Positions 1 through 64,000 of a stretch of DNA of 64,000 nt are shown here, piece by piece; the stretch's first letter is position 1, and each line of letters starts with the position of its first letter. The position numbers and the translations under genes were made by a program. The stretch is from NCBI GenBank assembly GCA_965214265.1, contig CBDCBK010000010.1, forward strand, positions 537,369-601,368, given 5' to 3'. The notes beneath the pieces were generated by a model. That model did no database searches. It worked only from the letters and a program-made list of their open reading frames with translations, and was not told where the DNA came from. This DNA is from Acidimicrobiia bacterium (lineage in GTDB: Bacteria > Actinomycetota > Acidimicrobiia > Spongiisociales > ZC4RG35).

Positions 1-491
1 CCTTCGGACAGGCAGTGCGGACCCCCTGAGTTGCATGCAATGTTTCCCCCCACGGTGCATGCCGACTGGGAGGAGGGATCGGGGGCGAAGTGCATCCCAT
101 AGGGGGTGGTGGCCCGGGACAGGTCCAGGTTGATGACTCCCGGGCCTACCCAGGCGGTGCGGTTCTCCGCGTCGATCTCTTCTATCCGGTTCATGCGGGT
201 GGTGACCAGTACCACCCCGCCGACCTCGGGCACCGCTCCCGCCGATAAGCCGGTCCCCGCCCCCCGGGCCACCACCGGGACGCCATGCCGCCGGGCGGCC
301 TTTATCACCTGCGCCGCTTCCTGGGTGGTTTCGATCATCACCACCACGGTGGGGTTCCCTCGATAGACCCCGGCGTCCTTGGCATAGACGTGGCGTTCCA
401 ACACCGAATCCATCACCCGATCCGCCCCGAGAAACCGGATAAGTTCATCGCGGAGTACGGCGTTGGTCCCAGTGAGGGTGGTAGCCATATC
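1..491 (-). CDS. FAD-linked oxidase (GlcD/glycolate-oxidase-like, PCMH FAD-binding domain), 3'-partial at window edge
   Basis: Reverse-strand translation from the ATG at 491-489 gives MATTLTGTNAVLRDELIRFLG...VVARGAGTGLSAGAVP...GPGVINLDL. This is the typical FAD-binding type-4 oxidase N-terminus. It runs off the window start and was not in the ORF track because it is truncated. Confidence 0.7.
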
Positions 492-571
492 CACCTAGAA
501 TAACAATGGCCTGTTTATCCCGACCTGTACCGGTCGGGGTCGACAAGCGGTCCTCTCCAGGCGGGAAATAC

Positions 572-832
572 ATGTCGGTGATCGCGCAACTCACGCCCAA
601 CCCCAATGCCATGAGATTCGCGGTGGGCGTCAGCGTGGGAGGCCCGGTCACCTTTCGGGCGGGTCAGGATATAAGCCATCCGCTGGCGGCGGCCATTCTG
701 GCGATAGAGGGCGTGGCTTCGGTGTTCTGGACCGCCGATTTCGTTACGGTGAACAAGGTGGCCGAAGGGGACTGGAGCACCATGCGGCCCGCGGTGGTAT
801 CGATTCTGGAAGACCACTTCGGGAAGGGATAG
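572..832 (+). CDS. nfuA: NifU-like Fe-S scaffold/carrier protein Nfu
   Basis: MSVIAQLTPNPNAMRF...ILAIEGVASVFWTADFVTVNK matches the Nfu/NifU N-terminal-domain family. The internal ATG at 572 was chosen over the upstream alternative start. Confidence 0.7.
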   Translation: MSVIAQLTPNPNAMRFAVGVSVGGPVTFRAGQDISHPLAAAILAIEGVASVFWTADFVTVNKVAEGDWSTMRPAVVSILEDHFGKG

Positions 833-1917
833 AGGCCCTCAGCCGTCAGGGGGAAGGGGCGCCCCTTTCCGGGCCCATCCAGAGGCTGACCGGCCAGGAT
901 ATCCCGGCCGCATCGATCACTGCCCACTCCAATCGCCAGACGTCTCCCATCCGGCTGAATGCCGGTTGGCCCGCTACGGTGCCCGCCTCGGCGAGGATGA
1001 ACTCTTCCCGGGCGATTTTCAACACCGCAGTGGGAGGGGGTTCCCACTCCTCACCCACCCACCACTGACTGGCGGTTGCTTCTGGAAAAGGGATGAAACG
1101 GGGCAGGTCGACCATGGCTGGAGTCCCTGCTCCCAAGTCCACCACCACCACCACCACTGACTGGGTGGGAAGACGGTTGGCGGCGCCGTCGGAGGGCCAC
1201 CACTGCCCGCCAGCGCCCGTCTCCCAAGGGCTCAGCCCACAGGGTTCGCACCGATTCCAAATAGGAAAGGGCGGTATCCGAGGCGTCGGTCTCCTCGGGA
1301 AGGTTGACGCCTGGAAGCTATCGTTTCAGTGAGGGTGGACCGCTCGGTCCCGTCCAGGGTGAAAAACTCGAGTACGAACCACTCCGAATGGGAGGCCGCC
1401 CGACGCTGTCATAAACCTCTCCACCCACCGCGGTTGGGTCTTCACCAGCCCGGAGGTTTGCCTCGGTCAGAGTCGCCGCGGCCGCCGCGAAAGGGTCGGG
1501 AGGAGAAGACAAAGCGAACAGCATCGGTTTCCTGCCGCGCAAAAGGCGGCAACCTCCGGTGCAGCGGTGGTCGGCGGAGTCGCGGTCTGAGGGACGGCTA
1601 CCCGTGGATCGGGGGCCGCGAAGGTGCGGACTACGCTGAAAACCAGCACCGCCGCCAGCGCGGCGCCGCCCACCAGGTGCCAGACTCGACATCGCCGGGA
1701 GATCTCTCCCAGATCCCGCAGTTCCTCTCAGGGGATTGATTGGAATACTTCTTGATCGGATGGTTTGGAATCGCTTATGCCTCATTGTTGTGGGGTGTGT
1801 CGCACGATTTCAAGGGGCGTTGGCGAGAACCCGAAAGAACACAGAGTCGCGACGCGTTCGGGCCGCCAATCCGTCCTTGTTATCAATGAGAGGTCGCCTC
1901 AACTAAGCTGTGGAAGC

Positions 1918-2559
1918 ATGGTGGTCAACCCCGATCCCAAGCCCGGCCGTTGGCTCCTTCCTTTGGCCATCTTGGCGATGTTTGCTTTCACTTTCATGTT
2001 CGTGAGAACCCTGCCCAGAGCCGAGATCGAGCCCCAGCCGGTTACCACCCTTCCTCCCTCCACCACCCCGGGATCCTCTTCGGGAGAGACCACTTCCACC
2101 GTAGAGGGCGATGCCCCCGACGGTGAAGAGGCTTCCGCGGAGGCGCCCACCAGCACCACCCTTCTGCCCGCCGTTGTCTCCTATCTGGCCTCCATCGAGG
2201 CGCTCGGGGAACAGCTCACTTCTCTGGTAAGAGAATCGAGAGAGGTCAACGCCTCCTGGGACGAAAAGTCGATCGACTACGCCGAGACCGAAGAACGGCT
2301 CGTGGTTGTGATGGAGGATGTCATTGGCTGGCAGGAGAATGTGGTCAGGCTGAGCGCGCCGTCGGTTTTGGCTGCGTCGCACCAGGATATGCTGACCGCC
2401 TCTACTCGGGCGGCGGCGGCAGCCACCACCGTGGTGGAAGGACTGCGCAGCGCCGACACAGGCGAGACGCGCCAGGCGGCGACGGCCGACTTCAATGGGG
2501 CGGCGGCTGACTTCGTCTCGGCGGTGACGCGGGCTCAGAACACCGTCGGCTCCTCCTGA
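1918..2559 (+). CDS. hypothetical membrane-anchored protein (N-terminal TM helix, Pro/Thr/Ser-rich linker, ~150-aa C-terminal domain)
   Basis: Long ORF. MVVNPDPKPGRWLLPLAILAMFAFTFMFV is a hydrophobic anchor. No recognisable family. Confidence 0.45.
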   Translation: MVVNPDPKPGRWLLPLAILAMFAFTFMFVRTLPRAEIEPQPVTTLPPSTTPGSSSGETTSTVEGDAPDGEEASAEAPTSTTLLPAVVSYLASIEALGEQLTSLVRESREVNASWDEKSIDYAETEERLVVVMEDVIGWQENVVRLSAPSVLAASHQDMLTASTRAAAAATTVVEGLRSADTGETRQAATADFNGAAADFVSAVTRAQNTVGSS

Positions 2560-2573
2560 CGCGCTCGGGGACG

Positions 2574-3791
2574 ATGGCTGTAGAGATACGGGCTGTCGCC
2601 CCCGAAGATCTGGATGCCCTGCGCCGGACAACGGCCATCGCCTTTGGGCAGGACCCCGATCCCGGCAAGGAGGAGAGAGACCGGAGGCTGGTGGAGTTCG
2701 ACCGCAACCGCGGGGCCTTTGAAAACGGACGGCTGGTGGGTGCATCCGGGGTCTACAGCCTCGACCTGACCATCCCCGGTGGGACTGCGGCGGCTGCAGG
2801 AATCAGCGACGTGATCGTCCTCCCCAGCCATCGCCGGCGCGGTCTGATGCGCAGGATGATGACCGAGCTCTTGGCGGATGCCCACGCTCGGGGAGATATG
2901 CTGTCCGTGCTGTGGTCATCGGAGGTCCCTCTGTATGGCCGGTTCGGGTACGGGATGGCCGGGATGACCACCAACCTCGTGATCGATCGCTTTCCCCTTC
3001 TTCCGCACCGACTGGCGCCGCGGCCTGCTCCGGTGGTCTTGATTGATCCCGCCGAGGCGATGGAGGCGTTGCCGCCGCTGTTCGAGCACAAGAGAAAAGA
3101 GGTGCCGGGGATGTTTGCCCGCTCGCCCGCCTGGTGGGAGTGGGAAGTGTTCGGGGACTCCCTCGAGGATCGAAGAGGCGCCACCTCCTACCGCTACGCC
3201 CTTTCCCACGACTCGGCCGGTGAACCCACCGGGTATGTCCAATACCGCACTGCGGGCCAATGGGAGGGCCTCTCTATGGATGTCACGGTTCTGCTGGAGG
3301 AGATCATCGCGCTCACCCCGGAGGCGTATTCCGGCTTGTGGAGTTTCTTGGTGAACCATGATCTCATCCACCGGCTCAAGGCGTGGAACATCCCCACCGA
3401 AACCGCCCTGCGCCAGATGTTCGCCAACTTCCGGGAGTCCCAGACCCTGTATGACGGTCTGTGGGTGAGGATCCTGGATGTGGAAGCCGCGCTTTCCGCT
3501 CGGCGCTATTCGGCCAACGGGTCCCTCGCGTTCGAGGTTTTCGACCCCATGCAGGGAAGGTCCTCCCGGTATCGGTTGGAGGTCATGGAAGGCGTTGGGT
3601 GGTGTCGGGCGGTCTCTGATTCTCCGGACCTGACCCTCGACATGGAAGACCTGTGCGCGGGGTTTCTGGGCCGTCCCCGGTTCCGCCGTCTGGGGGCTTT
3701 GGGGCGCTTGAGGGGTAATCCCGCAGAGCGGGCATTGGCTGACGCCATGTTCGATTGGGATCCCCAGCCCTGGTGTCAGGAAGTTTTCTGA
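2574..3791 (+). CDS. eis: GNAT family N-acetyltransferase, Eis-like (GNAT + SCP2-like C-terminal domain, ~405 aa)
   Basis: MAVEIRAVAPEDLDALRRTTAIAFG...VLPSHRRRGLMRRMMTELL. GNAT motif A (R/Q-x-x-G-x-G/A) is present and the ~400 aa length and architecture fit Eis. Confidence 0.75.
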   Translation: MAVEIRAVAPEDLDALRRTTAIAFGQDPDPGKEERDRRLVEFDRNRGAFENGRLVGASGVYSLDLTIPGGTAAAAGISDVIVLPSHRRRGLMRRMMTELLADAHARGDMLSVLWSSEVPLYGRFGYGMAGMTTNLVIDRFPLLPHRLAPRPAPVVLIDPAEAMEALPPLFEHKRKEVPGMFARSPAWWEWEVFGDSLEDRRGATSYRYALSHDSAGEPTGYVQYRTAGQWEGLSMDVTVLLEEIIALTPEAYSGLWSFLVNHDLIHRLKAWNIPTETALRQMFANFRESQTLYDGLWVRILDVEAALSARRYSANGSLAFEVFDPMQGRSSRYRLEVMEGVGWCRAVSDSPDLTLDMEDLCAGFLGRPRFRRLGALGRLRGNPAERALADAMFDWDPQPWCQEVF

Positions 3792-3798
3792 GGAGGGA

Positions 3799-4179
3799 TC
3801 AGCGGGCTGCGATCGCTTCGATCTCGATACTCAGGCCGGGGAGGGGAAGAGCCGCCACCCCCACCGCCGAGCGGGCGGGAGGAGGACTGGTGAAGAAGCT
3901 GCCGTATACCTCGTTGACCGCCCCGAAATCACGGATATCGGTCAAAAAAACGGTGGTCTTGACGATATCCGAATAACCCAGGCCAAGCTCTTTCAGGATG
4001 GCGCCGATGTTTCGGAGGATGAGCCCGGCTTGCTCCGTGACCGGTTCGGGAGTCTTCCCCGTTTCGGGGTCGATGGCGATCTGTCCGGATATGAAGACCA
4101 AGCCCTGGGCTTCGGTGACCACCGAGTAGGGAGCGAGAGGAGGCGGGGCACCTTCGAGTTGTGGGACGGTTTTTGGCAT
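3799..4179 (-). CDS. ridA: RidA/YjgF family reactive-intermediate deaminase
   Basis: PYSVVTEAQGLVFISGQIAIDPETG...KTTVFLTDIRDFGAVNEVYGSFF is the canonical RidA signature. Confidence 0.85.
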   Translation of the reverse strand: MPKTVPQLEGAPPPLAPYSVVTEAQGLVFISGQIAIDPETGKTPEPVTEQAGLILRNIGAILKELGLGYSDIVKTTVFLTDIRDFGAVNEVYGSFFTSPPPARSAVGVAALPLPGLSIEIEAIAAR

Positions 4180-4188
4180 GGGGGAATT

Positions 4189-4548
4189 CTAGGCGAAGCT
4201 GTTGCCGCACCCACAGGAGCGGGTTACGTTGGGGTTGTCGATGGAGAAGCCAGCTTCCATCAAGCCCTCCCGGTAGTCGAGGGTGGCGCCCGTAATGCGC
4301 TTGGCGCTCTGCGGATCGACCATCACCCGGAAGCCCTTGAAGTCGATGATGATGTCTTCGACCTCAATATCGGTGTCGAAGAACATCTCATATGAGAACC
4401 CCGAGCATCCGCCCGGCCTCACCGCCACCCGCAGTCCGAGATCTTCATCTTCTTCGGAAGCCAGCAAAGCCTTGACTTTGGCCACCGCCGAGTCGGTCAG
4501 GAGAATGGGCCGCTGCGGGGCGGAACTCTTGATATTGAGAAGCTGCAT
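4189..4548 (-). CDS. erpA: HesB/IscA-type iron-sulfur cluster insertion protein (ErpA/IscA)
   Basis: LTDSAVAKVKALLASEEDEDLGLRVAVRPGGCSGFSYEM...CGCGNSF is the A-type carrier motif with three conserved Cys. Confidence 0.85.
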   Translation of the reverse strand: MQLLNIKSSAPQRPILLTDSAVAKVKALLASEEDEDLGLRVAVRPGGCSGFSYEMFFDTDIEVEDIIIDFKGFRVMVDPQSAKRITGATLDYREGLMEAGFSIDNPNVTRSCGCGNSFA

Positions 4549-4624
4549 ATTGAGAACCTAAATCGTCTACTGCAGATGATATAGCGTGATTGTGATTATA
4601 AAAAGCGAGAATAGGAAATTGTGC

Positions 4625-5926
4625 TCAGGGAAACAGACCTCTCAGCAACTTCGCCTTGGCCACCCGCGAGATGCCCATGATGAGGGCGGCGGTACGCAGG
4701 TCGACTTTCTCGTGGGCGGACAGTTGTCGAATTTCTTGAAAAGCGTTGGTCATGATGTGGCGCAGACGCTGGCGGGTCTCATCATCGGTCCAGAAATAGT
4801 ATTGCAACCCCTGAAGCCACTCGAAGTAGGAGACGGTCACTCCCCCGGCGTTGGCCAGGATATCGGGTACCACCAGCACGCCCCTTTCCCCGAGGATGCG
4901 GTCGCCCTCCATGGTCGTGGGTGTGTTGGCGCCTTCCAACACCACTGCGGCGGTGATGTCGGCGGCGTTGCCGGCGTGGATGACTTCCTGGACGGCGGCC
5001 GGGACCAACACTTCGCAGTCCACTTCAAACAACTGGTCGCCGCTGATCGGGTCGGCCTCGGGATAGCCGTTCACCCAAATGTTGCGGTCCGTCCACGACC
5101 TCAGCCGCTGGATGTCTATGCCGTCGGGACGGTATATGGCTCCTGCCAGATCGCTTACCGCCACTACCCGGGCACCCAGTGCGGTCACCGCCCGGGCGAC
5201 ACTTTTTCCCACCTTTCCAAAGCCTTGAATGGCCACGCGGGTTCCCACCACAGGCAGATCGACCATCTGCAGGGCCAGCGGCAGCAAGTAGGCCAACCCC
5301 AGGCCGGTGGACTCCTTGCGCACCTCGGTACCGCCGAGCTCCACCGGTTTGCCGGTCACCACTCCCGGCACCGGGTAGCCCACCTGTTGGCTGTAAGTGT
5401 CCATGATCCAGGCCATAACCTGGGAGTCGGTCCCCAGGTCCGGGGCCGGTATGTCGGATTGCGGCCCGATGAAGTTGAAGATCTCGGAGGTGTAGCGACG
5501 GGTGAGACGCTGCTTTTCCTGTCGGCTGAGAGTCTCGGGCGCCACTCGAACTCCGCCCTTGGCGCCTCCGAACGGAAGCCCTACCAAAGCGCACTTCCAG
5601 GTCATGTTCATGGCTAGGGCCGTCACCTCGCCCAGATTGACGGTGGGGGCATAGCGTATTCCGCCTTTGGTGGGGCCCATGGTCAGGACATGCTTGACCC
5701 GATAGCCGAAGACCGTCTCGACCTGGCCGTCATCTTTTCGGAAAGGAAAAGTGGTAAGTAAGGACCTTTGAGGAGTGCGCAGCCGCCCGGAGACATTGCT
5801 GTCGAGGTCCATGTACGCTGCCACCTTGTCGAACTGGGCAACGGCCTCTCGGTACATCCCCGAGTCCCATTCCAGGAGGGGAGTCGTCACCTCTGAGACT
5901 TCAATGTCAGGGGCAGTGAAAACCAC
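4625..5926 (-). CDS. gdhA: NAD(P)-dependent glutamate dehydrogenase (Glu/Leu/Phe/Val dehydrogenase family)
   Basis: GPTKGGIRYAPTVNLGEVTALAMNMTWKCALVGLPFGGAKGG is the catalytic-lysine motif. GFGKVGKSVARAV is the Rossmann motif. Length 433 aa. Confidence 0.9.
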   Translation of the reverse strand: MVFTAPDIEVSEVTTPLLEWDSGMYREAVAQFDKVAAYMDLDSNVSGRLRTPQRSLLTTFPFRKDDGQVETVFGYRVKHVLTMGPTKGGIRYAPTVNLGEVTALAMNMTWKCALVGLPFGGAKGGVRVAPETLSRQEKQRLTRRYTSEIFNFIGPQSDIPAPDLGTDSQVMAWIMDTYSQQVGYPVPGVVTGKPVELGGTEVRKESTGLGLAYLLPLALQMVDLPVVGTRVAIQGFGKVGKSVARAVTALGARVVAVSDLAGAIYRPDGIDIQRLRSWTDRNIWVNGYPEADPISGDQLFEVDCEVLVPAAVQEVIHAGNAADITAAVVLEGANTPTTMEGDRILGERGVLVVPDILANAGGVTVSYFEWLQGLQYYFWTDDETRQRLRHIMTNAFQEIRQLSAHEKVDLRTAALIMGISRVAKAKLLRGLFP

Positions 5927-5968
5927 TAGCGCCTATTTTAGGCCCGTCGGGGAGAGGGTAAAACCGAT

Positions 5969-7225
5969 ATGTGGCTGACCATGTTTCGAAAGCGTCTACC
6001 ATCAAGCTTTCGGAAGGACAGGGAAAGTTGGTCCGTGTCTGACAAACCAACCGCGCCCGCCGCCGAGCAGGTATGGGCTGCTTTGCGCGGGGTTATCGAC
6101 CCCGAGCTCGGCGACAACATAGTCAACTTGGGTATGGTCGCCTCGGTGGAAGCCGCTCCGGAGGGAACCGTGACCATCGGGTTGGCTCTGACTATCGCCG
6201 AGTGCCCTCTCCGCGGCCAGATCGAGGGGGATACCCGACGAAGGGCGCTCTCCTTGCCGGGGGTCAAAGAGGTGGTTATCAACACCACCGCCATGACAAA
6301 GCGCCAACGTGCTGACCTGATGTCCAGGGCCAGAGAGAAAGCCCGCGAGCGAGCCCAGCCGACCCAGGTGTCTCCCACCACCCGAGTGATTGCGGTCAGC
6401 TCGGGGAAGGGGGGAGTGGGGAAGTCCTCGGTGAGCGTGAATCTGGCCATCGCCATCAGAAATCTCGGCTTCGAGGTGGGGCTGATGGACGCCGACATCT
6501 GGGGGTTCTCGATTCCCCGCCTATTGGGCATAACCAGCCGGATGGAAGCCGACAGCGATTCCCGGCTGATGATTCCGGTGAAAGCCCAGGGGTTGAGGGT
6601 GGTGTCAACCGGGCTGATCATCGACTCTGAGGAAACGGCGCTAATGTGGAGGGGCTTGATGCTCGCCAAAGCGTTGGAGCAGTTCCTAAACCAGGTGGAT
6701 TGGGGAGAGTTGGACTATCTGGTGATAGACATGCCGCCCGGCACCGGCGATATCCAGATGGCCCTCTCTCGGATGCTTCCCCAAGCGGAGATGGTGGTGA
6801 TTACCACCCCACAGCGAGCGTCACAGAAGGTGGCGGCCCGTATTGCGGACATGGCCCGACGGTCCCACATGCCGATTGTTGGGGTCATAGAGAACATGTC
6901 GGGTTTCGATTGCGGCCATGGGACGGTTCACCGGCTCTTCGGGGAGGGCGGAGGCGAAGAACTGGCCGAAGATATAGGAGTGCCGCTGCTTACCCGGGTT
7001 CCCTTTGACATAAGGGTGGTGGAAGGCGGAGACCGCGGACGCCCCGTGGCGGCGGAAGTTCCGCCGACCGGCGCAGCCCTGGCCTTTGCGGAGACTGCGG
7101 AACTGCTGGTGCAGTTGGTGCCACCCGCCCAGAACGAGACCTGCACGGGTCGTCTCGCCAAGCTGTTGGAGGGCCTTGCCCAAACCGGACAGGATCAGGA
7201 TTTCCTGGCGGCGCTCACGCCATAA
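5969..7225 (+). CDS. apbC: Mrp/ApbC/NBP35 family Fe-S cluster carrier ATPase with N-terminal DUF59/MIP18 domain
   Basis: VWAALRGVIDPELGDNIVNLGMV is the DUF59 domain. VIAVSSGKGGVGKSSVSVNLAIA is the deviant Walker A. The conserved CxxC is at CGHG. Confidence 0.85.
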   Translation: MWLTMFRKRLPSSFRKDRESWSVSDKPTAPAAEQVWAALRGVIDPELGDNIVNLGMVASVEAAPEGTVTIGLALTIAECPLRGQIEGDTRRRALSLPGVKEVVINTTAMTKRQRADLMSRAREKARERAQPTQVSPTTRVIAVSSGKGGVGKSSVSVNLAIAIRNLGFEVGLMDADIWGFSIPRLLGITSRMEADSDSRLMIPVKAQGLRVVSTGLIIDSEETALMWRGLMLAKALEQFLNQVDWGELDYLVIDMPPGTGDIQMALSRMLPQAEMVVITTPQRASQKVAARIADMARRSHMPIVGVIENMSGFDCGHGTVHRLFGEGGGEELAEDIGVPLLTRVPFDIRVVEGGDRGRPVAAEVPPTGAALAFAETAELLVQLVPPAQNETCTGRLAKLLEGLAQTGQDQDFLAALTP

Positions 7226-7259
7226 CCCTTTTCTTTCGGTGGCCTGACCCGGTCGCCGG

Positions 7260-10200
7260 CTATGGGGTTGCGATTTTGGTAATGGTCACGGTGTCTGTGT
7301 AGTAGGTGGTGGAGTGGACGGTGATGACGTAGCCACCGACGATGACGCTCTGACCCTCGGTGAGGAGGGGATAGTCGGCGAAGTGTAGAGGGGGGTATTC
7401 GCCGTCCGGGCTTCCGACTACCCGGAGAGGCAGCCTGCCGTTGCCGAGGGAGGCGTTCACGGTGTAAATGAGCACGCCTTCGCCCGCCAGTACGGGGAAA
7501 GTGGTCTGAGATCCGTCGGGAGCGAGATACTCTTCACCGAAGTCGTATCCGACTTTTCGTCTACTTTCGACCACGATCAGTTCAGTTTTCGACACCGGTA
7601 TGGCGATCATTGCCCTTTCGCTTCCGGGGAACGCGGCCGGGCTTATGGTGATAGTTGTCTCGGTCTCGAGTTCCGTGACACAGCGGATTTGGGTGGGGTC
7701 CAACCAGCCGAGTTGCCATCGACTCCACGCCAGCATCTCTGGGGCTTGCAGGTGGTAGGTAAAAGCGGTCGATCGGTAGCCTTTTGGATGGCGCCAGACA
7801 TGGGCTAGGCGGGGATCTTCTTCGGAAGCGAGGAAGAAAGCCCACAAGCCCATCAGGCCGATCTGACTGTTGACCCATCTCTTGCCAGCGGGCGGGTCGG
7901 GATGCTGTCGGAGGGCGCTGTCATAGGAGTACAGGTCCAACAGCCCGAGATTGTGCGCCAGTTCATGCGCCCCGACCAGTCGCCATTGGTAGGGCTCTCT
8001 TGGTTCATTCAACGGGAAAGTGTTGATTCGGGTCAAGTTCCGAATAACGCCTTCTTCTGTCATGGCTATGCCTCCAGCGACGCCGCCGGCGAAGTGTGAA
8101 CTAGGCAGGACGATCATTAGAGCCTCAAATCCGGTGAAGTCGAACTCGGGATCCGCCAGTTGAATGGCCGCCGCGTTGAGCCCTCCCGATGCTTGATAGT
8201 GGTTGTAGTCGTGTTCGGCTCGTAGCCACCGGTGCAGGGCGGCGAATTCGATGTTGAGGTTCCCGTAGCTGACCGTCTCCAGATACTTCTCCACGAAAGG
8301 CAGGCCCAGTTCGGCCTCTTGGTGGGTGGTATGGGTTGCCTGGGCTTCGGGAAAATCCATAAACAACACTGCAACCCGTATCGTGCCCAGCGATGGAACC
8401 GCCCAACTCTGCGAGGGGAAGCCCGCCGGGCCGGGCGGTCGGCAGGTGGTGGGTCCGTCGGGCACACCACCATCTTCGGCCACGGGAAGGGATTGCTCCA
8501 CACCGACCGGTGCTTTCACCACCAGCACCTGACCCCAACAGGTAATAGTGTGGTCGGTGCGCAGGCCACACGAGTAGGCGTTACCGGCGGCTACGGTGAT
8601 GAAAGTCCCTTCGGGCGGCTCAGACGCGCCTTTGTTGTTGGAGCCCCAGCAGACAATGGTCTGGTCGGTCCGCAGTCCACATGAATGTCTTCTCCCTGCT
8701 GTTACTTGGTCGAGTTCTTCCACCGGTGGGTCGGCCTGGCCGTCTCTGTCGTAACCCCAGCAGACGACCGCGCCATCAGTGCTCAACCCACACGAATGGT
8801 GCATGCCGGCGGTTATTGCGGTGAACTCTCTTGCTGGTGGGTCGGCCTGACCGCCCCAGTTCGCGCCCCAGCAGGCAACCGTGTGGTCGGCGCGCAGCGC
8901 ACACGAGTGATCCCCGCCCGCCGCGATTGTGACGAACTCCCCTTCAGGTGGGCTGGCCTGTCCATTCCCGTTGTGCCCCCAGCAGGAGATCATTTGATCG
9001 GCGCGAAGTCCACATGCATGTGCCAAGCCGGTCTGTACGGTAACGAACGCTCCTGGCGGCGGGTCGGCCTGACCGCCCCAGTTCGCGCCCCAGCAAGCGA
9101 CTGTTTGGTCGATTCGCAATCCACACGAAAACTCGCTGCCGGTTGCTATGGTGGCGAACTCCCCTTCCGGTGGGAATACTCCGCCCCACTGACGACCCCA
9201 GCAGGAGATCGTTTGGTCGGTGCTAAGCCCACACGCATGTGAAACGCCGACAGCAAGGGTGGTGAACTCGGTTTGAAGCGGGACGATCCGATTATCTGGG
9301 TTCAGACCCCAACAGGTGATAGTGGCGTCCGTGCGCAACCCACATGAATGCCTATCTCCGAGGGCGATATTGGTGAACTCTCCTTGCGGCGGAGTGGCCC
9401 GACCATATTCGTCACGACCCCAGCAAATGATGGTTTGGTCATCATCCACACCGCATGTGTGCTCCCAACCGGCCGCGATAGCACTGAAACGCTTGGCTGG
9501 AACCTGAGCCTGACCGGCCCAGTTTCCTCCCCAACAAGTAGTGATGCCATCAGTCTTCAATCCGCACGAGTGCCAGTTGCCAACCGCGATGGCGACGAAT
9601 TCTCCTGGCGGCGGGTCGGCTTGACCATACCCATTGTGACCCCAGCAGGCCAGAGCATGGTCGGGGCTGCGCAATGCGCATGTGTGCAATTCCCCGGCTG
9701 CGATGGCGACGAATTCTCCTGGCGGCGGGTCGGCTTGACCATCCCCATTGTGACCCCAGCAGGTGATGGTCTGGTCGGTCCGTATGCCGCACGAATGGTC
9801 ACCTCCAGCGGTGATAGCAGTGAACGTCCCCTCGGGCGCGTCCGTCTGGCCATGCCAGTTTTGGCCCCAGCAAACACCGTTTTGGTGGGTGTTGATACCG
9901 CAGGAATGAAACCGACCGGCGGCGACAGCCATGAACTCTCCTGCTGGCGGTTCCGCCTGAGTTGCCCAGTTGTGACCCCAGCAAATCACTGTCCGGTCGG
10001 CTTGTATCCCACACGAATGATCCCAACCGGACACTATGGCGGTGAAACCCCCACTTTCTGGCGGTGGGGTGGTTTCTTCAGGTTGGGGGACGGCGTCGAT
10101 CCCCAGAGCACGGGCCAGGAAGGTGGCCATCTGCGCTCGGTTTGTGTCCCGAGTTGGGCAGTAGCGATCCGGTTCGATGGCGCAACCTGCGGTGATCCCC

Positions 10201-18784: not shown

Positions 18785-20080
18785 TCAAGATGTTTTTTCA
18801 TTTTCGCCCACCGGAGCCACTTCCAACGTGTCTCCATCCACCGCCGCCACCCTGACCGGATCCCCGGCGCGGAGGGCCGCCGCCCGGTGGGAAGTGGCCT
18901 TCCATCTTCCCCCTCCCACCTCGACCACTCCGTCGGGGCCGAGATCGGTGATCGCGCTGCCAAGTTTTCCGATCAGCCCCTCTCTCCCCAGGCCGGGAGC
19001 GCTGAACCGAACCCGGGCCACGGTGGGCATGGCCAGCAGGAAGAAAAACGCCACTGCCGCAACAGTTAGCGCCCATCCCGGCCAACCCAAGGTGATCTGG
19101 GAGGCGCCGTCGAAGAGAAATATGCCCGAAATCGCCGTGGCTGCCATACCCGCTGTCGACAGTCCCAGCACCCCTCCCCGCTGATAGGAGAAGGCAAGCA
19201 ACCCCACTCCTCCCAGCATCAGCGCCAGGGCCCACCAGCGGAGCGGAAGAGCGGCCGGTCCGTAAGCCCCCAAGCCCAGGGAGATGGCCGCTACCACTGC
19301 TGCCACACCCGGGCCCACCGCGTAGAACTCGAAAACCGCCACCGTCAGTCCGGCCATGAGGAAGAAGAAGGCCACCTCGGGCCGGGTGGATAACCCCACC
19401 AATTGTGTCCAGAGTCCCGGACGGCGAAGCACGGTCTGGAGGACGGTTACGCCCTCGGCGCCGTCCTCGTCGAGAAAGGGACGAGTGGTGGCGAGGGCGA
19501 TCGTCTCTCCCCCGAACTCGAGGCTGGTCTTATCCAAGAGTTGGAGGAGTTGGCGCGGGGAGGCAGTCTCGGGGGAGGACAGGTCGATCAGCCCGGGGAT
19601 GGGGCCGTTGACCTCGATCACCCCGGGTCCGGCCGTATAAGCGCCCACCAGGAGAGGAGCGCCATCCGTCTCACCGACCAGGGTGGGCCGCCAGTGGCCG
19701 ATCTCCACTCCGGGGGCCGCCGCCCGGATGGCGGCCAGAGAGACCAGTTGCGCCACCCCCCCGTAGGCCACCGCCGGAGCGGGACCTACCCACACCCCCA
19801 ACGGAAGGGGCGGGTTGCGGACCACCTCCACCAAGTCTCCGAAGAGGTCGGGATCGGCCACCACTCCGGGCGAGTCGATCATCAGAATCACCAGTTCCAC
19901 TCTCCCGTCGCCTTCGTGGCCCGGCCACCTGGATCGGGCCGCGTTGTCTATGGAGTCGAGTATGAAATGAACGGTTGCGTTGTGGATGGCGCCTTCCACG
20001 GCCACCAATTCGATGGTGGTCGGCAGGGTTTTGGCAGCGGCGAAGTGCATGGGGATGAGGAAGGCCCAGGCCACCGCCAT
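18785..20080 (-). CDS. NfeD family membrane-bound ClpP-class serine protease (N-terminal protease domain, multi-TM, C-terminal OB-fold)
   Basis: TIELVAVEGAIHNATVHFILDSID (ClpP-like). A TM cluster sits at 19200-19500. C-terminus VRVAAVDGDTLEV (OB). The start is uncertain (20080, 20209 or 20260). Confidence 0.6.
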   Translation of the reverse strand: MAVAWAFLIPMHFAAAKTLPTTIELVAVEGAIHNATVHFILDSIDNAARSRWPGHEGDGRVELVILMIDSPGVVADPDLFGDLVEVVRNPPLPLGVWVGPAPAVAYGGVAQLVSLAAIRAAAPGVEIGHWRPTLVGETDGAPLLVGAYTAGPGVIEVNGPIPGLIDLSSPETASPRQLLQLLDKTSLEFGGETIALATTRPFLDEDGAEGVTVLQTVLRRPGLWTQLVGLSTRPEVAFFFLMAGLTVAVFEFYAVGPGVAAVVAAISLGLGAYGPAALPLRWWALALMLGGVGLLAFSYQRGGVLGLSTAGMAATAISGIFLFDGASQITLGWPGWALTVAAVAFFFLLAMPTVARVRFSAPGLGREGLIGKLGSAITDLGPDGVVEVGGGRWKATSHRAAALRAGDPVRVAAVDGDTLEVAPVGENEKTS

Positions 20081-20198
20081 TCCGGTCAGGAGGCGGATCG
20101 CCCACGCCGGGGTTCTGCTGCTCACGGCGGCGGGTTCTGACGTCAACCTGGAATCGAGGAGACGGGCGCCGCACCGGCTGGGTACCCTTTTATTTGAT

Positions 20199-20603
20199 AT
20201 GAACAGCATCTTTCTCGTTGCCGAAGCCCCCTGGGTTCGGAACGACGTATTGTCGGCCACCGATGATACCCGCTACGAGATAACCGTTGTCGATGACTCC
20301 CGCCAAGCGGCCGATCAGATAGCCGCCGGTGGTCCGGGGTCGGTGGCGGTGGTGGACATGCAGGTGGGAAGCATGGGTGGAATGGCGATCTGCCGAGCGA
20401 TCCGCGAGGCAAGGATGGCTCGCTCAGCTCCTCCTCTGCCGGTCATACTGCTGCTGGATCGTTCGGCAGACGCCTTCCTGGCGCGCCGGGCGGGAGCGGC
20501 GGGATGGGTCTTGAAACCCTTCACCGCCTTTCAGCTCCGCTCCGCTCTGAAGGGGGTGGGCAAACCGGTCTCTCCACAGGTGGGGTCCGAACCAGGGTCG
20601 TGA
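20199..20603 (+). CDS. stand-alone response-regulator receiver (CheY-like) domain protein
   Basis: MNSIFLVAEAP...EITVVDDS...VAVVDMQVGSMGGMAICRAIRE...VILLLDRSADAF...GAAGWVLKPF shows an acidic pocket, phospho-Asp and a K near the C-terminus. The stop overlaps the next gene's GTG (GTGA). Confidence 0.6.
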   Translation: MNSIFLVAEAPWVRNDVLSATDDTRYEITVVDDSRQAADQIAAGGPGSVAVVDMQVGSMGGMAICRAIREARMARSAPPLPVILLLDRSADAFLARRAGAAGWVLKPFTAFQLRSALKGVGKPVSPQVGSEPGS

Positions 20604-21952
20604 CCTCCTTTCAGATCGCGGCGGTGGTGGGAATTGCCCTGTGCATCGTGGCCTCGGGGTTTTTTTCCGGTTCCGAGACGGCGCTTCTGGCCCTGCCGCG
20701 CGAGCGCGTTCCGCAGTTGGCGGGGGAAGGACGGAGGGGCGAAAAAGTGGTGCTTATGGTCCGAAGCCTGGAAAGAACCCTGGCCATGTTGTTGGTGGCC
20801 AACAACTTCGTCAACATCCTGGCGGCCTCTCTGACCACCATCCTGGCGGTTGACCTCCTCTCTTTGGTGAGCAGTCGCCGGTTGGGAGAGGTGTGGGGAC
20901 CCTGGTTGGCCACCGGGGTGTTGACTTCCGTCATCCTGGTGGTAGGCGAAATCACTCCCAAGACCATCGCTGCCCGCCATCCGGAGAAGTATGCGTGGCG
21001 AGTGGCCCCCGTGTTGTGGGTGGTGTTCCGCGGGCTTGGCCCCATAGCCCGGGTCTTCTCTGCGGTGAGTACCGTCCTCCTGCGACTGATGGGAGTCCGC
21101 TCCGACCGTCTCAGCCCCGCCACCGAGGAAGATATCCGAGCCTTGGCGGTGCTCAGCGCCGAGGCGGGAGAAATCGATGTCGCCGAGCGGGAGATCATCG
21201 AGAAGCTCTTCGAGTTGGCCGACCGCCCGGTGCGGGAGGTGATGACCCCTCGGCTGGAGGTGATCTCCCTCGAGGCCCCGGTTGACTTCGAGCAGATCCG
21301 CAAAGAGGTGGCCCGGACCAGCCACTCCCGCTACCCGGTGGTGGAGGCGGGGGGTGACCTCGATGCCCTGGTGGGGATTCTCTATGTGAAGGACTGGATG
21401 CGATACGAGGATCCCACCGTCGCGGAGACGATCGCCCCCGGGAAGATGATTCGCGATCCGCTGGTGGTTCCGGAGAGCTATCCGATCTTGTCGACGGTGA
21501 TGGTCATGCGCCGCAACCGGATCAGCCTGGCGGTGGTGATCGACGAGCACGGTGGGGTGGAAGGGGTGGTTACCGCCAAGGACCTGGTTTCGGAGTTGGT
21601 GGGAGGCATTCAGGACGAGCACGATCCCGCCGCGCCTATGGCGTTTCCCACCGGGCCCGGCCGCTGGGTGGTGGAGGGTCGGCTGCCGGTGGAAGACCTG
21701 GCCGAGATGATCCCCCGTCCGCTTCCCTCCGGTCCCTATGACACGGTGGCCGGGCTCTATCTTCACCTGGCGGGCAGGATCCCTCGGCCCGACGACGCAA
21801 CCTCCGTTGACGGGGTCGGTTTTCGGGTGCTCACCATGGACCGTCTGCGCATCTCCCGCTTGGCGGTGTGGGTGGATCCCCCGCCCGATGAGGAAACAGG
21901 TCCTCTCTTGACACAGGGGAAGGGTCTGATTGGTCGGGACGGCCGGATTTGA
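20600..21952 (+). CDS. HlyC/CorC (CNNM) family transporter: DUF21 + CBS pair + CorC_HlyC domains
   Basis: FFSGSETALLAL (DUF21). EVMTPRLEV and VIDEHGGVEGVVTAKDLV (CBS). C-terminal transporter-associated domain. The GTG start overlaps the upstream stop. Confidence 0.85.
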   Translation: MTSFQIAAVVGIALCIVASGFFSGSETALLALPRERVPQLAGEGRRGEKVVLMVRSLERTLAMLLVANNFVNILAASLTTILAVDLLSLVSSRRLGEVWGPWLATGVLTSVILVVGEITPKTIAARHPEKYAWRVAPVLWVVFRGLGPIARVFSAVSTVLLRLMGVRSDRLSPATEEDIRALAVLSAEAGEIDVAEREIIEKLFELADRPVREVMTPRLEVISLEAPVDFEQIRKEVARTSHSRYPVVEAGGDLDALVGILYVKDWMRYEDPTVAETIAPGKMIRDPLVVPESYPILSTVMVMRRNRISLAVVIDEHGGVEGVVTAKDLVSELVGGIQDEHDPAAPMAFPTGPGRWVVEGRLPVEDLAEMIPRPLPSGPYDTVAGLYLHLAGRIPRPDDATSVDGVGFRVLTMDRLRISRLAVWVDPPPDEETGPLLTQGKGLIGRDGRI

Positions 21953-22007
21953 ACCGGCGACCTCAGCGTCCCGAACGCTGCGCGCTGCCAAACTGCGCCA
22001 CGTCCCG
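21931..22007 (-). tRNA. tRNA-Pro (anticodon CGG)
   Basis: The reverse complement reads CGGGACGTGGCGCAGTTTGGCAGCGCGCAGCGTTCGGGACGCTGAGGTCGCCGGTTCAAATCCGGCCGTCCCGACCA. It has a 7-bp acceptor stem (CGGGACG/CGTCCCG), a D-arm GCGC/GCGC, an anticodon stem CAGCG/CGCTG with loop TTCGGGA, a T-arm GCCGG-TTCAAAT-CCGGC, and an encoded CCA. Coordinates +-1. Confidence 0.85.
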
Positions 22008-22219
22008 CCACCGCTACATCTTATCGGCGTATGGAGCGCTTCGCCCAAGGGGTTGGCCGGGCCGGATATCATCGGAAGGCGCAAACCCACCTGAACGGGG
22101 GATCGTTTCCCCGGGGACGAACAGGGGATCAACATGGATACCGGTTGCCCTTTCTGCCAGTGTGAGATGACGGCGTTGTTGGTCCGGAACGCCGTTCCGG
22201 ATAGACCAACCCGTTCGGG

Positions 22220-23506
22220 ATGTTGCGGGTGAAGAGACCCATTCGTTCCGTCCTGGGGCTTTTCTGCCTTCTGTGCGAACGGCTCTATCAAACCGATGAA
22301 GTGGACTACGTCTGCCCCGACCACCGCGGGGCGGCCACCTTGTCGGTCGTCTATGACTACGAATACCTGGCCGGTCTGATCAGTCCCGACCAGATCGCCG
22401 CCGACCCCGACCCCTCGATCTGGCGTTACCGCCGGCTCCTTCCCGTCCGCCCGGATGCCGTTCCTCCTCCGCTCCAGGTGGGAGGCACTCCTCTCTTGCG
22501 AGGGAAGGTACTGGAAAGAGAACTGGGAGTCCGGCTGTGGGTGAAAGACGAGGGACGCCAGCCCACCGCCTCGCTCAAAGACCGGGCCTCGGCGTTGGCG
22601 GTTCTGAAGGCAAGGGAGCGGGGAGTGGGGGTCATAACCACCGCTAGCACCGGCAACGCCGGAGCGGCCCTGGCCGCCCTGTGCGCGGCCTCCGAGTTCC
22701 CCAGTGTCATTTTTGTGCCGGCCACCGCTCCTCAGCCGAAGGTGGCGCAGCTCCTCTCATTCGGCGCCACGGTGCTGCTGGTGCAAGGATCCTATCACCA
22801 GGCCTTCGACCTGTGCCTGTGGGCTTCCGACCAGTACGGCTGGTACAACCGCAACACCGGCTACAACCCCTATATGACCGAGGGAAAGAAGACCGTCTCA
22901 TATGAGATTTGGGAGCAGTTGGGGCATAGGGTCCCCGATGTGGTGGTGGTGAGCGTGGGGGATGGGTGCATCATTGGCGGTGTACACAAGGGCTTCGAGG
23001 ATCTCCGGCGACTGGGCTGGACGGATCGGGTTCCCAGGCTGATCGGCGCGCAGGCGGCGGGAAGTGCCTACATGGTTGAGGCCTGGAAACGGGGCGAGGA
23101 CTTGACCGTGAAGCCGCCGATTCGAGCGGAGACGGTGGCCGACAGCATCTCCGTGGATCTCCCCAGGGATCGATTCAAGGCGATGGCGGCGGTGACCGGG
23201 ACACATGGCGCCTTCGTGGAGGTCTCCGACACACAGATACTCATGGCGATTATCACCTTGGGACAGCGATTGGGGGTGTTCGCCGAGCCGGCGGCGGCTG
23301 CCTCTTTGGCGGGTCTGCAGGAGGCGCGGCAACAAGGGTTGGTGGAGGAAGGAGAACGGGTGGTGGTGATCATCACCGGGAACGGGCTCAAGGACGTCGA
23401 CGCCGCGATGCGGGCGGTGGCCGAGAGCGGAGAGGGCCCACTCGCGGTCGATCCCGAGATAGAAGCTCTGGCTGAAAAGCTGGGGAGCCGTTTCCTGGGG
23501 GGATAG
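22220..23506 (+). CDS. thrC: threonine synthase with N-terminal zinc-ribbon
   Basis: FCLLC...VCPDH zinc ribbon. TASLKDRAS carries the PLP lysine. STGNAGAALAA. 428 aa. Confidence 0.9.
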   Translation: MLRVKRPIRSVLGLFCLLCERLYQTDEVDYVCPDHRGAATLSVVYDYEYLAGLISPDQIAADPDPSIWRYRRLLPVRPDAVPPPLQVGGTPLLRGKVLERELGVRLWVKDEGRQPTASLKDRASALAVLKARERGVGVITTASTGNAGAALAALCAASEFPSVIFVPATAPQPKVAQLLSFGATVLLVQGSYHQAFDLCLWASDQYGWYNRNTGYNPYMTEGKKTVSYEIWEQLGHRVPDVVVVSVGDGCIIGGVHKGFEDLRRLGWTDRVPRLIGAQAAGSAYMVEAWKRGEDLTVKPPIRAETVADSISVDLPRDRFKAMAAVTGTHGAFVEVSDTQILMAIITLGQRLGVFAEPAAAASLAGLQEARQQGLVEEGERVVVIITGNGLKDVDAAMRAVAESGEGPLAVDPEIEALAEKLGSRFLGG

Positions 23507-23577
23507 ATACCAAAAAAGGCTTGGCCGCTTTTTTCGGGGGTAAGCTTGCCGAAAACTATACAAAAGGTAAAAAGGCC

Positions 23578-25041
23578 ATGATTGACCTCAACATCGTTCC
23601 CGAGGTGAGGGAACGGGCCGCCCGCCGGGCGGCCGAGTTGGACTTGGTTATCCCCACCTTCGCCCAGATGCGCTCTCCCGAGTTGGTCCCCGACTCGATC
23701 AGGGAACAGCTGACCCGGATCGGTCTGTGGGATCTGCACCCGGCCAACCTGTTCAGGGTTACCTGGCGGAACCAACCCGTCCCCCAGGGCGGGGGGTTCG
23801 GAGGGCTGAACTATCTGGAGTTTCCCCCGGAGCTGACCGGGACCGAGGCCCGGGTGGCGGCGCTGGTGGGCAAGTGGTTCCCGACCGGCGCTCACAAGGT
23901 GGGGGCCGCCTTCGGTTGCCTGGCGCCCCGGCTGGTGACCGGCCAGTTCGATCCCACCTGCCAGTTGGCGGCCTGGCCGTCCACCGGCAATTACTGTCGG
24001 GGAGGAGCGTACGACTCGCGCATTTTGTCCTGTCGGTCCATTGCCATTTTGCCCGAGGGGATGAGCCGTGAGCGATTTGACTGGCTGGACACCGTCGCCG
24101 ACGAGGTGATCGCCACTCCCGGCTCGGAGAGCAACGTCAAGGAGATCTTCGACAAATGCTGGGAACTTCGGCGCTCGGGCAGGGACATAGTCATTTTCAA
24201 CCAGTTCGACGAGTTCGGCAACTATCTGTGGCACTACTCGGTGACTGGTCCGGCCTTTGCCGAGTTGGCGGAGGAACTTATGGGTCCCGGCGACCGCCTG
24301 GCCGGGGTGGCCCTCACCACCGGTTCATCGGGGACCCTGGCGTCGGGCGACTATCTGAAGGAACAACACCCCCACAGCCGGATCGCCGCCGCCGAGGCCC
24401 TGCAGTGCCCCACCATGCTCCGGGGAGGGTTCGGGGAGCACCGCATAGAAGGGATCGGCGACAAGCACATTCCCTGGATACACAACGTCCGCAACACCGA
24501 CATGGTGGTGGCCATCGACGACGCGGCGCCCCTGGGGCTGATCCGGCTCTTCAATGAGCCGGCCGGCCGCGACTACCTGGTCTCCCAGGGTGTGTCGCCC
24601 GAGGCGACCGAGAGTCTCCATCTGTTGGGCATCTCGGGGGCGGCCAATCTGCTGTCGGCCATCAAGATGGCCAAGTGGTACGAGTTGGGGCCCCGCGACC
24701 TGGTGCTCACCATCCTTACCGACTCCATGGATCTCTATCGCAGCCGGCTGGTGGAACTCACCGCTGCCCACGGGGAGCTGACCACTGCCGATGCGGCGGG
24801 GATTTATCACCGCTACCTGCTGGGCGCCTCCACCGATCACATGGCGGAGTTGACCTATCCCGAGCGCCGGCGCATTCACAGCCTCAAATACTTCACCTGG
24901 GTGGAACAACAGGGCAAGTCCGCTTCCGAGCTCGAAGACCAGTGGTACGACCCCGAATATTGGGAGGAGATCCGCCGGGCCGGAGAGAGGATCGATCCGC
25001 TGATCGACGAGTTCAACCAGCTAGCGGCCTCCGGCGTCTGA
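23578..25041 (+). CDS. PLP-dependent fold-type-II enzyme (cysteine synthase/CBS-like beta-replacement family) with ~170-aa C-terminal extension
   Basis: GAHKVGAAFGCL (Lys) and STGNYCRGGAYDSRILSC match the S/TGNT glycine loop. No CBS pair. First gene of a 3-bp-spaced operon with the deaminases and XDH. Confidence 0.7.
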   Translation: MIDLNIVPEVRERAARRAAELDLVIPTFAQMRSPELVPDSIREQLTRIGLWDLHPANLFRVTWRNQPVPQGGGFGGLNYLEFPPELTGTEARVAALVGKWFPTGAHKVGAAFGCLAPRLVTGQFDPTCQLAAWPSTGNYCRGGAYDSRILSCRSIAILPEGMSRERFDWLDTVADEVIATPGSESNVKEIFDKCWELRRSGRDIVIFNQFDEFGNYLWHYSVTGPAFAELAEELMGPGDRLAGVALTTGSSGTLASGDYLKEQHPHSRIAAAEALQCPTMLRGGFGEHRIEGIGDKHIPWIHNVRNTDMVVAIDDAAPLGLIRLFNEPAGRDYLVSQGVSPEATESLHLLGISGAANLLSAIKMAKWYELGPRDLVLTILTDSMDLYRSRLVELTAAHGELTTADAAGIYHRYLLGASTDHMAELTYPERRRIHSLKYFTWVEQQGKSASELEDQWYDPEYWEEIRRAGERIDPLIDEFNQLAASGV

Positions 25042-25043
25042 GC

Positions 25044-25619
25044 ATGGTCTTGCCTCTCCCCCTCACCATGCGTTGGGATCTGCCCCCCTGGGCGCACGAT
25101 CTGGTGCAACCCGAGCAACGCTTTCCAACCGTTTCGGAGCGGATGGGGTTGGCTGTCGAGCTTTCTCGCCGCAACGTGGTCGAGAGGACGGGTGATCCGT
25201 TCGGGGCGGCGGTGTTCGATCTTTCCACCTTTCGTCTCCTGGCGCTGGGAGTCAACGTGGTGGTGCCGACCTCCACCGTTGCAGCCCATGGCGAGATCGT
25301 GGCTCTCTGTCTGGCCGGTGTAGCGGTGGGGAACTACGACGTGGGGGTGGGAAATGGGGATCCCGTCGAGTTGGTCACCAGTTGCGCTCCTTGCATGATG
25401 TGCCTGGGTGCGATAATGGGGTCGGGGGTGTCCAGCCTGGTGATCGCCGCCCGCTCCGATGACACCCGGTCGCTCGGATTGGGTAAGAGCAGCCGGCCTC
25501 CCGGCTGGGTGGAGGGCTTGAGGCGGCTGGGGATCGCGGTGACAGAGGATGTCCTGCGAGCCGAGGCGGTGGAGGTGCTCCGGGAATATGTGGGTGGGAG
25601 AGGGGGTATCCAGGACTGA
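25044..25619 (+). CDS. CDA-fold nucleoside/nucleobase deaminase (guanine-deaminase/TadA-like), paralog 1
   Basis: AAHGEIVALCLAG is the H(A/G)E zinc and catalytic-Glu motif. TSCAPCMMCLGA is PCxxC. ~190 aa. Confidence 0.75.
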   Translation: MVLPLPLTMRWDLPPWAHDLVQPEQRFPTVSERMGLAVELSRRNVVERTGDPFGAAVFDLSTFRLLALGVNVVVPTSTVAAHGEIVALCLAGVAVGNYDVGVGNGDPVELVTSCAPCMMCLGAIMGSGVSSLVIAARSDDTRSLGLGKSSRPPGWVEGLRRLGIAVTEDVLRAEAVEVLREYVGGRGGIQD

Positions 25620-25621
25620 GC

Positions 25622-26215
25622 ATGGTCTTGCCTCTCCCCCTCACCATGCGTTGGGATCTGCCCCCCTGGGCGCACGATCTGGTGCAACCTGAGCAAGGCT
25701 TTCCAACTGTTTCGGAGCGGATGAATTTGGCTGTCGAGCTTTCCCGCCGCAACGTGGCGGAGAGGACGGGTGGCCCGTTCGGGGCGGCGGTGTTCGATCT
25801 TTCCACCTTCCGTCCCCTGGCGCTGGGAGTGAACCTGGTGATGCCCACCGCTTCCGCCGCCGCCCATGCCGAGATCGTGGCTCTCTGTCTGGCCGGCCAA
25901 GCGTTGGGAAACTACGACCTGACTCTGGGCAACGGTGGGCCAACCGAGTTGGTTACCAGCTGCGCTCCCTGCGCGATGTGCCTGGGTGCGGTGCCCTGGT
26001 CGGGGGTGTCCAGCCTGGTGATCGCGGCCCGCGAGGAGGACGCCCGGTCGGTTGGATTCGACGAGGGCCACCGGCCCCCCGACTGGGTGGAAGGCCTGAA
26101 GCGACGGGGGATTGCGATCACCGAGGATGTGCTCCGGGCCGAGGCGGTGGGAGTGCTCAGGGACTATGTGAGGGGAGGAGGAGTCATTTACAACAGCTCC
26201 AAGACGGAGGAATAG
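25622..26215 (+). CDS. CDA-fold nucleoside/nucleobase deaminase, paralog 2 (tandem duplicate)
   Basis: AAHAEIVALCLAG and TSCAPCAMCLGA. The first ~50 codons are near-identical to paralog 1. Confidence 0.75.
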   Translation: MVLPLPLTMRWDLPPWAHDLVQPEQGFPTVSERMNLAVELSRRNVAERTGGPFGAAVFDLSTFRPLALGVNLVMPTASAAAHAEIVALCLAGQALGNYDLTLGNGGPTELVTSCAPCAMCLGAVPWSGVSSLVIAAREEDARSVGFDEGHRPPDWVEGLKRRGIAITEDVLRAEAVGVLRDYVRGGGVIYNSSKTEE

Positions 26216-26219
26216 CAGC

Positions 26220-27683
26220 TTGCATGAGGTTCAGCGCCGGGCGGACCTGACAGACCGCTATGAGTCACCTTCCACCGCGGAGGAGGCTCTGGCGATCCTG
26301 GCCCGCCACCGGGAGCGAGCCCGACTGATAGCCGGAGGGACCGACTTGGTGCTGGAGATGCGCCGCGGCGTGCGCACAGGGGTTGAGATGCTGGTGGACA
26401 TCTCCCGGGTAGGAGGCCTCGACCGGATCGAACAGGACTCCGAGGGGGTCATACACTTGGGACCATTGGTGACCCATGCCGATGTCGTCGCCTCCGACCT
26501 GGCATGGAACCGGGGGCTTCCCCTGGCGCAGGCGTCGCTGGAAGTGGGCGCCCCTCCCCTCCAGGCCCGCTCCACGGTAGTGGGCAACCTGGTCACCGCC
26601 AGCCCGGCCAATGACACCATCTCCGCCCTCACCGCTCTGGACGCCTGGCTGACCATTCGCTCCGAGAGAGGCGAGCGCCGGGAGTCCCTGGCCGACTTCT
26701 ATCTCGGATTCCGTCGCACGACCCTCGCTTCGGACGAGATGGTGACCGGCGTGAGCTTCCCGGGCCTGGCCGACGGCCAATCCAGTGTGTTTGTCAAGCT
26801 AGGACTGCGGATGGCGCAGGCCATCTCGGTGGTGCATATGGCTTTGTTTCTCGAACGTGACGCTGAGGGTGTGACCAGCCAGGTTCGTATTGCCCTGGGG
26901 AGTGTGGCGCCGGTGATCGTCCGGTCGCCCGGGGCCGAGGAGGCGCTATTGGGCCGGGAGCTGGACGAGACGACCATCGCCGCCGCTGCGCGGGCGGCAG
27001 CTGAGGGAATAAGTCCCATCGATGACCTGCGAGGAACGGCGGACTACCGACGGTGGACAACCGAGGTGATGGTCCGCCGGGCTCTGACCGCCCTGGCAAA
27101 CGGCGAGGAACGGCGGACGGTTCCCCACCGGGCAGTCCATTTCGGAGCTTCCCGTCAGCCGACCTTGGCCGAGGCGCATTCCCACCGAGAGGGTGACCCG
27201 ATTGAGGCGGTGGTCAACGGGGCGCCGGTCATCACCCGGAGCGGCGCCGATCTGACCCTCCTCGATTGGCTTCGGGATGTGGCCGGCCCGGCGGCCGGTT
27301 CGCCTCTGACCGGAACCAAGGAGGGATGCGCGGAAGGAGAGTGCGGGGCGTGTCTGGTGTTTCTGGACTCCGAGGCGGCCCTCTCGTGTCTGACTCCCGC
27401 CCCCCGCGCCCACCGGGCGGTGATCGTCACCGTGGAGGGGCTGGCCGACGGCGGGCTCAATCCGGTTCAAGCCGCTTTCTGTGAAACGGGGGCTGTCCAG
27501 TGCGGCTACTGCACCCCTGGCTTTCTCATGTCGGCCACCAAGCTCCTGGAGAAGATCTCGGATCCCACTACCGAGGAGATCAGAACCGCCCTGTCCGGCA
27601 ACCTGTGCCGCTGCACCGGTTACTACCCGATCATCGAGGCGGTCTCATTAGCAGGCGGACCGGCCTCCGGAGCGCCCCGGTGA
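26220..27683 (+). CDS. xanthine dehydrogenase family: FAD-binding subunit fused to [2Fe-2S] subunit (CoxM+CoxS-like)
   Basis: The N-terminus has the FAD-binding PCMH and CO-dehydrogenase flavoprotein C-domain. The C-terminus has GCAEGECGACLV...CGYCTPGF...CRCTGY, the two 2Fe-2S clusters. Confidence 0.85.
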   Translation: MHEVQRRADLTDRYESPSTAEEALAILARHRERARLIAGGTDLVLEMRRGVRTGVEMLVDISRVGGLDRIEQDSEGVIHLGPLVTHADVVASDLAWNRGLPLAQASLEVGAPPLQARSTVVGNLVTASPANDTISALTALDAWLTIRSERGERRESLADFYLGFRRTTLASDEMVTGVSFPGLADGQSSVFVKLGLRMAQAISVVHMALFLERDAEGVTSQVRIALGSVAPVIVRSPGAEEALLGRELDETTIAAAARAAAEGISPIDDLRGTADYRRWTTEVMVRRALTALANGEERRTVPHRAVHFGASRQPTLAEAHSHREGDPIEAVVNGAPVITRSGADLTLLDWLRDVAGPAAGSPLTGTKEGCAEGECGACLVFLDSEAALSCLTPAPRAHRAVIVTVEGLADGGLNPVQAAFCETGAVQCGYCTPGFLMSATKLLEKISDPTTEEIRTALSGNLCRCTGYYPIIEAVSLAGGPASGAPR

Positions 27684-29929
27684 GCGTCGGACGGTCGTCG
27701 CCGAGACGCGACGCCCTCTCCAAGACAACGGGCGAGGCGCTCTACCCGGCGGACCTCTACCGACCCGATGCCCTTTACGCCAAGGTGGTGTTCAGTGGTC
27801 GGCCCCATGCCCGCATGGTGGCGATGGATGTCTCCGGGGCTCTGGCCGCGCCGGGAGTGGTGGAGGTGATTACTGCCGCCGACGTGCCCGTCAACGAATA
27901 CGGGTTGACCCGTTTCGATCAGGCGGTGCTGGTGGGGCCGGGAGGAACGGGCCGGAGCGCGGTTCCTGCCGAAATCAGCCGTTGGGAGGGAGATCAGATC
28001 GCGGTGGTGGTGGCCGAGACCCGCCGGGAGGCGGAGGGGGGGGCGGAGCGGCTCCGGGTCGAATGGGAGGACCTTCCCCTGGTCCCCGATGTGGAGGCGG
28101 CTCGGACCGACTCGGTGCTGGTGCATCCTGAGAACGGTTTGGGTACCAACATCTACAAGCAGCTCAAGTTTCGGGTGGGGAATATGGAAGAGGGATGGCG
28201 GGCGGCGGAGGTGGAGGTGAGCGGTACTTATGTGCTTCCGCATCAGGAGCACGCTTACCTCCAGCCGGAGGCGGCCCTGGCCTATTTCGATTCCCAGGAC
28301 CGGATCACCGTGGAGATCGCCGGGCAGTGGACCTATGAGGACCGGGAGCAGATCGCCCACGCCTTGGATGTGGATCCTGAGCGGATCAGGGTGATCTACC
28401 CGGCCATCGGTGGAGCGTTCGGAGGCCGAGAGGACATGTCACTTCAGATCGTGATGGCCCTGGCGGTCCGGAAGCTGGCCCGAAGGGGCATTCACCGGCC
28501 GGTGAGGGCAGTGTGGTCGCGTGAAGAAAGCATTGTCGGTCACCACAAGCGGCACCGGGCGGTTATCCACGCTCGCTGGGGCGCCACCCGGCAAGGCCGG
28601 CTGACCGTGGTGGAAACCGAAGGCTGGCTGGACGCCGGGGCGTACAACTACACCTCCGACAAAGTGCTGGGCAACATGCATCTGTGCTCGGTGGGGCCCT
28701 ATCGGGTGCCCAACTTGTGGGTGGACTCCCGGGCGGTATACACCCACTCGGTCCCCGGCGGCGCCTTTCGGGGCTTCGGAGCACCGCAGGGCGCCATGGC
28801 CGCCGAAGGGCAGATGAACCGCCTGGCGGCGGAACTGGGCATGGACCCGGTTGCCCTGCGCCTTCTCAACTGTTACCGGGAGGGGGATGTGGGCGCTTGG
28901 GGAACGGTCGTCCCACCGGTGGTGAGCCTTCCCGAGGTCATCGAAGCCTGCTCCGACCGGGCGGGGTGGGGAGATCCCCCGAGGTCTGATATATCCCCGT
29001 TCCCCGTGTTTCGATCCCTGCCTCCCGACTCGGGCCGCCAGCGCCGGGGACGGGGGTTCGCCTGTGGGTTGAAGAATGTTGGTTTTTCCTTCGGGTTCCC
29101 CGAGCGGTGCGAGGCCACCGTCGAGCTGTGGGGGGACGAGGAAGTGGAGCGGGTGGTGCTGTATCACGGCGGAGCAGAGGTGGGACAGGGCGCCCACACC
29201 GCCTTCGCGCAAATGGCTGCGGAGGCGGCCGGAGTGGATGTCGGGATGGTGGAGACCCAGTATTCCGACACTGCCCACACCGGCGACTCGGGATCGGCTT
29301 CCGCATCCCGGCTGACCTGGATGGCTGGCAACTCCATCCTGGGCGCTACCGAGGAGGCCCAGAAACGATGGCTGGATGGAGATCGGCCTGCTCTCGGCAG
29401 ATTTCGGTTCGTTCCCCCGCCCACCGAGACCTTCGATCCCCAGACCGGCGCGGGGGAGCTCAACTTCGCCTACGGGTGGATGGCGGAGGCGGTGGAGGTG
29501 GTGGTGGACCTGGACACCGGGCACCTGAAGGTGGAATCGGTGGTCTGCGCGGTGGATGTGGGAAGGGCTGTCAATCCGGGATTGGTGAAGGGGCAGATAG
29601 AGGGAGCGGTGGCGCAGGCCCATGGCTACGCGATCACCGAGCGGCTGCTGACAGAGGATGGGAAGATCCTCAATCCCCACCTGAGCACCTATCTGATTCC
29701 GGGGATCGGGGACATCCCCGAGCGGGTGGAGAGCGTCATCCTGGAGATCCCCGACCCGAGAGGCCCATGGGGCGTTCGGGGAATGGCGGAGATGCCCTTC
29801 ATCCCGCTGGCGCCGGCAATTTCCGCCGCCCTGTTCGACGCGGTGGGAGTATGGTTCGACGAGCTTCCTCTCACTCCCGGAGAGGTGGCAGCGGGTTTGC
29901 GATCCAAAAAAACAATGCCCTTTTGGTAA
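27680..29929 (+). CDS. xanthine dehydrogenase family molybdopterin-binding large subunit
   Basis: GEALYPADL...GFGAPQG...Ald_Xan_dh C-terminal motifs (GQGAHTAF, AVDVGRAVNP). The GTG start overlaps the upstream stop. ~750 aa. Confidence 0.85.
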   Translation: MSVGRSSPRRDALSKTTGEALYPADLYRPDALYAKVVFSGRPHARMVAMDVSGALAAPGVVEVITAADVPVNEYGLTRFDQAVLVGPGGTGRSAVPAEISRWEGDQIAVVVAETRREAEGGAERLRVEWEDLPLVPDVEAARTDSVLVHPENGLGTNIYKQLKFRVGNMEEGWRAAEVEVSGTYVLPHQEHAYLQPEAALAYFDSQDRITVEIAGQWTYEDREQIAHALDVDPERIRVIYPAIGGAFGGREDMSLQIVMALAVRKLARRGIHRPVRAVWSREESIVGHHKRHRAVIHARWGATRQGRLTVVETEGWLDAGAYNYTSDKVLGNMHLCSVGPYRVPNLWVDSRAVYTHSVPGGAFRGFGAPQGAMAAEGQMNRLAAELGMDPVALRLLNCYREGDVGAWGTVVPPVVSLPEVIEACSDRAGWGDPPRSDISPFPVFRSLPPDSGRQRRGRGFACGLKNVGFSFGFPERCEATVELWGDEEVERVVLYHGGAEVGQGAHTAFAQMAAEAAGVDVGMVETQYSDTAHTGDSGSASASRLTWMAGNSILGATEEAQKRWLDGDRPALGRFRFVPPPTETFDPQTGAGELNFAYGWMAEAVEVVVDLDTGHLKVESVVCAVDVGRAVNPGLVKGQIEGAVAQAHGYAITERLLTEDGKILNPHLSTYLIPGIGDIPERVESVILEIPDPRGPWGVRGMAEMPFIPLAPAISAALFDAVGVWFDELPLTPGEVAAGLRSKKTMPFW

Positions 29930-30041
29930 TAGAGCGGCAAGACTGGTATATATTTAGGGCTGGAGGTCGGTTAGTCTGCCGACACAAGCCACTTTTTAGT
30001 CGAGTGCCGTTGGCCCGACGAGCAAGCGGAAGGAAAACAAA

Positions 30042-31832
30042 ATGAGAAAACTGAAATTAGCCATTGCCTTGATGGCTGTCTTGGCGTTGTTGGCTGCGGC
30101 CTGCGGCGGCGATGACGGCGCAGGGGATACGGCTGCTGCGGATGCTGCTGCGGCGGCTGCCGAAGCCGAAGCCGTTGAGGCTCAGGCTGCTGCGGATACG
30201 GCTCAGGCTGCTGCGGATACGGCGCAGGCTGCTGCGGATACGGCGCAGGCCGAGTTGGAAGCCACGCAGGCCGAGTTGGAAGCTACCCGCGCTGCTGCGG
30301 CGGCCGGTGATGCGGACGCGCAGGCGATGTTGGAGGCTGCTGAGGCCGAGGCTGCCACTCAGGCTGCTGCTGCGGCGGCTGCCGAGGCTGCTGCGGAGGC
30401 TGCTGCAATGGAAGCCGATGATGCCCAGAAGGCACTGGCAGAGTCGACGATGGTGGATGCCCCCGAGGTCCGGGAAGCCGAGGTTGCTATGGGTTTCAAC
30501 GCCTGTTGCGCCGATTCGGCCTTTTGGCAGATTCCCGTCGATTTGGGCTGGTGGGATGATTTGAACATAACCATCGTCCCCAACTCGCCTACCTATCACT
30601 ACTTCACCGCCAGCGCCGACGCCATCGCCTGGTTGCGAAACGGTGAAGGCAACGTGGCCCCTGGCTGGGTGCCGGGACTGTTCGGGTCCTTGGAGACCTT
30701 TGGTCAGGAAATCCCACCGATCTTCTTCGCGGACATCTATGTCGGCTATGCCATCCTGGTAGCGCCTGACAGCGATTCGAAGACTGTTATGGAGTTCGTG
30801 GAGGAAGGTATGTCCTTCCCGGACGCGGCCTTGGCGGCCGTGCAGCAGCTGGTCGGCGAAGTTGTCCACATTCCGCCGCACAGCACACAGCAGGCCCAGT
30901 ACACGAACGCGTTCTTCGCCTATCTGCCCGAGTGGTGGGAGGCTTACCAGGAAGACATTTCCGCTTTGGACGGTGAAGGCAACCCCTTGGTGTTGCTGGG
31001 CCGCGACGGCGCGCCACTCCTGGACGATGACGGCAACGTTCAGCCGATTCGCATTACGACCAACGACTGGCGCAATTACGCCAATCCTCAGTACGTTGAT
31101 GATCCCACGATTGTGCAGCTTTCGGCTGTTCCGGGCCGGATCGAGTACGCCATGCCCTATGGCGCTCCGACCCTGGTGCAGATGATGCGCAACGGTTGGG
31201 ATCCGCTGATCAACTTCGGGATGATGATCGAGCACGACCCGTTCTCCCAGCAGACGGCCATCGCCAGCTCCACCACAGGCGGCATCGGCCTATTGGCCAA
31301 CCGCGAGTGGGTGGAGGCGAACAAGGACCTGGCCTATCGGACACTTTCTATCGGCTTTCGGACCTTCGAGTTCCTCGAGGATCCCGAGACCCAGTACCAG
31401 GGGTGGGAGATCGAGGCCAATCTCATCAACGAGAAGCGCCAGTTGAGCATGGAGCCCGAGGACATCGGAATCATCTGGACGACCATCGACCCGTCGTTCA
31501 CCTGGGAGGACCAGGAGGCCCTTTGGGACTTGAGCCTGCCCAGCTACCACCCAGAGACGGTGTTCAGGACCCAGGTGGAACTTCTGAAGGCCAAGGGAGT
31601 CCTGTCTGCGACCTATGACACGCAGGCTGGGCTCGAGCAGTTCTTGTTGGCCCAAGAGCTCTACTATGACATGAAGGGCATGCAGGACCGTTCCGACGTT
31701 CTCTTCGCTAGGACTGAGGGATTGGATCTTTCCGATAGCCAGTCCGCTTTGGTCGAGCAGGCGCAGGCCTACTATGACATCTATGACTTCTATGACGCTG
31801 AGCGCTTCTTGGAGGCTGCCCTTATTGGGTAA
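30042..31832 (+). CDS. ABC transporter substrate-binding lipoprotein (NitT/TauT, NMT1/SsuA-like) with ~130-aa Ala/Glu-rich N-terminal linker, copy 1
   Basis: MRKLKLAIALMAVLALLAAACGG is a lipobox. The low-complexity AAADTAQ/ELEATQA linker is followed by a periplasmic binding domain. Permease and ATPase genes lie downstream. Confidence 0.75.
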   Translation: MRKLKLAIALMAVLALLAAACGGDDGAGDTAAADAAAAAAEAEAVEAQAAADTAQAAADTAQAAADTAQAELEATQAELEATRAAAAAGDADAQAMLEAAEAEAATQAAAAAAAEAAAEAAAMEADDAQKALAESTMVDAPEVREAEVAMGFNACCADSAFWQIPVDLGWWDDLNITIVPNSPTYHYFTASADAIAWLRNGEGNVAPGWVPGLFGSLETFGQEIPPIFFADIYVGYAILVAPDSDSKTVMEFVEEGMSFPDAALAAVQQLVGEVVHIPPHSTQQAQYTNAFFAYLPEWWEAYQEDISALDGEGNPLVLLGRDGAPLLDDDGNVQPIRITTNDWRNYANPQYVDDPTIVQLSAVPGRIEYAMPYGAPTLVQMMRNGWDPLINFGMMIEHDPFSQQTAIASSTTGGIGLLANREWVEANKDLAYRTLSIGFRTFEFLEDPETQYQGWEIEANLINEKRQLSMEPEDIGIIWTTIDPSFTWEDQEALWDLSLPSYHPETVFRTQVELLKAKGVLSATYDTQAGLEQFLLAQELYYDMKGMQDRSDVLFARTEGLDLSDSQSALVEQAQAYYDIYDFYDAERFLEAALIG

Positions 31833-31874
31833 GCTTTCGGTAGCGATTGGCTAGTAGGTAAATAGAGATGCTCC

Positions 31875-31917
31875 GAGCGCGGGGCAGGACGGTAAAACCC
31901 GTCCTGCCCCGCGCTTC
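31875..31917 (+). terminator. GC-rich hairpin between SBP and permease genes (intra-operon attenuator/terminator)
   Basis: gagcgcggggcaggacgg-taaaac-ccgtcctgccccgcgcttc is a perfect 18-bp stem. It is conserved, with a different loop, at 37978..38017. Confidence 0.6.
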
Positions 31918-31959
31918 GGCCTGTAGGTAAGGACCGCGAGGGCGAGGAAGAGAGATACA

Positions 31960-32910
31960 GTGACCACCACAAGCACCGATGTTCTTGATGTGAGAGCGGC
32001 GGCGCATCGTGAAAAGCGGCGCCGCCAGATTGCCTATAGCATCTATCTGGTCCTCGGGTTAATGCTGTTTTTGCTGTTTTGGCAGTTGCTGGCCTCGCCT
32101 TTTTCGCCTTTTTTCTATCTCGTACCGCCGCCCATTGATGCCGTCAGGCACTTCGGGGAGAACCTGTTTTTCAGTCAGCGGATGTTGGAGCGGTATGTTC
32201 ATGCTTGTCCGGATCTGTTGGACGAGTTGGAGTTGACGGGGGGAGGGATGTTCGATCTTCCCGATCGCTGTTTTGGGTATATTCTGCATTTGGTGCGGAC
32301 TACCCGCAATATCATGATCGCAGTTACGCTGGGGACGGTGGTTGGTTTGTCGGTGGGGCTGAGCAGTTTGGTTTTCCCGAAGATCGCGGATGTGGTGACG
32401 CCGATTGCTGGTTTTTTTGGGACTACCCCGATTTTCATAGCGGCGCCTTTTTTCGTGATCTGGTTCGGGATCGAGTATCCCTTGATGACCACCATCGGGG
32501 TGGTTGTTTTCTACACCACCCTTCTCATGTATTTCTTTAGCCGCCGGGCGGCGGAGAATATACCGGTGGGGATCATTGAGTCAGCCCTCACCCTGGGGGG
32601 AGACCGCCGTACTATTTTCCGGTGGGTGTATTTGCCGGGGACGATACCCGAGATCGCGGGAGGCTTTCGTATCGCGTTGGCCGGCGCCTGGGGACTGGGT
32701 ACGCTGGTGGAGGTGCTGGGAATACAGATGGGAGGAGGATTTCTTATTCGTATGTGGAGCTTTGCGATGGGCCTTTTGGAGGGGCCGGCCGCGGTGGTTT
32801 CACTGATTCTTTTCTTCGGTGTGTTGGCTGTGGTAGTCGACGGTATCTTGGTGCTGTTTATCCGTTTCGTCACCAAGTGGTCCGAGGCCGGTCGCCGGCT
32901 GGGTTTGTAG
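31960..32910 (+). CDS. ABC transporter permease (NitT/TauT family, TauC/SsuC-like), copy 1
   Basis: Six TM helices. ESALTLGGDRRTIFRWVYLPGTIPEI matches the EAA-loop motif. Confidence 0.85.
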   Translation: MTTTSTDVLDVRAAAHREKRRRQIAYSIYLVLGLMLFLLFWQLLASPFSPFFYLVPPPIDAVRHFGENLFFSQRMLERYVHACPDLLDELELTGGGMFDLPDRCFGYILHLVRTTRNIMIAVTLGTVVGLSVGLSSLVFPKIADVVTPIAGFFGTTPIFIAAPFFVIWFGIEYPLMTTIGVVVFYTTLLMYFFSRRAAENIPVGIIESALTLGGDRRTIFRWVYLPGTIPEIAGGFRIALAGAWGLGTLVEVLGIQMGGGFLIRMWSFAMGLLEGPAAVVSLILFFGVLAVVVDGILVLFIRFVTKWSEAGRRLGL

Positions 32911-32923
32911 GCAAGGAGGAACT

Positions 32924-33703
32924 ATGTCGTCAACTGTTGTGAGCTTTGAGAATCTGTGGTGTGTGTTCGAGCACCGATCCGGGCAATTGGTGCATGCCCT
33001 TGAGGATGTCAATTTCCATGTCGATCCCGGCGAGTTTGTGTGTGTCGTGGGGAGGTCTGGGCACGGTAAGACCACTCTGCTGAGGGTGCTGGCCGGGCTT
33101 CAGCCTCCTACCGCCGGTGAGGTGAAGCTGGGCGACACTCCCGTGACGGGGCCGGGTAGCGACCGGGCCATGGTTTTTCAGCAGGACACGGTGTTTCCTT
33201 GGTTGCATGTCCGCGAGAACGTTGAATTCGGTCTCAGGGCTAACAAGCTTCCCGAGGACGAGCGGAACGAGATCACCAATTACTGGTTGTCGGCGGTGGG
33301 ACTGGAGGAGTTCGCTGACTCTTGGCCGCGGGAGCTTTCTGGGGGCATGAGAAAGCGGGTGGCCTTGGCGGCGGCGATGGCGGTGGGCTCGGATGTTGTG
33401 CTCATGGATGAGCCTTTTGGGTCTGTTGACTATTTCACGCGCCGTAATCTTCATGAGGTTCTTTTGAATTTGTGGTTTGAGACCAAGAAGACCATCTTCT
33501 TTGTCACCCATGACATTGAGGAGGCGCTGATTCTTGCTGACCGGGTGATCCTCTTGGCTGAGGGCAAGTTGGTGGACGACATCGCGGTTTCTCTCCCTCG
33601 TCCTCGTAACGAGGATGTCCGGGCCACCCCTGAGGCGGTGGGTGTGTTCAAGCTGATCTTGGCGCATCTGGGTATCACCGAGGAGGAGGCGACGAAGGTT
33701 TGA
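32924..33703 (+). CDS. ABC transporter ATP-binding protein (NitT/TauT family), copy 1
   Basis: GRSGHGKTTLLR (Walker A), LSGGMRKRVALAAA (signature), VLMDEPFGSVD (Walker B) and FVTHDIEEA (H-loop). Confidence 0.9.
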   Translation: MSSTVVSFENLWCVFEHRSGQLVHALEDVNFHVDPGEFVCVVGRSGHGKTTLLRVLAGLQPPTAGEVKLGDTPVTGPGSDRAMVFQQDTVFPWLHVRENVEFGLRANKLPEDERNEITNYWLSAVGLEEFADSWPRELSGGMRKRVALAAAMAVGSDVVLMDEPFGSVDYFTRRNLHEVLLNLWFETKKTIFFVTHDIEEALILADRVILLAEGKLVDDIAVSLPRPRNEDVRATPEAVGVFKLILAHLGITEEEATKV

Positions 33704-34920
33704 ACCAGCCTGCCCGCTTCCGAAGCCTTTATTGGATTGGATGGCTGATTTGGGCTGTCTTCCTGGCTCCTTGGTTGCTCATTCAACTGCCTGAAAGTCT
33801 TCCCTTCGTTTCCTGGACACATGGGGATGGTGTGATCAACGTCACGTGGTCGTACCTCGTTTCTTGGCCGGTTTTGTTGCTGGTCTGGCCGGTTGTGTTC
33901 CGCCCGAGTGGGGTCAAGAACCGCCTGGTCAAGATGGGACAGGGGATAGCGGCGGGGCCGGCGATGCTGTTGGCCGGTATGCGCCGCAGCCCGCTCTTCT
34001 TCATCTCCTGGGCGGTGTTGCTGCTAGCGTGGCAAGTGGCGTCTTACATTGCGCCTACGGGAATCCTCGAGCACCCCCTGGTTCCCGGATGGGACTACGT
34101 GTTCGGTGAATCCCTCTCCAGAATGTCCGGGGACTGGACCGTCCTTGGGTTTGACCTCGGGTTTGTAAATTTCCAGGTCGCGGACCTGGCGCCTTATCCC
34201 GCCTATGGCGGAGAGGGGACCGTGCCGGCCATTTTCCTCGCCATCGCTTTTCACTCGGGCGTGACCCTTTTCCGGCTGATGTGTGGCATGTCGATCGGTT
34301 TCACGCTCGGTCTCCTGACCGGATTGGCCATTCCCTATTGGCCGGCGCTGCGCCAGTCCGCTTGGGCGCCCATGAACTTTCTGCGGATGATCCCCCTCCT
34401 GGCGGCGATTCCCTGGTTGCAGTTTGCCCTGGGCTCCACCCTCTTTGGTATCACCATCTATATTGCATTCGGGGTTTGGACGACGCTGGTGGTGGCCACT
34501 ATGAACTCGGTGGCCAACGTGCCTGACCGGTACATCGAGAGCGCCCGTACCCTGGGCGCGTCCCGCCCGTGGACCTATTTCAAGGTGATAGTGCCGGGGT
34601 CGATTCCCGAGTTGCGCACCGCCATGTTGCTCGCCATGGGAGGGAGCTGGTCGCTGGCCATTGCCGCCGAGTTCCTGGGTTTCCCCACCGGGCTGGGATA
34701 TATGGCAGCGGTGGCGGTGCAGGAAACCAACACCGCCCGGCTGGTGATAGTGGCGTTTGTCGTGGCTGGTTATTCTCTCACGACCTTCTACTTGCTCAAC
34801 GAAGGATTCAAAAAAGCGGTTAGTTGGATGCCACAGCGCGCCACCGGGAAGACGGATATCAGCAGGGTGGCCGGGGCGGCCGGAGCGGGGGGCCGCGCGG
34901 AAACCCTAGAGGGCGGATAA
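33700..34920 (+). CDS. second ABC transporter permease (NitT/TauT family) with ~150-aa N-terminal extension, copy 1
   Basis: ESARTLGASRPWTYFKVIVPGSIPEL matches the EAA-loop. Multi-TM. Translationally coupled to the ATPase by a 4-bp overlap. Confidence 0.8.
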   Translation: MNQPARFRSLYWIGWLIWAVFLAPWLLIQLPESLPFVSWTHGDGVINVTWSYLVSWPVLLLVWPVVFRPSGVKNRLVKMGQGIAAGPAMLLAGMRRSPLFFISWAVLLLAWQVASYIAPTGILEHPLVPGWDYVFGESLSRMSGDWTVLGFDLGFVNFQVADLAPYPAYGGEGTVPAIFLAIAFHSGVTLFRLMCGMSIGFTLGLLTGLAIPYWPALRQSAWAPMNFLRMIPLLAAIPWLQFALGSTLFGITIYIAFGVWTTLVVATMNSVANVPDRYIESARTLGASRPWTYFKVIVPGSIPELRTAMLLAMGGSWSLAIAAEFLGFPTGLGYMAAVAVQETNTARLVIVAFVVAGYSLTTFYLLNEGFKKAVSWMPQRATGKTDISRVAGAAGAGGRAETLEGG

Positions 34921-35010
34921 GGCCAGCGCCGCGGAATCAGCGTTCGCGGTTGGGTGCCGCGTCGGGATTGACCATCCTGGTTTTTCCCTGCATGTGAGGT
35001 TGCCGGCCCG

Positions 35011-35916
35011 GTGCTGACCGGCATCGTCTTCGGGTTTATCACGGCGGTGACGCTGGGGATCAACCTTCTGCTCACTGCCGTGGTGGCCCGGCGCTTCGGC
35101 GTGCTGCGCTCCACTACCGCCACTCTGAGCCTGGCCCTCTTGGTGATGGTCGCCTGGGCACTCCTCATCGACGTGCCGTTCGAAATCACCACTGACCAAC
35201 TTGTATTACTGGCCTTCTTGGGCTCCTGTGCCGGCGGAGCGTTCCTGTGCGGCTACACGGCCCTCCGACTCGGTCCGATCTCGGTGGTGAGTCCGATCGG
35301 CGCTCTGGGGGGCGCCATGACGGTGGTCTTCTCATTCTGGTTGCTGGGGGAAAGACCCGGCGCGGTGCAGTGGGCGGGAATACCGATCGCCGTACTGGGA
35401 GCGGTATTGGCATCCGTGGTGATCAAGCGCGGAGTCAAGATTCGACTGGTCACCTGGGGGCCGGTCTTCGCCATGATCGGCGTGTTTGTGGGATCGCTCT
35501 CCAACGCCGGCCTGAAGATCCCCATCAGGGATGGACTCGACTCCAACCTGACCGTCATCACCCAGCGGGTCTACACGGTGGCTTACGTCGCTCTGGTGTT
35601 GGTGATTGTCACCCGGGTGACAGAACAGCGTCGCCGAAGGGGAGACCCCCGGTACGCGGGGAGCCACCCGGTGAAGATTACCTGGAAAACAGGATGGCTG
35701 CTGGGCGTGGTGGGAGTGATCGACGCCGTCTCCTTCATATCATTCGGATACGGTTTGGCGTATGCTCCAGCCTGGCTGATCGGGATCATCTCCCAAAGCG
35801 GACGGATAATAGCCGTGATCGGCGGGGTGATATTCTTCAAAGAACGACTTCAATCCCTGCAGTGGACAGGCATAGCCCTGGTAACGGTCGGCGTGGCCAT
35901 GTCCGTCGCCGGCTAG
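35011..35916 (+). CDS. EamA/DMT-superfamily transporter (10 TM), paralog 1
   Basis: Two EamA halves. GTG start. Preceded by an overlapping 7-codon uORF at 34994..35017. Confidence 0.8.
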   Translation: MLTGIVFGFITAVTLGINLLLTAVVARRFGVLRSTTATLSLALLVMVAWALLIDVPFEITTDQLVLLAFLGSCAGGAFLCGYTALRLGPISVVSPIGALGGAMTVVFSFWLLGERPGAVQWAGIPIAVLGAVLASVVIKRGVKIRLVTWGPVFAMIGVFVGSLSNAGLKIPIRDGLDSNLTVITQRVYTVAYVALVLVIVTRVTEQRRRRGDPRYAGSHPVKITWKTGWLLGVVGVIDAVSFISFGYGLAYAPAWLIGIISQSGRIIAVIGGVIFFKERLQSLQWTGIALVTVGVAMSVAG

Positions 35917-36147
35917 GACCGCTACCACAAAGAGGGCGAACGCTATTCCGTTCTTCCTCTTCGGGGTCCCCTCTCCTCTATGACGACCCGCGCCCCGACC
36001 ACTGCTGTTGGAAAGTTGTTATCGACGAGCTTCCTCACCCCTGGAGAGGAAGCAGCGGGTTTGCGATCCAAAAAATAATGCCCTATTGGTAACAGAACGC
36101 CAAGAGTTGAGTATATTTGAGGTTCAAGCGAGCGGAAGGAAAACAAA

Positions 36148-37937
36148 ATGAGAAAACTGAAATTAGCCATTGCCTTGATGGCTGTCTTGGCGTTGTTGGC
36201 TGCGGCCTGCGGCGGCGACGACGGCGCAGAGGATACGGCTGCTGCGGACGCGGCGGCTGCTCAGGCTGCTGCGGACGCGGCGGCTGCTCAGGCTGCTGCG
36301 GACACGGCTGAGGCTGCTGCTGCTGAGGCGGCTGCTGAGGCTGCTGCGGCGCAGGCCGAGTTGGAAACCGCGCAGGCCGAGTTGGAAGCTACCCGCGCTG
36401 CTGCTGCGGCCGGTGATGCGGACGCGCAGGCGATGTTGGAGGCTGCTGAGGCCGAGGCTGCCGCTCAAGCTGAGGCTGCTGCCATGGCTGAAGAGGCTGC
36501 CGAAGAGGCTGCCATGACAGCCGCAGACGCCCAGAAGGCACTGGCAGAGTCGATGATGGTGGATGCCCCCGGATCCGGGAACTCGAAGTGGCTATGGGTA
36601 TAGGTTTCTGTTGCGCCGACTTTGCCTATTGGCAGATTCCCTTGGAATTGGACTGGTATGACGAATTGGGTATAACCATCGTCCCCAATACGCCTACTTA
36701 TTGGTATCTCACCAATAGCACCGAGACCAATGCCAAGTTGCAGCGTCAAGAGCTTCACATGGCCAATGGCTGGGTGCCCTCACTGTTCGTAGCTCTGGAG
36801 ACCTTCGCTCAGGAGATTCCAGTGATTCACTTCGCGGATATCTTTATCGGCTATGCGGTCCTGGTATCGCCTGACAGCGATTCGAAGACTGCCCTGGAGT
36901 TCATGGAGGAAGGGATGTCCTTCTCCGAGGCGGCCACGGCGGCCGTGGAGCAGTTGGTTGGCGAGGATATCTACATCACGCCGGGTAGCACTACACAGGC
37001 CCAGTACGCGAACGCGTTCTTCGCCTACCTGCCCGAGTGGTGGGAGGATGTGCAGGAAGACATTCCCGTAATTGACGAGGAAGGCAACCCCTTGGTGTTG
37101 CTGGGCCGCGATGGCCAGCCACTCCTGGATGATGACGGCAACGTTCAGCCGATTCGCATTACGACCAACGACTGGCGCAATTACTCCACTCCGAAGTACG
37201 TCGAGGACCCCATTATCGTGGAGCTTTCGGCTGTTCCGGGCCGGATCGATTACGCCATGCCCTTCCAGGCTCCAACCCTGGTGCAGATGATTCGTAACGG
37301 CTGGGATCCGCTGATCAACTTCGCGATGATGTTCGAGCACGACGCGTTCTCCCAGCAGACGGGCATCGCCAGCTCCACCACAGGCGGCACCGGCCTGATT
37401 GCCAACCGCGAGTGGGTGGAGGCGAACAAGGACGCGGTCTACCGGATACTCTCCGTTGCCCACCGGACCTTCGCTTTCCTCGATGATCCCGAGACCCAGC
37501 GAATTGGGTGGGAGATTGAGGCCAATCTCATCAACGAGAAGCGCCTGCTGAGCATGGAGCCCGAGGACATCGGAGTCATATGGGAACAGATCGACCCCTC
37601 CTTTAACTGGGAGGACCAAGAGGCGCTTTGGGACTTGAGCCTGCCCAGCTACCACCCAGAGACGGTGTTCAGGAACCAGGTCGAGGAGCGTAAGGCCAAG
37701 GGAGAGTTGTCTGCGACCTATGACACGCAGGCAGGGCTCGAGAAGTTCTTGTTGGCCCAGGAGCTCTATTACGACATGAAGGGCATGCAGGAACGTTCCG
37801 ACGCTCTCTTCGCCACGGCTGAGGGATTGGATCTTTCCGATAGCCAGGCCGCTTTGGTGGCACAGGCCCGCCACTGGTACGACATCTATAACTTCTACGA
37901 CGCTGAGCGCTTCTTGGAGGCTGCCCTTATTGGGTAA
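36148..37937 (+). pseudogene. ABC substrate-binding lipoprotein, copy 2, disrupted by a 1-bp deletion (~36570) between linker and binding domain
   Basis: It is split into ORFs 36148..36603 and 36588..37937 in different frames. Alignment with copy 1 (ccccgaggtccgggaagccgaggttgctatgggt versus ccccggatccgggaactcgaagtggctatgggt) shows a single missing base. The 1790-bp length is not divisible by 3. Confidence 0.65.
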
Positions 37938-37977
37938 GCTTTCGGTAGCGATTGGCTAGTAGGTAAAAGAGAAGCTC

Positions 37978-38017
37978 CGAGCGCGGGGCAGGACGGGTTA
38001 TCGTCCTGCCCCGCGCT
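37978..38017 (+). terminator. GC-rich hairpin (copy-2 counterpart of the intra-operon attenuator)
   Basis: gcgcggggcaggacg-ggttat-cgtcctgccccgcgc. The stem is identical and the loop differs. Confidence 0.55.
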
Positions 38018-38062
38018 TCGGCCTGATAGGTAAGGACCGCGAGGGCGAGGAAGAGAGATACA

Positions 38063-39013
38063 GTGACCACCACAAGCACCGATGTTCTTGATGTGAGAGC
38101 GGCGGCGCACCGCGCTAGACGGCGAAGCAAGATTGCCTATAGCATCTATCTGGTCGTCGGGTTAATGCTGTTTTTGCTGATTTGGCAGTTGATCGCCTCG
38201 CCTTTTTCGCCCCTTTTCTATCTCATACCGCCGCCCATTGATGCCGTCAGGCACTTCGGGGAGAACCTGTTTTTCAGTCAGCGGATGTTGGAGCGGTATG
38301 TTCATGCTTGTCCGGATCTGTTGGACGAGTTGGAGTTGACGGGGGGAAGGATGTTCGATCTTCCCGATTACTGTTTTGGGTATATTCTGCATTTGGTGCG
38401 GACTACCCGCAATATCATGATCGCAGTTACGCTGGGGACGGTGGTTGGTTTGTCGGTGGGGCTGAGCAGTTTGGTTTTCCCGAAGATCGCGGATGTGGTG
38501 ACGCCGATTGCTGGTTTTTTTGGGACTACCCCGATTTTCATAGCGGCGCCTTTTTTCGTGATCTGGTTCGGGATCGAGTATCCCTTGATGACCACCGTCG
38601 GGGTGGTTGTTTTCTACACCACCCTTCTCATGTATTTCTTTAGCCGCCGGGCGGCGGAGAATATACCGGTGGGGATCATTGAGTCAGCCCTCACCCTGGG
38701 GGGAGACCGCCGTACTATTTTCCGGTGGGTGTATTTGCCGGGGACGATACCCGAGATCGCGGGAGGCTTTCGTATCGCGTTGGCCGGCGCCTGGGGACTG
38801 GGTACGCTGGTGGAGGTGCTGGGACCTCAGATGGGAGGAGGATTTCTTATTCGTATGTGGAGCTTTGCGATGGGCCTTTTGGAGGGGCCGGCCGCGGTGG
38901 TTTCACTGATTCTTTTCTTCGGTGTGTTGGCTGTGGTAGTCGACGGTATCTTGGTGCTGTTTATCCGTTTCGTCACCAAGTGGTCCGAGGCCGGTCGCCG
39001 GCTGGGTTTGTAG
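38063..39013 (+). CDS. ABC transporter permease (NitT/TauT), copy 2 (~97% aa identity to copy 1)
   Basis: Near-identical to 31960..32910 except for N-terminal residues. Confidence 0.85.
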   Translation: MTTTSTDVLDVRAAAHRARRRSKIAYSIYLVVGLMLFLLIWQLIASPFSPLFYLIPPPIDAVRHFGENLFFSQRMLERYVHACPDLLDELELTGGRMFDLPDYCFGYILHLVRTTRNIMIAVTLGTVVGLSVGLSSLVFPKIADVVTPIAGFFGTTPIFIAAPFFVIWFGIEYPLMTTVGVVVFYTTLLMYFFSRRAAENIPVGIIESALTLGGDRRTIFRWVYLPGTIPEIAGGFRIALAGAWGLGTLVEVLGPQMGGGFLIRMWSFAMGLLEGPAAVVSLILFFGVLAVVVDGILVLFIRFVTKWSEAGRRLGL

Positions 39014-39026
39014 GCAAGGAGGAACT

Positions 39027-39806
39027 ATGTCGTCAACTGTTGTGAGCTTTGAGAATCTGTGGTGTGTGTTCGAGCACCGATCCGGGCAATTGGTGCATGC
39101 CCTTGAGGATGTCAATTTCCATGTCGATCCCGGCGAGTTTGTGTGTGTCGTGGGGAGGTCTGGGCACGGTAAGACCACTCTGCTGAGGGTGCTGGCCGGG
39201 CTTCAGCCTCCTACCGCCGGTGAGGTGAAGCTGGGCGACACCCCGGTGACGGGGCCGGGTAGCGACCGGGCCATGGTTTTTCAGCAGGACACGGTGTTTC
39301 CTTGGTTGCATGTCCGCGAGAACGTTGAATTCGGTCTCAGGGCCAACAAGCTTCCCGAGGACGAGCGGAACGAGATCACCAATTACTGGTTGTCGGCGGT
39401 GGGACTGGAGGAGTTCGCTGACTCTTGGCCGCGGGAGCTTTCTGGGGGCATGAGAAAGCGGGTGGCTCTGGCGGCGGCGATGGCGGTGGGCTCGGATGTT
39501 GTGCTCATGGATGAGCCTTTTGGGTCTGTTGACTATTTCACGCGCCGTAATCTTCATGAGGTTCTTTTGAATTTGTGGTTTGAGACCAAGAAGACCATCT
39601 TTTTTGTCACCCATGACATTGAGGAGGCGCTGATTCTTGCTGACCGGGTGATCCTCTTGGCTGAGGGCAAGTTGGTGGACGACATCGCGGTTTCTCTCCC
39701 TCGTCCTCGTAACGAGGATGTCCGGGCCACCCCTGAGGCGGTGGGTGTGTTCAAGCTGATCTTGGCGCATCTGGGTATCACCGAGGAGGAGGCGACGAAG
39801 GTTTGA
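39027..39806 (+). CDS. ABC transporter ATP-binding protein (NitT/TauT), copy 2 (100% aa identity to copy 1)
   Basis: Identical 259-aa translation. Only a few synonymous nucleotide differences. Confidence 0.9.
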   Translation: MSSTVVSFENLWCVFEHRSGQLVHALEDVNFHVDPGEFVCVVGRSGHGKTTLLRVLAGLQPPTAGEVKLGDTPVTGPGSDRAMVFQQDTVFPWLHVRENVEFGLRANKLPEDERNEITNYWLSAVGLEEFADSWPRELSGGMRKRVALAAAMAVGSDVVLMDEPFGSVDYFTRRNLHEVLLNLWFETKKTIFFVTHDIEEALILADRVILLAEGKLVDDIAVSLPRPRNEDVRATPEAVGVFKLILAHLGITEEEATKV

Positions 39807-41023
39807 ACCAGCCTGCCCTCTTCCGAAGCCTTTATTGGATTGGATGGCTGATCTGGGTCGTCTTCCTGGCTCCTTGGTTGCTCATTCAACTGCCTGAAAG
39901 CCTTCCCTTCGTTTCCTGGACATATAGCGATGGTGTGATCAACGTCACGTGGTCGATCCTTGTTTCTTGGCTGGTTTTGTTGCTGGTCTGGCCGGTTGTG
40001 TTCCGCCCGAGTGGGGTCAAGAACCGCCTGGTCAAGATGGGACAGGGGATAGCGGCGGGGCCGCCGATGCTGTTGGCCGGTATGCGCCGCAGCCCGCTCT
40101 TCTTCGTCTCCTGGGTGGTGTTGCTGGCGGCGTGGCAACTGGGGTCTTATTTGGCGCCTCCGGGAGCCCTTGAGCACCCCCTGGTTCCCGGATGGGACTA
40201 CGTGTTCGGTGAGACCTTCTTCAGAATGTCCGGGGACTGGAGCGTCCGCGGGTTTGACCTTGAGTTTGTGGTCCTCGATGTCACGGGACTAGCGCCCCTT
40301 CCCATCTATGGCGGGGAGGCGACTTGGCCGGCCGTGTTCCTCGCCATCGCTTTCCACTCCGGCACGACCCTTTTCCGGCTGATGTGTGGCATGGTGGTCG
40401 GTATGACCCTCGGTCTCCTGACCGGTCTGGCCATTCCCTATTGGCCGCCGCTGCGCAAGTCCGCTTGGGCGCCCATGAACTTTCTGCGGATGATCCCCCT
40501 CCTGGCGGCGATTCCCTGGTTGCAGTTTGCCGTGGGCTCCACCCTCTTTGGTATCACCATCTATATTGCATTCGGGGTGTGGACGACGATGGTGGTGGCA
40601 ACTATGAACTCGGTGGCCAACGTGCCTGACCGGTACATCGAGAGCGCCCGTACCCTGGGCGCGTCCCGGCCGTGGACCTATTACAAGGTGATAGTGCCGG
40701 GGTCGATTCCCGAGTTGCGCACCGCCATGTTGCTCTCCATGGGAGGGAGCTGGTCGCTGGCCATTGCCGCCGAGTTCCTGGGTTTCCCCACCGGGCTGGG
40801 ATATATGGCCAACGTGGCGGTGCAGGAAACCAACACCGCCCGGCTGGTGATAGTGGCGTTCATTGTGGCTTTTTATTCTCTCACGACCTTCTACTTGCTC
40901 AACGAAGGATTCAAAAAGGCGGTTAGTTGGATGCCACAGCGCGCCACCGGGAAGACGGATATCAGCAGGGTGGCCGGGGCGGCCGGAGCGGGGGGCCGCG
41001 CGGAAACCCTAGAGGGCGGATAA
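39803..41023 (+). CDS. second ABC permease, copy 2 (~92% aa identity)
   Basis: Co-linear with 33700..34920. Confidence 0.8.
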   Translation: MNQPALFRSLYWIGWLIWVVFLAPWLLIQLPESLPFVSWTYSDGVINVTWSILVSWLVLLLVWPVVFRPSGVKNRLVKMGQGIAAGPPMLLAGMRRSPLFFVSWVVLLAAWQLGSYLAPPGALEHPLVPGWDYVFGETFFRMSGDWSVRGFDLEFVVLDVTGLAPLPIYGGEATWPAVFLAIAFHSGTTLFRLMCGMVVGMTLGLLTGLAIPYWPPLRKSAWAPMNFLRMIPLLAAIPWLQFAVGSTLFGITIYIAFGVWTTMVVATMNSVANVPDRYIESARTLGASRPWTYYKVIVPGSIPELRTAMLLSMGGSWSLAIAAEFLGFPTGLGYMANVAVQETNTARLVIVAFIVAFYSLTTFYLLNEGFKKAVSWMPQRATGKTDISRVAGAAGAGGRAETLEGG

Positions 41024-41113
41024 GGCCAGCGCCGCGGAATCAGCGTTCGCGGTTGGGTGCCGCGTCGGGATTGACCATCCTGGTTTTTCCCTGCATATGA
41101 AGCTGTCAACGCG

Positions 41114-42010
41114 GTGCTGACCGGCATCGTCTTCGGGTTTATCACGGCGGTGACGCTGGGGATCAACCGTCTGCTCACTGCAGTGGTGGCCCGGCGCTTC
41201 GGCGTGCTGCGCTCCGCTGCCACCACTCTGAGCCTGGCCCTCTTGGTGATGGTCATCTGGGCAATCCTCATCGACGTGCCGGTCGAAATGACCACTGACC
41301 AACTTGTTTTACTGGCCTTCTTGGGCTCCTGCGTCGGCGGGTCCTTTCTGGGCGGCTACACGGCCCTCCGACTCGGTCCGATCTCGGTGGTGACTCCGAT
41401 CGGCGCTCTGGGGGGCGCCATGACGGTGATCTACGCATTCTGGTTGCTGGGGGAAAGACCCGGCGCGGTGCAGTGGGCGGGAATACCGATCGCCGTACTG
41501 GGAGCGGTATTGGCATCCGTGGTGATCAAGCGCGGAGTCAAAATTCGACTGGTCACCTGGGGGCCGGCCTTCGCCATGATCGGCGTGTTTGTGGGATCGC
41601 TCTCCAACGCCGGCCTGAAGATCCCCATCAGGGATGGACTCGACTCCAACCTGACCGTCATCACCCAGCGGGTCTTCACGGTGGCCTTCGTCGCTCTGGT
41701 GTTGGTGATTGTCTCCCGGGTGACAGAACGGCGTCGACGAACGGGAGATGGTCCCCCGTATCCGGTGAGGATTACCTGGAGGACAGGATGGCTGCTGGGC
41801 GTGGTGGGAGTGATCGACGGCGTCTCCTTTATATCATTCGGATACGGTTTGGCGTATGCTCCGGCCTGGCTGATCGGGATCATCTCCCAAAGCGGACGGG
41901 TGATAGCCGTGATCGGCGGGGTGATATTCTTCAAAGAACGACTCCACCACCTGCAGTGGGCAGGCATAGCCCTGATAACGGTCGGTGTGGCCATGTCCGT
42001 CGTCGGCTAG
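41114..42010 (+). CDS. EamA/DMT transporter, paralog 2
   Basis: GTG start overlapped by the uORF ATGAAGCTGTCAACGCGGTGCTGA (41097..41120). Confidence 0.8.
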   Translation: MLTGIVFGFITAVTLGINRLLTAVVARRFGVLRSAATTLSLALLVMVIWAILIDVPVEMTTDQLVLLAFLGSCVGGSFLGGYTALRLGPISVVTPIGALGGAMTVIYAFWLLGERPGAVQWAGIPIAVLGAVLASVVIKRGVKIRLVTWGPAFAMIGVFVGSLSNAGLKIPIRDGLDSNLTVITQRVFTVAFVALVLVIVSRVTERRRRTGDGPPYPVRITWRTGWLLGVVGVIDGVSFISFGYGLAYAPAWLIGIISQSGRVIAVIGGVIFFKERLHHLQWAGIALITVGVAMSVVG

Positions 42011-42029
42011 GATCGCCGCCCGAGGAGGT

Positions 42030-42246
42030 ACTCGTTGAGGGATTCAAGAAGGTCGTTGGTCGGATGCCACAGTGCACGGGAAAGTGAACAGATGGCAGCA
42101 GGGTGGCCGCGGCGGAAGGAGCAGGAGGCCGCGGTGAAACTCTCGACGACGGATAGGGCCTCGGCCGCGGAATCGGCGTTCGCGGTCGAGTGGCCAATCG
42201 GGATTAGTCAGCCTGGCTTTTCCCTGTATGTGAAGCTGTCAACTAG
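42030..42246 (+). pseudogene. relic of permease-2 3' end plus EamA leader (junction of an extra [permease-tail+EamA] sub-duplication)
   Basis: ctcgttgagggattcaagaaggtcgttggtcggatgccacag resembles LLNEGFKKAVSWMPQ. Frame not maintained. Confidence 0.6.
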
Positions 42247-43152
42247 GTGTTGACCGGCATCATCTTCGGGTTCATCACCGCGGTGACGCTGGGGATCAAC
42301 AGCCTGCTCACTGCTGTGGTGGTACGGCGTTTCGGCGTGCTGCGCTCTGTCTCCGTTACTGTGACTCTGGCTTGCTTCTTGATGATGGCCTGGGCGGCGC
42401 TGATCGGTGTGCGAGTCGAGATGAATGCCGACCACCTGATCCTGCTGGTCCTGTTGGGCTCCTGTGTCGGCGGGTCCTTTCTGTGCGGTTACATGGCTCT
42501 CCGGGTCGGTCCGATCTCGGTGGTGAGTCCGATCGGCGCTCTGGGGGGCGCCATGACGGTGATCTACGCATTCTGGTTGCTGGGGGAAAGACCCGGCGCG
42601 GTGCAGTGGGCGGGGATACCGATCGCCGTTCTGGGAGCGGTGTTGGCATCCGTGGTGATCAAGCGGGGGACCAAGATTCGACTGGTCACTTTGGGGCCGG
42701 TCTTTGCCTTGACCGGCGTGCTGGTGGGATCGATCTCCAACGCCGGCCTGAAGATCCCCATAAGGGATGGGGTGGATTCCAACGTGACCGTCATCACCCA
42801 ACGGGTCTTCACGGTGGCTGTCATCCTCTTGGTGTTTGTGATCTTCTCCAGGGTGACAGAACAACGACGACGAAGGGGAGATCCCCGGTACGAGGGGAGC
42901 CACCCGGTGAAGATCACCTGGCGGACGGGATGGCTGCTGGGTTTGGTGGGACTGATCGACGGTGCCTCCTTCATATCCTTCGGATATGCTCTGGCGCATG
43001 CACCTGTCTGGCTGATCTCGATTATCTCCCAAACCGGACGGGTTATAGCCGTGATCGGCGGGGTGATGTTCTTCAACGAACGACTCCACAGCCTGCAGTG
43101 GACAGGCATAGCTCTGATATGCGTTGGGGTGGTGATGTCCATCGTCGGTTAG
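42247..43152 (+). CDS. EamA/DMT transporter, paralog 3
   Basis: ~75-80% identical to paralogs 1 and 2. uORF GTGAAGCTGTCAACTAGGTGTTGA at 42230..42253. Confidence 0.8.
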   Translation: MLTGIIFGFITAVTLGINSLLTAVVVRRFGVLRSVSVTVTLACFLMMAWAALIGVRVEMNADHLILLVLLGSCVGGSFLCGYMALRVGPISVVSPIGALGGAMTVIYAFWLLGERPGAVQWAGIPIAVLGAVLASVVIKRGTKIRLVTLGPVFALTGVLVGSISNAGLKIPIRDGVDSNVTVITQRVFTVAVILLVFVIFSRVTEQRRRRGDPRYEGSHPVKITWRTGWLLGLVGLIDGASFISFGYALAHAPVWLISIISQTGRVIAVIGGVMFFNERLHSLQWTGIALICVGVVMSIVG

Positions 43153-43183
43153 CACTGCCGCTAGCCGTTGGTTATGAAGAGCT

Positions 43184-43300
43184 GTGAAAGAAATCGTGGG
43201 TGGAGGATTGATTCTTGTCCCACGGGGGTTCACATTGAAGATGTACCAAACACCGAGACGGTCTGTCTTGGCATCGTTCGGACTTCGTCAAGGGATCAAA
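43184..43300. repeat. conserved ~110-nt noncoding element, copy A (3' of EamA-3, 3' of truncated hydrolase)
   Basis: TGAAAgaAAtCG..GG.GGaTTGATTCT.GTC....GGGGGTTCAcA.TGAaGa....AAACACCGAGAcGGTCTG recurs at 47026..47120 and 50005..50130. No consistent reading frame. Confidence 0.6.
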
Positions 43301-43496
43301 CTGACCTCTTGCACGCCCTGTTCCGGGCTGGGCGGACGCGTGTTGGACCCGTGGCAAGGTGGTAGCGGGTCACTGCCGCTAGGCAGTGGGCTTGCCTGAG
43401 GGCCCGGCAGGGAAGTGGTTTTTTACGCCTTTCCGCGGTGATTGGCAACAGAACCCGCCTCCGTGGGCTGGGGCCAGAGCTGGGTGGAGCCGGTGC

Positions 43497-43901
43497 TCAG
43501 TTCTCGGGGAAGGTGTACTGGAATACCCCGCCGGTGCGGATCATCTCGGCGGCGATGGCGCCCACCAGTTCGGGATGGCGGGCGGCGGCCGAGATGATCA
43601 CCTGTCCCCCCATGCTTTGGCCCACCAGCACGGGCCGATTCAGTTCCAGTTGGCGGATGAGTGCGGCCACGTCATCGCCGTGTTGGGCCATGGTGTAGAT
43701 CTCATCGGGCTTGTCGCTTTCCCCGTGGCCGCGCAGATCGACCGCCACGCACCGGTGATTGGGGGAGAAGTACTTCTCCTGGAGGCCGAATCCTTCCCGA
43801 CTGCCGAAGCCCCCGTGGATGAAAATAATGGCCGGATCGCCGGAGCCTAATTCGTGGTACGCCATGCGGACGCCGTCGGGGTTAGTAATCCATTCAGTCA
43901 T
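43497..43901 (-). pseudogene. alpha/beta-hydrolase paralog with large in-frame internal deletion (N-terminal 116 aa fused to last 18 aa)
   Basis: MTEWITNPDGVRMAYHELGSGDPAIIFIHGGFG...GQSMGGQVIISAAARHPELVGAIA|AEMIRTGGVFQYTFPEN. The catalytic Asp/His region is missing. The breakpoint lies at the short repeat GAIA/DAIAAE. Confidence 0.75.
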
Positions 43902-44206
43902 GGGACCCAGCCTAATTTGTCCTATTTCTGAGTTGTAGAGACACTCGGGTCAATACTGGGTTAGTGGGGTTCGGCGGTGCATCCTGTTGCTTGATCACCA
44001 CGTCGAGCAGAAAGGAAGCCCCGCCGTGGGTAATGATGATGCCTTGTATCGCTTTAGGTTGGGGGTATTTGCTCTAGCAGAAGAATTGGGAATCGTGCGT
44101 GTGTTGCATAACCGGATGATGGGAATCCATCATTCTACGTTTTTTATCGGTGGGCTTGGGTATATTTGGGAGGGTCAAGGTCGGCTGATTTGCTGGCTCA
44201 GCCGCT

Positions 44207-45811
44207 TTGGTCGACAGCCGTCGGCCCGACCAGCAAGCGAACGGAAGGAAAGCGCAAACGAGGAAATTTATATCAGCTATTTCTCTGGTGGCTATCTTGG
44301 CGTTGTTGCCTGCGGCCTGCGGCGACGGCGCGGCGGATACGGCCGCGGCGGACGCGGCTGCTGCTCAGGACGAAGCCGCTGAGGCTGCTGCCACGGAAGC
44401 CGACGAGGCCCAGAAGGCTCTGGAAGGGTCGATGGTGGAGGCCCCCGACATTCGGGAAGCCGAGGTTGCGATGGGTTTTAACGCCTGTTGTGCCGATCTG
44501 GCTTTTTGGCAGATTCCCGTCGATTTGGGCTGGTGGGATGATTTGAATATCACCATCGTTCCCAATTCGCCCACCTATTACTATTTCGCCGCCGGCGCCG
44601 AGGCCATTGCCTGGTTGCGGCGCGGTGAAGGCGCCGTGGCCCCCGGGTGGGTGCCGGGACTGTTCGGGGCGTTGGAGACCTTTGCTCAGGAAGTCCCGCC
44701 GATTTTCTTCGCGGACATCTATGTCGGCTATGCGGTCCTGGTTGCGCCGGACAGCCCCTCCAAGACCGTGCTCGAGTTCGTGGAGGAAGGGATGTCTTTC
44801 CCGGAAGCCGCCAAGGCGGCCGTCCAGCAGTTGGTAGGGGCGGATATTTACATTTCGCCCAGCCCCCAGCAGGCTCAGTACATGGATGCGTTCTTCGCTT
44901 ATCTGCCCGAGTGGTGGGAGGCTTATCAGGAGGACATTGCCGCCTTGGACGAGGATGGCAACCCCTTGGTGTTGTTGGGCCGCGACGGCGAGCCACTTCT
45001 GGACGAGGACGGCAACGTTCAGCCGATTCGGATCACGACCAACGACTGGCGTAACTACGCCAACCCGCAGTACGTCCATGACCCCACGATCATGGAGCTT
45101 TCGGCTGTTCCGGGCCGGATCGAATACGCCATGCCTTATGGCGCTCCGACCCTGGTGCAGATGATGCGCAACGGTTGGGATCCGCTGATCAACTTCGGGA
45201 TGATGATCGACAACGATCCGTTCTCCCAGCAGACGGCGATCGCCAACTCCACTGTCGGCGGCATCGGCCTGCTGGCGAACCGCGAATGGGTTAATAACAA
45301 TAAGGACCTGGCCTACAGGGTGCTCTCTGCCGCCTATCGCACCTTTGAGTTCCTCGATGATCCCGAGACCCAGTACCAGGGGTGGGAGATCGAGGCCAAT
45401 CTCATCAACGAGAAGCGCCAGATGAGCATGGAGCCCGAGGACATCGGGACCATCTGGTCGACCATCGATCCCTCCTTTAACTGGGAGGAGCAGGCGGCGC
45501 TGTGGGACTCGAACCTCCCGAGCTACCACCCCGAGATAGTGTTCGCCACTCAGATCGAGAAGCTGAAGGCCAAGGGGGTGTTGTCCGAGGACTATGACAC
45601 GCAGGCCGGGCTGAAAGAGTTCTTGTTGGCCCAGGACCTCTACTATGAGATGAAGGAATTCGAGATGCGCTCCGACGCACTCTTCGAGAGGGCTTCGGGA
45701 AGGGATCTTTCCCCGGCCCAGGCTGCTCTAATCGCCCAAGCGCAGTTCCACTATGACATCTATAACTTCTATGACGCTCTCCGCTTCTTGGAGGCTGCCC
45801 TCATCGGGTAG
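44207..45811 (+). CDS. ABC substrate-binding lipoprotein, copy 3 (diverged; ATG replaced, probable TTG start; shorter linker)
   Basis: ...RKFISAISLVAILALLPAACGDG lipobox. The binding domain is ~75-80% identical to copies 1 and 2. The copy-1 ATG position reads ACG here. An in-frame TTG lies at 44207. Confidence 0.6.
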   Translation: MVDSRRPDQQANGRKAQTRKFISAISLVAILALLPAACGDGAADTAAADAAAAQDEAAEAAATEADEAQKALEGSMVEAPDIREAEVAMGFNACCADLAFWQIPVDLGWWDDLNITIVPNSPTYYYFAAGAEAIAWLRRGEGAVAPGWVPGLFGALETFAQEVPPIFFADIYVGYAVLVAPDSPSKTVLEFVEEGMSFPEAAKAAVQQLVGADIYISPSPQQAQYMDAFFAYLPEWWEAYQEDIAALDEDGNPLVLLGRDGEPLLDEDGNVQPIRITTNDWRNYANPQYVHDPTIMELSAVPGRIEYAMPYGAPTLVQMMRNGWDPLINFGMMIDNDPFSQQTAIANSTVGGIGLLANREWVNNNKDLAYRVLSAAYRTFEFLDDPETQYQGWEIEANLINEKRQMSMEPEDIGTIWSTIDPSFNWEEQAALWDSNLPSYHPEIVFATQIEKLKAKGVLSEDYDTQAGLKEFLLAQDLYYEMKEFEMRSDALFERASGRDLSPAQAALIAQAQFHYDIYNFYDALRFLEAALIG

Positions 45812-45851
45812 GCTCCCGGTTCGATTGCCTAGTGGATAGAAAAGGCGCCGC

Positions 45852-46025
45852 CAGATCACCGAGGAGGAGGCGACGAAAGCTTGAACCAACCAACCCTCTT
45901 TCGACGGCTGATTCAAAAAGGCCGTTAGCTGGATGCCCCAGCGCACCACCAGGGGGCCGGACATCGCCAAGGTGGCCGGGGCGGCGGGAACGGCAGGCCC
46001 CGTCGAAACCCTGGAAGACAGATAG
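45852..46025 (+). pseudogene. deletion scars: ATPase 3' end (…ITEEEATKA*) + permease-2 5' end (LNQPTLFRR) fused to permease-2 3' end (…AVSWMPQRTTRGPDIAKVAGAAGTAGPVETLED*)
   Basis: Direct alignment to 33660..33730 and 34800..34920. The bodies of permease-1, ATPase and permease-2 are absent from this third unit. Confidence 0.75.
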
Positions 46026-46099
46026 GACCCGCTGCGGTTGGGCGGCGCGTCGGGACCTAGGCGTCATGGCCTCTTTCCGTTTATGAAGCTGTCCACGGG

Positions 46100-46996
46100 G
46101 TGCTGACCGGCGTCATCTTCGGGTTTATAACCGCGGTGACGCTAGGGATCAACAGTCTGCTCACTGCCGTAGTGGCGCGGCGCTTCGGCGTTCTGCGCTC
46201 TGCTGCCGCCACGCTGACGCTGGCTCTCTTGGTGATGGTCGCCTGGGCAATCCTCATCGACGTGCCGCTCGAGATGACCACCGACCACCTGATCCTCTTG
46301 ACCATTCTGGGCACCTGCGTCGGCGCCTCCTTTCTGGGCTCCTATACGGCCCTCCGACTGGGCCCGATCTCCGTGGTAACACCGATCGGCTCTCTGGGGA
46401 CCGCGATGACTGTGGTCTACTCCTTTTGGCTGCTGGGGGAAAGACCCGGCGCCTTGCAGTGGGCGGGAATACCGGTCGCCGTGCTGGGAGCAGTACTGGT
46501 ATCGCTTGTAATCAAACGCGGGACCAGGGTTCGACTGGTCACCTGGGGGCCGGTCTTCGCGTTGATCGGCGTATTCGTAGGATCGATCTCCAACGCCGGC
46601 CTGAAGATCCCCATCAGGGACGGAGTCGACTCCAACTTGACCGTAATCACCCAACGGGTCTTCACAGTGGCCTTCGTCCTGTTGGCGTTGGTGGTTTTCT
46701 CCCGGCTGGGATTTCGACGTCGGCGAGAGGGAGATGACCCTCAATCCCCGATGAGGATCACCTGGAAGACAGGATGGCTTTTGGGCCTGGTGGGACTGAT
46801 CGACGGCGTCTCTTTCATATCATTCGGATACGGATTGGCCTACGCACCGGCCTGGTTGATCGCGATCATCTCCCAAAGCGGAAAAGTGATAGCCGTAGTC
46901 GGCGGGGTGATCTTCTTCAAGGAACGACTCCACCGACTTCAGTGGGCCGGGGTGGGGTTGATAATGGTCGGCGTGATGATGTCCCTCGTCGGCTAA
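46100..46996 (+). CDS. EamA/DMT transporter, paralog 4
   Basis: uORF ATGAAGCTGTCCACGGGGTGCTGA (46083..46106) overlaps the GTG start. Confidence 0.8.
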   Translation: MLTGVIFGFITAVTLGINSLLTAVVARRFGVLRSAAATLTLALLVMVAWAILIDVPLEMTTDHLILLTILGTCVGASFLGSYTALRLGPISVVTPIGSLGTAMTVVYSFWLLGERPGALQWAGIPVAVLGAVLVSLVIKRGTRVRLVTWGPVFALIGVFVGSISNAGLKIPIRDGVDSNLTVITQRVFTVAFVLLALVVFSRLGFRRRREGDDPQSPMRITWKTGWLLGLVGLIDGVSFISFGYGLAYAPAWLIAIISQSGKVIAVVGGVIFFKERLHRLQWAGVGLIMVGVMMSLVG

Positions 46997-47025
46997 TACC
47001 GCCCTTTCCATCCGCGGTGGGAGGT

Positions 47026-47120
47026 CGTGAAAGGAACCGCATTGGGAGGGTTGATTCTGTCTCATGGAGGGTTCATAGTGATACGAGTCAAACACCGCAG
47101 CGGTCTGCTGTGGACCCGGA
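47026..47120. repeat. conserved ~110-nt noncoding element, copy B
   Basis: See 43184..43300. Confidence 0.55.
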
Positions 47121-47201
47121 GGCAATTTTTCGCGATTTCTCACAAAGACTGGCGACAGTTTCTGAATCGTGAGCTGGGGCGGCGGTGGTTGGAGTTTGTC
47201 C

Positions 47202-48041
47202 TCAGTTCCCGGGAAAGGTGTATTGGAATACTCCACCGGTACGGATCATCTCGGCGGCGATGGCGTCGGCGTGTTCGATGAATCGGCGCAGCATGGCGTT
47301 GATCTGGTCCGGCACTACCTGGAGGGCTCCATGGCCAGCGCCGACCGGTTTGCCGATCACCACTTGGGGGCACAGTTCGCGGAGCAGGTCCAGGTCGATG
47401 CGCGGCTGACCGCAGTCGACATATAGATAAGGGCACTTGATGCTTGCCAGTATCGGCGCGGGATCGAAGGCGCTCAACCCGTGCCAGTCGCTGAGGATCA
47501 CGTGGTCGGGAACTTGGGCCAGCCGCTCGGCTGCTTTCTTGGCGCGGGTCGGGTCGTCGGTGGGCAGGTGGGAGGCGCTGAGAAACCCGACCAGCGTGTC
47601 CCGGAAGGGTAGGTCCTTTTGCATGAGGTGATCGAAGGGTCCGTGATGGTACGCGGTCCACCCGGGGAGGTTGCTGGGAGAGTCCAGGCTGGCGATCGCT
47701 CCCACCAGGTCGGGATGGCGGGCGGCGGCGGAGATGATCACCTGTCCTCCCATGCTCTGGCCGACCAGCACCGGCCGGTCCAGTTCCAGTTGGCGGATGA
47801 GTTCGGCCACGTCATCGCCGTGTTGTTCCATGGTGTAGAGCTGATCGGGTTTGTCGCTATCCCCGTGGCCGCGCAGATCGACCGCGATGCAGCGGTGATT
47901 TGGCGAGAAGTACTCCTCTTGGAGGCCGAATCCTTCCCGATTGCCGAAGCCGCCGTGGATAAGGATGATGGCCGGGTCGCCGGCACCCAGCTCGTGGTAG
48001 GCGATGCGGACGCCGTCGGGGGTGGTGATCCATTCGGTCAT
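47202..48041 (-). CDS. alpha/beta-fold hydrolase, tandem paralog 1
   Basis: IHGGFGNREGF (oxyanion region), GQSMGG (GxSxG nucleophile elbow) and GAGHG (catalytic His region). 279 aa. Confidence 0.8.
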   Translation of the reverse strand: MTEWITTPDGVRIAYHELGAGDPAIILIHGGFGNREGFGLQEEYFSPNHRCIAVDLRGHGDSDKPDQLYTMEQHGDDVAELIRQLELDRPVLVGQSMGGQVIISAAARHPDLVGAIASLDSPSNLPGWTAYHHGPFDHLMQKDLPFRDTLVGFLSASHLPTDDPTRAKKAAERLAQVPDHVILSDWHGLSAFDPAPILASIKCPYLYVDCGQPRIDLDLLRELCPQVVIGKPVGAGHGALQVVPDQINAMLRRFIEHADAIAAEMIRTGGVFQYTFPGN

Positions 48042-48122
48042 GGCACTCAGTTTAGTTGTCGGGTGTCACCACCGGTCCTGGTACAGGATGACTGTCCGGA
48101 CCGGTTTGAGGAGTGACGGCCC

Positions 48123-48965
48123 CTATAAATTCTCGGGGAATGTGTATTGGAAGACGCCGCCGGTGCGGATCATCTCGGCGGCGATGGCGTCGGCGTGTTC
48201 GATGAACCGCCGAAGCATGGCGTTGATCTGGTCCGGCACTACCCGGAGGGCCCCATGTCCGGCGCCGACCGGTTTGCCGACCACCACTTGGGGGCACAGC
48301 TCGCGGAGCAAGTCCAGATCGACGCGCGGCTGTCCGCAGTCGACGTACAGATAAGGGCACTTCACCCCAGCCAGTATCGGCGCGGGATCAAAGGCCATCA
48401 TCCCCTGCCAGCCGTTGAGGATCATACGGTCGTCAAGCCGGGCCAGCCGCGCCGCTGTGTTCTTGGCGCGGGTCGGGTCGTCGGTGGGCAGATGGGCGGC
48501 GCTGAGGAAGAGTTCCAGCGCCTTCCGGAAGTCTTGGTCCTTCCGCATGAGGTGATCAAAGGGTCCGTGATGGTAGGCGTGCCATCCGGGGAGGTTGCTG
48601 GGCGAGTCGAGGCTGGCGATGGCCCCCACCAGTTCGGGGTGGCGAGCGGCGGCCGAGATGATCACCTGTCCACCCATGCTTTGTCCCACGAGGACGGGCC
48701 GGTCCAGTTCCAGTTGGCGGATGAGTTCGGCCACGTCATCGCCGTGTTGTTCCATGGTGTAGAGCTCATCGGGCTTGTCGCTTTCGCCGTGGCCGCGCAG
48801 ATCGACCGCGATGCAGCGGTGATTTGGCGAGAAGTACTCCTCCTGGAGGCCGAAGCCTCCCCGATCGCCGAAGCCGCCGTGGATAAGGATGATGGCCGGA
48901 TCGCCTGCACCCAGCTCGTGATATGCAATGCGGACGCCGTCGGAGGTGGTGATCGATTCAGTCAT
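48123..48965 (-). CDS. alpha/beta-fold hydrolase, tandem paralog 2
   Basis: Same motifs. ~80% identical to paralog 1. Confidence 0.8.
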   Translation of the reverse strand: MTESITTSDGVRIAYHELGAGDPAIILIHGGFGDRGGFGLQEEYFSPNHRCIAVDLRGHGESDKPDELYTMEQHGDDVAELIRQLELDRPVLVGQSMGGQVIISAAARHPELVGAIASLDSPSNLPGWHAYHHGPFDHLMRKDQDFRKALELFLSAAHLPTDDPTRAKNTAARLARLDDRMILNGWQGMMAFDPAPILAGVKCPYLYVDCGQPRVDLDLLRELCPQVVVGKPVGAGHGALRVVPDQINAMLRRFIEHADAIAAEMIRTGGVFQYTFPENL

Positions 48966-49095
48966 GTCACTCAGCTTAGGTTGTCAGCCCGGCAGAGGAG
49001 GGCGAAAGGGCAACAGGTATTTTGGTGGTCCAGTCGGAGTCAAATGCCCGCCCGGTGTTCGCCGGTCCCAAGTGAACGGTGTTCGCCGCGGGTCC

Positions 49096-49938
49096 TTATG
49101 TGGAGGGGAAGGTGTATTGGAATACCCCGCCGGTGCGGATCATCTCGGCGGCGATGGCGTCGGCGTGTTCGATGAATCGTCGTAGCATGGCGTTGACCTG
49201 GTCCGGCACGTCCTGGAGGGCCCGGTGTCCGGCGCCAACCGTTTTGCCGATCACCACCTGGGGGCACATCTCGCGGAGCAGATCCAGGTCGAGATCCGGC
49301 TGGCCGCAGTCGATGTAGAGGTAAGGACACTTCACCCCGCTCAGCGTGGGTGTTGGGTCGTAATCGGCCTTTCCCAGCCAAGTGTTGAGGATCAATTTGT
49401 CGGGTACTTCGGCGAGCCGCGCGGCCATGGTGCCCACCCGGGAGGGGTCGTCGGTAGGCAGATAGGCGGCTTTGAGGAACGTGTAGAGCGTCTCGCGGAT
49501 AGGGGGGCCGTCCTTGCTCATCAAGGGTTGGTAGGGACCGTGAAAGCGCTGGTGCCATCCGGGGATGTTGCTGGGCGAGTCCAGGCTGACGATCCCCCCC
49601 ACCAGTTCGGGGTGGCGGGCGGCGGCGGCGATCACCACCTGTCCGCCCATGCTCTGGCCCACCAGCACGGGCCGATTCAGCCCCAATTGGCGAATGAGCT
49701 CTGCTATGTCATCGCCGTGTTTGTCCATGAAGTAAGGCTCATCGGGCTTGTCGCTGTCGCCGTGGCCGCGCAGGTCGACCGACACGCACCGGTGATTGGG
49801 GGAGAAGTACTCCTCCTGGAAGCCGAATCCTCCCCGCTTGCCGTAAGCGCCGTGGATGAAGATGATGCCCGGGTCGCCGGCGCCCACCTCGTGGTAGGCG
49901 ATGCGCACCCCGTCGGAGGTGGTGATCCATTCAGTCAT
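49096..49938 (-). CDS. alpha/beta-fold hydrolase, tandem paralog 3
   Basis: Same motifs. ~65-70% identical to paralogs 1 and 2. Confidence 0.8.
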   Translation of the reverse strand: MTEWITTSDGVRIAYHEVGAGDPGIIFIHGAYGKRGGFGFQEEYFSPNHRCVSVDLRGHGDSDKPDEPYFMDKHGDDIAELIRQLGLNRPVLVGQSMGGQVVIAAAARHPELVGGIVSLDSPSNIPGWHQRFHGPYQPLMSKDGPPIRETLYTFLKAAYLPTDDPSRVGTMAARLAEVPDKLILNTWLGKADYDPTPTLSGVKCPYLYIDCGQPDLDLDLLREMCPQVVIGKTVGAGHRALQDVPDQVNAMLRRFIEHADAIAAEMIRTGGVFQYTFPST

Positions 49939-50004
49939 GTCACCTGAGCTTAGGGTATCCTGTGGCGGCGCGGTACTGACACTTGCAGTCGGTTCTATCA
50001 GAAG

Positions 50005-50130
50005 TTGTGAAACAATCCGTTGTTGGGGGGTTGATTCTGTCGTGGGGAGAGTCCATGCTTATATGCGCCGAACACCGAGATGGTTCGCCCAGGCGTCGAT
50101 TGGACCGCGTCGAGGGATCAGATGTCCTTA
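50005..50130. repeat. conserved ~110-nt noncoding element, copy C, with adjacent EamA 3'-end relic (gcagtcggtt)
   Basis: See 43184..43300. Its 3' half, g.cgtcgattggaccgcgtcgagggatcaga, matches copy A. Confidence 0.55.
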
Positions 50131-50285
50131 CCCAATAAGCCCTGTTGTGGCTGGACGGAGTTGTTCGACCATGGCGAGGTGGTGGTGGGGGAGGGCCCGG
50201 AAGGGACGCCAAATTTTCGCGACTTTTGGGTGTTGATCAGCGACTGCCGGTCGCCACTCCGAGTGGCGTTCAGCGCCGCCGGGTT

Positions 50286-51125
50286 TTATGTGGGTGGGAA
50301 GGTGTATTGGAACACTCCGCCGGTGCGGACCATTTCGGCGGCGATGCTATCGGCGTGTTGGATGAAGCGGTAGAGCATGGCGTTGATCTGGTCCGGCACG
50401 TCCTTGGTGGCCTGATGACCGGCGCCCACCGTTTTGCCGATCACCACCTGGGGGCAGAGCTCGCGGAGCAGATCGAAGTCGAGACCGGGTTGGCCGCAGT
50501 CGATGTAGAGATAGGGGCACTTCACTCCGGCCAACACCGGCGCCGGATCGAAGGCGCTCATTCCCTGCCAGCCGTTCACGATCACATGGCCGGGAACCTC
50601 AGCCAGCCACTCTGGCATTTCCCCAACCCGCGATGGGTCGTCGGTGGGCAGATAGGCAGCGCTGAGGAAGGTTTGTAGCGCCTCCCGGAAGGGGCCGTCC
50701 TTGGTCATCAGGTGGTCGAATGGACCATGAAAGCGCCGGTGCCATCCGGGGATGTTGCTGGGCGAGTCGAGGCTGGCGATTGCCCCTACCAGTTCGGGAT
50801 GGCGGGCGGCAGTGGAGATGACCACCTGTCCGCCCATGCTGTGACCAACCAGGATGGGCCGCCGTATTCCCAGATGGCGGAGCCATTCGGCAACCTCATC
50901 GGCGTATTTGTCCATGGTGTACAGTTCATCGGGCTTTTCGCTGTCGCCGTGGCCACGCAGGTCGATAGCCAGACACCGGTGATTGGGCGAGAAGTATTCC
51001 TCCTGGAATGTGAAACCAGTCCGGTTGCCGAAGCCGCCGTGGATGAAGACGATGGGCGGATCCCCGGTGCCCACCTGGTGGTAGGCGAGGCGGACGCCGT
51101 CGGAGGTAGTGAACCATTCAGTCAT
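50286..51125 (-). CDS. alpha/beta-fold hydrolase, tandem paralog 4
   Basis: GHSMGG variant of the nucleophile elbow. Same architecture. Confidence 0.8.
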   Translation of the reverse strand: MTEWFTTSDGVRLAYHQVGTGDPPIVFIHGGFGNRTGFTFQEEYFSPNHRCLAIDLRGHGDSEKPDELYTMDKYADEVAEWLRHLGIRRPILVGHSMGGQVVISTAARHPELVGAIASLDSPSNIPGWHRRFHGPFDHLMTKDGPFREALQTFLSAAYLPTDDPSRVGEMPEWLAEVPGHVIVNGWQGMSAFDPAPVLAGVKCPYLYIDCGQPGLDFDLLRELCPQVVIGKTVGAGHQATKDVPDQINAMLYRFIQHADSIAAEMVRTGGVFQYTFPPT

Positions 51126-51246
51126 GTCGCCGAGCTTAGGGTGTCAGCCTGGGATAGGGAGGTTGATCGGCAACAGCCAATTGGTGCTCGAGTCGGCTAG
51201 AAGCATTGGACTGCCGGATCGTCGGGACAGCGTTCGGCCCGGGTTC

Positions 51247-52086
51247 TTATGTGGGTGGGAAGGTGTATTGGAATACTCCGCCGGTGCGGATCATTTCGGC
51301 GGCGATGGCGTCGGCGTGTTGGATGAATCGGCGGAGCATGGCGTTGATCTGATCAGGCACATCCCTGGTGGCCGCGTGACCGGAGCCCACCGTTTTGCCG
51401 ATCACCACCTGGGGGCACAACCCTCGGAGTAGATCGAGGTCCAGATACGGCTGGCCGCAGTCGATGTAGAGATAGGGGCATTTCACCTGGCCCAGCACCG
51501 GCGCCGGATCGAAGGAGCTCAATGCCCACCACTGTCTGACGATTACATGATCGGGAAATGCGGCCAGCCGCTCCCCGATCCCGGCGACCCGCGACGGGTC
51601 GTCGGTGGGCAGATAGGCGGCGCCGAGGAAGGTGCGCGCCGCTTCCCGGAAGGGACCGTCTCGGGTCATCAGGTGGTCGTAAGAACTACTAAATCGTTTC
51701 TGCCATCCGGGGATGTTGCTGGGCGAGTCGATGCTGGCGACCGCCCCAACCAGTTCGGGATGACGGGCAGCCACGGAGATAACCACCTGCCCGCCCATGC
51801 TGTGACCCACCAGGATGGGCCGCCGGAGACCAAGTTGGTGGATCAGCTCCGCCACGTCGTCGGCGTGTTTGGCCATCGAGTACACCTCGTCGGGCTTGTC
51901 GGTGTCGCCATTGCCGCGCAGGTCGACAGCCAAGCACCGGTGATGGGGCGAGAAGTACTCCTCCTGGAGAGCGGAACCTCCCCGATTGCCGTAAATGCCG
52001 TGGACGAAAACAATGGGCGGATCGCCAGCGCCAACCTGGTGGTAGGCGAGACGGATGCCGTCGCGGGTGGTGATCCATTCAGTCAT
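51247..52086 (-). CDS. alpha/beta-fold hydrolase, tandem paralog 5
   Basis: GHSMGG. It lies immediately downstream of asd on the same strand. Confidence 0.8.
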   Translation of the reverse strand: MTEWITTRDGIRLAYHQVGAGDPPIVFVHGIYGNRGGSALQEEYFSPHHRCLAVDLRGNGDTDKPDEVYSMAKHADDVAELIHQLGLRRPILVGHSMGGQVVISVAARHPELVGAVASIDSPSNIPGWQKRFSSSYDHLMTRDGPFREAARTFLGAAYLPTDDPSRVAGIGERLAAFPDHVIVRQWWALSSFDPAPVLGQVKCPYLYIDCGQPYLDLDLLRGLCPQVVIGKTVGSGHAATRDVPDQINAMLRRFIQHADAIAAEMIRTGGVFQYTFPPT

Positions 52087-52144
52087 TTCACCGAGCTTAC
52101 ATTTCAGGGCAACCCGGCGGACGTCGATCTCCGACGAGGGAAAG

Positions 52145-53158
52145 TCAGAGGCTAAGTCGCTCAGCCAGTTGAACAGCGTTGAGCGCCGCGCCCTTGCGGA
52201 GGTTGTCGCCCACCGCCCACAAGTTGATCCCTCCGGGCATTCCTACCGTCTCCCGCACCCGGCCCACCAGGGTCCGGTCCCCCCCGGCGCTGTCCAGGGG
52301 AGTGGGCGGGATGTCCTCCCAGACCTCCACCCCGGGGGCGGTGGCCAGGACATCCAGCGCCTCGCTCCGGCCCAGCGGACGGTCGAACCACACCGAAGCG
52401 GCCAGGCCGTGGCCGACCATCACCGGCACCCTCACACAGGTAGGCTCCACGGCCAGCTCCGGGAGTTCGAGAATCTTGCGGGACTCGTTCACCAGCTTCC
52501 ACTCCTCGTCGGTATAGCCCTGCCCAGTCTCCGAGCCGGCCATGGGCAGCACATTGAAGCCGATGGGACGGCTGTAGACCTCGCCGCCCGGGTCGGTCCA
52601 TCTCCCTTGCGCCAAGCCGGATAGATCACCCCGGAAGTGATCTATCTGGTGGGAAAGCTCGGTCATCCCCTTCTGTCCCGAGCCTGAGACCGACTGATAG
52701 GAGGTGGTAACCATCGAGCGGAGCCCTGCGGCCCGGTGGAGAGGGGCGACTGCCATCATCAGCACCATGGTGGTGCAGTTGGGGTTGGCGACTATTCCTT
52801 GATGTGATCCCAGGGCATGGTCGTTCACATCCGCCACGACCAGCGGAACTGTGGGGTCCATCCGGAAACAGGACGAGTTGTCGATCACCACCGCCCCTGC
52901 GGCCACGAAGTGGGGGGCATAAGCCCGGGACCGGGAGGCCCCCGCCGAAAAGATCGCAATCTCGATTCCCTCCGGATCGGCCTCCTCCAGATCTTCCACC
53001 TCAACCTTGCCCCAGGTGGTGGAGATCTTCTGTCCGGCCGAGCGCGCCGAGGCCATAACCCGCAGTCGGCCGATGGGAAAATTCCGGTCGGCCAGGATAT
53101 CGAGCGCTGTCCGGCCCACCGCTCCGGTGGCGCCCACCAGGGCCAGGTTGACGCTCAT
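52145..53158 (-). CDS. asd: aspartate-semialdehyde dehydrogenase
   Basis: [11 protein letters not shown] (NADP site) and the active-site Cys in [12 protein letters not shown]. Confidence 0.9.
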
Positions 53159-54405
53159 GCGCCCCGTTCCTCCCGGATCAGGGGGGGTCGGAACTCGCGG
53201 TGAAGCGCCTGCACGGCCTTCCGCATCTGGGACTCGTCCACTACACAGGAGATTCTGATGGTGGAGGTGGAGATCATCTCGATGTTGATCCCGGCCTCGC
53301 CCAATGTTCGAAACACGCGGGCCGCAACACCCGGCTCGGTTTTCATGCCCGCCCCTATCAGCGACACCTTGGCGATGTCCTGGCGGATCTCCACCCCTGA
53401 TGCTCTCACCTTCCGTCCGATGAGCCTAACCACCTCCTCCGCCCATTCTATGGAGCTTTTAGGGATGGTGAAGCTGATGTCGGACAGGCCCTCCCGAGAG
53501 ATGTTCTGCACGATCATGTCAACGTTCACGCTCGCCTCCGCTAGCGGTTCGAAGACAGATGCCGCCACGCCCGGTTGGTCGGGAACTTCCCGCAGGGTGA
53601 CCTTCGCCTCCGAGGCGTCGTGGGCTATTCCGCTGACTATGGCTTGTTCCATTCGCTCCATCTCGGTGGCCTTTCTTATCCAGGTGCCGGGCGAGTCGGT
53701 AAAAGAAGATCGTACGTGGATGGGGACGCCGTATCGACGACCAACCTCTACCGCCCGGGGAACGAGCACCCCCGCCCCCCCGGCGGCCAGCTCCATCATT
53801 ACCTCATAGGAGACCTCATCCAGCTTTTTTGCTTCGGCGACTATCCGGGGATCGGCGGTCATCACCCCCGGCACATCCGTGTATATCTCGGCCACGTCTC
53901 CACCCAGCGCGGCAGCCAGCGCCACCGCACTGGTGTCGGAGCCCCCCCTGCCCAGGGTGGTGATCTCCTTGGATCGCGGGCTGACCCCTTGGAACCCGGC
54001 CACGATCACCACCCTCCCCTCGGCGAGATTATCGGTTACCCGAGCGCCCGTTATCCCCTGGATTTTGGCGGCGCCATGGGTGTCGTCGGTAAGAATCCCG
54101 GCCTGGCTGCCGGTGAGACTCACCGCTTCCACGCCATAGGCGGCGATGGCCATGGCGGTCAGGGCAGTGGAGATGCGCTCTCCGGCGGTGAGCAGCATAT
54201 CCATCTCCCGGGCCGGCGGGTTGGGGTTCACTTCTTGGGCGAGGACCGCCAGGTCATCGGTGGTGCTACCCATGGCGGAGACCACCACCACCACCTGGGC
54301 GCCGGTTCGTCGGGCGCTCACCACCCGGGCTGCCACGCTCCGGATGCGGTCGGGAGTTGCGAGAGAAGACCCGCCGAATTTTTGTACGATCCGCGTCATA
54401 TCCAA
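53155..54405 (-). CDS. lysC: aspartate kinase (monofunctional, two C-terminal ACT domains)
   Basis: [25 protein letters not shown] and ACT repeats. The stop overlaps the asd start (ATGA). Confidence 0.9.
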
Positions 54406-54557
54406 GAGAAGAGAGGGAGGTCAAGCCAATGTTACGGCTTGACACCCCGTCGCCAACGCCAGTTTCAGCCCGAGCAGGCAAGGTTGGCGAGAGATGCGTA
54501 CAATGTTTTGGCAGACCGAACCGATAACCGAACCGATTGAGACGGGAGACGCTTTAG

Positions 54558-55349
54558 GTGGGCATAGAAAAGCGACAGCGTCAGAAGGCTGCCAAGGCGG
54601 CGCGCATCCGGGCGGAGCAAAAAAAGCGCTCTCGCCAAGAGAACATCAAGCGGTTGGGAATCGGGGTGGGGATGGCCCTCGTTTTGGTGGCGGTGCTGGT
54701 GACTTGTAGCTTGAGGGGCGGGGAAGAGGGCGAGGAAGGATCTGGCGAGTTGTCTGCTGATTACCAGGAATATCGAGATAAGCCCACTGCCTGTGGAGCG
54801 GAGGCGCCGCCTCCCATGCGGGTGATGAGCTTTGCCAGGTTTGTACACCAAGGAATAACCACCGAGTCGTCGGTTATTGGCCGGGTGAAGACCTCCTGTG
54901 GTGAGGTGGTGATAGAACTGGACACGAACTATCCCGAAACCGCCAACTCCTTTGTTTTCCTGGCCAGGGAAGGATATTACGACGGCACGGTCTTTCACCG
55001 GATAGCGGAGGGGTTTGTTGTCCAAGGTGGTGATCCCACCGCCACCGGGCGGGGAGATCCGGGATACGAGATCGCCGACGAGTTCCCGCCCGAAGACTTT
55101 CAGTACAACCGCGGGGTGGTGGCCATGGCCAACGCCGGGAAGAACACCACAGGCAGCCAGTTCTTCTGGATGCTGGTCGACGCTCCATTCCTCAATCCGC
55201 AATACAACGTGTTGGGCCGGATAATCGAAGGCGAGGAAGTCCTGGACCTAATCGTCCAAATACCCACCTCCCGCTCCCCCACGGGCGAGCAAAGCCTTCC
55301 CCGGGAATCCCTCTACATCGAGTCGGTGGAAATCACCGTCGAACCCTGA
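54558..55349 (+). CDS. ppiB: membrane-anchored cyclophilin-type peptidyl-prolyl cis-trans isomerase
   Basis: VFHRIAEGFVVQGGDP and MANAGKNTTGSQFF are cyclophilin signatures. An N-terminal TM helix. GTG start. Confidence 0.85.
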   Translation: MGIEKRQRQKAAKAARIRAEQKKRSRQENIKRLGIGVGMALVLVAVLVTCSLRGGEEGEEGSGELSADYQEYRDKPTACGAEAPPPMRVMSFARFVHQGITTESSVIGRVKTSCGEVVIELDTNYPETANSFVFLAREGYYDGTVFHRIAEGFVVQGGDPTATGRGDPGYEIADEFPPEDFQYNRGVVAMANAGKNTTGSQFFWMLVDAPFLNPQYNVLGRIIEGEEVLDLIVQIPTSRSPTGEQSLPRESLYIESVEITVEP

Positions 55350-55362
55350 TCGGTCCCCGGCG

Positions 55363-56232
55363 ATGGGGGTCGACCTGCACACCCACACCACCGCCTCCGA
55401 TGGCTCTGACTCTCCCGCCGAGTTGGTCGTCGCCGCCGCAGCAATTGGGTTGTCAGCAGTGGCCGTCACCGATCACGACACGACCGAAGGCCTGCCGGAA
55501 GCCGAGAACGCCGCCGCCCGCGCCGGGATAGAACTGGTAAGGGGATTGGAGCTTTCCCTGGAGTGGAGTCCGGGAGCTATGCATTTGCTGATCTTGCTGA
55601 TCGAAGACTCCGATTCTCTCTCCTCCCGGCTGGATCGAGTGCGCGAAGGCAGAGTCCGGCGTAACTTGGAAATAGTGGAGCGTCTCCGTTCCCAAGGCGT
55701 GCAGATAACCATGGAAGAGGTGAGAAGAGAAGGGGGATCGGGGGCCATCGGAAGACCGCATTTCGCCTCCCTTCTGGTGAAGAAAGGCCACGCACCCGAC
55801 ATTCCCGCCGCTTTTGATCAGTACTTGGCCAGGGGACGTCCCGCCTATGTGGAAAGGTATCGTCTCGGTCCGGCCGAGGCCATCGAGGTAGCCCACGCGG
55901 CGGGTGGCGCCGCGGTTTTGGCCCACCCTCTCACCCTGGGGGTGGAGGGGGCCGCTCTCTCGGCCGTGCTGGAGGAACTTTCGGAGCAGGGCTTGGACGG
56001 GATCGAGGCTTACTACGGAACCTATGGTTTCCCCACCCGTCGATTGTTGGTCGACCTGGCTCGACGACACGGGCTCGTTCCCTCCGGAGGTTCGGACTAC
56101 CACGGTCGCTTCAAGCCGGATGTCAGACTGGGAGCGGGCCGGGGCGACCTGGTTGTCCCCGACGAGGTGCTGGCCGAAATGCGGGCAGCGGTCTCCTCGC
56201 GGCGCGAGCCGGGTCTTTCCCGCCGATCATGA
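55363..56232 (+). CDS. PHP-domain phosphoesterase (TrpH/YciV-like)
   Basis: VDLHTHTTASDG is the PHP motif 1. ...AHP... are downstream metal ligands. Confidence 0.8.
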   Translation: MGVDLHTHTTASDGSDSPAELVVAAAAIGLSAVAVTDHDTTEGLPEAENAAARAGIELVRGLELSLEWSPGAMHLLILLIEDSDSLSSRLDRVREGRVRRNLEIVERLRSQGVQITMEEVRREGGSGAIGRPHFASLLVKKGHAPDIPAAFDQYLARGRPAYVERYRLGPAEAIEVAHAAGGAAVLAHPLTLGVEGAALSAVLEELSEQGLDGIEAYYGTYGFPTRRLLVDLARRHGLVPSGGSDYHGRFKPDVRLGAGRGDLVVPDEVLAEMRAAVSSRREPGLSRRS

Positions 56233-57812
56233 AAGGCAAAGCGATGGGGATGGGCGCTGCCGCTTTGGTGGTGTCGGGAGGAGTGCTGGCATCCAGGGTG
56301 TTGGGGCTGGGCCGAGAGACGATGCTGGCGGCCCTGATCGGGGTCAATGCGGTGGGAGATGTCTATCGGGCCGCCTTCCTGGTTCCCGACCTGCTCAACT
56401 ATCTGCTGGCCGGGGGGTATCTGACCATCACCTTCGTCCCGATCCTCGCCGCTCGCCTGACGGCGAACGATCCCGAGGGCGGCAACCGGGCTTTCGTGGC
56501 CGTCTTCAGGGTGGTGACCGGTGTGACCGTACTTCTGACCGCGGTGTTGATGATCTGGACGGCGCCTTTGATCGAGTTGATCTATCCCGAACTCTCCCCG
56601 GCCCAACTCGGAGAGGTGACTCGGCTCACCATGATCGCCCTGCCCGCCCAGGTCTTCTTCGTGGGTGGCTCGCTGCTGATGGCCTACCAGTACGCTCACC
56701 GGCGGTTTCTGATTCCCGTGACCGCTCCCATTGTTTACAACCTGTCCATCATTGTCGGGGGGATGGTGGGTGGAAATCTCGTCGATCCCCCTCCCGCCGA
56801 CGGGTTCGTGTGGGGAGCCCTGGCCGGAGCCGCGCTCGGCAACTTCGGGATACAGTGGTGGGGGGCGCGCCGGGTGGGTCTGCGGTTGGTGAAAGGTGTG
56901 GCCTGGAAGCACCCGGCGGTCCGAACCTACTTGGCGTTGGCCTTACCACTGATGGTGGGCCAGTCGGTGGCGGTCCTCGATGAGCAGTTTGTCCGGCTCT
57001 TCGGCCAGTTGACCGCGGAAGGAGGGATTTCGGCGCTCTCCTTTGCGCGGGTGCTGAACATGGTTCCAGTGGGAATGGTGGCCCAAGCGGCCGGGGTGGC
57101 CGCCTTTCCGTTCCTGGCCTCCCTGGCCGCGGCAGGTCGCCGCTCCGAGTTGGCCGAAACAACCTTGCGCACCGCCCGGATGACCCTCTTTCTTGGAACC
57201 GGCGCTGCTGCGGCGGTGTTGGCAGTGGGAAATCCTGGCGTGAGGTTGGTTTTTCAGTGGGGAGCCTTCAGCTCCGCCGATTCGGCTAGGGTGTCACAAC
57301 TCCTGGCCATCTACGCGCTGGCCATTCCGGCGTGGGGCCTTCATCAGGTGATAGCCCGCTCCTTCTACGCCGAACGGCGGATGTGGCCGCCGGTGATGAT
57401 CGGCACCCTGGCCGCTGCTGTTGCAGTACCGCTCTCTTTGGGGCTGGTATCGGTTTGGGACGCCGAAGGATTGGTCTGGGCCAGCGTGATCTCCATGGCT
57501 GCCTACACAGTGGCGTTAACATTGTTTTGGCTGCGCGGCCAGGATGCGGGAGGAAAGGGCCTGGCTTTGGGGCTGGCGCGTTCAGTGGTGGCCGGGGGTT
57601 TCGCGGCCGGGGCCGGATGGCTGGTGGCCCGCTGGTTTTCCGAGGACGGAGCCTGGACAGTCGCCGAGGCGCTGGGCGCCTTCGTGGTGGGAGGGGTGAT
57701 TGTCGCCCTGGTCTTTGCGGCGGTGGCCCGGCTGCTGGGAAGCAGGGAACTGCAATCGCTGAAGAGGGCCCGCCGGGGGGGCAACACTGCCAACTCTCCC
57801 GAAACCGTTTAG
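56229..57812 (+). CDS. murJ: lipid II flippase MurJ (MviN)
   Basis: SRVLGLGRETMLAALIGVNAVGDVYRAAFLVPD is the conserved MurJ N-terminus. ~14 TM helices. The internal Met at 56244 is an alternative start. Confidence 0.85.
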   Translation: MKGKAMGMGAAALVVSGGVLASRVLGLGRETMLAALIGVNAVGDVYRAAFLVPDLLNYLLAGGYLTITFVPILAARLTANDPEGGNRAFVAVFRVVTGVTVLLTAVLMIWTAPLIELIYPELSPAQLGEVTRLTMIALPAQVFFVGGSLLMAYQYAHRRFLIPVTAPIVYNLSIIVGGMVGGNLVDPPPADGFVWGALAGAALGNFGIQWWGARRVGLRLVKGVAWKHPAVRTYLALALPLMVGQSVAVLDEQFVRLFGQLTAEGGISALSFARVLNMVPVGMVAQAAGVAAFPFLASLAAAGRRSELAETTLRTARMTLFLGTGAAAAVLAVGNPGVRLVFQWGAFSSADSARVSQLLAIYALAIPAWGLHQVIARSFYAERRMWPPVMIGTLAAAVAVPLSLGLVSVWDAEGLVWASVISMAAYTVALTLFWLRGQDAGGKGLALGLARSVVAGGFAAGAGWLVARWFSEDGAWTVAEALGAFVVGGVIVALVFAAVARLLGSRELQSLKRARRGGNTANSPETV

Positions 57813-57924
57813 TTGTACTTGTAGTAAACGTCGCTGACAGTTCTGGTTGGTTGAGTCCTGCTTTGTTTGACTAAAGGAGCCCGCCATTGCTAACGGCTGT
57901 GCTCTCCCTGCATCTCCAAAGGGG

Positions 57925-58572
57925 TCAGTACACACGCCCCATCGCGAAGGCAATCGACACCTCGATATCGCGGATCGCCTGCGACATAGCCTGACCGATG
58001 AGGTCCAGCTTGCGCACCTGTTCGATTCGGTCGGACGCCCTCTCGAGTTCACTCCTGGACAGCAACTCGTGGAAGATACCACATGCGTCGGCCAGGCAGA
58101 TGAGCATCACATCGCGCGGGTCTGGGATTTCGTCGCTGAAGAGCACTCCCATGATTCGCAACTTCACCTCGCGTTCGGCCGTGCCATCAATGGTCGGATA
58201 ACGCCTGGACCGGAAAACCCACAGAAAGCGTTCATCCTGGCGCTCCAGGATGCCTCTGGCCACCAGTCTGGAGAGCGCCTCCTCGCGTAACGCGTCGGCG
58301 CGCTCCACTATGTGTTCCACCCAGTGACGAGTGGGATGCTTCTCTCCCGCGGCAATATCGGCCAGCGTCGGGTCGAGCAGGCTGTCGCCTACCGGTGTGG
58401 CATCGACCAAAACCAAATTGTCGGTGTCGGTGTCGATGCGGTTCTCCATCGCCAAGTCCATTAGCACCCCGCCGGCGATGGCATAGTCGAACGCCCAGTT
58501 GGGCACCTGTACGAACCTCCCATCCTGGTCACGGAGCAGGAGAAGGATTGTTTCCTCGACGAATCTCAGCAT
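57925..58572 (-). CDS. GPP34/GOLPH3-like family protein
   Basis: EETILLLLRDQDGRF...AIAGGVLMDL is the typical GPP34 N-terminal motif. Confidence 0.55.
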   Translation of the reverse strand: MLRFVEETILLLLRDQDGRFVQVPNWAFDYAIAGGVLMDLAMENRIDTDTDNLVLVDATPVGDSLLDPTLADIAAGEKHPTRHWVEHIVERADALREEALSRLVARGILERQDERFLWVFRSRRYPTIDGTAEREVKLRIMGVLFSDEIPDPRDVMLICLADACGIFHELLSRSELERASDRIEQVRKLDLIGQAMSQAIRDIEVSIAFAMGRVY

Positions 58573-58716
58573 TGTGCTGGTCCTTCCTCAGTAACGTGCT
58601 CATTCCAGCGCCCTCGCCGGGCCACGGCCGGGCGGTTACGCCGGAAAGTCAAGAACGTCATAGTCTAACCTGCTGGCGCTCCTCGCTGCCTGACCTGTCC
58701 CATGCCGATAGCACGC

Positions 58717-58992
58717 TCAGCGAGGCAGTCCCGGCCGCCCGGATAGTCTCGGCCAGGGCTGCTCGGATGGTCTGTTGGGTGCCGTGTCGCCGTTCAGGCC
58801 CGGATCGGGGGGCGGCAGTGGATCCACGGCGGTCAGTCGACCGGCTCGCACCCAGGCGGACAGCTGCTGGTTGGCATGAGGTCGGCGAGCCCAGGCCGCC
58901 CGTCTTCGCCGCCGCATCTGCTCCATCACCGCCGAAAGCGCCGCTGCCTCGTATTCACCGGCCCCGCCTTGTATCTCGAACCGTTCAATCAT
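58717..58992 (-). CDS. possible acyl-CoA carboxylase epsilon subunit-like small protein
   Basis: Short protein MIERFEIQGG...ALSAVMEQM next to mce. Weak similarity only. Confidence 0.3.
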   Translation of the reverse strand: MIERFEIQGGAGEYEAAALSAVMEQMRRRRRAAWARRPHANQQLSAWVRAGRLTAVDPLPPPDPGLNGDTAPNRPSEQPWPRLSGRPGLPR

Positions 58993-59398
58993 CGGACGGC
59001 TCCACCAACTCGATCAGCGTCCCGGCCAGGTCACGGGGATGGACGAAAGCAATCCGGGTTCCCCCGCCCCCCGGACGGGGCTCGGAGTCGACCATGTTCG
59101 CTCCCTGGGCCTTGAGGTGCTCCACGGCGGCGTCGATATCGGCCACCGTCCAGGCCAGATGATGAACCCCTTCTCCTTTCTTGGCCAGGAACCGCCCCAC
59201 CGGGGTCTCCGGTCCGAGCGGCTGAAGCAACTGGATGAATGATCCGCCCAGTGGGATCATCGCCTCCTCCACCCCTTGGGAGGAGACGGTCTCCCGATAG
59301 AGGGGCGTTATCCCGTATTTGACTCGGTACTCGGCCACCGCCCGGTCGAGGTCATGAACGGCGATGCCCACATGGTCGAGGTTCAGCAGTTTGATCAA
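58985..59398 (-). CDS. mce: methylmalonyl-CoA epimerase (VOC/glyoxalase family)
   Basis: LNLDHVGIAVHDLDRAV...GEGVHHLAWTV are the metal ligands H12, H91 and E141 equivalents. Confidence 0.85.
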   Translation of the reverse strand: MIKLLNLDHVGIAVHDLDRAVAEYRVKYGITPLYRETVSSQGVEEAMIPLGGSFIQLLQPLGPETPVGRFLAKKGEGVHHLAWTVADIDAAVEHLKAQGANMVDSEPRPGGGGTRIAFVHPRDLAGTLIELVEPSDD

Positions 59399-59437
59399 GA
59401 ATGCTTCCTATTAGGCCCGTAAACCCTTTTAGACACC

Positions 59438-59479
59438 CCTGAAGGCCACAGGGTTACGCCTGAAGGCCACAGGGTTACG
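59438..59479. promoter_or_regulatory. perfect 21-bp direct repeat (CCTGAAGGCCACAGGGTTACG x2) in divergent mce/thiolase intergenic region
   Basis: Directly visible at 59438..59458 and 59459..59479. Confidence 0.5.
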
Positions 59480-59481
59480 GC

Positions 59482-60097
59482 TTGGGCGAATGTTTCCCCA
59501 AAAACAAGGAGTCAACCGCCAACTATCCTTCGACGGATGAGGAGTCTTTCGACCCGGTCGTTTGCTCGGTGGCCCGCACCCCTATCGGCCGCTTCATGGG
59601 GGGGACTTTCTCCGTTACGCGCCGTGGATCTGGGAGGACAGGCCATCGCCGCGGCCCTGACCCGGTCCGAAGTGGCGTCCAGCGAGTTGGACGAGGTGAT
59701 TTTCGGCCATGTCCTGGTGGGCGGGGAGGGCCAGATCACCGCGCGTCAGGCGGCGGTGGGGTTGGCCTCCCGTTCGGTTCGCCTGGGTGAGGCCAACTTC
59801 GTGATGGCGGGCGGGATGGAGTCGATGAGCAACGCCCCCTACATGGTTCGGGACCTCCGCTCGGGGCTGTGGATGGGAGATGCCAGCATGGTGGATGTCA
59901 TGGTGCACGATGGTCTGTTTTGCGCTTTCGACCAGTGCACCATGGGGGAGATGTCGGATGGGGCTAACGCCCGGCTGGGCCTCACCCACGCCCAACAGAA
60001 CGAATGGGCCGCGGAAAGCCATCGTCGCGCCGCCCAAGCCACCGAAAGCGGCCATTTCGCCCGGGAGATCGTTCCGGTGGAGATGAGGGTGGAGTGA
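59482..60097 (+). pseudogene. acetyl-CoA acetyltransferase (thiolase) fragment: frameshift near codon 40 and truncated after ~200 aa, 3' end replaced by glpX
   Basis: Frame 1 gives VVCSVARTPIGRFMGG. Frame 2 gives LSPLRAVDLGGQAIAAAL...VMAGGMESMSNAPY...EIVPVEM. No C-terminal thiolase domain. Confidence 0.7.
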
Positions 60098-61074
60098 TGG
60101 TCTCGGGCTTCGGCCACAGCTACACTCTCGACCTGGCCCAGGTGACGGAGCAGGCGGCGATCGCCGCCGCCCATTGGCAGGGAAGGGCCGACAAGGAGGC
60201 AGTCGACCAGGCGGCGGTGGATGGGATGCGAGAACGTCTCAACACCATTCACCTGGACGGGGTGGTGGTGATTGGGGAGGGAGAGAAGGACCGCGCTCCC
60301 ATGCTTCACAACGGGGAGCGAGTGGGGAGTGGCCGGGGCGCCCGGGTGGACATAGCCGTCGACCCGGTGGACGGCACGGCGCTCACCGCCCGTGGGGGAC
60401 CGGGGGCGCTGTCGGTGATCGCGGCGGCGGAGCGGGGAACCATGTTCTCACCCGGAGGCCTGGTCTACATGGACAAGCTGGCGGTGGGAGCGGAAGCGGC
60501 GGGGGTGATAGACCTGGAGGCTCCCGTCAGCCATAACCTGGGGCAGGTCGCCCGGGCCAAGGGTCTGGACATCGATCAGTTGACGGTGGTTGTGTTGGAT
60601 CGCCCTCGTAATCAGGATTACATAAGGGAGATCCGTGCGGTCAGGGCCAGGATCCGGTTGATCGGCGACGGGGACGTCTCCGCCGCGATAGCCACCGCCC
60701 GTCCAGAAACGGGAATAGATGTGCTGGTGGGGATCGGCGGCTCACCCGAGGCGGTGATCGCCGCCGCCGCCATGCGCTGCATGGGGGGAGAGATCCAGAC
60801 GCGGCTTTGGGCGGGGACCGACCAGCAGCGGGAATACGCGGCCGATCACGGCTTGGACCTCGGGCGGGTGATGACCACCGCCGAACTGGTAGGGGGAGAA
60901 GAGGCCTACCTGGTGGCTACCGGAGTAACCAGTGGCGAGTTCCTGCGGGGTGTGGAATTCGGCCACGACCAAGCTATCACTCACAGCGTCACGATGCAGG
61001 CCAGCACCGGAACGATCCGCTACATATTAACCCACCACAACCTGGCTCGCTTGGAGGAACTACAGCGCGGGTGA
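60097..61074 (+). CDS. glpX: class II fructose-1,6-bisphosphatase
   Basis: LDLAQVTEQAAIAAAHWQGRADKEAVDQAAVDGMRERLN...VVIGEGEKDRAPMLHNGERVG...DIAVDPVDGT is the GlpX signature. The ATG overlaps the thiolase-fragment stop (TGATG). Confidence 0.85.
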   Translation: MVSGFGHSYTLDLAQVTEQAAIAAAHWQGRADKEAVDQAAVDGMRERLNTIHLDGVVVIGEGEKDRAPMLHNGERVGSGRGARVDIAVDPVDGTALTARGGPGALSVIAAAERGTMFSPGGLVYMDKLAVGAEAAGVIDLEAPVSHNLGQVARAKGLDIDQLTVVVLDRPRNQDYIREIRAVRARIRLIGDGDVSAAIATARPETGIDVLVGIGGSPEAVIAAAAMRCMGGEIQTRLWAGTDQQREYAADHGLDLGRVMTTAELVGGEEAYLVATGVTSGEFLRGVEFGHDQAITHSVTMQASTGTIRYILTHHNLARLEELQRG

Positions 61075-61097
61075 CGGCTGGGCCGCGCGCGTACTGT

Positions 61098-61898
61098 TCA
61101 GCGGGAGACGTCGGGAGCGATGGGATCTCCGGAGTCGCGTTCGCGAACCGCCTGGGCGAAGCCGACCTGCTCGGCCCGCCGCTTGAACCACAGCCCCTCG
61201 GGTGAGTGTCGGGCGATCCCGTCGAAAAGCGTGGCGAGCATCTGGGTACCGGCCAGTCCCATGCTCTCCAACGCCGGTTGACCATCGTCTTGTTCATCAT
61301 CAACTGGTTGCGGGGAATGCCCTCGATCCGGTCGGCCAACTCGGCCACTCTGGTGTCGAGGAGAGCTTCGGGGACGGCGTCGACCACCAACCCTATCCGC
61401 TTCGCCTCGACGCCGTCGATCAGGATAAACCCACATGGCGGTGGTGGGAACACCCCAGACACGAGCAGGCGGGTATCCGATCTCGGCGTCGGCAGCCATC
61501 ACCACAAGATCACAGGCAAGGGCGATGTCTGATCCTCCCGCCACCGCGTACCCATGGACCTTGGCAATAGTGGGCTTGGAACATCGCCGCAGCGACACGA
61601 AATCTTGGGTGTTGCGGTTCATCATCCGATAGTCCACGGTGGGATCCCAGGGCATCTCCTGGGTGTGGGGATCCTCGGCCCGTGCGGCGAACTCTGAGAG
61701 GTCGTACCCGGCGCAGAACGCCCGTCCCGCGCCCGTAAGAATCACCACATGAACCCGGGGGTCTTGATCCGCCGATTCCACCGCCTCCCGGATCTCCCCT
61801 GGGATTGGCTCGTCAATGGCGTTCAGCCGCTCGGGACGGTTTAGGTTGATTGTGGCTATCCGGTCGGAGACCTCGTATCGAATGCTCTGGTAATCCAC
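61098..61898 (-). pseudogene. enoyl-CoA hydratase/isomerase (crotonase) with two compensating frameshifts in the middle third
   Basis: The N-terminal frame has RIATINLNRPERLNAI...ILTGAGRAFCAGYDL. The middle is crotonase-like only in another frame (GFILIDGVEAKRIGLVVDAVPEALLDTRVAELADRIEGIPRNQLMMNK, ORF 60989..61462). The C-terminal tail (SPEGLWFKRRAEQVGFAQAVRERD) returns to frame 1. Confidence 0.6.
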
Positions 61899-61934
61899 TT
61901 TGTCCGTGAGTCAGGTTATGGGACTGATCCCTAT

Positions 61935-62666
61935 TTAACTGGTATCGCCCGCGTTTTTTGTGACCTTCTGACAAAGACCGGAGCTCTCGGAGGGTGACAT
62001 CTGACCGTCCCCGGAACTCAAGCCCGCTTTCCTGAGTGCCGCCAGCAGTCCGCCTGCGAAAAAGCGATCCAGGTTGGCGCTGTACCCAAGCGGATGCTCT
62101 CCGTGGTGATTGACCAGAATGCAGGTGCTTCCGGCCTCCTGGGACGCGGCCAGATCGTCATCGGTGTCGCCGATCATCACCGCTCGGTGTGGGGGGATTC
62201 CCGGAGCCGCCGCCCGCAGGTGATCACCGAACAGCCCCACCTTGCTTCGGCCTGCAGGTCCGCGCAGGCCGTCGATGCGGGTGAAGTAGGGGGCGAGTCC
62301 CAACCTTCCGACCAGCGAATTCAAGGGAGCGTGGGGATACAACGAGAGAATCGACTGGGTGGCGCCGCTTCGGGCCACTATTTCCAGCACGTGGGGAACT
62401 TCTGTAGCCAGCCCGGCGAGGTGCAGGCTGCTCTCGTATGACATCAGAAAGCTCTGGTTAACCCGTTCCCACTCCGAGTCGGTGAGATCCCGCCCCAGCA
62501 CCCTGCGATAGAACAGGGACAGGGGACGGGTGAAGAGCCTGATGTATTCGGAAAGACCGAGTGGATTGGCGCCCATTTCCCCAAGCGCAGCGTTGGTGGC
62601 AAGATGCACCTGTGGGAGATCATCCCATAGGGTTCCGTTCCAGTCCCACACCACATGATCGGCCAT
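61935..62666 (-). CDS. HAD-superfamily hydrolase (phosphatase)
   Basis: VVWDWNGTLWDD is HAD motif I (DxDGT). MIGDTDDDLAA is motif IV. Confidence 0.75.
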   Translation of the reverse strand: MADHVVWDWNGTLWDDLPQVHLATNAALGEMGANPLGLSEYIRLFTRPLSLFYRRVLGRDLTDSEWERVNQSFLMSYESSLHLAGLATEVPHVLEIVARSGATQSILSLYPHAPLNSLVGRLGLAPYFTRIDGLRGPAGRSKVGLFGDHLRAAAPGIPPHRAVMIGDTDDDLAASQEAGSTCILVNHHGEHPLGYSANLDRFFAGGLLAALRKAGLSSGDGQMSPSESSGLCQKVTKNAGDTS

Positions 62667-62960
62667 TCCCCCAGAGGATATTGCCGGTTGATGGTCTGCA
62701 AGCCAACCACCTGGAGCGGCCAAAGGGCAGGTGGTGGAGGGCGCCTCTGGATTTGAGGAGATTGTCGGTGGTTGAGCCCGCCGGCGTTCCCCCAAGATGG
62801 CGCACTTGGCGTTGCCGAGGTCCCGCCGCGTTCCCTGTCTGTGGATGGAGTTCGGCCCAGTGCCGACAATCATCTCCGCGAGAGCGTTATCGCGGGGGTC
62901 CCGTTCGATCATCGGGGAACCGGTTGCCATCGCCTTCCGCGGGGTATTGCATCGGGAAGA

Positions 62961-63983
62961 TCATTGGCCCGAGGAGTTGTAGTCGGCTGACCCGATATCG
63001 TTTACTTCCACGATGAAATCGTCACCGATTCGCTCGAGAACAGTGACAGTCACATCCCCCCAGGTAAAGCCTTCACCTATGCCCGCCACATGCGCAACGG
63101 GGTCATTGACGTGGATAAGGCCTGCCATATCCACAGTGATTGCCCGGGTGCGTCTTGCCAGACCAACGCAGGCGGGGTAGCCGGGGTGGTGGAAACAGAT
63201 CGGAGGCTGCTGTTCTATGAAGTAGGATTCAACGCCTTCTTTGGGCACGCCGGAGTCGAATGCCTTTCTAACTCGCGCCCCCAGTGTGATCATGCTGCCC
63301 CGGTCCGTCGGCAACACCAGCATTTGGGTGCCGTGGTCGCCAAGTGGACTGAGTGTGTATATGGAACTCCCGGCCCCTCTGTAGATCGCCACCTCCGTGG
63401 GGTCCATCCAGCCGGCTGCGTATCTGTTGACAGCGATGGTGCCTATTTGCAAGCCTGACGGAGCCTCGATGGTGCCCATCAGGTCCATCGAGTTGTCATA
63501 CCGGACGTAGCGATGCGAGTGAGGAAAACCGATTCCGTGTCCGAGTTCGTGGGCAACCGTGTACAGATTTGGCAGCGTGACATTTGCAATTAGATGTTGC
63601 TCCAAACTGCCGGGTTCGGCCACTGACCTGGCATCGAGGTACACGTAGCGGGTGTTATCCGGGAAAGTGGTTGCGCTCAATGCCACCTCGGCCGACGAGA
63701 GGTAGGATATGGTTCCCAGGCTGGCAAAGCTTGGAAAGGGAGCCTTGTTGATGATCACAATTGCGCCCTCCGGCCTGTCCTGTCGCGTGTTGCCCCTGTA
63801 GGCTTCCCATACCGGGTAGGTGCAGTTCCTCCGACCATCGATAGCTGGCGGTTCGATCACTCCACCCGCTCGGAAAACTGGCCGATAGCGACCTCCCGAG
63901 AGCCAAGCGAAATATGGGTTTAGTTCAGCCTCTAGCAGGTTGACGGCTTCCTCAAGAGAGAGATCCGGGATTGCCTCCTGCAC
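62961..63983 (-). CDS. zinc metalloprotease, paralog of the C-terminal protease domain of the large SLH-RCC1 protein (HELGHGIGFPHSH motif)
   Basis: TVAHELGHGIGF...NRYAAGWMDPTEV parallels VGAHELAHNLGL...SRWQLGWLDPTQI in the 7260..10853 product. The alternative GTG start is 17 nt from the window end, so the 5' end may be incomplete. Confidence 0.65.
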   Translation of the reverse strand: MQEAIPDLSLEEAVNLLEAELNPYFAWLSGGRYRPVFRAGGVIEPPAIDGRRNCTYPVWEAYRGNTRQDRPEGAIVIINKAPFPSFASLGTISYLSSAEVALSATTFPDNTRYVYLDARSVAEPGSLEQHLIANVTLPNLYTVAHELGHGIGFPHSHRYVRYDNSMDLMGTIEAPSGLQIGTIAVNRYAAGWMDPTEVAIYRGAGSSIYTLSPLGDHGTQMLVLPTDRGSMITLGARVRKAFDSGVPKEGVESYFIEQQPPICFHHPGYPACVGLARRTRAITVDMAGLIHVNDPVAHVAGIGEGFTWGDVTVTVLERIGDDFIVEVNDIGSADYNSSGQ

Positions 63984-64000
63984 CTTGCAGATCCATACAT

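Follow-up and report, generated by a model that had tools for sequence, protein, structure and literature searches.

The 2,8-dioxopurine pathway of urate breakdown was first described in 2025 (Li et al., PMC12507026; Liu et al., bioRxiv 10.1101/2025.04.24.650524), and its reductive chemistry and the role of YgeX are taken from these two sources, in which Chloroflexota and Actinomycetota variants are mentioned and 'YgeX' is scored only as Pfam PF00291. The closest known cluster to the genes described here is that of E. coli, i.e. ygeW-ygeX-ygeY-hyuA-yqeA / ygfK-ssnA-ygfM-xdhD / guaD, together with its Clostridium variants.

We have analysed a stretch of 64,000 nucleotides (the window) from a marine or sponge-associated Acidimicrobiia bacterium, which contains a real purine-degradation operon (Table 1). 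Its deaminase and XDH genes are ordinary, and its two PLP families are widespread and unstudied.

Table 1. Genes of the unit and the features that border it (positions in the window).
Feature	Position	Strand	Family match or remark
tRNA gene	21934..22007	-	Rfam RF00005, 65 bits; upstream edge of transcription unit
ThrC-like fold-II PLP enzyme, 428 aa	22220..23506	+	PALP 1e-77
PLP487, CysK/CBS-like fold-II PLP enzyme, 487 aa, ATG start	23578..25041	+	PALP 8e-12
Deaminase B, diverged CDA-fold paralogue, 191 aa	25044..25619	+	dCMP_cyt_deam_1 1.6e-9
Deaminase C, NE0047-type CDA-fold, 197 aa	25622..26215	+	dCMP_cyt_deam_1 7e-12
FAD/[2Fe-2S] XDH-family subunit, 487 aa, TTG start	26220..27683	+	FAD_binding_5 9e-36, CO_deh_flav_C, Fer2_2 2e-31
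Mo XDH-family subunit, PucD-like, 749 aa, GTG start	27680..29929	+	MoCoBD_1 2e-67, MoCoBD_2, Ald_Xan_dh_C
Uptake system, first copy of amplified block	30042..34920	+	596-aa lipoprotein + NitT/TauT-type permease, ATPase, permease

A first-pass annotation had described a compact five-gene operon at 23578-29929, and its open reading frames, family matches and spacings (3, 3, 5 and -3, start minus previous end, the last being a 4-base overlap) were borne out. Its starting point was not; the true start of the unit is the ThrC-like PLP gene one gene upstream, which ends 71 nt ahead of PLP487 and is parted by the minus-strand tRNA gene from the preceding CNNM gene. L001, L003 and L084, three further assemblies, show the gene order again with proteins that are 83-92% identical, and the recurrence of the five-gene order with its family matches is far beyond chance. 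The same transporter genes lie 3′ of the XDH genes in all three, so that this linkage is conserved. The heavy amplification reported downstream of the operon is real, comprising a tandem duplication of ~6.1 kb plus extra copies, and the amplified transporters may serve the same pathway, as the first-pass annotation proposed.

We infer the substrates and reactions of the unit from how its genes are built, the families they belong to, the residues that are conserved and the neighbourhoods that recur. Our preferred reading, to which we give a probability of about one half, is that it comprises two modules, entry and exit, of the reductive uric-acid (2,8-dioxopurine) system. On entry, Deaminase C would convert guanine to xanthine and ammonia by the two-glutamate zinc mechanism of NE0047, and the Mo/FAD/2x[2Fe-2S] enzyme would hydroxylate xanthine, most likely to urate, passing electrons through the Fe-S centres and FAD to a pyridine nucleotide. 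On exit, the ThrC-like enzyme and PLP487 would take the place held by the PLP lyase YgeX in E. coli, most likely converting the last three-carbon amino acid to pyruvate and ammonia by way of a PLP-aminoacrylate. Candidate substrates are 2,3-diaminopropionate and ureido precursors, for example albizziin, and one of the two enzymes may handle the D-configuration made by the D-specific hydantoinase. The middle enzymes (urate reductase, ring reductase, SsnA, hydantoinase, carbamoyltransferase and carbamate kinase) would be encoded elsewhere in the 2.6-Mb genome. We note that diaminopropionate needs only one lyase, and that the second PLP enzyme is unaccounted for by the proposal.

Deaminase C is best fitted by a predicted guanine deaminase of the type of NE0047 from Nitrosomonas europaea (PDB 2G84, 4HRQ). 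It is of the same length class and has the N-terminal extension, and matches 2G84 at 1.8e-43 with 47% identity over 179 residues. In the alignment with NE0047 it retains F48, N66, E79, F141, E143 and the C-terminal GVIYN flap, i.e. every named catalytic or binding residue (roles from PMC9081823). Its dN/dS is 0.12-0.17. The guanine deaminase adjoins the Mo enzyme here just as guaD lies near xdhD in E. coli, but it has the CDA fold and not the amidohydrolase fold.

The Mo enzyme has the Mo, FAD and two [2Fe-2S] domains of the bacterial XDHs (B. subtilis PucABCDE, R. capsulatus XdhAB 1JRO) and bovine XOR. In its electron-transfer subunit the FAD domain (residues 13-290) is fused ahead of the two [2Fe-2S] domains (337-475), whereas the TIGR02963 xdhA profile has them the other way round; the cysteine motifs CAEGECGAC...C and CGYCTPG...CRCTGY are read from the sequence, and L030, L072, L078, L080, L167 and L169 have orthologues of 475-495 aa. 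The best profile for the Mo subunit is PucD (TIGR03196), at 489.6 bits against a cut-off of 783.65, and an orthologue in L078 scores 620; in a profile search none of the five proteins of 23578-29929 reached a curated equivalog cut-off, so the enzyme differs from the known XDHs in this respect too. There are at least 8000 relatives of the Mo subunit, and outside its own lineage those among the matches listed are 63-70% identical. In an unrelated genome (L168) an NE0047-type deaminase is operonic with the same type of XDH. Because of the NE0047 residues of Deaminase C, the best score on PucD and this deaminase-XDH operon, the sequence guanine to xanthine to urate best fits the deaminase and XDH part, in agreement with the earlier view of a purine-type catabolic unit.

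Arg880 of bovine XDH is important for xanthine turnover in the bovine and R. capsulatus enzymes. The Mo subunit has equivalents of Gln767, Glu802, Phe914, Phe1009 and the catalytic Glu1261, but has Asn332 in place of Arg880, and its top-scoring PDB entries are 4-hydroxybenzoyl-CoA reductase and nicotinate dehydrogenase rather than XDH. Asparagine is also found at this position in E. coli XdhD and in the XdhD-like enzymes of L039 and L046, as would be expected if the enzyme were instead the lineage's urate reductase (2,8-dioxopurine dehydrogenase), i.e. an analogue of XdhD-YgfM using NAD(P)H via FAD, the rest of the scheme being unchanged. Yet E. coli XdhA likewise lacks the arginine in the same alignment, so the position does not discriminate; Glu802, which is Gln in XdhD, is retained, and XdhD is only 27% identical, the XdhD-family profile TIGR03313 giving 245 bits against 490 for PucD. 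Neighbourhoods speak on both sides. In L087, L078, L072 and L080 no Mo enzyme other than this type lies within 10 kb of SsnA/YgfK or the PLP pair, and the order SsnA, YgfK, FAD/FeS, Mo in L087 mirrors ygfK-ssnA-ygfM-xdhD; the FAD module too is shared with XdhD-YgfM (PMC12507026). Against this, the guanine deaminase of the same operon makes xanthine and not urate, and L168 and L030 have in addition a separate TIGR03311-type FeS-Mo enzyme, beside SsnA or an F420 reductase, that can be read as the urate reductase of those genomes. We therefore regard a urate reductase here as rather unlikely, and retain the entry enzyme of our preferred reading.

Turning to the exit module, PLP487 has a CysK-like core (residues ~86-392), and only CysK, beta-cyanoalanine synthase and CBS were matched in a fold search. 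Its alignment (A1) shows no variation at the PLP Lys107 (GAHKVG), STGN loop, Q209, GSxGT loop or Ser353, and PLP487 shares the fold, active-site motifs and whole catalytic apparatus of CysK/CBS; the lysine motif is however the TrpB-like 'GAHK'. In agreement with the first-pass annotation, the protein is not a generic CysK: on the CysK profile it scores 74.9 bits, where 350.95 are required (75 bits against 344-510 over CysK, CysM and CBS). That annotation also proposed a C-terminal extension of ~170 aa; some 170-180 extra residues are present, but they are split between ~85 aa ahead of the core and ~95 helical aa behind it. These extra domains are conserved down to 32-37% identity. Relatives number at least 8000, with 62-71% identity among the matches listed.

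The partner protein shares with ThrC the fold and roughly a third of the residues (185 bits against M. tuberculosis ThrC 2D1F), with an N-terminal CxxC...CPDH motif. It passes the cut-off of TIGR00260 (178.8 against 167.1) and falls short on NF006050 (282 against 303). In all 44 aligned members of the ThrC-like family the residues that bind the substrate phosphate in ThrC are replaced (STGNA, NPYMTEGKKT, GDGCI).

Neighbourhoods were compared at 80 genome loci from at least eight phyla, chosen only for PLP487, and at further SsnA-centred metagenome loci; since loci were selected via PLP487 or SsnA and many come from one phylum, shared ancestry inflates the counts that follow. The ThrC-like gene adjoins PLP487 in 51 of the 80, and 55 have at least one of carbamoyltransferase (36), carbamate kinase (34), HyuA-type dihydropyrimidinase (28), SsnA (12), YgeY (9) and YgfK (3); XDH is present in 19. 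The order GntR, carbamoyltransferase, carbamoyltransferase, carbamate kinase, ThrC-like, PLP487, XDH/SsnA/YgfK is repeated in genomes labelled (as MAGs) Chloroflexota, Acidimicrobiia, Terriglobia, Halanaerobiales, Desulfobacterota, Myxococcota and Bipolaricaulota. The SsnA-centred loci agree; L087 runs carbamoyltransferase, carbamate kinase, ThrC-like, PLP487, SsnA, YgfK, XDH. Orthologous loci thus carry the SsnA, HyuA-type dihydropyrimidinase, YgeW-like carbamoyltransferases (often two, unlike E. coli), carbamate kinase and YgeY of the reductive uric-acid cluster, with YgfK or with DHODH-like or F420 luciferase-like reductases. The operon had been assigned to no known pathway, with a cluster containing uricase and allantoinase named as the contrary case; orthologues of the PLP pair and XDH do lie in purine clusters in many phyla, but these are variants of the reductive uric-acid type.

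In these orthologous loci the ThrC-like and CysK-like pair occupies the slot of YgeX (2,3-diaminopropionate ammonia-lyase), with the genes for carbamoyl transfer on one side and the remaining pathway genes on the other. Both are fold-II enzymes like YgeX, but there are two genes where E. coli has one, and no orthology (BLASTP 34 and 31 bits over 49-80 residues). A YgeX orthologue was found in none of 160 loci, the sole matches (≤66 bits) lying within ThrC-like genes. YgeX may be encoded elsewhere in those genomes. Judged from these sequences, the pair probably replaces YgeX in the last step of urate breakdown.

The same evidence bears on whether the PLP genes are an ordinary threonine synthase and cysteine/cystathionine synthase, or suppliers of S or Se for Mo-cofactor maturation. 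The ThrC-like score above the TIGR00260 cut-off and the intact CysK-type active site of PLP487 would suit such roles, as would asd and aspartate kinase at 52-54 kb of the window, SelA and SelB 6 kb upstream, and the labile S or Se ligand required by related Mo hydroxylases; moreover, about a third of PLP487 loci have no pathway gene within 10 kb. We consider this explanation very improbable, given the replaced phosphate site, the low PLP487 scores and conserved extra domains, and the occurrence of carbamoyltransferase, carbamate kinase and XDH beside the pair in at least seven phyla; the pair clusters with these lower-pathway transferase and kinase genes and not with those of cofactor maturation.

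The window holds entry and exit genes only and differs in this from the E. coli cluster. Neither the window nor the ~8-10 kb beyond each of its ends, the latter read from a different assembly on a 742-kb contig with identical proteins at the window's edges, contains SsnA, YgfK or any other ring reductase, and both likewise lack a hydantoinase, carbamoyltransferase, carbamate kinase, YgeY and second Mo enzyme. The complete pathway is consequently putative in this organism.

The two deaminases had been treated as equivalent. Deaminase B retains the Zn ligands and first glutamate (HGE, PCMMC), but HAE has become HGE, F141 and E143 are lost (GLGKSS; F141 to L, E143 to K or G), the AVxWSG motif lacks its Trp, and the C-terminal flap is deleted. 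Since residues needed in the NE0047 mechanism are absent, it should not deaminate guanine. Its altered pocket, without the size-limiting flap, would suit a unit acting on some other amino-substituted N-heterocycle, a view close to the bolder one of the first-pass annotation. The compound could be a pterin, isoguanine, 8-oxoguanine, a triazine or an alkaloid from the host. It would enter through the amplified transporter, and the CysK-like enzyme would carry out a beta-replacement or beta-elimination involving it, like the plant synthases of heterocyclic beta-substituted alanines. CysK relatives that alkylate N-heterocycles exist. The asparagine and PDB matches of the Mo subunit, the missing middle genes, and an amplified, presumed binding protein (the 596-aa lipoprotein) of no known family point the same way. 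We nonetheless judge this improbable: Deaminase C equals the very guanine-specific NE0047 at each described active-site residue, the PLP genes and XDH each have orthologues within purine (urate) clusters of various phyla, and the relative L084 has a single deaminase, of the canonical type. Deaminase B and the tandem arrangement occur only in this Acidimicrobiia lineage, and despite loss of the second proton-shuttle glutamate its dN/dS of 0.18-0.27 indicates purifying selection. Within the purine scheme it is a selected lineage-specific paralogue that would have either a new substrate or a role as partner in a heterodimer.

The five closely packed open reading frames that the first-pass annotation had placed on the plus strand at 23578-29929 are confirmed by reading of the frames and by their Pfam families. 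The spacings of 3, 3, 5 and -4 given there are start-minus-end terms, and correspond to gaps of 2, 2 and 4 nt and then an overlap of 4 nt. The transcription unit had been taken to begin with PLP487, the 487-aa CysK/CBS-like fold-II PLP enzyme, but it starts one gene earlier, with the gene for a ThrC-like (i.e. threonine synthase-like) protein. At Rfam gathering thresholds a tRNA was the sole match in the whole window, with no riboswitch ahead of the unit. A promoter and terminator scan of 19.8-32.2 kb gave nothing above shuffled expectation, with none standing out inside the unit, so the boundaries of the operon are set by gene spacing and by the tRNA.

Features of the window discussed in the text
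Feature	Coordinates	Strand	Length and start	Family or remark
S-layer-homology and RCC1-repeat protein	7260-10919	-	1219 aa
SelA, SelB and WhiB genes	14476-17627; 18468-18725	+; -
tRNA	21934-22007	-		Between ThrC-like gene and preceding CNNM transporter gene
ThrC-like enzyme	22220-23506	+	428 aa	Second fold-II PLP gene; ends 71 nt before PLP487 gene
PLP487	23578-25041	+	487 aa, ATG	Pfam PALP
Deaminase B	25044-25619	+	191 aa	Pfam dCMP_cyt_deam_1
Deaminase C	25622-26215	+	197 aa	Pfam dCMP_cyt_deam_1
XDH FAD/[2Fe-2S] subunit	26220-27683	+	487 aa, TTG	Pfam FAD_binding_5, CO_deh_flav_C, Fer2, Fer2_2
XDH Mo subunit	27680-29929	+	749 aa, GTG	Pfam Ald_Xan_dh_C, MoCoBD_1, MoCoBD_2
Amplified region, first part	30021-47000	+
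Tandem segmental duplication, first unit	30021-36126
Tandem segmental duplication, second unit	36127-42230
Second lipoprotein copy (apparently split)	36148-37937	+		ORFs at 36148-36603 (151 aa; signal peptide, linker) and 36588-37937 (449 aa)
Third lipoprotein copy	44207-45811
Amplified region, second part	47202-52086	-
Aspartate-semialdehyde dehydrogenase and aspartate kinase	52145-54405	-

Identical gene order, at 83-92% protein identity, is found in an ENA contig (L001) and in bacterium isolate RHO1_bin_21 (L003); L numbers denote related loci in other assemblies, genomes or metagenomes. A TARA contig (L084) keeps the order with a single deaminase. Genes for SelA and SelB, which serve in selenocysteine incorporation, and for WhiB are located upstream, ~6 kb from the operon, an arrangement kept in L001 and L084. 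The window also encodes a surface protein, unusual for an actinobacterium, in which an S-layer-homology domain is combined with at least nine RCC1 repeats.

The probable context of the two PLP enzymes is seen from their relatives. A genome scan, taking one genome per species, gave at least 80 PLP487 loci, with identities of 62-69% (and of 92% in the sister assembly L003). By MAG label the 80 loci come from Chloroflexota, Acidimicrobiia and other Actinomycetota, Terriglobia, Halanaerobiales, Bipolaricaulota, Vulcanimicrobiota, Desulfobacterales and Deltaproteobacteria, and Polyangiaceae. Neighbours were counted over these 80 by tblastn, clustering and profile annotation. PLP487 is accompanied by a ThrC-like gene in 51 loci, by ATCase/OTCase-like carbamoyltransferases (often two) in 36, by carbamate kinase in 34, by a HyuA-type dihydropyrimidinase in 28 and by XDH in 19. 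SsnA and YgfK scoring above their cut-offs are near it in 12 and 3 loci respectively, and YgeY in 9. At least one of these markers, XDH not counted, is present in 55 of the 80. Luciferase-like (F420) or DHODH-like reductases, and also BMP-type purine ABC transporters, are encoded in several of the loci. The recurrent order is GntR, carbamoyltransferase, carbamoyltransferase, carbamate kinase, ThrC-like, PLP487 and then XDH, SsnA or YgfK. In one Chloroflexota genome (L169) a RelB/ParE toxin-antitoxin pair lies between the ThrC-like and PLP487 genes (17263-17792).

The gene set around the PLP pair in the related loci is that of the reductive uric-acid (2,8-dioxopurine) pathway, and this supersedes the earlier view that the operon could be assigned to no known pathway. 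The pathway was worked out in 2025, in E. coli and clostridia only (PMC12507026; bioRxiv 10.1101/2025.04.24.650524). Urate is converted to 2,8-dioxopurine by XdhD or DOPDH, YgfK reduces the ring, and SsnA and HyuA open the rings; YgeW and YgeY remove the ureido groups, the carbamate kinase YqeA making ATP with YgeW. Finally the PLP lyase YgeX converts 2,3-diaminopropionate to pyruvate and ammonia (PMC12507026; bioRxiv 10.1101/2025.04.24.650524).

No orthologue of E. coli YgeX was found in the 80 PLP487 loci or in 80 SsnA-centred metagenome loci. Its matches there are of 66 bits or less, at 22-31% identity, and all lie inside ThrC-like genes; BLASTP of YgeX against the two PLP proteins of the window gave 34 and 31 bits. 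By gene context it is the ThrC-like/PLP487 pair that sits in the YgeX position. In L087, from the SsnA-centred set, the order is carbamoyltransferase, carbamate kinase, ThrC-like, PLP487, SsnA, YgfK, XDH FAD/FeS subunit and XDH Mo subunit, the last being 50% identical to that of the window. In six further loci (L110, L114, L128, L129, L135 and L163) this slot beside ThrC-like and SsnA genes is filled by a sister clade of PLP487 with 40-45% identity, so that the association of PLP487, ThrC-like and SsnA genes extends past the highly conserved main clade. Taken together, the neighbourhoods suggest that the ThrC-like and PLP487 families probably complete the reductive pathway in major environmental phyla, replacing YgeX. 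The pathway papers note variants in Chloroflexota and Actinomycetota with the PLP step unresolved, count 'YgeX' as Pfam PF00291, and make no mention of a ThrC-like or CysK-like enzyme (PMC12507026; bioRxiv 10.1101/2025.04.24.650524). Our literature searches found no paper tying a threonine-synthase-like or cysteine-synthase-like enzyme to the reductive uric-acid pathway.

The ThrC-like protein has M. tuberculosis ThrC as its best match (185 bits). It scores above the cut-off of TIGR00260 (178.8 against 167.1) and below that of NF006050 (282.4 against 303), and every other ThrC model is also below cut-off. In the structure of T. thermophilus ThrC, the phosphate of O-phosphohomoserine is contacted by the Thr of STGNT, the Arg of NPxRxEGQKT and the Asn of GNAGN. 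These motifs are replaced in all 44 aligned sequences (the window protein and 43 family members). STGNT has become STGNA, NPxRxEGQKT has become NPYMTEGKKT or NPFTAEGKKT, and GNAGN has become GDG(C/N)I. Because the residues presumed to hold the phosphate are replaced throughout, the protein is unlikely to be a true threonine synthase.

PLP487 has a CysK-like core at approximately residues 86-392, preceded by ~85 residues and followed by ~95 helical residues. The enzyme had been described as carrying a C-terminal extension of ~170 aa; the extra length is real, but it is divided between the two ends. Invariant in our alignment A1 are Lys107 (GAHKVG), the STGN carboxylate loop, Gln209, the GSxGT phosphate loop and Ser353. 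These catalytic motifs are common to CysK, CysM and CBS. However, CysK and CysM are single-domain proteins of ~300 aa (with CBS domains in addition in CBS), whereas PLP487 has conserved N- and C-terminal extensions. It falls below the curated cut-offs for cysK (74.9 against 350.95), cysKM (70.4 against 344) and CBS (52.3 against 510), and the earlier suggestion that this is not a generic CysK is thus upheld. An AlphaFold model (pLDDT 70) matched only CysK, beta-cyanoalanine synthase and CBS when compared with the PDB using Foldseek; the extensions had no match there, and there was no closer solved relative. Relatives of PLP487 make up at least 8000 sequence clusters, and among the matches listed those outside the lineage of the window are 67-71% identical. 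Full-length relatives with both extensions persist to 32-37% identity, with 342 representatives at E <= 1e-30 among 1.84 billion. Since the complete CysK/CBS apparatus is kept, PLP487 should form an aminoacrylate from an alpha-amino acid with a beta leaving group.

A bolder reading, to which we give a probability of roughly 0.3, is that the ThrC-like enzyme and PLP487 together make up a hitherto unnoticed exit route of two enzymes from reductive purine breakdown, taking the place of YgeX in Chloroflexota, in Acidimicrobiia and in six or more phyla besides. The role of the pair may exceed that of a lyase. One of the enzymes might, for instance, invert or open a ureido- or diamino-propionate of D configuration, and a beta-replacement by the other could save the C3 unit in the form of serine or cysteine instead of pyruvate. 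In the sponge/marine lineage this exit would have been brought together by recombination with a pair of guanine deaminases that had undergone duplication and neofunctionalisation, with a PucD-like XDH and with an importer whose binding protein belongs to a new family. The two PLP families are very widespread (at least 8000 sequence clusters for PLP487, the listed ones 62-71% identical, across phyla), strongly conserved and uncharacterised, and present annotations call them 'cysteine synthase' and 'threonine synthase'. Their assignment would correct many annotations and complete the pathway for major environmental phyla, and would offer alternative enzymes for engineered urate-degrading probiotics.

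The middle of the pathway is missing from the window. Within its 64 kb there is no SsnA, no ring reductase (of YgfK, UacX or F420 type) and no urate reductase (of XdhD or TIGR03311 type), and no hydantoinase, carbamoyltransferase or ureidohydrolase, carbamate kinase or YgeY. Nor were pathway genes found in the ~8-10 kb past each end of the window, as read from a 742-kb contig of another assembly with identical edge proteins. The set of SsnA, ring reductase and urate reductase is present in the related loci L012, L030, L039, L087 and L168. A closer outgroup (L086), in which PLP487 is 71% identical, has the order carbamoyltransferase, carbamoyltransferase, carbamate kinase, ThrC-like, PLP487 and amidohydrolase. 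As this outgroup still has lower-pathway genes, the middle part has been either relocated or lost in the lineage of the window. Should the sponge symbiont possess no more than the entry and exit modules, a different use of the PLP pair would be indicated.

The remainder of the operon would provide the entry. NE0047, the structurally solved CDA-fold guanine deaminase of Nitrosomonas europaea, is ~45% identical to each of deaminases B and C. Its key features are F48, N66, F141 and the proton shuttles E79 and E143, together with a C-terminal flap that shuts the active site and restricts the size of the ligand (PMC9081823). Deaminase C matches NE0047 at 1.8e-43 and has the motifs HAE, PCAMC, GFDEG, AVPWSG and GVIYN; on alignment to NE0047 it has equivalents of F48, N66, E79, F141 and E143, and an intact C-terminal flap, the protein ending in GGGVIYNSSKTEE. 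We read deaminase C as a putative guanine deaminase. Deaminase B retains the zinc ligands and E79 (HGE and PCMMC, i.e. His, Glu and both Cys), as well as Asn66 and Phe48. GLGKSS replaces GFDEG, so that the second proton shuttle Glu143 and Phe141 are gone; the Trp is lost, and the protein ends at GRGGIQD, before the flap, which is absent. The orthologues in L001 and L003 have the same changes, with GLGGSR at the GFDEG site. In our reading deaminase B could not work by the NE0047 mechanism, and would so act on a new substrate or else serve as a partner.

Deaminase B, with a dN/dS of 0.18-0.27 (0.12-0.17 for deaminase C), is not a decaying gene. Approximately 28 of 87 database clusters related to deaminase B are of its type. 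Since none of these falls below 66% identity with the window copy, the B type is an invention of the marine/sponge lineage; the deaminase in L084 is of the C type. The two proteins are 78% identical in the window compared with 62% in L001 and L003, and the 5' 300 nt of the two genes (25038-25337 and 25616-25915) are 90% identical, the first 25 codons giving identical peptides. This points to recent local gene conversion between them in the lineage of the window.

The XDH has the full set of cofactor domains (Pfam PF01315, PF02738, PF20256, PF00941, PF03450, PF00111 and PF01799). In the small subunit the FAD module (13-290) lies ahead of two [2Fe-2S] modules (337-475) with intact Cys motifs; this is opposite to the domain order of the TIGR02963 xdhA profile. 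The top profile of the Mo subunit is PucD, at 489.6 bits against a cut-off of 783.65, and it is also below the equivalog cut-offs of XdhA_XDHase (383.8 against 780) and TIGR02965 (262.6 against 849.5); the XdhD-family profile TIGR03313 gave 245 bits. Ranked against the PDB, 4-hydroxybenzoyl-CoA reductase and nicotinate dehydrogenase come first, then XDH. In HMMER and MAFFT alignments Gln767, Glu802, Phe914, Phe1009 and Glu1261 (numbering of bovine XO chain C) are conserved. Arg880 has Asn (Asn332 in the window, within KVLGN) as its counterpart here and in every close orthologue, although the loop could be misaligned by a few residues.

The same alignment places Asn at the Arg880 position in E. 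coli XdhD, which reduces urate to 2,8-dioxopurine (PMC12507026), and the window enzyme might likewise be a urate reductase. We consider this improbable. The change of Arg880 to Asn was downgraded as evidence against a xanthine substrate, because E. coli XdhA also lacks the Arg (it has Ala in the same alignment), and because a separate type that retains Arg880 is by architecture and context the better candidate for urate reductase. Three types of Mo enzyme occur in the related clusters, i.e. PucD-like with an FAD/FeS partner (the type of the window), an FeS-Mo fusion of 860-900 aa that passes the TIGR03311 cut-off, and XdhD-like (L039 and L046). The fusion retains Arg880 and shares its architecture with the clostridial urate reductase. 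Both the window type and the fusion are present in L030 and L168, where the fusion adjoins SsnA or an F420-type reductase. In L168 the window-type XDH adjoins an NE0047-type deaminase, and in an Actinomycetia locus (L167), with a Mo subunit 79% identical to that of the window, XDH is paired with a CDA deaminase. In L169 it is linked to YgeY, a carbamoyltransferase and the PLP pair. Given the coexistence with the fusion and the pairing with a deaminase, we favour conversion of xanthine to urate by the window enzyme.

The proposal of purine catabolism in the first-pass annotation is thus supported by the NE0047-type deaminase C, the PucD-like XDH and the urate-pathway neighbourhoods of the orthologues. 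The deaminase and XDH part of the operon is ordinary. Interest lies in the widespread PLP families, in the catalytically altered, selected deaminase paralogue B and in the unusual XDH active site without Arg880, the last two being smaller but testable structure-function questions. In three Chloroflexota loci a DUF6909 protein of ~600 aa is encoded between the XDH FAD/FeS and Mo genes (L072 13691-15868, L078 7666-9468 and L080 12174-13910); window-type XDH may have in this protein an accessory or maturation factor that is yet to be characterised.

Downstream of the XDH the order is a lipoprotein (the presumed binding protein), a NitT/TauT-type permease, an ATPase, a permease and an EamA exporter. 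These five genes form the repeat of the ~6.1-kb tandem segmental duplication, in which the ATPase copies are 100% identical. EamA is present in four copies overall, and the other strand carries five alpha/beta-hydrolase paralogues with identities of 68-87%. The first transporter block is linked to the operon in L001, L003 and L084 too. The 596-aa lipoprotein, including a domain of ~450 aa, had no sequence match in Pfam, NCBIfam or the PDB, and the domain may represent a new family of substrate-binding protein. An identity of the ABC genes with SaoA/SaoP, of a selenoprotein-linked system, was rejected; the NCBIfam scores are far below cut-off and are read as generic NitT/TauT similarity rather than as a tie to selenium. 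The apparent split in the second lipoprotein copy may reflect a frameshift in the Ala/Glu-rich linker, a pseudogene, or an error of assembly. The amplified region ends at two housekeeping genes just past the hydrolase array, those for aspartate-semialdehyde dehydrogenase and aspartate kinase.

Follow-up and report, generated by a model that had tools for sequence, protein, structure and literature searches.

Two copies of a transporter-gene cassette lie head to tail behind the xanthine dehydrogenase genes of an Acidimicrobiia bacterium. The locus sits in a 64,000-nucleotide stretch of contig CBDCBK010000010.1 (hereafter the window). A BLASTN self-comparison of the window aligned positions 30021-35922 with 36127-42016 at 91.8% identity over 5915 columns (bit score 8443), with ~480 positions (~8% of sites) differing between unit 1 and unit 2. 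The head-to-tail repeat of ~6.1 kb given in a preliminary description of this DNA is therefore real, and its coordinates agree with ours to within ~10 nt. We consider it very likely that the array is an old tandem duplication with diverged binding proteins (SBPs), a core homogenised by gene conversion and occasional remodelling crossovers; as such, the locus is a well-resolved case of a known evolutionary process.

Gene content was assigned with Pfam and NCBIfam profiles, and all features lie on the + strand unless stated otherwise. Unit 1 encodes SBP1 (596 aa; 30042..31832), permease 1 (316 aa, BPD_transp_1; 31960..32910), an ATPase (259 aa, ABC_tran; 32924..33703), permease 2 (406 aa, BPD_transp_1; 33700..34920) and the DMT-family permease EamA1 (301 aa; 35011..35916). 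Unit 2 repeats this order with SBP2 (36148..37937), permease 1 (38063..39013), ATPase (39027..39806), permease 2 (39803..41023) and EamA2 (41114..42010). The two ATPase proteins are 100% identical and match PF00005 at 2.6e-30 and, in NCBIfam, SaoA at 8.8e-66, followed by TauB, NrtCD (NtrCD) and SsuB, all below equivalog cut-offs. Both permeases match PF00528, with SaoP, TauC, SsuC and NtrB as best NCBIfam models, all well below cut-offs; the top matches of permease 1 are SaoP, TauC and SsuC. PF00892 was found in two stretches in all four EamA copies, where TM-like segments are seen.

SBP1 combines a lipoprotein signal, an Ala-rich linker, a divergent binding domain of the NMT1/SsuA class and a helical C-terminal extension. 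Sequence searches of Pfam, NCBIfam and the PDB gave no direct match for the SBP, but distant relatives pass Pfam NMT1/NMT1_2 and the family profile matches CmpA (2i48) at E=2e-6. An AF2 model (pLDDT 91.9) placed SsuA, TauA, PqqT, ThiY and NrtA at the top of a Foldseek search (E 8e-9 to 1e-6), with a probability of 1.0 and a TM (target) of 0.5-0.67 for SsuA, TauA, ThiY and NrtA. By predicted fold and transitive homology the SBP belongs with SsuA, TauA and NrtA (NMT1 class), in keeping with the NitT/TauT type of the permeases and ATPase. This gene content fits a NitT/TauT-type ABC importer with an accompanying DMT permease, for which uptake is predicted. NitT/TauT-family ABC importers comprise SsuABC, TauABC, NrtABCD/CmpABCD, ThiXYZ and Sao. 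The units resemble them in the ~260-aa ATPase closest to SaoA/TauB/SsuB, in permeases closest to SaoP/TauC/SsuC and in the SsuA/TauA/NrtA fold of the SBP; unlike them, each unit has two different permease genes, one of 406 aa with an N-terminal extension, and the helical C-terminal extension of the SBP spans ~170 aa beside the Ala-rich linker.

The SBP2 gene is split in the window by a 1-nt deletion (36570/36571), and a 57-nt deletion in this clade has taken its leader. Both would suit a decaying unit 2, with SBP2 a true pseudogene and the second transporter being lost or using SBP1 or SBP3, a reading we regard as improbable. The site reads GG in the window, GGG in a near-identical contig (ENA ERZ25068966; 99.94%) that belongs to another assembly of this strain, and GAG in orthologues, and the gene is intact in that contig (596 aa) as well as in the orthologues. 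Given this difference in run length between near-identical contigs, the frameshift probably represents an error or a polymorphism of recent origin, and the dN/dS of 0.26-0.32 between SBP2 of the window and its orthologues indicates no relaxation of selection. If the frameshift is real, unit 2 has no SBP of its own in this strain.

The preliminary description took the array for a recent and unstable tandem amplification, selected for dosage and variable in copy number between strains. Such duplication-amplification under dosage selection is described for Salmonella and E. coli, and the locus shares with it the head-to-tail arrangement, a junction without long homology (here inside xdhB) and later RecA-type unequal exchange between copies, for which identical tracts of up to 414 nt (32725-33138) provide a substrate. 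The copies are nevertheless diverged at 8% of sites, with SBP domains only 69-89% identical. In NJ trees, made from short alignments and without bootstrap, the SBPs of 7-10 species form clades S1, S2 and S3 by position, which indicates that the duplication is ancient. S1 and S2 differ by a dS of 0.34-0.44 (dN/dS 0.38-0.46), 4-5 times the dS of 0.06-0.11 that separates this species from its closest relative, and SBP orthologues show a dN/dS of 0.15-0.32. Copy number, gene order and junction are unchanged in the near-identical ENA contig, in a comparison of near-identical assemblies that consists of this one pair. Unlike the amplifications above, the copies here are old, diverged and fixed across species, and a recent origin is very unlikely.

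Copy number does vary on a longer scale. The array adjoins xdh in 10 related Acidimicrobiia metagenome-assembled genomes, in the layout xdh-array-hydrolase-asd-ask, and species differ in how many SBP and EamA genes they have. One relative, CBDBPZ, has a single full unit, U1-like up to the 3' end of the ATPase gene and U2-like beyond it; this unit is a U1/U2 recombinant with its crossover inside the homogenised tract. The variability proposed earlier thus stands between species and not between the near-identical assemblies (one comparison), and the proposed remodelling by unequal crossing-over is borne out by the CBDBPZ unit and the differing gene numbers. The duplication is shared by many Acidimicrobiia associated with sponges and corals.

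Divergence between the units is distributed as a mosaic: against the 69-89% identity of the SBP domain, the permease-1/ATPase stretch is 98.8% identical (32150..33850 in unit 1, partner 38253-39953; 21 differences in 1701 nt). The ATPase copies cluster by genome in the NJ trees, and we counted, in quartets, the sites supporting orthology and those supporting concerted evolution. SBP domains gave 154-178 orthology versus 7-10 concerted sites, permease 1 gave 12-18 versus 35-38 and the ATPase 0 versus 48-60, with a mosaic signal in permease 2. Within genomes, the ATPase dS is 0.037 (window), 0.000 (CBDFJY), 0.108 (OZ253443) and 0.081 (OZ242000), whereas it is 0.26-1.2 between genomes. This grouping by genome, with dS low within and high between genomes, argues for recurrent gene conversion. 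Separate duplications in the individual lineages are excluded by the positional SBP clades and by the xdhB relic shared 5' of S2 in several species. The ATPase copies of RHO1_bin_21 are not homogenised (within-genome dS 0.71) and so serve as a reference for how old the duplication is. On these sequence comparisons, gene conversion keeps the permease/ATPase core near identical while the binding proteins stay different.

Strong purifying selection on a recently duplicated core could in principle yield the same proteins without conversion, and the ATPase proteins are indeed 94-96% identical in amino acids across all species. However, the signal is synonymous, as the dS values and the value for RHO1_bin_21 show, the ATPase quartets contain no orthology-supporting site, and the opposite topology holds for the SBP and permease-2 segments that flank the core in these units, making this explanation highly improbable. 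Conversion also extends beyond the core: EamA2 has a dS of only 0.08 to EamA1 in this genome versus 0.24-0.34 in relatives, and is partly converted towards EamA1. At 40798-41161, 7 of 8 differences from the 99.94%-identical contig carry the window's own U1 base, which at the level of assembled consensus may reflect a conversion tract or an artefact; such conversion-like variants between near-identical assemblies are possibly consensus cross-talk of paralogues at ~11x coverage.

Concerted evolution by gene conversion is known from tufA/tufB and from the genes catalogued by Wang & Chen 2018 (PMC6053082), a 26-gene list in which the words 'ABC' and 'transporter' do not occur. The locus resembles these cases in that, in several lineages and after an old duplication, paralogues within a genome are closer than orthologues, synonymous sites included. 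It differs in that conversion reaches only part of the operon (the ATPase, the greater part of permease 1 and some patches outside them) and spares the adjacent SBP domain, and in that the copies are in tandem, 6.1 kb apart.

The junction between the units points to a local origin. The 3' end of xdhB, the molybdopterin subunit gene (27500-29929), is the source of a relic at the start of unit 2: positions 29856-29955 match 36022-36118 at 84% in the self-comparison. The duplicated piece of the gene (29856..29929) begins at the left breakpoint, 29856, and the new junction (36021/36022) fuses the spacer downstream of EamA1 to xdhB codon ~-24. The relic (36022..36118) comprises ~24 final codons up to TAA 36090-36092, with 2-nt and 1-nt deletions, and the promoter-like GTAACA-N17-TATATT downstream of them (36089-36117). 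As previously quoted, frame 2 of 36017-36095 reads VIDELPHPWRGSSGFAIQKIMPYW*, and the true xdhB C-terminus is ...FDELPLTPGEVAAGLRSKKTMPFW*. Besides the window, OZ253443 has the relic and CBDFJY has part of it, and the final ~35 nt of the relic are still detectable 5' of S2-type genes in OZ242000, RHO1_bin_22, RHO1_bin_21 and Plut_88890. The earlier proposal of a local tandem duplication with a breakpoint inside the xdhB 3' end is thereby upheld.

A second operon inserted by horizontal transfer beside a resident paralogue would be compatible with the unusual similarity of array genes between species that are diverged in other respects, which indicates that DNA exchange occurs here. Relic and promoter ahead of unit 2 are accounted for only by a local duplication that took in the xdhB end, so we give transfer very little weight. 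That the repeat is an assembly artefact, mis-joined or falsely expanded, is the least credible account, for although coverage is nominally low (..._11x in the name of the ENA contig) and the junctions were judged from assembled sequence, the copies differ at ~480 positions, the junction and relic recur in OZ253443 and the ENA contig, and independent assemblies of other species share the architecture.

We propose that the cassette that follows xdhAB underwent tandem duplication in an ancestor shared by a clade of Acidimicrobiia associated with sponges and corals, with a left breakpoint ~74 nt ahead of the xdhB stop codon. This position may be explained by the operon promoter, which appears to overlap the xdhB end, so that only copies carrying that piece would be independently expressed. 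A putative promoter, TTGGTA-N18-TATATA, whose -35 overlaps the final xdhB codons, and a conserved leader of ~100 nt, both of predicted function, together occupy 29921..30041 ahead of SBP1. Consensus matches in the region number 3 versus 5.2 expected by chance, and the case for the promoter is its conservation: promoter and leader are conserved 5' of all full SBP genes. The leader has no match in Rfam; it contains hairpin 1 (~29965-29985), an inner hairpin and, between them, a U-rich stretch whose predicted pairing partner is the SD GGAAGG. Later nested duplications and deletions would have produced the two full units, an extra EamA gene and an orphan pair of SBP and EamA genes. The three SBPs have diverged in their ligand-binding domains, which persist as positional orthologues under purifying selection, and this divergence and long retention suggest that the SBPs may differ in substrate specificity. 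Intragenomic conversion repeatedly homogenises the core of permease 1 and ATPase, the signal-peptide/linker region and portions of both permease 2 and EamA. The homogenised tract also gives occasional unequal crossovers their substrate, and in some species these have collapsed or remodelled the array.

More tentatively, and with doubt as to the whole, these features might be joined as a 'shared engine, separate receptors', in which the ATPase/TM core is the only part that tolerates conversion and an SD-sequestering leader sets expression. If so, selection would keep conversion out of the SBP domain, the N-terminus of permease 1 and the predicted permease-2 loop (~residues 124-172), the segment of that protein most diverged between the units, and two insulated SBP-permease pairings would be preserved. 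The leader would be an undescribed RNA, lost from unit 2 in this clade, and at the orphan SBP3 a conserved ACG, a non-canonical start, would stand in its place.

A separate parallel comes from Salmonella and E. coli, where the tandem duplicated binding proteins HisJ and ArgT (LAO) share one translocator, HisQMP2. Similarly, diverged duplicate SBP genes lie here at one locus, and orphan SBP3, which has no translocator of its own, would have to share that of unit 1 or unit 2. Unlike in HisJ/ArgT, the translocator too is present in duplicate, its copies being kept alike by conversion, and its sharing is a prediction.

Downstream of unit 2, the extra sub-unit of permease-2 tail and EamA reported earlier was recovered (42037..43161): 34801-35922 and 40904-42019 match 42037-43161 at 82%, and the segment holds ~40 final permease-2 codons (~42037-42156) and EamA3 (42247-43152). 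A third, degraded unit spans 44161-47107. Its first part (44161..45811) comprises a region resembling the leader (44161-44257) and then orphan SBP3. At 44258-44260, in place of the ATG of S1 and S2, SBP3 reads ACG; TTG 44207 is the closest canonical start in frame. The rest (45855..46996) consists of an ATPase 3'-end relic (45855-45904), a permease-2 tail relic (from 45910) and EamA4 (46100-46996). The relics beside EamA4 indicate that this was formerly a full unit, and CBDFJY keeps an intact permease 2 at this position. The preliminary description did not include the 92% mosaic identity, this third unit, the SBP2 frameshift or a deleted hydrolase gene. The last is an alpha/beta-hydrolase remnant of 134 aa on the - strand (43497..43901) with an in-frame internal deletion (~residues 119-258); the gene at the matching position is intact in CBDFJY and absent in OZ253443.

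We compared the window with itself using BLASTN and found that 30021-35922 aligned with 36127-42016 at 91.8% identity over 5915 columns. A shorter stretch, comprising the 3' end of xdhB (the molybdopterin subunit of xanthine dehydrogenase, XDH) and the sequence 3' of it (29856-29955), aligned with 36022-36118 at 84%. Each tandem copy, here unit 1 (U1) and unit 2 (U2), encodes a 596-aa lipoprotein with an Ala-rich linker (the substrate-binding protein, SBP), a 316-aa BPD_transp_1 permease (permease 1), a 259-aa ABC ATPase, a 406-aa BPD_transp_1 permease (permease 2) and a 301-aa EamA protein. At the junction between units, an xdhB relic (36017-36092) reads in one frame ...DELPHPWRGSSGFAIQKIMPYW, and its DNA is the xdhB terminus (...FDELPLTPGEVAAGLRSKKTMPFW) minus 2 nt and minus 1 nt, in two deletions. 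The self-comparison and the relic translation thus agree with the preliminary description, which had proposed this unit structure, a breakpoint in xdhB and an extra sub-unit of a permease-2 tail and EamA; the last corresponds to 42037-43161, which matches both 34801-35922 and 40904-42019 at 82%. Absent from that description was a third, degraded unit at 44161-47107, consisting of leader-like sequence, an orphan SBP gene (SBP3, 44207-45811), 50 nt left over from the 3' end of an ATPase gene (45855-45904), a permease-2-tail relic and a fourth EamA gene (EamA4).

Other gene families are also duplicated around the array. To its right, five tandem alpha/beta-hydrolase paralogues of 279-280 aa occupy 47202-52086 on the minus strand (75-88% nucleotide identity), and a sixth copy, reduced by an in-frame internal deletion to a 134-aa remnant (43497-43901, minus strand), lies within the transporter array between EamA3 and unit 3. 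Relatives carry 3-6 of these paralogues. Directly 5' of xdhA, two tandem cytidine/guanine-deaminase-like genes (25038-26215, plus strand; 84% nucleotide identity) are both kept in all relatives.

Scanning species-representative genomes turned up 10 MAGs with the SBP; the titles of six name Acidimicrobiia and those of the other four say no more than 'bacterium', and bin names suggest that several come from sponges and a coral. In all 10, the genes downstream of xdhAB form an array with the same content. Hydrolase paralogues follow the array in every relative whose fetched locus extends that far, with asd and ask beyond them where the locus reaches further (OZ253443 and CBDFJY). The closest relative is OZ253443 (xdhB 98% identical in amino acids), and the gene order U1, U2, EamA3, SBP3, EamA4 is common to the window, OZ253443 and CBDFJY. 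The hydrolase gene inside the array is intact in CBDFJY, a remnant in the window and absent from OZ253443; between SBP3 and EamA4, an intact permease 2 survives in CBDFJY alone of these three. We also identified a near-identical metagenome contig (ENA ERZ25068966, ctg565233_11x_l, 742 kb). Over 20.9 kb it shares 99.94% identity with the window, the two differing by 12 substitutions and one indel; their SBP1 proteins differ at a single residue.

To date the duplication, we compared paralogue divergence with that between species. In neighbor-joining trees, the SBPs formed clades by position (S1, S2 and S3, for the binding proteins of units 1, 2 and 3, plus one further type), each containing several species. 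S1 and S2 are separated by a dS of 0.34-0.44, against 0.06 (xdhB) to 0.11 (asd) for the split between the window and OZ253443. The dN/dS values of xdhB against CBDFJY were left out, as the sequence had been extracted out of frame. The window and OZ253443 both carry the xdhB relic, CBDFJY carries it with an internal deletion of ~55 nt, and the last ~35 nt of it are recognisable 5' of S2-type genes in OZ242000, RHO1_bin_22, RHO1_bin_21 and Plut_88890. Since several species share the relic upstream of S2, the xdhB junction is a single, old event. The locus is a paralogue array of old date, in which the receptors have diverged and conversion has homogenised the translocator core; the earlier reading, in which dosage selection maintains an unstable amplification, is not supported. 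In practice, the age of tandem repeats found in long-read MAGs should be estimated from related genomes before the term amplification is applied, because gene conversion can make within-genome identity alone misleading.

Identity between the two full units varied strongly along their length. The SBP binding domain is 69-89% identical, whereas permease 1 and the ATPase (32150-33850) are 98.8% identical, with 21 differences and the longest identical run of 414 nt; the middle of permease 2 is at 80-87% and EamA at 84-99%. ATPase copies grouped by genome and not by position in neighbor-joining trees. We then counted quartet sites, pairing the window with OZ253443 or CBDFJY, as supporting either orthology or concerted evolution. 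The ATPase gave 0 orthology versus 48-60 concerted sites, permease 1 12-18 versus 35-38, and the signal peptide and linker 0-2 versus 9-36, in contrast to 154-178 versus 7-10 for the SBP domain; permease 2 and EamA were mosaics. ATPase dS within genomes was 0.037 (window), 0.000 (CBDFJY, where unit copies share an identical run of 1071 nt), 0.108 (OZ253443) and 0.081 (OZ242000), as compared with 0.26-1.2 between genomes. The copies in RHO1_bin_21 are not homogenised (within-genome dS 0.71). The pattern is that of interlocus gene conversion that has acted repeatedly and on only part of the operon. The locus is a clean natural example of a duplicated operon evolving under two regimes, with the receptor free to diverge and the engine held uniform by gene conversion. 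According to a systematic survey, which does not mention ABC transporters, protein-coding genes of prokaryotes rarely show recurrent concerted evolution (PMC6053082), and our literature search on this locus and on conversion in ABC operons found nothing specific. The array is a good example of known processes whose recurrence in this form is rarely documented in prokaryotes (PMC6053082).

Eight of the substitutions between the window and the ENA contig fall in 40798-41161, within permease 2 and EamA of unit 2, and at seven of these eight the window carries its own U1 base, while the ENA alleles match U2 orthologues at several of the sites. In these consensus-level data, the stretch looks like a fresh U1-to-U2 conversion tract; the same pattern would arise as an artefact if the consensus had suffered cross-talk between paralogues, and it is one or the other. 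Further differences between window and contig lie at 30261, 34908, 36959 and 39602.

The array has also changed in copy number. CBDBPZ has one full unit only. Its 5' part, made up of S1, permease 1 and the greater part of the ATPase, shares 92-99% identity with unit 1 of RHO1_bin_22. From the ATPase 3' end onward, identity with that unit falls to 72-83%, whereas the S2-type unit of Plut_88890 matches at 90-97%. The switch lies at ~13100-13200 of the fetched CBDBPZ locus (L003, CBDBPZ010000002.1), at the ATPase gene 3' end. Such a U1/U2 recombinant is the product expected of an unequal crossover within the homogenised tract, by which the array has collapsed. Numbers of EamA and orphan-SBP genes vary among the other species, which also carry permease fragments. 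Instability is present on an evolutionary scale. With OZ253443 the flanks (27000-30000 and 51500-54000) share ~97% identity, and with CBDFJY 84-88%, while most of the array (30500-50500) is 92-97% identical to CBDFJY, to which unit 1 of the window is closer than to OZ253443. This mosaic relatedness suggests exchange of the array between lineages by recombination.

In the window, the SBP2 reading frame is split by a 1-nt deletion at 36570/36571, where orthologues read CCCCCGAGATCC, the ENA contig CCCCCGGGATCC and the window CCCCCGGATCC; the G run is GG in the window, GGG in the contig and GAG in orthologues. We judged a pseudogene unlikely, as SBP2 is intact (596 aa) in the ENA contig and dN/dS between the window copy and its orthologues is 0.26-0.32, like that of other SBPs. 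In our reading, the frameshift is either an error in run length or a polymorphism of very recent origin.

The ATPase and permeases are NitT/TauT-like, with Sao, Tau, Ssu and Nrt components as best matches. The SBP had no Pfam, NCBIfam or PDB match by sequence, PDB having been searched with the single protein and a shallow profile. Its close family comprised 172 matches, the best 120 of which each had an identity of 73% or more to the query; among the matches listed, no Pfam domain was on record and the named organisms were MAGs labelled Acidimicrobiia, Actinomycetia or 'bacterium'. In the searches run, the close members were confined to MAGs of Acidimicrobiia or of unclassified bacteria; those whose origin could be identified came from sponges and a coral. 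An exhaustive profile search recovered 234 cluster representatives, among which relatives of ~450 aa pass Pfam NMT1/NMT1_2, and the extended profile matched CmpA (E=2e-6) and, more weakly, NrtC, SsuA, ThiY and THI5 (E 0.005-0.2). An AlphaFold model from a shallow alignment of 17 sequences with identities of 74% or more reached pLDDT 42 and was discarded; with 44 sequences including distant relatives, pLDDT was 91.9, and Foldseek ranked SsuA, TauA, PqqT, ThiY, CmpC and NrtA at the top. The label 'SBP', originally assigned from sequence alone, is therefore right: as modelled, the protein belongs to the SsuA/NrtA class of binding proteins as a divergent member, with an additional helical domain at its C-terminus, and the locus flags an unannotated subfamily of this class. 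The neighbouring genes (xdhAB, the two deaminases and a PALP enzyme) point to nitrogen heterocycles, or other small molecules from the host, as the putative substrate, and its position beside purine-catabolism genes makes the subfamily a candidate for taking up nutrients from the host.

The minor leads of the locus are this subfamily, the leader RNA and an ACG start. A sigma-70 scan performed no better than chance over the whole region, so we relied on the conserved site alone: in all species, a promoter-like TTGGTA-N18-TATATA lies 5' of each full SBP gene, with its -35 element over the last xdhB codons. If this is the promoter, the duplication had to take in the xdhB end, which would explain both the presence of that end within the duplication and a relic that is still recognisable. 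A leader of ~100 nt follows; site and leader together occupy 29921-30041, with counterparts at 36089-36147 and 44161-44257. Three pairs of hairpin 1 in the leader show compensatory changes. By prediction, a U-rich stretch pairs with, and so sequesters, the Shine-Dalgarno (SD) sequence. A deletion of 57 nt takes out the hairpin and the anti-SD stretch in unit 2, in the window as well as in OZ253443 and CBDFJY.

Where S1 and S2 start with ATG, SBP3 has ACG (44258-44260), as do all S3-type orphan SBPs (window, OZ253443, CBDFJY, CBDBPZ, RHO3_bin_31 and Plut_88890). These genes keep an SD 6-7 nt 5' of the ACG, in two species they have no in-frame canonical start ahead of the signal-peptide core, and S3 is under purifying selection (dN/dS 0.20-0.24). 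The ACG may thus be a conserved non-canonical start codon.

Rfam gave no match for the leader and, elsewhere, one tRNA only; this sole tRNA of the window is a tRNA-Pro (21931-22007, minus strand), not tRNA-Sec. The selenocysteine-incorporation genes selA and selB lie at 14476-17627 (plus strand), ~9 kb 5' of xdh, and the xdhB product also matches the Se-dependent XDH model, under cut-off. Further upstream, 7260-10919 (minus strand) encodes a 1219-aa RCC1-repeat protein with an SLH domain, whose gene contains internal DNA repeats (8637-10030, 65-70% identical), and a separate short tandem repeat of ~100 nt is found at 11366-11639 (86-90% identical).

Follow-up and report, generated by a model that had tools for sequence, protein, structure and literature searches.

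Concerted evolution of duplicated bacterial genes is known from the rRNA operons and from the nifH copies of Rhizobium etli, and conversion opposed by selection is known from eukaryotic paralogs such as opsin and RH/MHC-type gene pairs. One ABC importer can also work with several binding proteins, as with HisJ and LAO in Salmonella. The concerted evolution of tufA and tufB in Salmonella results from RecA-dependent gene conversion, and with the tuf genes conversion between bacterial duplicates, with tracts shortened by mismatch repair, has been experimentally established (PMC5485169). Long-lasting concerted evolution has been described for mammalian gene pairs (PMC2720389), and in Borrelia the binding proteins OppA1-5 serve one ABC importer (PMC7822543).

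The locus described here lies in a stretch of 64,000 nt from a sponge-associated Acidimicrobiia bacterium (GCA_965214265.1; the window). As in tufA/tufB, paralogs are closer within a genome than orthologues between genomes, synonymous sites are homogenised and tracts end where similar sequence ends. Unlike tufA/tufB, it is a direct-tandem five-gene operon of which the interior alone is homogenised, unit-specific codons and a loop survive in or beside the tract, and the flanking binding-protein genes (S) form separate orthologous lineages. With the eukaryotic pairs in which selection opposes conversion it shares homogenised stretches next to conserved divergent islands, and fixed differences rich in amino-acid changes; unlike these pairs, it is a bacterial tandem operon whose islands are in the transporter parts where contact with the substrate or the binding protein is expected. 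The process, concerted evolution, is a known one, and the locus is a new example of it, not a new kind.

The two units form a direct tandem duplication of 5.9 kb (91.8% identity over 5915 columns by self-BLAST; Table 1), in which identity varies between 64% and 100% in 100-nt windows. The first S gene opens the segment 30042-42010 and the second EamA gene closes it. The relic of the upstream xanthine-dehydrogenase-family gene between the units is the mark of the original duplication junction.

Table 1. Coordinates of the tandem units, their genes and the neighbouring extra copies in the window.
Feature	Position	Strand	Basis or remark
Tandem unit 1: S1, permease-1, ATPase, permease-2, EamA1	30021..35922	+	self-BLAST
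S1, solute-binding lipoprotein	30042..31832	+	translation; remote homology; predicted fold
Permease-1 copy 1	31960..32910	+	Pfam BPD_transp_1; NCBIfam SaoP/TauC/SsuC-like
Homogenised core copy 1	32123..33715	+	difference list; counterpart 38226-39818
Permease-1 codon 255, ATA (Ile)	32722..32724	+	unit-2 counterpart CCT (Pro), 38825-38827
ABC ATPase copy 1	32924..33703	+	Pfam ABC_tran; NCBIfam SaoA/TauB/NtrCD-like; motifs
Permease-2 copy 1, 406 aa, BPD_transp_1 in C-terminal half	33700..34920	+	Pfam
Permease-2 divergent island, codons 139-168	34114..34203	+	counterpart 40217-40306
EamA1, DMT-family membrane protein	35011..35916	+	Pfam EamA, two stretches
3'-end relic of upstream xanthine-dehydrogenase-family gene	36022..36118	+	84% match to 29856-29955
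Tandem unit 2, gene order as unit 1	36127..42016	+	self-BLAST; also in six related genomes
S2, type-2 binding protein, frame interrupted	36148..37937	+	ORFs 36148-36603 and 36588-37937
Permease-1 copy 2	38063..39013	+	97.6% nt to copy 1, dS 0.030
Homogenised core copy 2	38226..39818	+	difference list; counterpart 32123-33715
ABC ATPase copy 2	39027..39806	+	protein identical to copy 1; 6 synonymous differences
Permease-2 copy 2	39803..41023	+	92.6% nt to copy 1, dS 0.104
EamA2, mosaic, mostly overwritten by EamA1-type sequence in this lineage	41114..42010	+	dS; shared states
EamA3, extra copy	42247..43152	+	self-BLAST, Pfam
S3, third, orphan binding-protein gene, mostly type-1-like	44207..45811	+	self-BLAST
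Permease-2 remnant, degenerate unit 3	45838..46019	+	about 1.07 kb deleted relative to L004
EamA4, part of degenerate unit 3	46100..46996	+	self-BLAST, Pfam

S1 is composed of a signal peptide with the lipobox LAAC, an Ala/Glu/Gln-rich linker and a 459-aa NMT1-like domain of the SsuA/TauA/NrtA type. A Pfam search of S gave no match. However, all ten remote relatives scanned carry NMT1 or NMT1_2, profile A2 matched CmpA (2i48, 3.4e-6), ThiY and SsuA-type binding proteins in the PDB, and an AF2 model (pLDDT 92.9) retrieved SsuA, TauA, ThiY and NrtA as top Foldseek matches (probability 1.00, target TM-score 0.55-0.69). The designation of S as a solute-binding protein, a guess when first made, is thus supported by remote homology and by the predicted fold. 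The ATPase carries Walker A (GRSGHGKTT), signature (LSGGM) and Walker B (VVLMDE) motifs in its translation and matches ABC_tran (2.6e-30), with SaoA, TauB and NtrCD as best NCBIfam models, all below equivalog cut-offs. Both permeases belong to BPD_transp_1; their scores with the nearest NCBIfam models (SaoP/TauC/SsuC-like) are far below equivalog cut-offs and they are therefore family members rather than parts of a named transporter. Together, S, the two permeases and the ATPase constitute a predicted NitT/TauT-type ABC importer (TC 3.A.1.17).

This assembly resembles SsuABC, TauABC, NrtABCD/CmpABCD and ThiXYZ in its best models (SaoA/TauB/SsuB and SaoP/TauC/SsuC) and in the predicted SsuA/TauA/NrtA fold of S. 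It differs from them by two different permease genes flanking the ATPase, by an N-terminal extension of about 170 residues in permease-2, by the 459-aa domain, which follows a long Ala/Glu-rich linker and has an insertion and a large helical C-terminal part, and by an EamA gene which is always attached (two Pfam EamA stretches in each of the four copies). The neighbouring genes encode two PLP enzymes, two deaminases, a xanthine-dehydrogenase-family enzyme and hydrolases, and hint at a nitrogen-containing organic substrate for the predicted importer.

An earlier note on this DNA had put the identity between copies at 100% for the ATPase, about 97% and 92% for permease-1 and permease-2, about 85% for EamA and about 80% for the binding protein, with a permease-1-ATPase centre nearly identical even at synonymous sites. 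Most of these values were recovered. The ATPase copies are 100% identical in amino acids and 99.2% in nucleotides (NG86 dS 0.033, six synonymous differences), the permease-1 and permease-2 copies 97.6% (dS 0.030) and 92.6% (dS 0.104) in nucleotides, and the mature domains of S1 and S2 83.3% in nucleotides and 76.9% in amino acids (dS 0.342). The EamA value was too low (93.5% in nucleotides, 88.6% in amino acids, dS 0.082), because in the W/A lineage (see below for genome letters) sequence of the first type has replaced most of the second copy.

Across the unit, synonymous divergence is uneven. It spans a tenfold range among genes (dS 0.030-0.342) and is heterogeneous at 857 four-fold degenerate sites (chi2 = 30, P = 5e-6), which bears out the mosaic. 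The longest identical run comprises 185 four-fold sites and extends from permease-1 into the ATPase (permutation mean 70, P about 1e-4). Over the 1593 nt of the core only 13 differences were found, with longest identical runs of 414, 227, 226 and 216 nt. The remaining ATPase differences are private to this genome, and those in permease-1 are unit-specific and also present in L002 and L001. The mosaic is finer than whole genes, as further high-identity blocks are present at 30021-30149, 30250-30349 and 34349-35148.

We compared this genome with six related sponge-associated Acidimicrobiia genomes (seven in total, all metagenome assemblies; W designates this window and A designates L002). Both units were found in L002, L004/L001, L003, L005, L007 and L008, downstream of the same xanthine-dehydrogenase-family genes. 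In the ATPase, paralogs within a genome differ little (dS 0.03 in W, 0.01 in A, 0.00 in B, 0.11 in C, 0.04 in E and 0.08 in F) compared to dS of 0.26-1.1 between genomes, and the copies cluster by genome with 100% bootstrap in six of the seven (W, A, B, C, E, F). In L005 the ATPase is hardly homogenised (paralog dS 0.69), homogenisation being confined to codons 161-240 of permease-1 and codons 1-40 of the ATPase; conversion is therefore not universal. In the S tree, instead, the sequences fall into two clades of orthologues, both supported at 100% (dN at most 0.097 within and 0.125-0.204 between clades). Since S1 and S2 are separate clades in seven genomes, the duplication is old and predates the split of at least these seven. 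Copies of the permease-1 and ATPase core are closer within a genome than to orthologues elsewhere while binding proteins keep orthology, which argues for recurrent conversion of the core in each lineage after this old duplication. Recurrent homogenisation, independent per lineage, is shown by this pattern, from which we infer gene conversion as its molecular mechanism. Of the two alternatives raised in the earlier note, the first, a conversion tract homogenising the centre, is therefore sustained by the six related genomes. Its proposal of new substrate range evolving in situ gives way to long-term maintenance of two types, the duplication being older than the seven-genome split.

Conversion is not restricted to the core. 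The 3' end of S was converted in L002 only (A_1/A_2 99% compared to 88% for W_1/W_2). W and A have an EamA2 of the EamA1 type, B and C do not, and that of W is closer to B1 (dS 0.073) than to B2 (0.338), with shared states forming a mosaic. The S paralogs of W, A and B are separated by a dS of 0.24-0.39, below the 0.53-0.69 that separates their orthologues from those of D, E and F; conversion therefore enters S yet spares its amino-acid differences.

These observations are very probably explained by an old duplication, recurrent conversion of the core, selection keeping two types, and unequal crossovers. Homologous recombination between the direct repeats would repeatedly transfer sequence between the units in a non-reciprocal manner. 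Such conversion would have made the units alike over the whole ATPase and the 3' two-thirds of permease-1, and would be patchier in permease-2, EamA, the 5' leader of S and conserved stretches of S. Selection would remove conversions erasing functionally important differences, and the high divergence in S would also hinder conversion, so that two types persist.

What survives between the units is mostly non-synonymous. Unit-specific residues number 58 in S, 15 in permease-2, four in permease-1 and none in the ATPase, and sites with disjoint unit states across the seven genomes are distributed 77:3 (non-synonymous:synonymous) in S, 17:0 in permease-2 and 4:0 in permease-1, with none in the ATPase. 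Twelve of the 15 residues of permease-2 are located in the island of codons 139-168, a hydrophilic stretch between predicted membrane helices. In each of the seven genomes, permease-1 codon 255 is Ile in unit 1 and Pro in unit 2, yet the synonymous variants found a few codons to either side are common to both paralogs of a genome. In S of the four closest genomes, fixed differences are 100:22 compared to 139:112 for shared or polymorphic sites (McDonald-Kreitman type, P = 3e-7), although conversion and saturation also remove synonymous fixed differences. This excess shows retained amino-acid differences, not adaptive fixation, and partly follows from the saturation of synonymous sites in comparisons with the more distant genomes. 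Purifying selection acts on both S types, as orthologue comparisons show (e.g. W1-E1, dN 0.079 and dS 0.69; W2-E3, 0.077 and 0.48), and inside each clade, where dS reaches 0.8, the unit-specific residues are kept. Pairwise comparisons gave no dN/dS above 1 (0.44 overall for S1-S2), and dN never exceeded dS in 50-codon windows of S. The second alternative of the earlier note, selection on specificity determinants, thus holds in so far as the differences are conserved in seven genomes and mostly non-synonymous, but its diversifying character finds no dN/dS above 1. The surviving differences point to selection keeping two specificities. Most likely, as judged from these sequences, the two types have substrate specificities that are related yet distinct, and the engine behind them is interchangeable. 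Type 1 is close to the state of single-unit outgroup genomes and type 2 is derived.

An improbable alternative would be a neutral, self-reinforcing barrier in which conversion homogenises similar parts and outer divergence blocks recombination, no selection on specificity being needed. Conversion indeed needs stretches of identity and its tracts are shortened by mismatch repair (PMC5485169), the most homogenised gene encodes the most conserved protein, and a mixed unit can exist, as in L025 (type-1 S, type-1 permease-1, type-2 permease-2). If this L025 unit works, the pairing of S type and permease-2 loop type is not obligate. Divergence alone can block recombination, and the persistence of the S differences may be partly passive. 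Nevertheless, the 3-nt difference at codon 255 is kept in seven genomes although its flanks are homogenised, the 100:22 ratio departs from about 1:1 at other variable sites, unit-specific residues remain conserved at the within-clade dS given above, and conversion enters S while amino-acid differences stay, all of which speaks against a barrier as the full explanation.

Far less credible is that the units were duplicated recently and that S, EamA and permease-2 alone then diverged fast, under diversifying or relaxed selection and with no conversion. The dN/dS between copies of permease-1, permease-2 and EamA (0.67-0.77) would fit it, as would an S2 branch with about three times the amino-acid change of the S1 branch and the frameshift of S2 in this window. 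This frameshift results from the loss of one nucleotide near 36553 (GGG to GG), which splits the reading frame, whereas the S2 orthologues are intact in L002 and L001 (596 and 585 aa); the second specificity may have been recently lost, or the base call may be wrong. However, synonymous divergence also differs tenfold among genes, the separate S clades indicate an old duplication, and the ATPase groups by genome though between-genome dS reaches about 1. The comparative data across genomes refute this explanation.

Equally remote as a main cause is whole-unit turnover, in which units would be repeatedly lost and re-duplicated by unequal crossing-over without internal tracts. Genomes do differ in how many S, EamA and hydrolase genes they have, and L025 resembles a crossover product. 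In the window, EamA3 stems from a partial duplication with its start inside the permease-2 3' end (42037-43161 matches 40904-42019), and S3 is type-1 at 42 of the 58 unit-specific sites. Unequal crossovers from the same recombination are shown to have generated the variable S, EamA and hydrolase counts, the degenerate third unit and the chimeric single unit of L025. Turnover would, however, homogenise S and the permease-2 island too, and both keep orthology in seven genomes; moreover, the homogenised tracts are internal to the unit with limits differing among genomes. It is thus excluded as main cause and occurs as a side process. Least credible of all is an artefact of copies mixed in assembly or polishing, or a constraint on ATPase synonymous sites (e.g. 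by the long antisense ORF overlapping each copy, 32930-33667 in the first), since, even with all sequences being metagenome assemblies, the pattern recurs in six independent assemblies with contig names of long-read and SPAdes style, unit-specific codons persist inside the core and ATPase synonymous sites diverge freely between genomes.

The locus also resembles importers with several binding proteins, by the additional orphan S genes that neighbour the transporter (here S3; in L007 there are as many as four S genes), and differs from them in that the permeases are duplicated too, with unit-specific residues. A possible but rather unlikely reading is modular uptake, in which the core would be identical because it is shared, S1, S2, the orphan S3 and others would plug into interchangeable translocators, and switch residues would choose partner or substrate. 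Candidate switch residues may be permease-1 Ile/Pro 255, the permease-2 loop 139-168 and the S segment 53-68. If modular uptake were true, conversion would help to keep the module compatible rather than be just noise, and the locus would directly map the specificity determinants of a binding-protein family without domain-database cover, a family which would have expanded in sponge symbionts.

Self-comparison of the window showed two direct tandem copies of a transporter cassette (units 1 and 2), 91.8% identical over 5915 aligned columns. Each unit carries five genes, all on the forward strand: a lipoprotein gene (S), permease-1, an ABC ATPase, permease-2 and an EamA-family membrane gene; numerals after a gene name indicate its unit. 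The spacer between the units matches the sequence preceding unit 1 at 84% and represents a relic, the duplicated stretch having at first extended back over a short spacer into the last ~75 bases of the upstream xanthine-dehydrogenase-family gene.

Features of the transporter locus and of its surroundings (window positions)
Feature	Position	Strand	Description
SLH/RCC1 protein	7260-10919	-	1219 aa; SLH domain and at least nine RCC1 repeats; DNA with a 111-nt periodic repeat family
selA and selB	14476-17627		selenocysteine machinery
tRNA-Pro(CGG)	21931-22007	-	
Genes kept upstream with the cassette	22220-29929		two PLP-dependent enzymes, two deaminases, xanthine-dehydrogenase-family molybdenum enzyme (FAD/2Fe-2S subunit and large subunit)
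Deaminase pair	25044-25619, 25622-26215		cytidine/dCMP-deaminase family, in tandem
Spacer relic	29856-29955, 36022-36118		sequence preceding unit 1 and inter-unit spacer
Unit 1	30021-35922	+	
Unit 2	36127-42016	+	
S linkers	30100-30450, 36200-36550		between lipobox and folded domain
Core	32123-33715, 38226-39818		homogenised permease-1-ATPase segment, units 1 and 2
Lowest G+C	32001-34000, 38001-40000		56-57%
S2 ORFs	36148-36603, 36588-37937		two fragments of S2
EamA3	42247-43152		repeat begins in 3' end of permease-2
Truncated hydrolase	43497-43901	-	between transporter units; sixth paralog
S3	44207-45811		third S gene
Permease-2 remains	45838-46019		both ends, ~1.07 kb deleted by comparison with locus L004
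EamA4	46100-46996		
Hydrolase paralogs	47202-52086	-	five in tandem, alpha/beta-hydrolases of 279-280 aa, 70-89% alike

An earlier note had described a mosaic divergence between the two units. Per-gene comparison bore out its identities for the ATPase, both permeases and S, while EamA proved more similar than it had stated. The mosaic itself was confirmed, since synonymous divergence is not uniform across the unit.

Comparison of units 1 and 2 by gene (dS by NG86; a unit-specific site has no residue common to seven unit-1 and seven unit-2 copies)
Gene	Product	Identity, nt	Identity, aa	Earlier estimate	dS	Unit-specific sites
S	596-aa lipoprotein	83.3% (mature domain)	76.9% (mature domain)	~80%	0.342	58 of 459
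Permease-1	316 aa	97.6%	95.9%	~97%	0.030	4 (23, 40, 44, 255)
ATPase	259 aa	99.2%	100%	100%	0.033	0
Permease-2	406 aa; start overlaps ATPase stop	92.6%	89.2%	~92%	0.104	15 (12 within residues 139-168)
EamA	~300 aa	93.5%	88.6%	~85%	0.082	

Differences among the genes are significant at 857 four-fold degenerate sites (chi2 = 30, P = 5e-6), and the longest run of identical four-fold sites, 185 from permease-1 into the ATPase, compares with a permutation mean of 70 (P about 1e-4, 100,000 permutations). The mosaic also varies within genes, identities in 100-nt windows running from 64% to 100%. The core contains 13 differences in 1593 nt, with perfect runs of 414, 227, 226 and 216 nt. High identity also extends over the S signal peptide with part of the linker, and over the 3' half of permease-2 through the 5' end of EamA. 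The core region also has the lowest G+C in the window (against about 62-65%) and much more T than A. GC-biased conversion would be expected to have the opposite effect, and the composition probably derives from hydrophobic membrane-protein codons.

More than 100 close homologues of S were found, all of them unnamed proteins; those with an organism label belong to metagenome genomes of Acidimicrobiia or unclassified bacteria. Candidatus Spongiisociaceae stands in several genome titles, and many isolate names resemble what we take to be sponge-metagenome bins. Besides the genome of the window (W), both units are present directly after the same xanthine-dehydrogenase-family genes in six others: A (locus L002, 96.6% identical to the window over 21.8 kb), B (L001/L004), C (L003), D (L005), E (L007) and F (L008). 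More distant relatives (L010-L024, L030, L031) carry a single unit.

In S trees, the unit-1 copies cluster together and so do the unit-2 copies, both clades at 100% support, and dN is at most 0.097 within clades versus 0.125-0.204 between them. This orthology across genomes shows that the duplication is older than the common ancestor of the seven genomes. ATPase copies instead group by genome: in bootstrapped neighbour-joining they paired within W, A, B, C, E and F in 100% of replicates and within D in 74%. Within genomes, dS between the two ATPase copies is 0.03 (W), 0.01 (A), 0.00 (B), 0.11 (C), 0.04 (E) and 0.08 (F), against 0.26 to about 1.1 between genomes. Since S kept its orthology in all seven, the centre must have been re-homogenised repeatedly in each lineage. 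Its near-identity is thus concerted evolution by gene conversion, one of the two explanations the earlier note had offered.

An assembly artefact as the cause of core identity is unlikely, because six independent assemblies show the same pattern and codons specific to one unit survive within the core. Constraint on silent sites, as from an antisense ORF, is ruled out by the free divergence of ATPase silent sites between genomes (high dS), and loss of a whole unit followed by re-duplication is ruled out by the retained S orthology. A recent duplication is incompatible with S1 and S2 being orthologous clades.

The conversion history differs among lineages. The six ATPase differences in W are mostly private to one copy and thus represent mutations that arose after the last conversion. 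Between W and A the ATPase dS (0.08-0.11) is higher than that between the paralogs of either genome, so that the last conversion in each is later than their split. In A, the tract reaches the 3' end of S: its two copies are 99% identical at 31610-31810, versus 88% in W, and the first resembles the second copy of W (98%), which indicates conversion from unit 2 to unit 1. In D, homogenisation is confined to permease-1 codons 161-240 and the first 40 codons of the ATPase. W and A have a second EamA of the first type, B and C do not (dS 0.073 between W2 and B1, 0.338 between W2 and B2); one simple donor for the EamA1/EamA2 differences is ruled out, the pattern being reticulate. Conversion enters S too, in patches, the amino-acid clades staying intact: in W, A and B the S1-S2 dS (0.24-0.39) falls below the dS between S1 and its orthologues in D, E and F (0.53-0.69). 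A donor within the window for the divergent S2 patches is ruled out, as the S3-S2 distance exceeds that between S1 and S2.

Gene conversion between tuf genes has been measured experimentally, with mismatch repair shortening the tracts (PMC5485169). By analogy, the homogenisation here is probably RecA-type conversion between the direct repeats, and divergence within S may add a passive barrier. The upstream deaminase pair displays a small mosaic of its own: over the first 100 nt, paralogs are 97% identical in the window and 100% in L001, versus 93-96% for orthologues, and the 3' end falls to 72%. The probable cause is another conversion tract, shorter than the first.

Which differences survive conversion was judged from sites with disjoint states in the two units. 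Over the seven genomes such nucleotide sites are 77 non-synonymous and 3 synonymous in S, 17 and 0 in permease-2, and 4 and 0 in permease-1. Among the four closest genomes the S counts are 100 and 22, versus 139 and 112 at other variable sites (P = 3e-7); as saturation and conversion both strip synonymous fixed differences, this excess shows amino-acid retention, not adaptive fixation. No dN/dS above 1 was found (0.44 for S1-S2), nor any 50-codon S window with dN above dS. S orthologues of each type (the unit-1 and unit-2 sequence states) are under purifying selection, with dN/dS about 0.11-0.16 at longer distances. The selection on specificity determinants proposed earlier thus receives weaker support: amino-acid differences are kept in seven genomes, but without dN/dS above 1. 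At the 58 S sites, single-unit outgroups carry the type-1 state at 32-33 and the type-2 state at 13-14, making type 2 the derived, faster-changed lineage.

Permease-1 codon 255 is ATA or ATC (Ile) in every unit 1 and CCT or CCC (Pro) in every unit 2 of the seven genomes. Synonymous variants 3-8 codons on either side are common to the paralogs of a genome and differ between genomes. A tract over codon 255 would erase the three-base difference for good, yet seven lineages keep both states, which argues that selection removes such conversions. In permease-2, the cluster at residues 139-168 falls in a hydrophilic segment that separates predicted membrane helices and precedes the conserved permease domain. 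The surviving differences are probably kept because selection favours two related specificities or docking preferences.

Copy-number change and a chimeric unit were observed among related genomes. L025 (6523-11998) is a single unit with type-1 S (58/58), type-1 permease-1 (4/4) and type-2 permease-2 (15/15), best explained by unequal crossover inside the homogenised core and in effect a natural domain swap. If this unit is functional, the permease-2 loop need not match the S type, and strict co-evolution of the two is weakened as an explanation. In the window the third unit is degenerate, S3 being an orphan binding-protein gene, mostly type-1-like. Locus L004 (19804-21058) keeps S3, permease-2 and EamA in its third unit, and the deletion in L003 differs slightly from that of the window. 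The hydrolase paralogs downstream vary in copy number among related genomes and gave no sign of concerted evolution, orthologues being closer than paralogs (97% to L003).

S2 of the window lacks one base of a G run (GGG to GG) at about 36553 (36540-36560), where A has CCCCCGGGATCC and the window CCCCCGGATCC. The frame is otherwise open, and S2 orthologues show constraint, those of L002 and L001 being intact. Looking up both ORF fragments as exact sequences returned no match. The frameshift is either a very recent loss (pseudogene) or a base-calling error.

S begins with a lipoprotein signal (…LALLAAACGG) and a ~115-residue Ala/Glu/Gln-rich repetitive linker, followed by a 459-aa domain. Length and repeat pattern of the linker vary between copies and genomes, and that of S3 is much shorter. 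The domain has no Pfam or NCBIfam match, and PDB sequence searches with S alone or a shallow family profile returned only low-complexity noise. A profile search of 1.84 billion representative proteins revealed a wider family of 430-480-aa proteins; all ten members scanned matched NMT1/NMT1_2, seven passing a gathering score. A profile including these remote relatives matched CmpA (2i48, E = 3.4e-6), ThiY (3ix1), SsuA (2x26) and 3e4r, labelled a nitrate transport protein and described in Foldseek as alkanesulfonate-binding SsuA. AlphaFold gave an unusable model from 31 close homologues only (pLDDT 51), and one with pLDDT 92.9 and pTM 0.89 from the deeper alignment with remote relatives. The latter best matched SsuA, TauA, ThiY, Thi5 and NrtA (probability 1.00, TM-score on target 0.55-0.69), with an insertion and a large helical C-terminal part. 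Taken together, relatives, profile matches and predicted fold indicate that S belongs, as a divergent member, to the NMT1-type solute-binding proteins, which are the partners expected for a NitT/TauT-type transporter.

The densest unit-specific block of S is 53-68 (14/16 positions differ). Many other such sites fall at the C-terminal end of a predicted strand or directly behind it (15-17, 45-51, 70-78, 139-146, 256-259 and 278-281). In the SsuA/NrtA-type fold the cleft is formed at these strand ends, and the sites presumably lie there.

The best models were SaoA/TauB/SsuB/NtrCD for the ATPase, whose Walker A, signature and Walker B motifs are all normal, and SaoP/TauC/SsuC/NtrB for the permeases. 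Every score was far under the equivalog cut-offs, so the transporter is by sequence a NitT/TauT-group ABC importer matching no named member. The genes kept upstream suggest that a nitrogen-containing and perhaps heterocyclic compound is catabolised. Across the whole window, an Rfam scan detected the tRNA-Pro alone and hence no leader RNA, and a promoter and terminator scan yielded nothing above chance. No selC tRNA was reported in the window, which carries selA and selB.

Concerted evolution through gene conversion that selection counteracts at particular sites is familiar in bacterial tuf, rRNA and nifH copies and in several vertebrate gene pairs; the locus is a new, clean case of this known process, not a new process. 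Literature searches on the organisms and on conversion in operons of this kind returned, in the library covered, no paper on the locus, the S family or such an effect in ABC importer operons. The locus offers an unusually clean natural case of conversion against selection within one bacterial operon, with seven genomes as replicates and single-codon resolution. Paralog identity is uninformative on the age of such duplications, and would date this one roughly twenty-fold too young. The surviving differences provide a short list of likely residues for specificity or binding-protein docking in NitT/TauT-type importers. The "hypothetical" S lipoprotein family, which so far has come only from metagenome genomes of the Acidimicrobiia type, can now receive the annotation of a divergent SsuA/NrtA-type binding protein, which improves the annotation of these symbiont genomes, many of them sponge-derived by isolate name.

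Follow-up and report, generated by a model that had tools for sequence, protein, structure and literature searches.

The window analysed here, the whole stretch of 64,000 nucleotides, carries beside five intact alpha/beta-hydrolase genes (H1 to H5) a truncated sixth copy, H6-delta, which is very probably a young pseudogene of the esterase-like paralog H6. The initial annotation regarded this ORF as a sixth hydrolase copy with an in-frame internal deletion between short repeats, a proposal borne out by the alignments with paralogs and orthologs and by the presence of a 10-bp repeat at the junction. The hydrolase features of the window are the following:

43497..43901, minus strand: H6-delta, truncated alpha/beta-hydrolase paralog and probable pseudogene, product of 134 aa in the ORF list of the 64-kb window (ORF, alignments, Pfam Abhydrolase_1, relaxed selection)
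43551..43560, minus strand: deletion junction, sole remaining copy of CGCCATCGCC; the plus strand reads GGCGATGGCG (overlap of BLAST segments, ortholog alignment)
47202..48041, minus strand: H1, intact 279-aa hydrolase (ORF, alignment, Pfam, AlphaFold2 pLDDT 91.5)
48123..48965, minus strand: H2, intact 280-aa hydrolase, tandem duplicate of H1 (88% nucleotide identity to H1; tree)
49096..49938, minus strand: H3, intact 280-aa hydrolase (ORF, alignment, tree)
50286..51125, minus strand: H4, intact 279-aa hydrolase (ORF, alignment, tree)
51247..52086, minus strand: H5, intact 279-aa hydrolase adjoining asd (52145..53158, minus strand) (ORF, alignment, tree)

H6-delta can be aligned with the five 279/280-aa paralogs only at both ends, that is, over residues 1-117 and the last 17 residues, and shows 88-89% amino acid identity to H1 and H2. 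Self-BLAST of the region resolved the gene into two H1-matching segments: 43462-43560, which matches the 3' end of H1 and 35 nt past the H1 stop, and 43551-43910, which matches the 5' part of H1 and H1 upstream bases. The two segments overlap by exactly 10 nt, and in the direct alignment of 43497..43901 with 47202..48041 only the two ends of H1 were matched, in agreement with the initial annotation.

The comparison genomes were sponge- and coral-associated Acidimicrobiia MAGs, several of them labelled Candidatus Spongiisociaceae or Spongiisocius; a search for literature on Spongiisociaceae/Spongiisocius retrieved nothing relevant in the library covered. Two of them, L003 (2.73-Mb contig) and L004 (2.56 Mb), have the gene order of the window, are ~93-96% identical to it and carry intact 279-aa H6 orthologs between the lipoprotein gene and EamA-3 (L003:15329-16168 and L004:16329-17168). 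Compared with the intact ortholog, H6-delta keeps residues 1-117 and 263-279, and the alignment of the window with the H6 genes of L003/L004 shows one clean gap of 435 bp, corresponding to 145 codons. In the L003 gene CGCCATCGCC occurs at gene positions 342 and 777, bounding the block that is absent from the window, and the junction sequence of H6-delta is GGTGGGCGCCATCGCCGCCGAGATG. CGCCATCGCC is the longest exact direct repeat within the intact H6 gene, and in simulated random deletions of this gene a junction microhomology of at least 10 nt had P ~2e-5. The reading frame was preserved by accident, because both repeats encode Ala-Ile-Ala in the same phase. The microhomology initially described at the protein level as GAIA/AIAA corresponds on the DNA to the 10 bp of CGCCATCGCC, encoding the AIA; as this tripeptide is ambiguous at the join, the split first given as residues 1-116 plus the last 18 is equivalent to the one reported here. 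Both retained parts and both flanks are H6-like, with ~97% identity to the H6 of L003/L004 (at the 3' end 54/54 coding nt match the H6 orthologs, with ~97% identity downstream), and therefore the deletion was intragenic and not a crossover between paralogs.

These observations show that the ancestor was an intact 279-aa gene at the H6 position, still present in sister genomes, from which a single 435-bp deletion took out everything between the two CGCCATCGCC copies, leaving one of them. As judged from the junction, which has the form typical of such events, the mechanism would have been replication slippage, that is, a RecA-independent short-homology deletion between direct repeats. The module formed by the lipoprotein, the NitT/TauT-type ABC genes and EamA convergent with the hydrolases was duplicated, its redundant parts being then shed piecemeal in different lineages.

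Sister lineages differ in the H6 slot. In L005 (chromosome OZ253443.1) the entire H6 is missing through a 939-bp deletion equivalent to window 43211-44149, and several more distant relatives have no hydrolase in this position. The H6 locus is a birth-and-death locus, and the family repeatedly gains and loses copies. The deletion that removed H6 from L005 (at ~13962) has a junction microhomology of 1-3 nt. The main array of several other genomes contains a further class of hydrolase paralog (L005:8114-8947, L007:5501-6328, L009:10925-11758, L012:10923-11756, and L016:10927-11754), which the window, L003 and L004 lack, and the H1-class and H6-class genes of L007 appear to be in swapped positions. 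Between the window and L003/L004, the stretch at 43100-44200 is little diverged (H6 dS 0.03-0.04, spacer 1% divergent), whereas the neighbouring hydrolases (dS 0.11-0.33) and their spacers (6-15% divergent) lie well above these values; the low divergence may derive from recent recombination between strains.

The tree of the hydrolases has the topology ((H4,H5),(H3,(H6,(H1,H2)))), H6 being the sister of H1 plus H2. Orthologs group by position, and therefore the six paralogs are older than the split of these genomes. H1 and H2 are a plain tandem duplication with a spacer of 81 bp. Against NCBIfam equivalogs (BioH, MenH, PcaD, haloalkane dehalogenase, intracellular PHA depolymerase, and RutD) the best scores were 59-75 bits versus cut-offs of 207-300 and above, the highest of them, 71-75 bits, facing cut-offs of 241-300.

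Around H6-delta the window contains three transporter modules, the ABC parts of which are of the NitT/TauT type according to Pfam and NCBIfam:

30021..35922, plus strand: module A, with lipoprotein, permease, ATPase, permease and EamA-1 (91.8% identity over 5.9 kb to 36127-42016)
36127..43152, plus strand: module B, with lipoprotein (frameshifted relative to L001), permease, ATPase, permease, EamA-2 and EamA-3 (self-BLAST, comparison with L001)
42247..43152, plus strand: EamA-3, 301 aa, convergent with H6-delta (Pfam EamA, 85 bits; orthologs in L003-L005)
44207..45811, plus strand: lipoprotein-like 534-aa protein of module C, presumed substrate-binding component (paralog of 30042..31832 and 36588..37937)
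45855..45904, plus strand: relic of 50 bp from the module C junction between ATPase end and permease start (86-88% identical to both 33674-33723 and 39777-39826)
46100..46996, plus strand: EamA-4, convergent with H1 (Pfam EamA, 88 bits)

The module B segment at 36127-42016 is followed in order by EamA-3 and H6-delta, the convergence of which had been correctly recognized at the outset; module C consists of the lipoprotein gene and EamA-4 and is followed by H1-H5. The two EamA neighbours score 85-88 bits versus a Pfam cut-off of 28.2, with two matched stretches each, and for the 534-596-aa lipoproteins sequence searches of Pfam, NCBIfam and PDB returned nothing, even at E = 1-10. The loss of the ABC genes from module C was stepwise: L004 has a 405-aa permease (L004:13061-14278), L003 a 102-aa remnant (L003:13071-13379), and in the window the ABC traces are the 50-bp relic and the last ~190 bp of the permease (45910-46099) before EamA-4; L005 is like the window, with only the 50-bp junction relic and the permease 3' end. 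Across 40-odd loci the arrangement comprises a lipoprotein, two permeases, a NitT/TauT-type ATPase and EamA, facing 2-7 hydrolases. This pairing of a multi-copy esterase array with a NitT/TauT-type ABC importer and EamA, conserved across the bacterial family, points to a putative pathway of substrate uptake and hydrolysis.

Some additional features of the modules were observed. At 36570 the window has one G fewer than L001, so that the module B lipoprotein is frameshifted (449-aa ORF at 36588..37937 vs 596 aa); this stems either from a sequencing error or from a second inactivation in the strain. Of the 14 differences from L001, nine lie within 360 bp (40798-41161) at the boundary between the permease end and the EamA-2 start, a cluster that suggests a gene-conversion tract from a paralogous module. 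The module A lipoprotein gene (30042-31832) is 84-89% identical at the nucleotide level to that of module C (44207-45811) and ~86% or less to that of module B (36588-37937) over the same stretch, and the tree groups this lipoprotein (S1) with the S3 class; the module A ABC genes and EamA are 92-96% identical to those of module B. On these identities module A looks chimeric.

It had been proposed that the ancestral repeating module was an EamA gene convergent with a hydrolase, and that the hydrolase array grew by repeated duplication of this module with loss of the EamA. The first part holds in so far as the EamA-3/H6 and EamA-4/H1 pairs are duplicates: homology is unbroken through the spacer (42041-43265 with 45910-47107, and 43462-43560 with 47168-47265), and the right spacer flanks are more similar than shuffles (p = 0.002-0.005). 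The two convergent pairs are true segmental duplicates of one another. The real unit is, however, larger and takes in the lipoprotein and ABC genes: the duplicated unit is lipoprotein/putative binding protein, permease, ATPase, permease and EamA, convergent with the hydrolase, and the ABC genes decayed in the second copy.

Some 240 nt of the H3/H4 spacer recur in the spacers between EamA and hydrolase genes (nhmmer E = 1e-38 to 6e-53), the homology setting in 12-24 nt past the EamA stop. This common sequence is a dispersed intergenic element, copies of which were found at the following positions:

43173..43436, plus strand: complete copy in the EamA-3/H6 spacer (nhmmer E = 2e-60)
47017..47110, plus strand: partial copy, 5' 95 nt, in the EamA-4/H1 spacer (nhmmer E = 2e-18, model positions 3-97)
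49996..50228, plus strand: complete copy in the H3/H4 spacer (nhmmer E = 7e-57; flanks not homologous to the EamA spacers)
L043:15203-15438 and L045:16338-16581: copies between dcd and the LigD primase-polymerase gene
L010:17148-17361: copy between an FtsX-type permease gene and a Band_7 gene
L035:199-429: copy beside the murJ 3' end
L021:652-851 and 10884-11108: copies in L021, including one next to an oxidoreductase gene

At 47017..47110 the remainder of the element is missing through a deletion that, measured against L003, spans 128 bp (breakpoint 47108/47109; 1-3 nt microhomology). The element is present at convergent gene ends in many sponge-associated, Spongiisociaceae-type Acidimicrobiia genomes. 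Its layout comprises TTGAYT, 17-18 nt and CAYATT, a body of ~155-195 nt starting near CCAAACACC, and a GC hairpin followed by a T-run; the TTGAYT-17/18-CAYATT part looks like a putative promoter. Several identities were considered for it. Rfam gave no match at E <= 1 for the copies of the window and three other loci. RNAalifold predicted a 14-bp closing stem and one good hairpin for close copies; covariation is small once distant copies are included, and single-sequence MFE z-scores of +1.0 to +1.2 indicate folding no better than that of shuffles, both of which speak against a strongly structured RNA. A small ORF was likewise discarded, as codon periodicity is lacking and the copies do not conserve the candidate start codon.

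The element may be an undescribed small RNA gene (family) or a MITE-like mobile element. A tentative further reading, which we consider rather unlikely, is that copies of such an element supplied homology or breakpoints for the rearrangement of the hydrolase, EamA and ABC genes, thereby yielding the H3/H4 junction and the H6 slot. Were this true, the truncated H6 would still be an ordinary pseudogene.

It is improbable that the array arose by repeated duplication of the EamA-hydrolase pair followed by EamA loss, with a relic left between H3 and H4. This scenario would agree with the homology of the two pairs through their spacers, with the ~240 nt that the H3/H4 spacer has in common with them in the same orientation towards the hydrolase stop, and with a tree that splits the array into an (H1, H2, H3) side and an (H4, H5) side. 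Against it, the common sequence is the dispersed element, also present at dcd/ligD, at the FtsX permease/Band_7 gene and beside murJ, and the flanks of the H3/H4 copy resemble neither the EamA spacers (p = 0.3-0.9) nor EamA 3' ends (p = 0.12-0.92). As the element is dispersed to unrelated sites, this copy cannot be read as the scar of a lost EamA, though it might still be one. The string gcagtcggtt, previously suggested as a relic of EamA 3' sequence at 49981..49990, was found at 49985..49994, just outside the 5' edge of the element, and the comparison of the left flank of the H3/H4 spacer with EamA 3' ends gave p values of 0.61 for the window and of 0.12-0.92 for seven relatives, a match at chance level that does not sustain the suggestion. 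Strings resembling 'GATGTCCC...GGC TAG', noticed by eye beside H3 in several H3/H4 spacers as a candidate EamA coding relic, were not better than shuffles in local alignment (p = 0.12-0.92), and the spacer as a relic of a whole EamA-hydrolase spacer was discarded, since its strong nhmmer matches are explained by the dispersed element and its flanks are unrelated. At the H3/H4 junction neither unbroken EamA-hydrolase homology nor an EamA remnant was detected, the dispersed ~240-nt element being all that is common. Furthermore, distant relatives with a single ABC/EamA module already hold 2-4 tandem hydrolases, which fall into H5-, H3- and H1-like classes. Because of these tandem arrays and the plain tandem duplication of H1/H2, with a gap of only 81 bp, and with a duplicated unit that takes in ABC genes, there is no support for an array that grew by EamA loss.

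The consequences of the deletion were evaluated on an AlphaFold2 model of H1 built from a 45-sequence alignment (mean pLDDT 91.5), in which the following elements were delimited:

H1 residues 115-119: beta6
H1 residues 128-200: helical cap
H1 residues 205-208: beta7
H1 residues 227-230: beta8
H1 residues 244-268: last helix

Mapped onto this model, the deletion removes part of beta6, the whole cap, beta7, beta8 and most of the last helix (helix F), so that the eight-stranded central sheet is left incomplete. The nucleophile elbow GQSMGG (residues 94-99) is present in all six copies, and Ser96, invariant in 45/45 family members, is kept in H6-delta. Residues 118-262 are missing, including His237, also invariant in 45/45 members, and the candidate acids D209 and D216; thus, the triad, present in H1-H5, is incomplete. 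Pfam Abhydrolase_1 scores H6-delta at 71.1 bits (cut-off 25.8) over profile positions 1-99 of 245 only, and H1 at 82.9 bits over positions 1-238. Judged on the H1 model, the product of H6-delta cannot form a catalytic triad or work as a hydrolase, because half of the sheet is gone along with the other triad residues.

The pattern of substitution is in line with loss of function. Omega values for H1-H5, window vs L003/L004 orthologs, were 0.05-0.23, and those for H6-delta vs intact H6 were 0.83-0.92. The window lineage accumulated six non-synonymous changes in H6 (T7N, I13M, N34S, E43K, E80A, and S114G) vs one synonymous change; T7 and E43 do not vary among the 15 intact copies, and E80 is kept in 13/15. 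The non-synonymous excess relative to the background ratio has a Fisher p = 0.007, with only seven substitutions. S114G restores a residue common in the paralogs and could be a reversion or the result of gene conversion. From these sequence comparisons we infer that H6-delta is probably non-functional and decaying. The start codon is kept, the ORF is still open and the upstream region is ~95% identical to that of intact orthologs, and the gene may still be transcribed and translated.

These last features, together with the 71 bits that Pfam still assigns to the N-terminal half, would also be expected if the 134-aa ORF were functional, as a member of an independent small family, a half-hydrolase with a regulatory or dominant-negative role, or a scaffold retaining only the serine. 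Such a role is very unlikely. In a search with the 134-aa product among 5.8 billion clusters only its own sequence covered 100% of the query, and the small-family explanation envisaged in the initial annotation thus found no counterpart. The remaining short relatives are fragments caused by frameshifts and end in out-of-frame tails, and therefore there is no independent small family, paralogs of the hydrolase family having been inactivated repeatedly. Moreover, H6-delta lacks the catalytic His, the acid and half of the fold, it evolves with an omega of ~0.9 and changes at invariant residues, and sister lineages have either the full H6 gene or have lost it completely. Members P0122, P0123, P0124, P0129, P0106, and P0110 of the family, encoded in other metagenome contigs, are shortened by frameshifts near residues 110-170.

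Still less credible is that H6-delta is a chimera generated by unequal crossing-over between different paralogs, for which six similar genes in the same orientation would offer many substrates and in favour of which one can cite the 98% identity of the final 55 nt to the H3 3' end. H6 orthologs are, however, the best match for the 5' part as well as for the 3' part and the two flanks, and an unequal exchange of H6 with the array would have cost the window the lipoprotein gene and EamA-4, both of which are present. That an error of assembly or sequencing collapsed the gene across short repeats hardly merits consideration. The region is rich in paralogs, and the 1-bp indel vs L001 at 36570 shows some base-level errors or polymorphisms. 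However, the identical 134-aa ORF and junction recur in three contigs from different metagenome samples (two of these contigs measuring 0.7 Mb and 2.6 Mb), and across 20.4 kb L001 shares 99.93% identity with the window, with 0/14 differences inside the ORF, which makes an artefact unlikely. Besides, an assembly would not collapse on a repeat as short as 10 bp, and lineage-specific substitutions go along with the deletion.

The deletion in H6 is an ordinary, textbook phenomenon, with unusually clean comparative support. It provides a dated example in which the same gene is intact, internally deleted or absent in sister genomes ~94% identical, and these states show the shedding of redundant paralogs from an expanded family in uncultured sponge-associated Acidimicrobiia. 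Annotations should mark the 134-aa ORF as a pseudogene rather than list it as the sixth hydrolase. Of more interest than the pseudogene are the transporter/hydrolase pathway and the dispersed element. Elsewhere in the window, and unrelated to H6, approximately ten tandem-like repeat units of 111 bp occur at 8599-10062 inside a 1219-aa ORF (7260..10919, minus strand), and a short-period repeat tract of the GGTTGTGGTTGGTGG type is present at 11343-11652.

The full-length paralogs resemble known small esterases, perhydrolases and lactonases, namely the Pseudomonas fluorescens aryl esterase (1va4/8pi1), the Thermogutta esterase (4uhc), Est816 (5egn) and the enol-lactonase 2xua, in their fold (TM 0.76-0.80), the G-x-S-x-G elbow, the conserved His and the helical cap. 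They differ from the nearest solved structures in that identity is only 20-27% and in an extra conserved C-terminal tail, AAEMIRTGGVFQYTFP; the truncated H6-delta, unlike all these structures, lacks everything after beta6.

Deletion between short direct repeats by slippage has been described for E. coli lacI and in plasmid systems. As in those deletions, the loss in H6 is bounded by an exact direct repeat, 10 bp long and the longest in the gene, one copy is retained, and a few hundred bp were removed. In contrast to lacI and the plasmid systems, the H6 event is read from the junction sequence alone, and its frame was kept only because an identical tripeptide is encoded, in phase, by both repeats. 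At two further deletions of this locus the junction microhomology is only 1-3 nt, unlike the 10 bp of H6.

Birth-and-death evolution of tandem paralog arrays in host-associated bacteria is a general concept, with which the hydrolase array agrees in that orthologs group by position, copy number varies between 2 and 7 among genomes, one copy is intact, partly deleted or absent in sister lineages, and frameshifted copies exist elsewhere. Unlike generic arrays of this kind, it is tied to a duplicated module of a NitT/TauT-type ABC importer and EamA.

Follow-up and report, generated by a model that had tools for sequence, protein, structure and literature searches.

A conserved tandem array of alpha/beta-fold serine hydrolases beside amplified transporter genes in Acidimicrobiia

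Why would a bacterium keep several diverged copies of one small hydrolase gene side by side, next to transporter genes that have been multiplied as well? The question is raised by a 64,000-nucleotide stretch of an Acidimicrobiia genome (hereafter the window), on the minus strand of which five intact alpha/beta-hydrolase ORFs lie head to tail directly after asd. A first-pass annotation of the DNA letters had read the array as an expansion of substrate range, and the analysis reported here bears on the authenticity and age of the copies, on the enzymes that they encode and on the compounds on which these might act.

The array and its enzymes

The first gene, c1 (51247..52086, 279 aa), begins 58 bp beyond the end of asd on the same strand and is followed by c2 (50286..51125, 279 aa), c3 (49096..49938, 280 aa), c4 (48123..48965, 280 aa) and c5 (47202..48041, 279 aa), the last of which is convergent with an EamA gene; the successive spacers measure 121, 347, 130 and 81 bp. 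Five same-strand genes of about 280 aa just past asd, separated by 80-350 bp, is what the first-pass annotation had described, but its pairwise identity of 65-80% needs correction: the proteins are 68.6-87.5% identical, with c4 and c5 at 87%. Each product is a cytoplasmic protein of about 31 kDa without a signal peptide. All five match Abhydrolase_1 and Abhydrolase_6 with E values of about 1e-17 to 1e-24 (9e-23 for c1 and Abhydrolase_1), scoring 65-86 bits against Pfam gathering cut-offs of about 26, and the AF2 model of c1 (pLDDT 94.8) has the canonical beta-sheet order, a nucleophile elbow after beta5, a histidine after beta8 and a helical cap spanning approximately residues 121-200. The genes encode alpha/beta-fold serine hydrolases, and the fold as modelled is the canonical one of small-molecule esterases or lactonases.

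The predicted nucleophile, S96, sits in a G-(Q/H)-S-M-G-G elbow that is common to all five copies, as had been noted, while H29-G30 forms the oxyanion-hole motif and H237 is the predicted catalytic histidine. The sequences around the latter two are less uniform than was first thought. IHGGFGNR, said to be shared by all, is exact in c2 and c5 only (VHGIYGNR in c1, IHGAYGKR in c3, IHGGFGDR in c4), and GAGHG is exact in c4 and c5 only, the remaining copies having GSGHA, GAGHQ or GAGHR. Both ends are conserved, although the start reads MTE(W/S)(I/F)TT rather than a strict MTEWITT; the proteins end in TGGVFQYTFP, and the C-terminal 25-residue tail closes on the pattern TGGVF(Q/R)Y(T/N)FP. Gene conversion was rejected as the cause of these conserved ends: synonymous identity is even over the whole length of the gene, and the ends thus reflect conservation at the protein level.

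Two aspartates compete for the role of the catalytic acid. S96, H237 and D120 are invariant in the five copies and 57 family members, and D209, at the canonical post-beta7 position, is likewise invariant in the tight family. Across 123 distant relatives, conservation is 98% for S96, 100% for H237 and 91% for D120 (with glutamate in a further 5%), compared with 9% for D209. Alignment with hhalign places S96 on D106 of DhaA and D120 at the position of E130, the catalytic acid of DhaA. The most likely acid is D120, which directly follows strand beta6 as in DhaA-type haloalkane dehalogenases. At the nucleotide level, an Rfam scan of the window returned a single tRNA-Pro and nothing else, a promoter and terminator scan gave sites no more numerous than in shuffled sequence, and no convincing conserved structure was found in a repeated element of about 90 nt.

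Age of the array and divergence of its copies

Assemblies easily go wrong in tandem repeats of about 0.95 kb, and copy number varies in close relatives (five plus one in the window, six in locus L001). Both observations would suit a recent dosage amplification, or a collapse or expansion of repeats during assembly, without functional differentiation of the copies. The comparison drew on 44 related genome loci, all from Acidimicrobiia MAGs (Ca. Spongiisociaceae and relatives), to which the family is confined; many of these MAGs are labelled sponge or coral bins. Arrays of two to seven copies are present in 35 of the loci, and eight of the remaining nine have a separate 'solo' paralog. A protein identical to c1, with c2 and c3 after it, recurs in two separate assemblies, ERZ25068966 (a 742-kb contig at 11x) and ERZ26694896, which together with the arrays in 35 loci shows that the copies are not an assembly artefact; chromosome-level records, like the separate assemblies, show the same copy order. 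The phylogeny of copies and orthologues that the first-pass annotation had called for gives clades by array position: in a neighbour-joining tree the copies cluster by their place in the array across genomes, each matched by orthologues of its own in as many as 10 further MAGs, c2 for instance forming its own orthologue clade and c1 having orthologues that are 89-97% identical. Within the window, the proteins differ by 13-31%, paralog dS is 0.35-0.79, and purifying selection acts on all five copies, each of which has its catalytic residues intact. The array is old, neither a recent amplification nor an artefact of assembly; the ancestor of these MAGs already had at least three paralogs, which the window's clade expanded to five to seven. 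In practice the dosage or artefact explanation is already refuted, and we give it next to no weight.

A sixth copy, which the first-pass annotation had overlooked, was detected by tblastn as a 134-aa ORF at 43497..43901 on the minus strand, 87% identical to c4 and c5 over residues 1-118. An in-frame deletion of 435 nt between two GCCATCGCC repeats has joined residues 1-117 in frame to the final 17 residues, so that D120, the cap, D209 and His237 are all missing from the product. At the same position L003, L004 and L006 carry an intact copy, and the one in the window is probably a pseudogene.

Arrays in other MAGs have inserts in or beside them, of which the one that was scanned is an IS transposase and others resemble transposase or restriction-modification genes, judged from their N-termini; when the inserts were compared between loci, no match and no conserved additional enzyme was seen. 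A 41%-identical homologue, P0117, lies in an unrelated context that includes a Gln-synthetase-like and an MFS gene.

The divergence of the intact copies is not evenly spread. Orthologue dN/dS is 0.07-0.24 across the paralogs (0.07-0.16 for orthologues of c2), low values which indicate that each paralog is maintained by purifying selection. In the cap, dN/dS reaches 0.29-0.93 between paralogs as against 0.06-0.34 between orthologues. Clade-specific positions, that is, paralog-specific residues conserved among orthologues, fall in the cap in 13 of 22 cases (odds ratio 4.1, p = 0.002), and positions 31, 214, 238 and 241, also clade-specific, adjoin the catalytic machinery, with divergence beside the catalytic serine, the HG motif of the oxyanion hole and the catalytic histidine. 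After each duplication, then, the cap and these four residues changed. The pattern fits a specialisation for different substrates, and the roughly four-fold enrichment in the cap, together with a cap dN/dS that is high in paralogs and low in orthologues, lends computational support to the reading of the array as an expansion of substrate range. Paralog dS does not exceed orthologue dS (up to 0.82), for which some gene conversion or a saturation of dS may be responsible.

The transporter neighbourhood and a proposed function

On one side the array adjoins genes of the aspartate family: asd itself, for aspartate-semialdehyde dehydrogenase (52145..53158, minus strand; Pfam Semialdhyde_dh and Semialdhyde_dhC), and an aspartokinase ORF that overlaps its start (53155..54405, minus strand), the identical gene in L046 having AA_kinase and ACT domains. 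If co-transcribed with asd, the hydrolases might serve this ask-asd pathway as homoserine O-acyltransferase-like enzymes, as esterases or in the recycling of homoserine lactone. Yet MetX is rejected as an assignment, its models giving 18-21 bits against cut-offs of 296-500, and ask-asd is missing within 10 kb of the array in about 20 loci. A distance of 2-4 kb, moreover, separates asd from the array in L002-L005 and others, and the gap in L002 carries only unannotated ORFs, on both strands. A position downstream of asd is synteny shared in just part of the lineage, less widespread than the association with EamA and ABC genes, and we regard a role in this pathway as improbable.

On the other side, and all on the plus strand, lie the transporter genes. 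The first cassette (30042..35916; Pfam BPD_transp_1, ABC_tran and EamA) consists of a lipoprotein gene (30042-31832), a permease (31960-32910), an ATPase (32924-33703), a second permease (33700-34920) and an EamA gene (35011-35916). The second (36148..42010) is a 6.1-kb direct repeat of the first with identities of 77-100%, and comprises a frameshifted lipoprotein gene (ORFs 36148-36603 and 36588-37937), a permease (38063-39013), an ATPase (39027-39806), a permease (39803-41023) and an EamA gene (41114-42010). These are followed by a third EamA copy (42247..43152; Pfam EamA, 5.5e-24), a third copy of the orphan lipoprotein, a presumed substrate-binding protein with a lipobox and an Ala/Glu-rich linker (44207..45811), and a fourth EamA (DMT) copy (46100..46996; Pfam EamA, 1e-24), which is convergent with c5 and whose neighbourhood is kept in most related loci. 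Two ABC cassettes, three lipoprotein genes and four EamA genes bear out the earlier remark that amplified transporters adjoin the hydrolases. Between copies in the window the ATPases are 100% identical and the permeases 89-96%, compared with 76-90% for EamA and 75-82% for the lipoproteins, so that the diverged parts are those expected to contact the substrate, namely the five plus one hydrolases, the EamA permeases and the lipoproteins.

The grouping is conserved: EamA, NitT/TauT-type ABC genes and the orphan lipoprotein stand beside the array in about 25 loci, with or without ask-asd, and in related loci the lipoprotein gene adjoins ABC permease genes. In most loci the array faces the EamA/ABC/lipoprotein cassette; since the two are convergent they are not co-transcribed, and it is the conserved gene neighbourhood that would tie the hydrolases to the transported compound. 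The putative importer resembles the NitT/TauT systems (TauABC, SsuABC, SaoABC), to which its ATPase (SaoA 222 bits, TauB 212 bits) and its permeases (SaoP, TauC and SsuC models) are nearest, all below the NCBIfam equivalog cut-offs. It differs from them in having two permease genes per cassette with an EamA gene appended, and in that the slot of the binding protein is held by the orphan lipoprotein of 530-600 aa. The latter is without a match in Pfam, NCBIfam or PDB, homology to NMT1, SsuA or TauA was not detected, and profile searches against PDB and Pfam with E up to 10 gave nothing relevant; its AF2 model reaches a pLDDT of 52 because the alignment is shallow, with members at least 74% identical. 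The position of its gene suggests that it is the substrate-binding protein.

The probable targets of c1-c5 are small compounds that belong to one family. The explanation that we favour on balance, with modest confidence, is that paralogs with different pockets hydrolyse related small solutes imported by the neighbouring ABC system. The solutes, probably host-derived, would be taken up by the adjoining importer with several paralogous surface lipoproteins as binding proteins; each hydrolase, with a substrate pocket of its own, would cut an ester or lactone bond (an amide being less likely), and the co-amplified EamA permeases would move substrate or product. A bolder version, which we offer tentatively and hold to be possible rather than probable, would make hydrolases, EamA and lipoprotein/ABC genes one catabolic module specific to sponge and coral symbionts, in which the three components in contact with the substrate would have diversified together to exploit a family of esters or lactones made by the host. 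On this view the lipoprotein would be a substrate-binding protein of a new class, and the hydrolases would form a new sub-family of esterases, marked by a Ser-His-Asp(beta6) triad and by the conserved tail at the C-terminus.

In sponge microbiomes the Acidimicrobiia belong to the core, yet they lack the eukaryote-like repeat proteins typical of many other sponge symbionts (PMC8163846). In a lineage-restricted locus the enzyme (five to seven paralogs), the DMT permease (four) and an unclassifiable surface lipoprotein (three) have all been multiplied and have diverged, which makes the locus a concrete and testable candidate for the use of host or holobiont metabolites. In addition, the paralogs offer a natural series in which the control of specificity by the cap domain can be studied in small alpha/beta-fold esterases. 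If the compounds cleaved prove to be commonplace, short-chain esters for example, the array would be a routine paralog expansion.

Relation to known hydrolases

That the hydrolases belong to no recognised characterised sub-family, as the first-pass annotation had it, holds on closer comparison, and the classification by HMMs and structure that it had proposed leads to no fitting curated family. No curated NCBIfam model reaches its cut-off for any of the five copies. Identity to the best PDB matches does not exceed 26%, and in a PDB sequence search the N-terminal half alone matches (E about 1e-19), the C-terminal 100 residues searched by themselves giving no match. Housekeeping enzymes lie far below their cut-offs and were rejected: MenH (55-63 bits against 209), BioH (30-39 against 207) and RutD (30-61 against 238). 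The same holds for the 3-oxoadipate enol-lactonase PcaD (TIGR02427, 59-65 bits against 256, with no pca genes in the window) and for the C-C hydrolases BphD, HsaD and DxnB2 (HsaD 45-52 bits against 400, BphD at most 27 against 462); the PDB match 4lxg spans residues 6-171 only, and no dioxygenase genes were found near the array, which speaks against a role as meta-cleavage-product hydrolases. A literature search found no description of this family, and the hydrolases are an uncharacterised sub-family of a known kind.

Haloalkane dehalogenases of the HLD-II type (DhaA, LinB) are the top NCBIfam match for some copies. They share 34% identity over the N-terminal 123 residues, and hhalign aligns the nucleophile position, the post-beta6 acid and an IP(G/T)W entry to the cap. 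Membership is nevertheless rejected, with PRK03592 at 67-77 bits against a cut-off of 241: Ser96 takes the place of the DhaA nucleophile Asp (D106), I/G/A31 and Met97 stand where DhaA has its halide-stabilising Asn41 and Trp107, and the C-terminal halves have no sequence relationship. The AHL lactonases Est816 (5egn) and AidH (4g5x) have the alpha/beta fold as well, but there is no family-level sequence match, and the UilS model scores 18.5 bits against 400. AHLs cross membranes by diffusion and would thus need no ABC importer.

The Foldseek neighbours form a flat list that also contains perhydrolases, C-C hydrolases and cofactor-free dioxygenases. The copies might be perhydrolases like the non-haem haloperoxidases, or might attack N-heteroaromatics as cofactor-free dioxygenases (HOD/QDO/AqdC type), perhaps with the XDH-family molybdoenzyme whose gene (26220-29929) lies directly upstream of the first lipoprotein gene on the same strand, as it does in L009 and L013. 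The S-M-G-G elbow is common to the perhydrolase/aryl-esterase group, and the QDO triad is S95/D120/H244, with the acid after beta6 as is most likely in c1-c5. Against this, identity to the dioxygenases is 13-16%, compared with 21-26% to esterases, the XDH gene does not adjoin the cassette in L010, L020, L023, L025 and L029, and no further genes for heteroaromatic degradation were seen; perhydrolysis, for its part, is usually a side activity of esterases. We consider either activity doubtful as the main one, and hydrolysis of imported solutes remains the preferred reading.

Among the closest known systems are also the bacterial aryl esterases and perhydrolases (the P. fluorescens esterase PFE, 1va4; the non-haem chloroperoxidase F, 1a8s) and small carboxylesterases (Thermogutta, 4uhh; EaEST, 5h3h). 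With a TM of 0.80 the aryl esterases and perhydrolases belong to the best Foldseek matches, and the S-M-G-G elbow is present, at that same 21-26% identity. Unlike in this group, where the acid follows beta7, that of the present family most likely follows beta6. The residues after the HG motif and the catalytic histidine are small or polar and vary between paralogs, where related families have Trp and Phe, and the family is set apart further by its 25-residue C-terminal tail and its multi-paralog arrays.

The hydrolase array and its history

Downstream of asd (52145-53158, minus strand, with the Pfam domains Semialdhyde_dh and Semialdhyde_dhC), which is itself preceded by an aspartokinase gene (53155-54405), lie five alpha/beta-hydrolase genes on the same strand: c1 (51247-52086, 279 aa), c2 (50286-51125, 279 aa), c3 (49096-49938, 280 aa), c4 (48123-48965, 280 aa) and c5 (47202-48041, 279 aa). 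The ORF listing confirms this arrangement, which had been read from the sequence in the first-pass annotation; asd ends 58 bp upstream of c1, and the spacers from c1 to c5 measure 121, 347, 130 and 81 bp. All five products match Pfam Abhydrolase_1 and Abhydrolase_6. Their pairwise protein identity had been put at 65-80% and is 68.6-87.5%, c4 and c5 being the closest pair. The G(Q/H)SMGG motif and both termini are conserved as described, whereas the oxyanion stretch, (V/I)HG(I/G/A)(Y/F)G(N/K/D)R, and the histidine stretch, G(A/S)GH(A/Q/R/G), are shared only approximately.

A sixth copy was overlooked. The 134-aa ORF at 43497-43901 (minus strand) encodes residues 1-117, 87% identical to c4 and c5, joined in frame to the last 17 residues; the missing 435 nt, an in-frame deletion, are flanked by two GCCATCGCC direct repeats. 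Since the deletion takes out D120, the cap (the helical domain at residues ~121-200), D209 and His237, this copy is probably a pseudogene. The same position holds an intact copy in three related loci (L003, L004 and L006) and none in the closely related locus L001. Between the deleted gene and the third lipoprotein gene lies the remnant of an IS (rve/HTH) transposase N-terminus (43987-44382, plus strand); the IS is intact in L001 (13147-14169), inside its hydrolase array. A non-coding element of ~90 nt, with the core GTGAAA...GGTTGATTCT...AACACCG, recurs downstream of c5 (47010-47110), within the long c2-c3 spacer (49990-50090) and downstream of the deleted copy (43173-43273). It is probably a vestige of a duplication-unit boundary; a search of the element for conserved RNA structure gave none that was convincing.

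The genes are real paralogs of long standing: they encode alpha/beta-fold serine hydrolases, occur in one lineage only and have been maintained by selection. An assembly artefact, one possible reading of such an array, is contradicted by two separate assemblies, ERZ25068966 (a 742-kb contig at 11x) and ERZ26694896, in which the exact c1 protein is followed by c2 and c3. A scan of GTDB (one genome per species) retrieved 44 loci, all of them in MAGs labelled Acidimicrobiia, Ca. Spongiisociaceae, Ca. Spongiisocius or 'bacterium'; many of these bear isolate prefixes (RHO, APA, SB06xx, CO36xxx, Plut, OM1) that we take to denote sponge or coral bins. Tandem arrays of 2-7 copies occur in 35 of the 44 loci (tblastn), which likewise speaks against an artefact, and eight of the remaining nine carry a single 'solo' paralog, ~30 kb from the array in six genomes. 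The solo clade (L034-L042, e.g. L042 9995-10843) lies outside the window and is 65-68% identical to c1; in L042 it comes after hydantoinase A/B, a GFO/IDH/MocA oxidoreductase and an HNH gene. The phylogeny of copies and orthologues proposed in the first-pass annotation, a neighbour-joining tree of 133 copies and three outgroups, sorts the copies of different genomes by their place in the array: the first copies of all arrays fall into one clade, and c2, c3, c4, c5 and the solo copy each have an orthologue clade of their own. At least three paralogs are therefore older than the divergence of these MAGs, with a further expansion in the window's clade. Copy number is still changing: L001, whose c1 is 97% identical to that of the window, carries an additional copy as well as an IS (rve) transposase between c3 and c4. 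The catalytic residues are retained in all five copies, and dN/dS values (NG86) of 0.07-0.24 for orthologue pairs and 0.20-0.35 for pairs of the window's paralogs indicate that c1-c5 are all under purifying selection.

Family, catalytic residues and the cap

The first-pass annotation recognised no characterised sub-family, and this holds. No NCBIfam equivalog comes near its cut-off, with best scores of 60-81 bits against cut-offs of 209-430; the best models, haloalkane dehalogenase, PcaD, MenH, intracellular PHA depolymerase and the AcoC hydrolase domain, were rejected on this ground. Among 1.84 billion cluster representatives the tight family, that is the array hydrolases and their close homologues in Acidimicrobiia MAGs, forms one 50%-identity cluster plus fragments, and the next relatives stand at 44-46% identity, with 138 clusters at E < 1e-30; in a search of 5.8 billion proteins, identity drops from at least 61% to at most 44%. 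The AF2 model of c1 is confident (pLDDT 94.8, pTM 0.93) and shows its strands in canonical order, a cap spanning ~121-200 and, at the C-terminus, a long helix plus tail. Foldseek returns a flat list of small-molecule hydrolases (TM 0.76-0.80, 17-25% identity) including P. fluorescens aryl esterase, Thermogutta esterase, chloroperoxidase F, feruloyl esterase and enol-lactonase. A rival to hydrolysis is perhydrolase or cofactor-free dioxygenase chemistry. Sequence similarity to solved structures is confined to the N-terminal half, and a search with the last 100 residues gave no match.

S96, H29-G30 and H237 are invariant. Three residues are candidates for the acid, and among 123 distant relatives D120 is retained in 91% (with Glu in a further 5%), D216 in 67% and D209 in 9%. 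Alignment (hhalign) with the HLD-II haloalkane dehalogenase DhaA (its sequence identical to PDB 4e46_A), at 34% identity across residues 8-130, places S96 on the nucleophile D106, W128 on W141 and D120 on E130, the post-beta6 acid. Given this position and its retention, D120 most likely completes a S96-H237-D120 triad, while D209, invariant inside the tight family, may serve a role particular to it. DhaA's halide-binding residues N41 and W107 are not conserved in the hydrolases. The tight family differs from the distant relatives in a DSPSN-x-PGW loop, a YxDCGQP motif and a 25-residue tail ending TGGVF(Q/R)Y(T/N)FP, where the relatives' median tail is 9 residues; residues 31 and 238, Trp and Phe in the relatives, are small or polar and paralog-specific.

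Divergence between the paralogs is centred on the cap and pocket. The window's copies are least alike at residues 141-200 (protein identity 0.53-0.60). At synonymous sites identity is even from end to end of the gene, and the conserved ends therefore owe their conservation to constraint on the protein and not to conversion tracts. At 22 positions the residue is conserved inside each of seven orthologue clades yet differs from clade to clade. The cap, 80 residues long, contains 13 of them (odds ratio 4.1, Fisher p = 0.002); of those in the core, the rest of the hydrolase, position 31 is next after H29-G30 and 238 next after His237, with 214 and 241 close to these in sequence. The dN/dS of the cap is 0.29-0.93 between paralogs against 0.06-0.34 between orthologues, and exceeds that of the core for c4-c5 (0.68 against 0.07) and c1-c4 (0.93 against 0.18). 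Such a signature is that of a pocket remodelled once the genes had duplicated and conserved from then on. It indicates functional specialisation, not amplification for dosage.

The transporter cassette and its lipoproteins

The hydrolases, beside which the first-pass annotation had noted amplified transporters, share a conserved neighbourhood with an amplified transporter cassette; the window has a duplicated 6.1-kb cassette, with four EamA genes and three lipoprotein genes in all. Between 30 and 47 kb, a segmental duplication of the unit lipoprotein-permease-ATPase-permease-EamA is accompanied by an extra EamA gene, the deleted hydrolase, the third lipoprotein and a fourth EamA gene. The ATPases of the two cassettes are 100% identical, the permeases 89-96% and EamA 90%. 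Multiplied and diverged in the window are the components that should meet the substrate: the hydrolase (69-87%), EamA (four copies, 76-90%) and the lipoprotein (75-82%). The ATPase and permeases are of NitT/TauT type, yet score under equivalog cut-offs. 'Taurine' transport genes have been reported as enriched in the sponge-associated, Acidimicrobiia-related UBA5794 (PMC12008989), and KEGG-style labels on NitT/TauT cassettes like the window's might contribute to such calls.

Proximity to ask-asd could suggest that the hydrolases act in that pathway. However, ask-asd adjoins the array in 14 loci only, and there a stretch of 2-4 kb often separates the two, whereas in about 25 loci, some of them without ask-asd, the array faces the EamA-ABC-lipoprotein cassette in convergent orientation. 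Genes for an XDH/CO-dehydrogenase-family molybdoenzyme (FAD and 2Fe-2S subunit, 26220-27683; MoCo subunit, 27500-29929; plus strand) lie directly upstream of lipoprotein 1 on the same strand, a synteny found in L009 and L013 only.

The lipoproteins (copy 1, 30042-31832; copy 2, 36148-37937; copy 3, 44207-45811; all plus strand) occupy the binding-protein position of a NitT/TauT-type ABC operon. Each comprises, over 530-600 aa, a lipobox, an Ala/Glu/Asp-rich low-complexity linker and a ~450-aa conserved Trp/Tyr-rich domain; the lipoprotein has no match in Pfam, NCBIfam or the PDB even at E = 10, and the AF2 model gave no reliable fold (pLDDT 52). The best 120 of 173 homologues are all at least 74% identical, and the named ones among them are hypothetical proteins of Acidimicrobiia, Actinomycetia or unclassified 'bacterium' MAGs; in two homologues an SLH anchor replaces the lipobox. 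In copy 2 a frameshift near 36590 separates a signal and linker ORF of 151 aa (36148-36603) from a domain ORF of 449 aa (36588-37937); this is either a pseudogene or a sequencing error. The lipoprotein may represent a new, putative binding-protein family and may be a more novel component than the hydrolases.

Proposed function and known systems

In the mechanism we propose, c1-c5 would cleave ester or lactone bonds (amide bonds less likely) in imported small solutes that form a family and probably come from the host; the lipoproteins would serve as alternative binding proteins feeding a shared ABC translocator, and EamA would transport substrate or product. Elsewhere in the window, a protein of 1219 aa (7260-10919, minus strand) combines nine RCC1 repeats with an SLH domain and is thus a eukaryote-like, surface-anchored repeat protein, in keeping with a host-associated lifestyle; selA and selB, the selenocysteine incorporation machinery, lie at 14476-17627 (plus strand), and the sole tRNA is tRNA-Pro(CGG) (21931-22007, minus strand).

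In the literature that could be searched, we found no description of the hydrolase sub-family or its module. Neither the fold nor the catalytic machinery is unusual, and paralog arrays next to transporters are a familiar phenomenon; the novelty lies in a sub-family that is uncharacterised and peculiar to one symbiont lineage, together with its conserved module.
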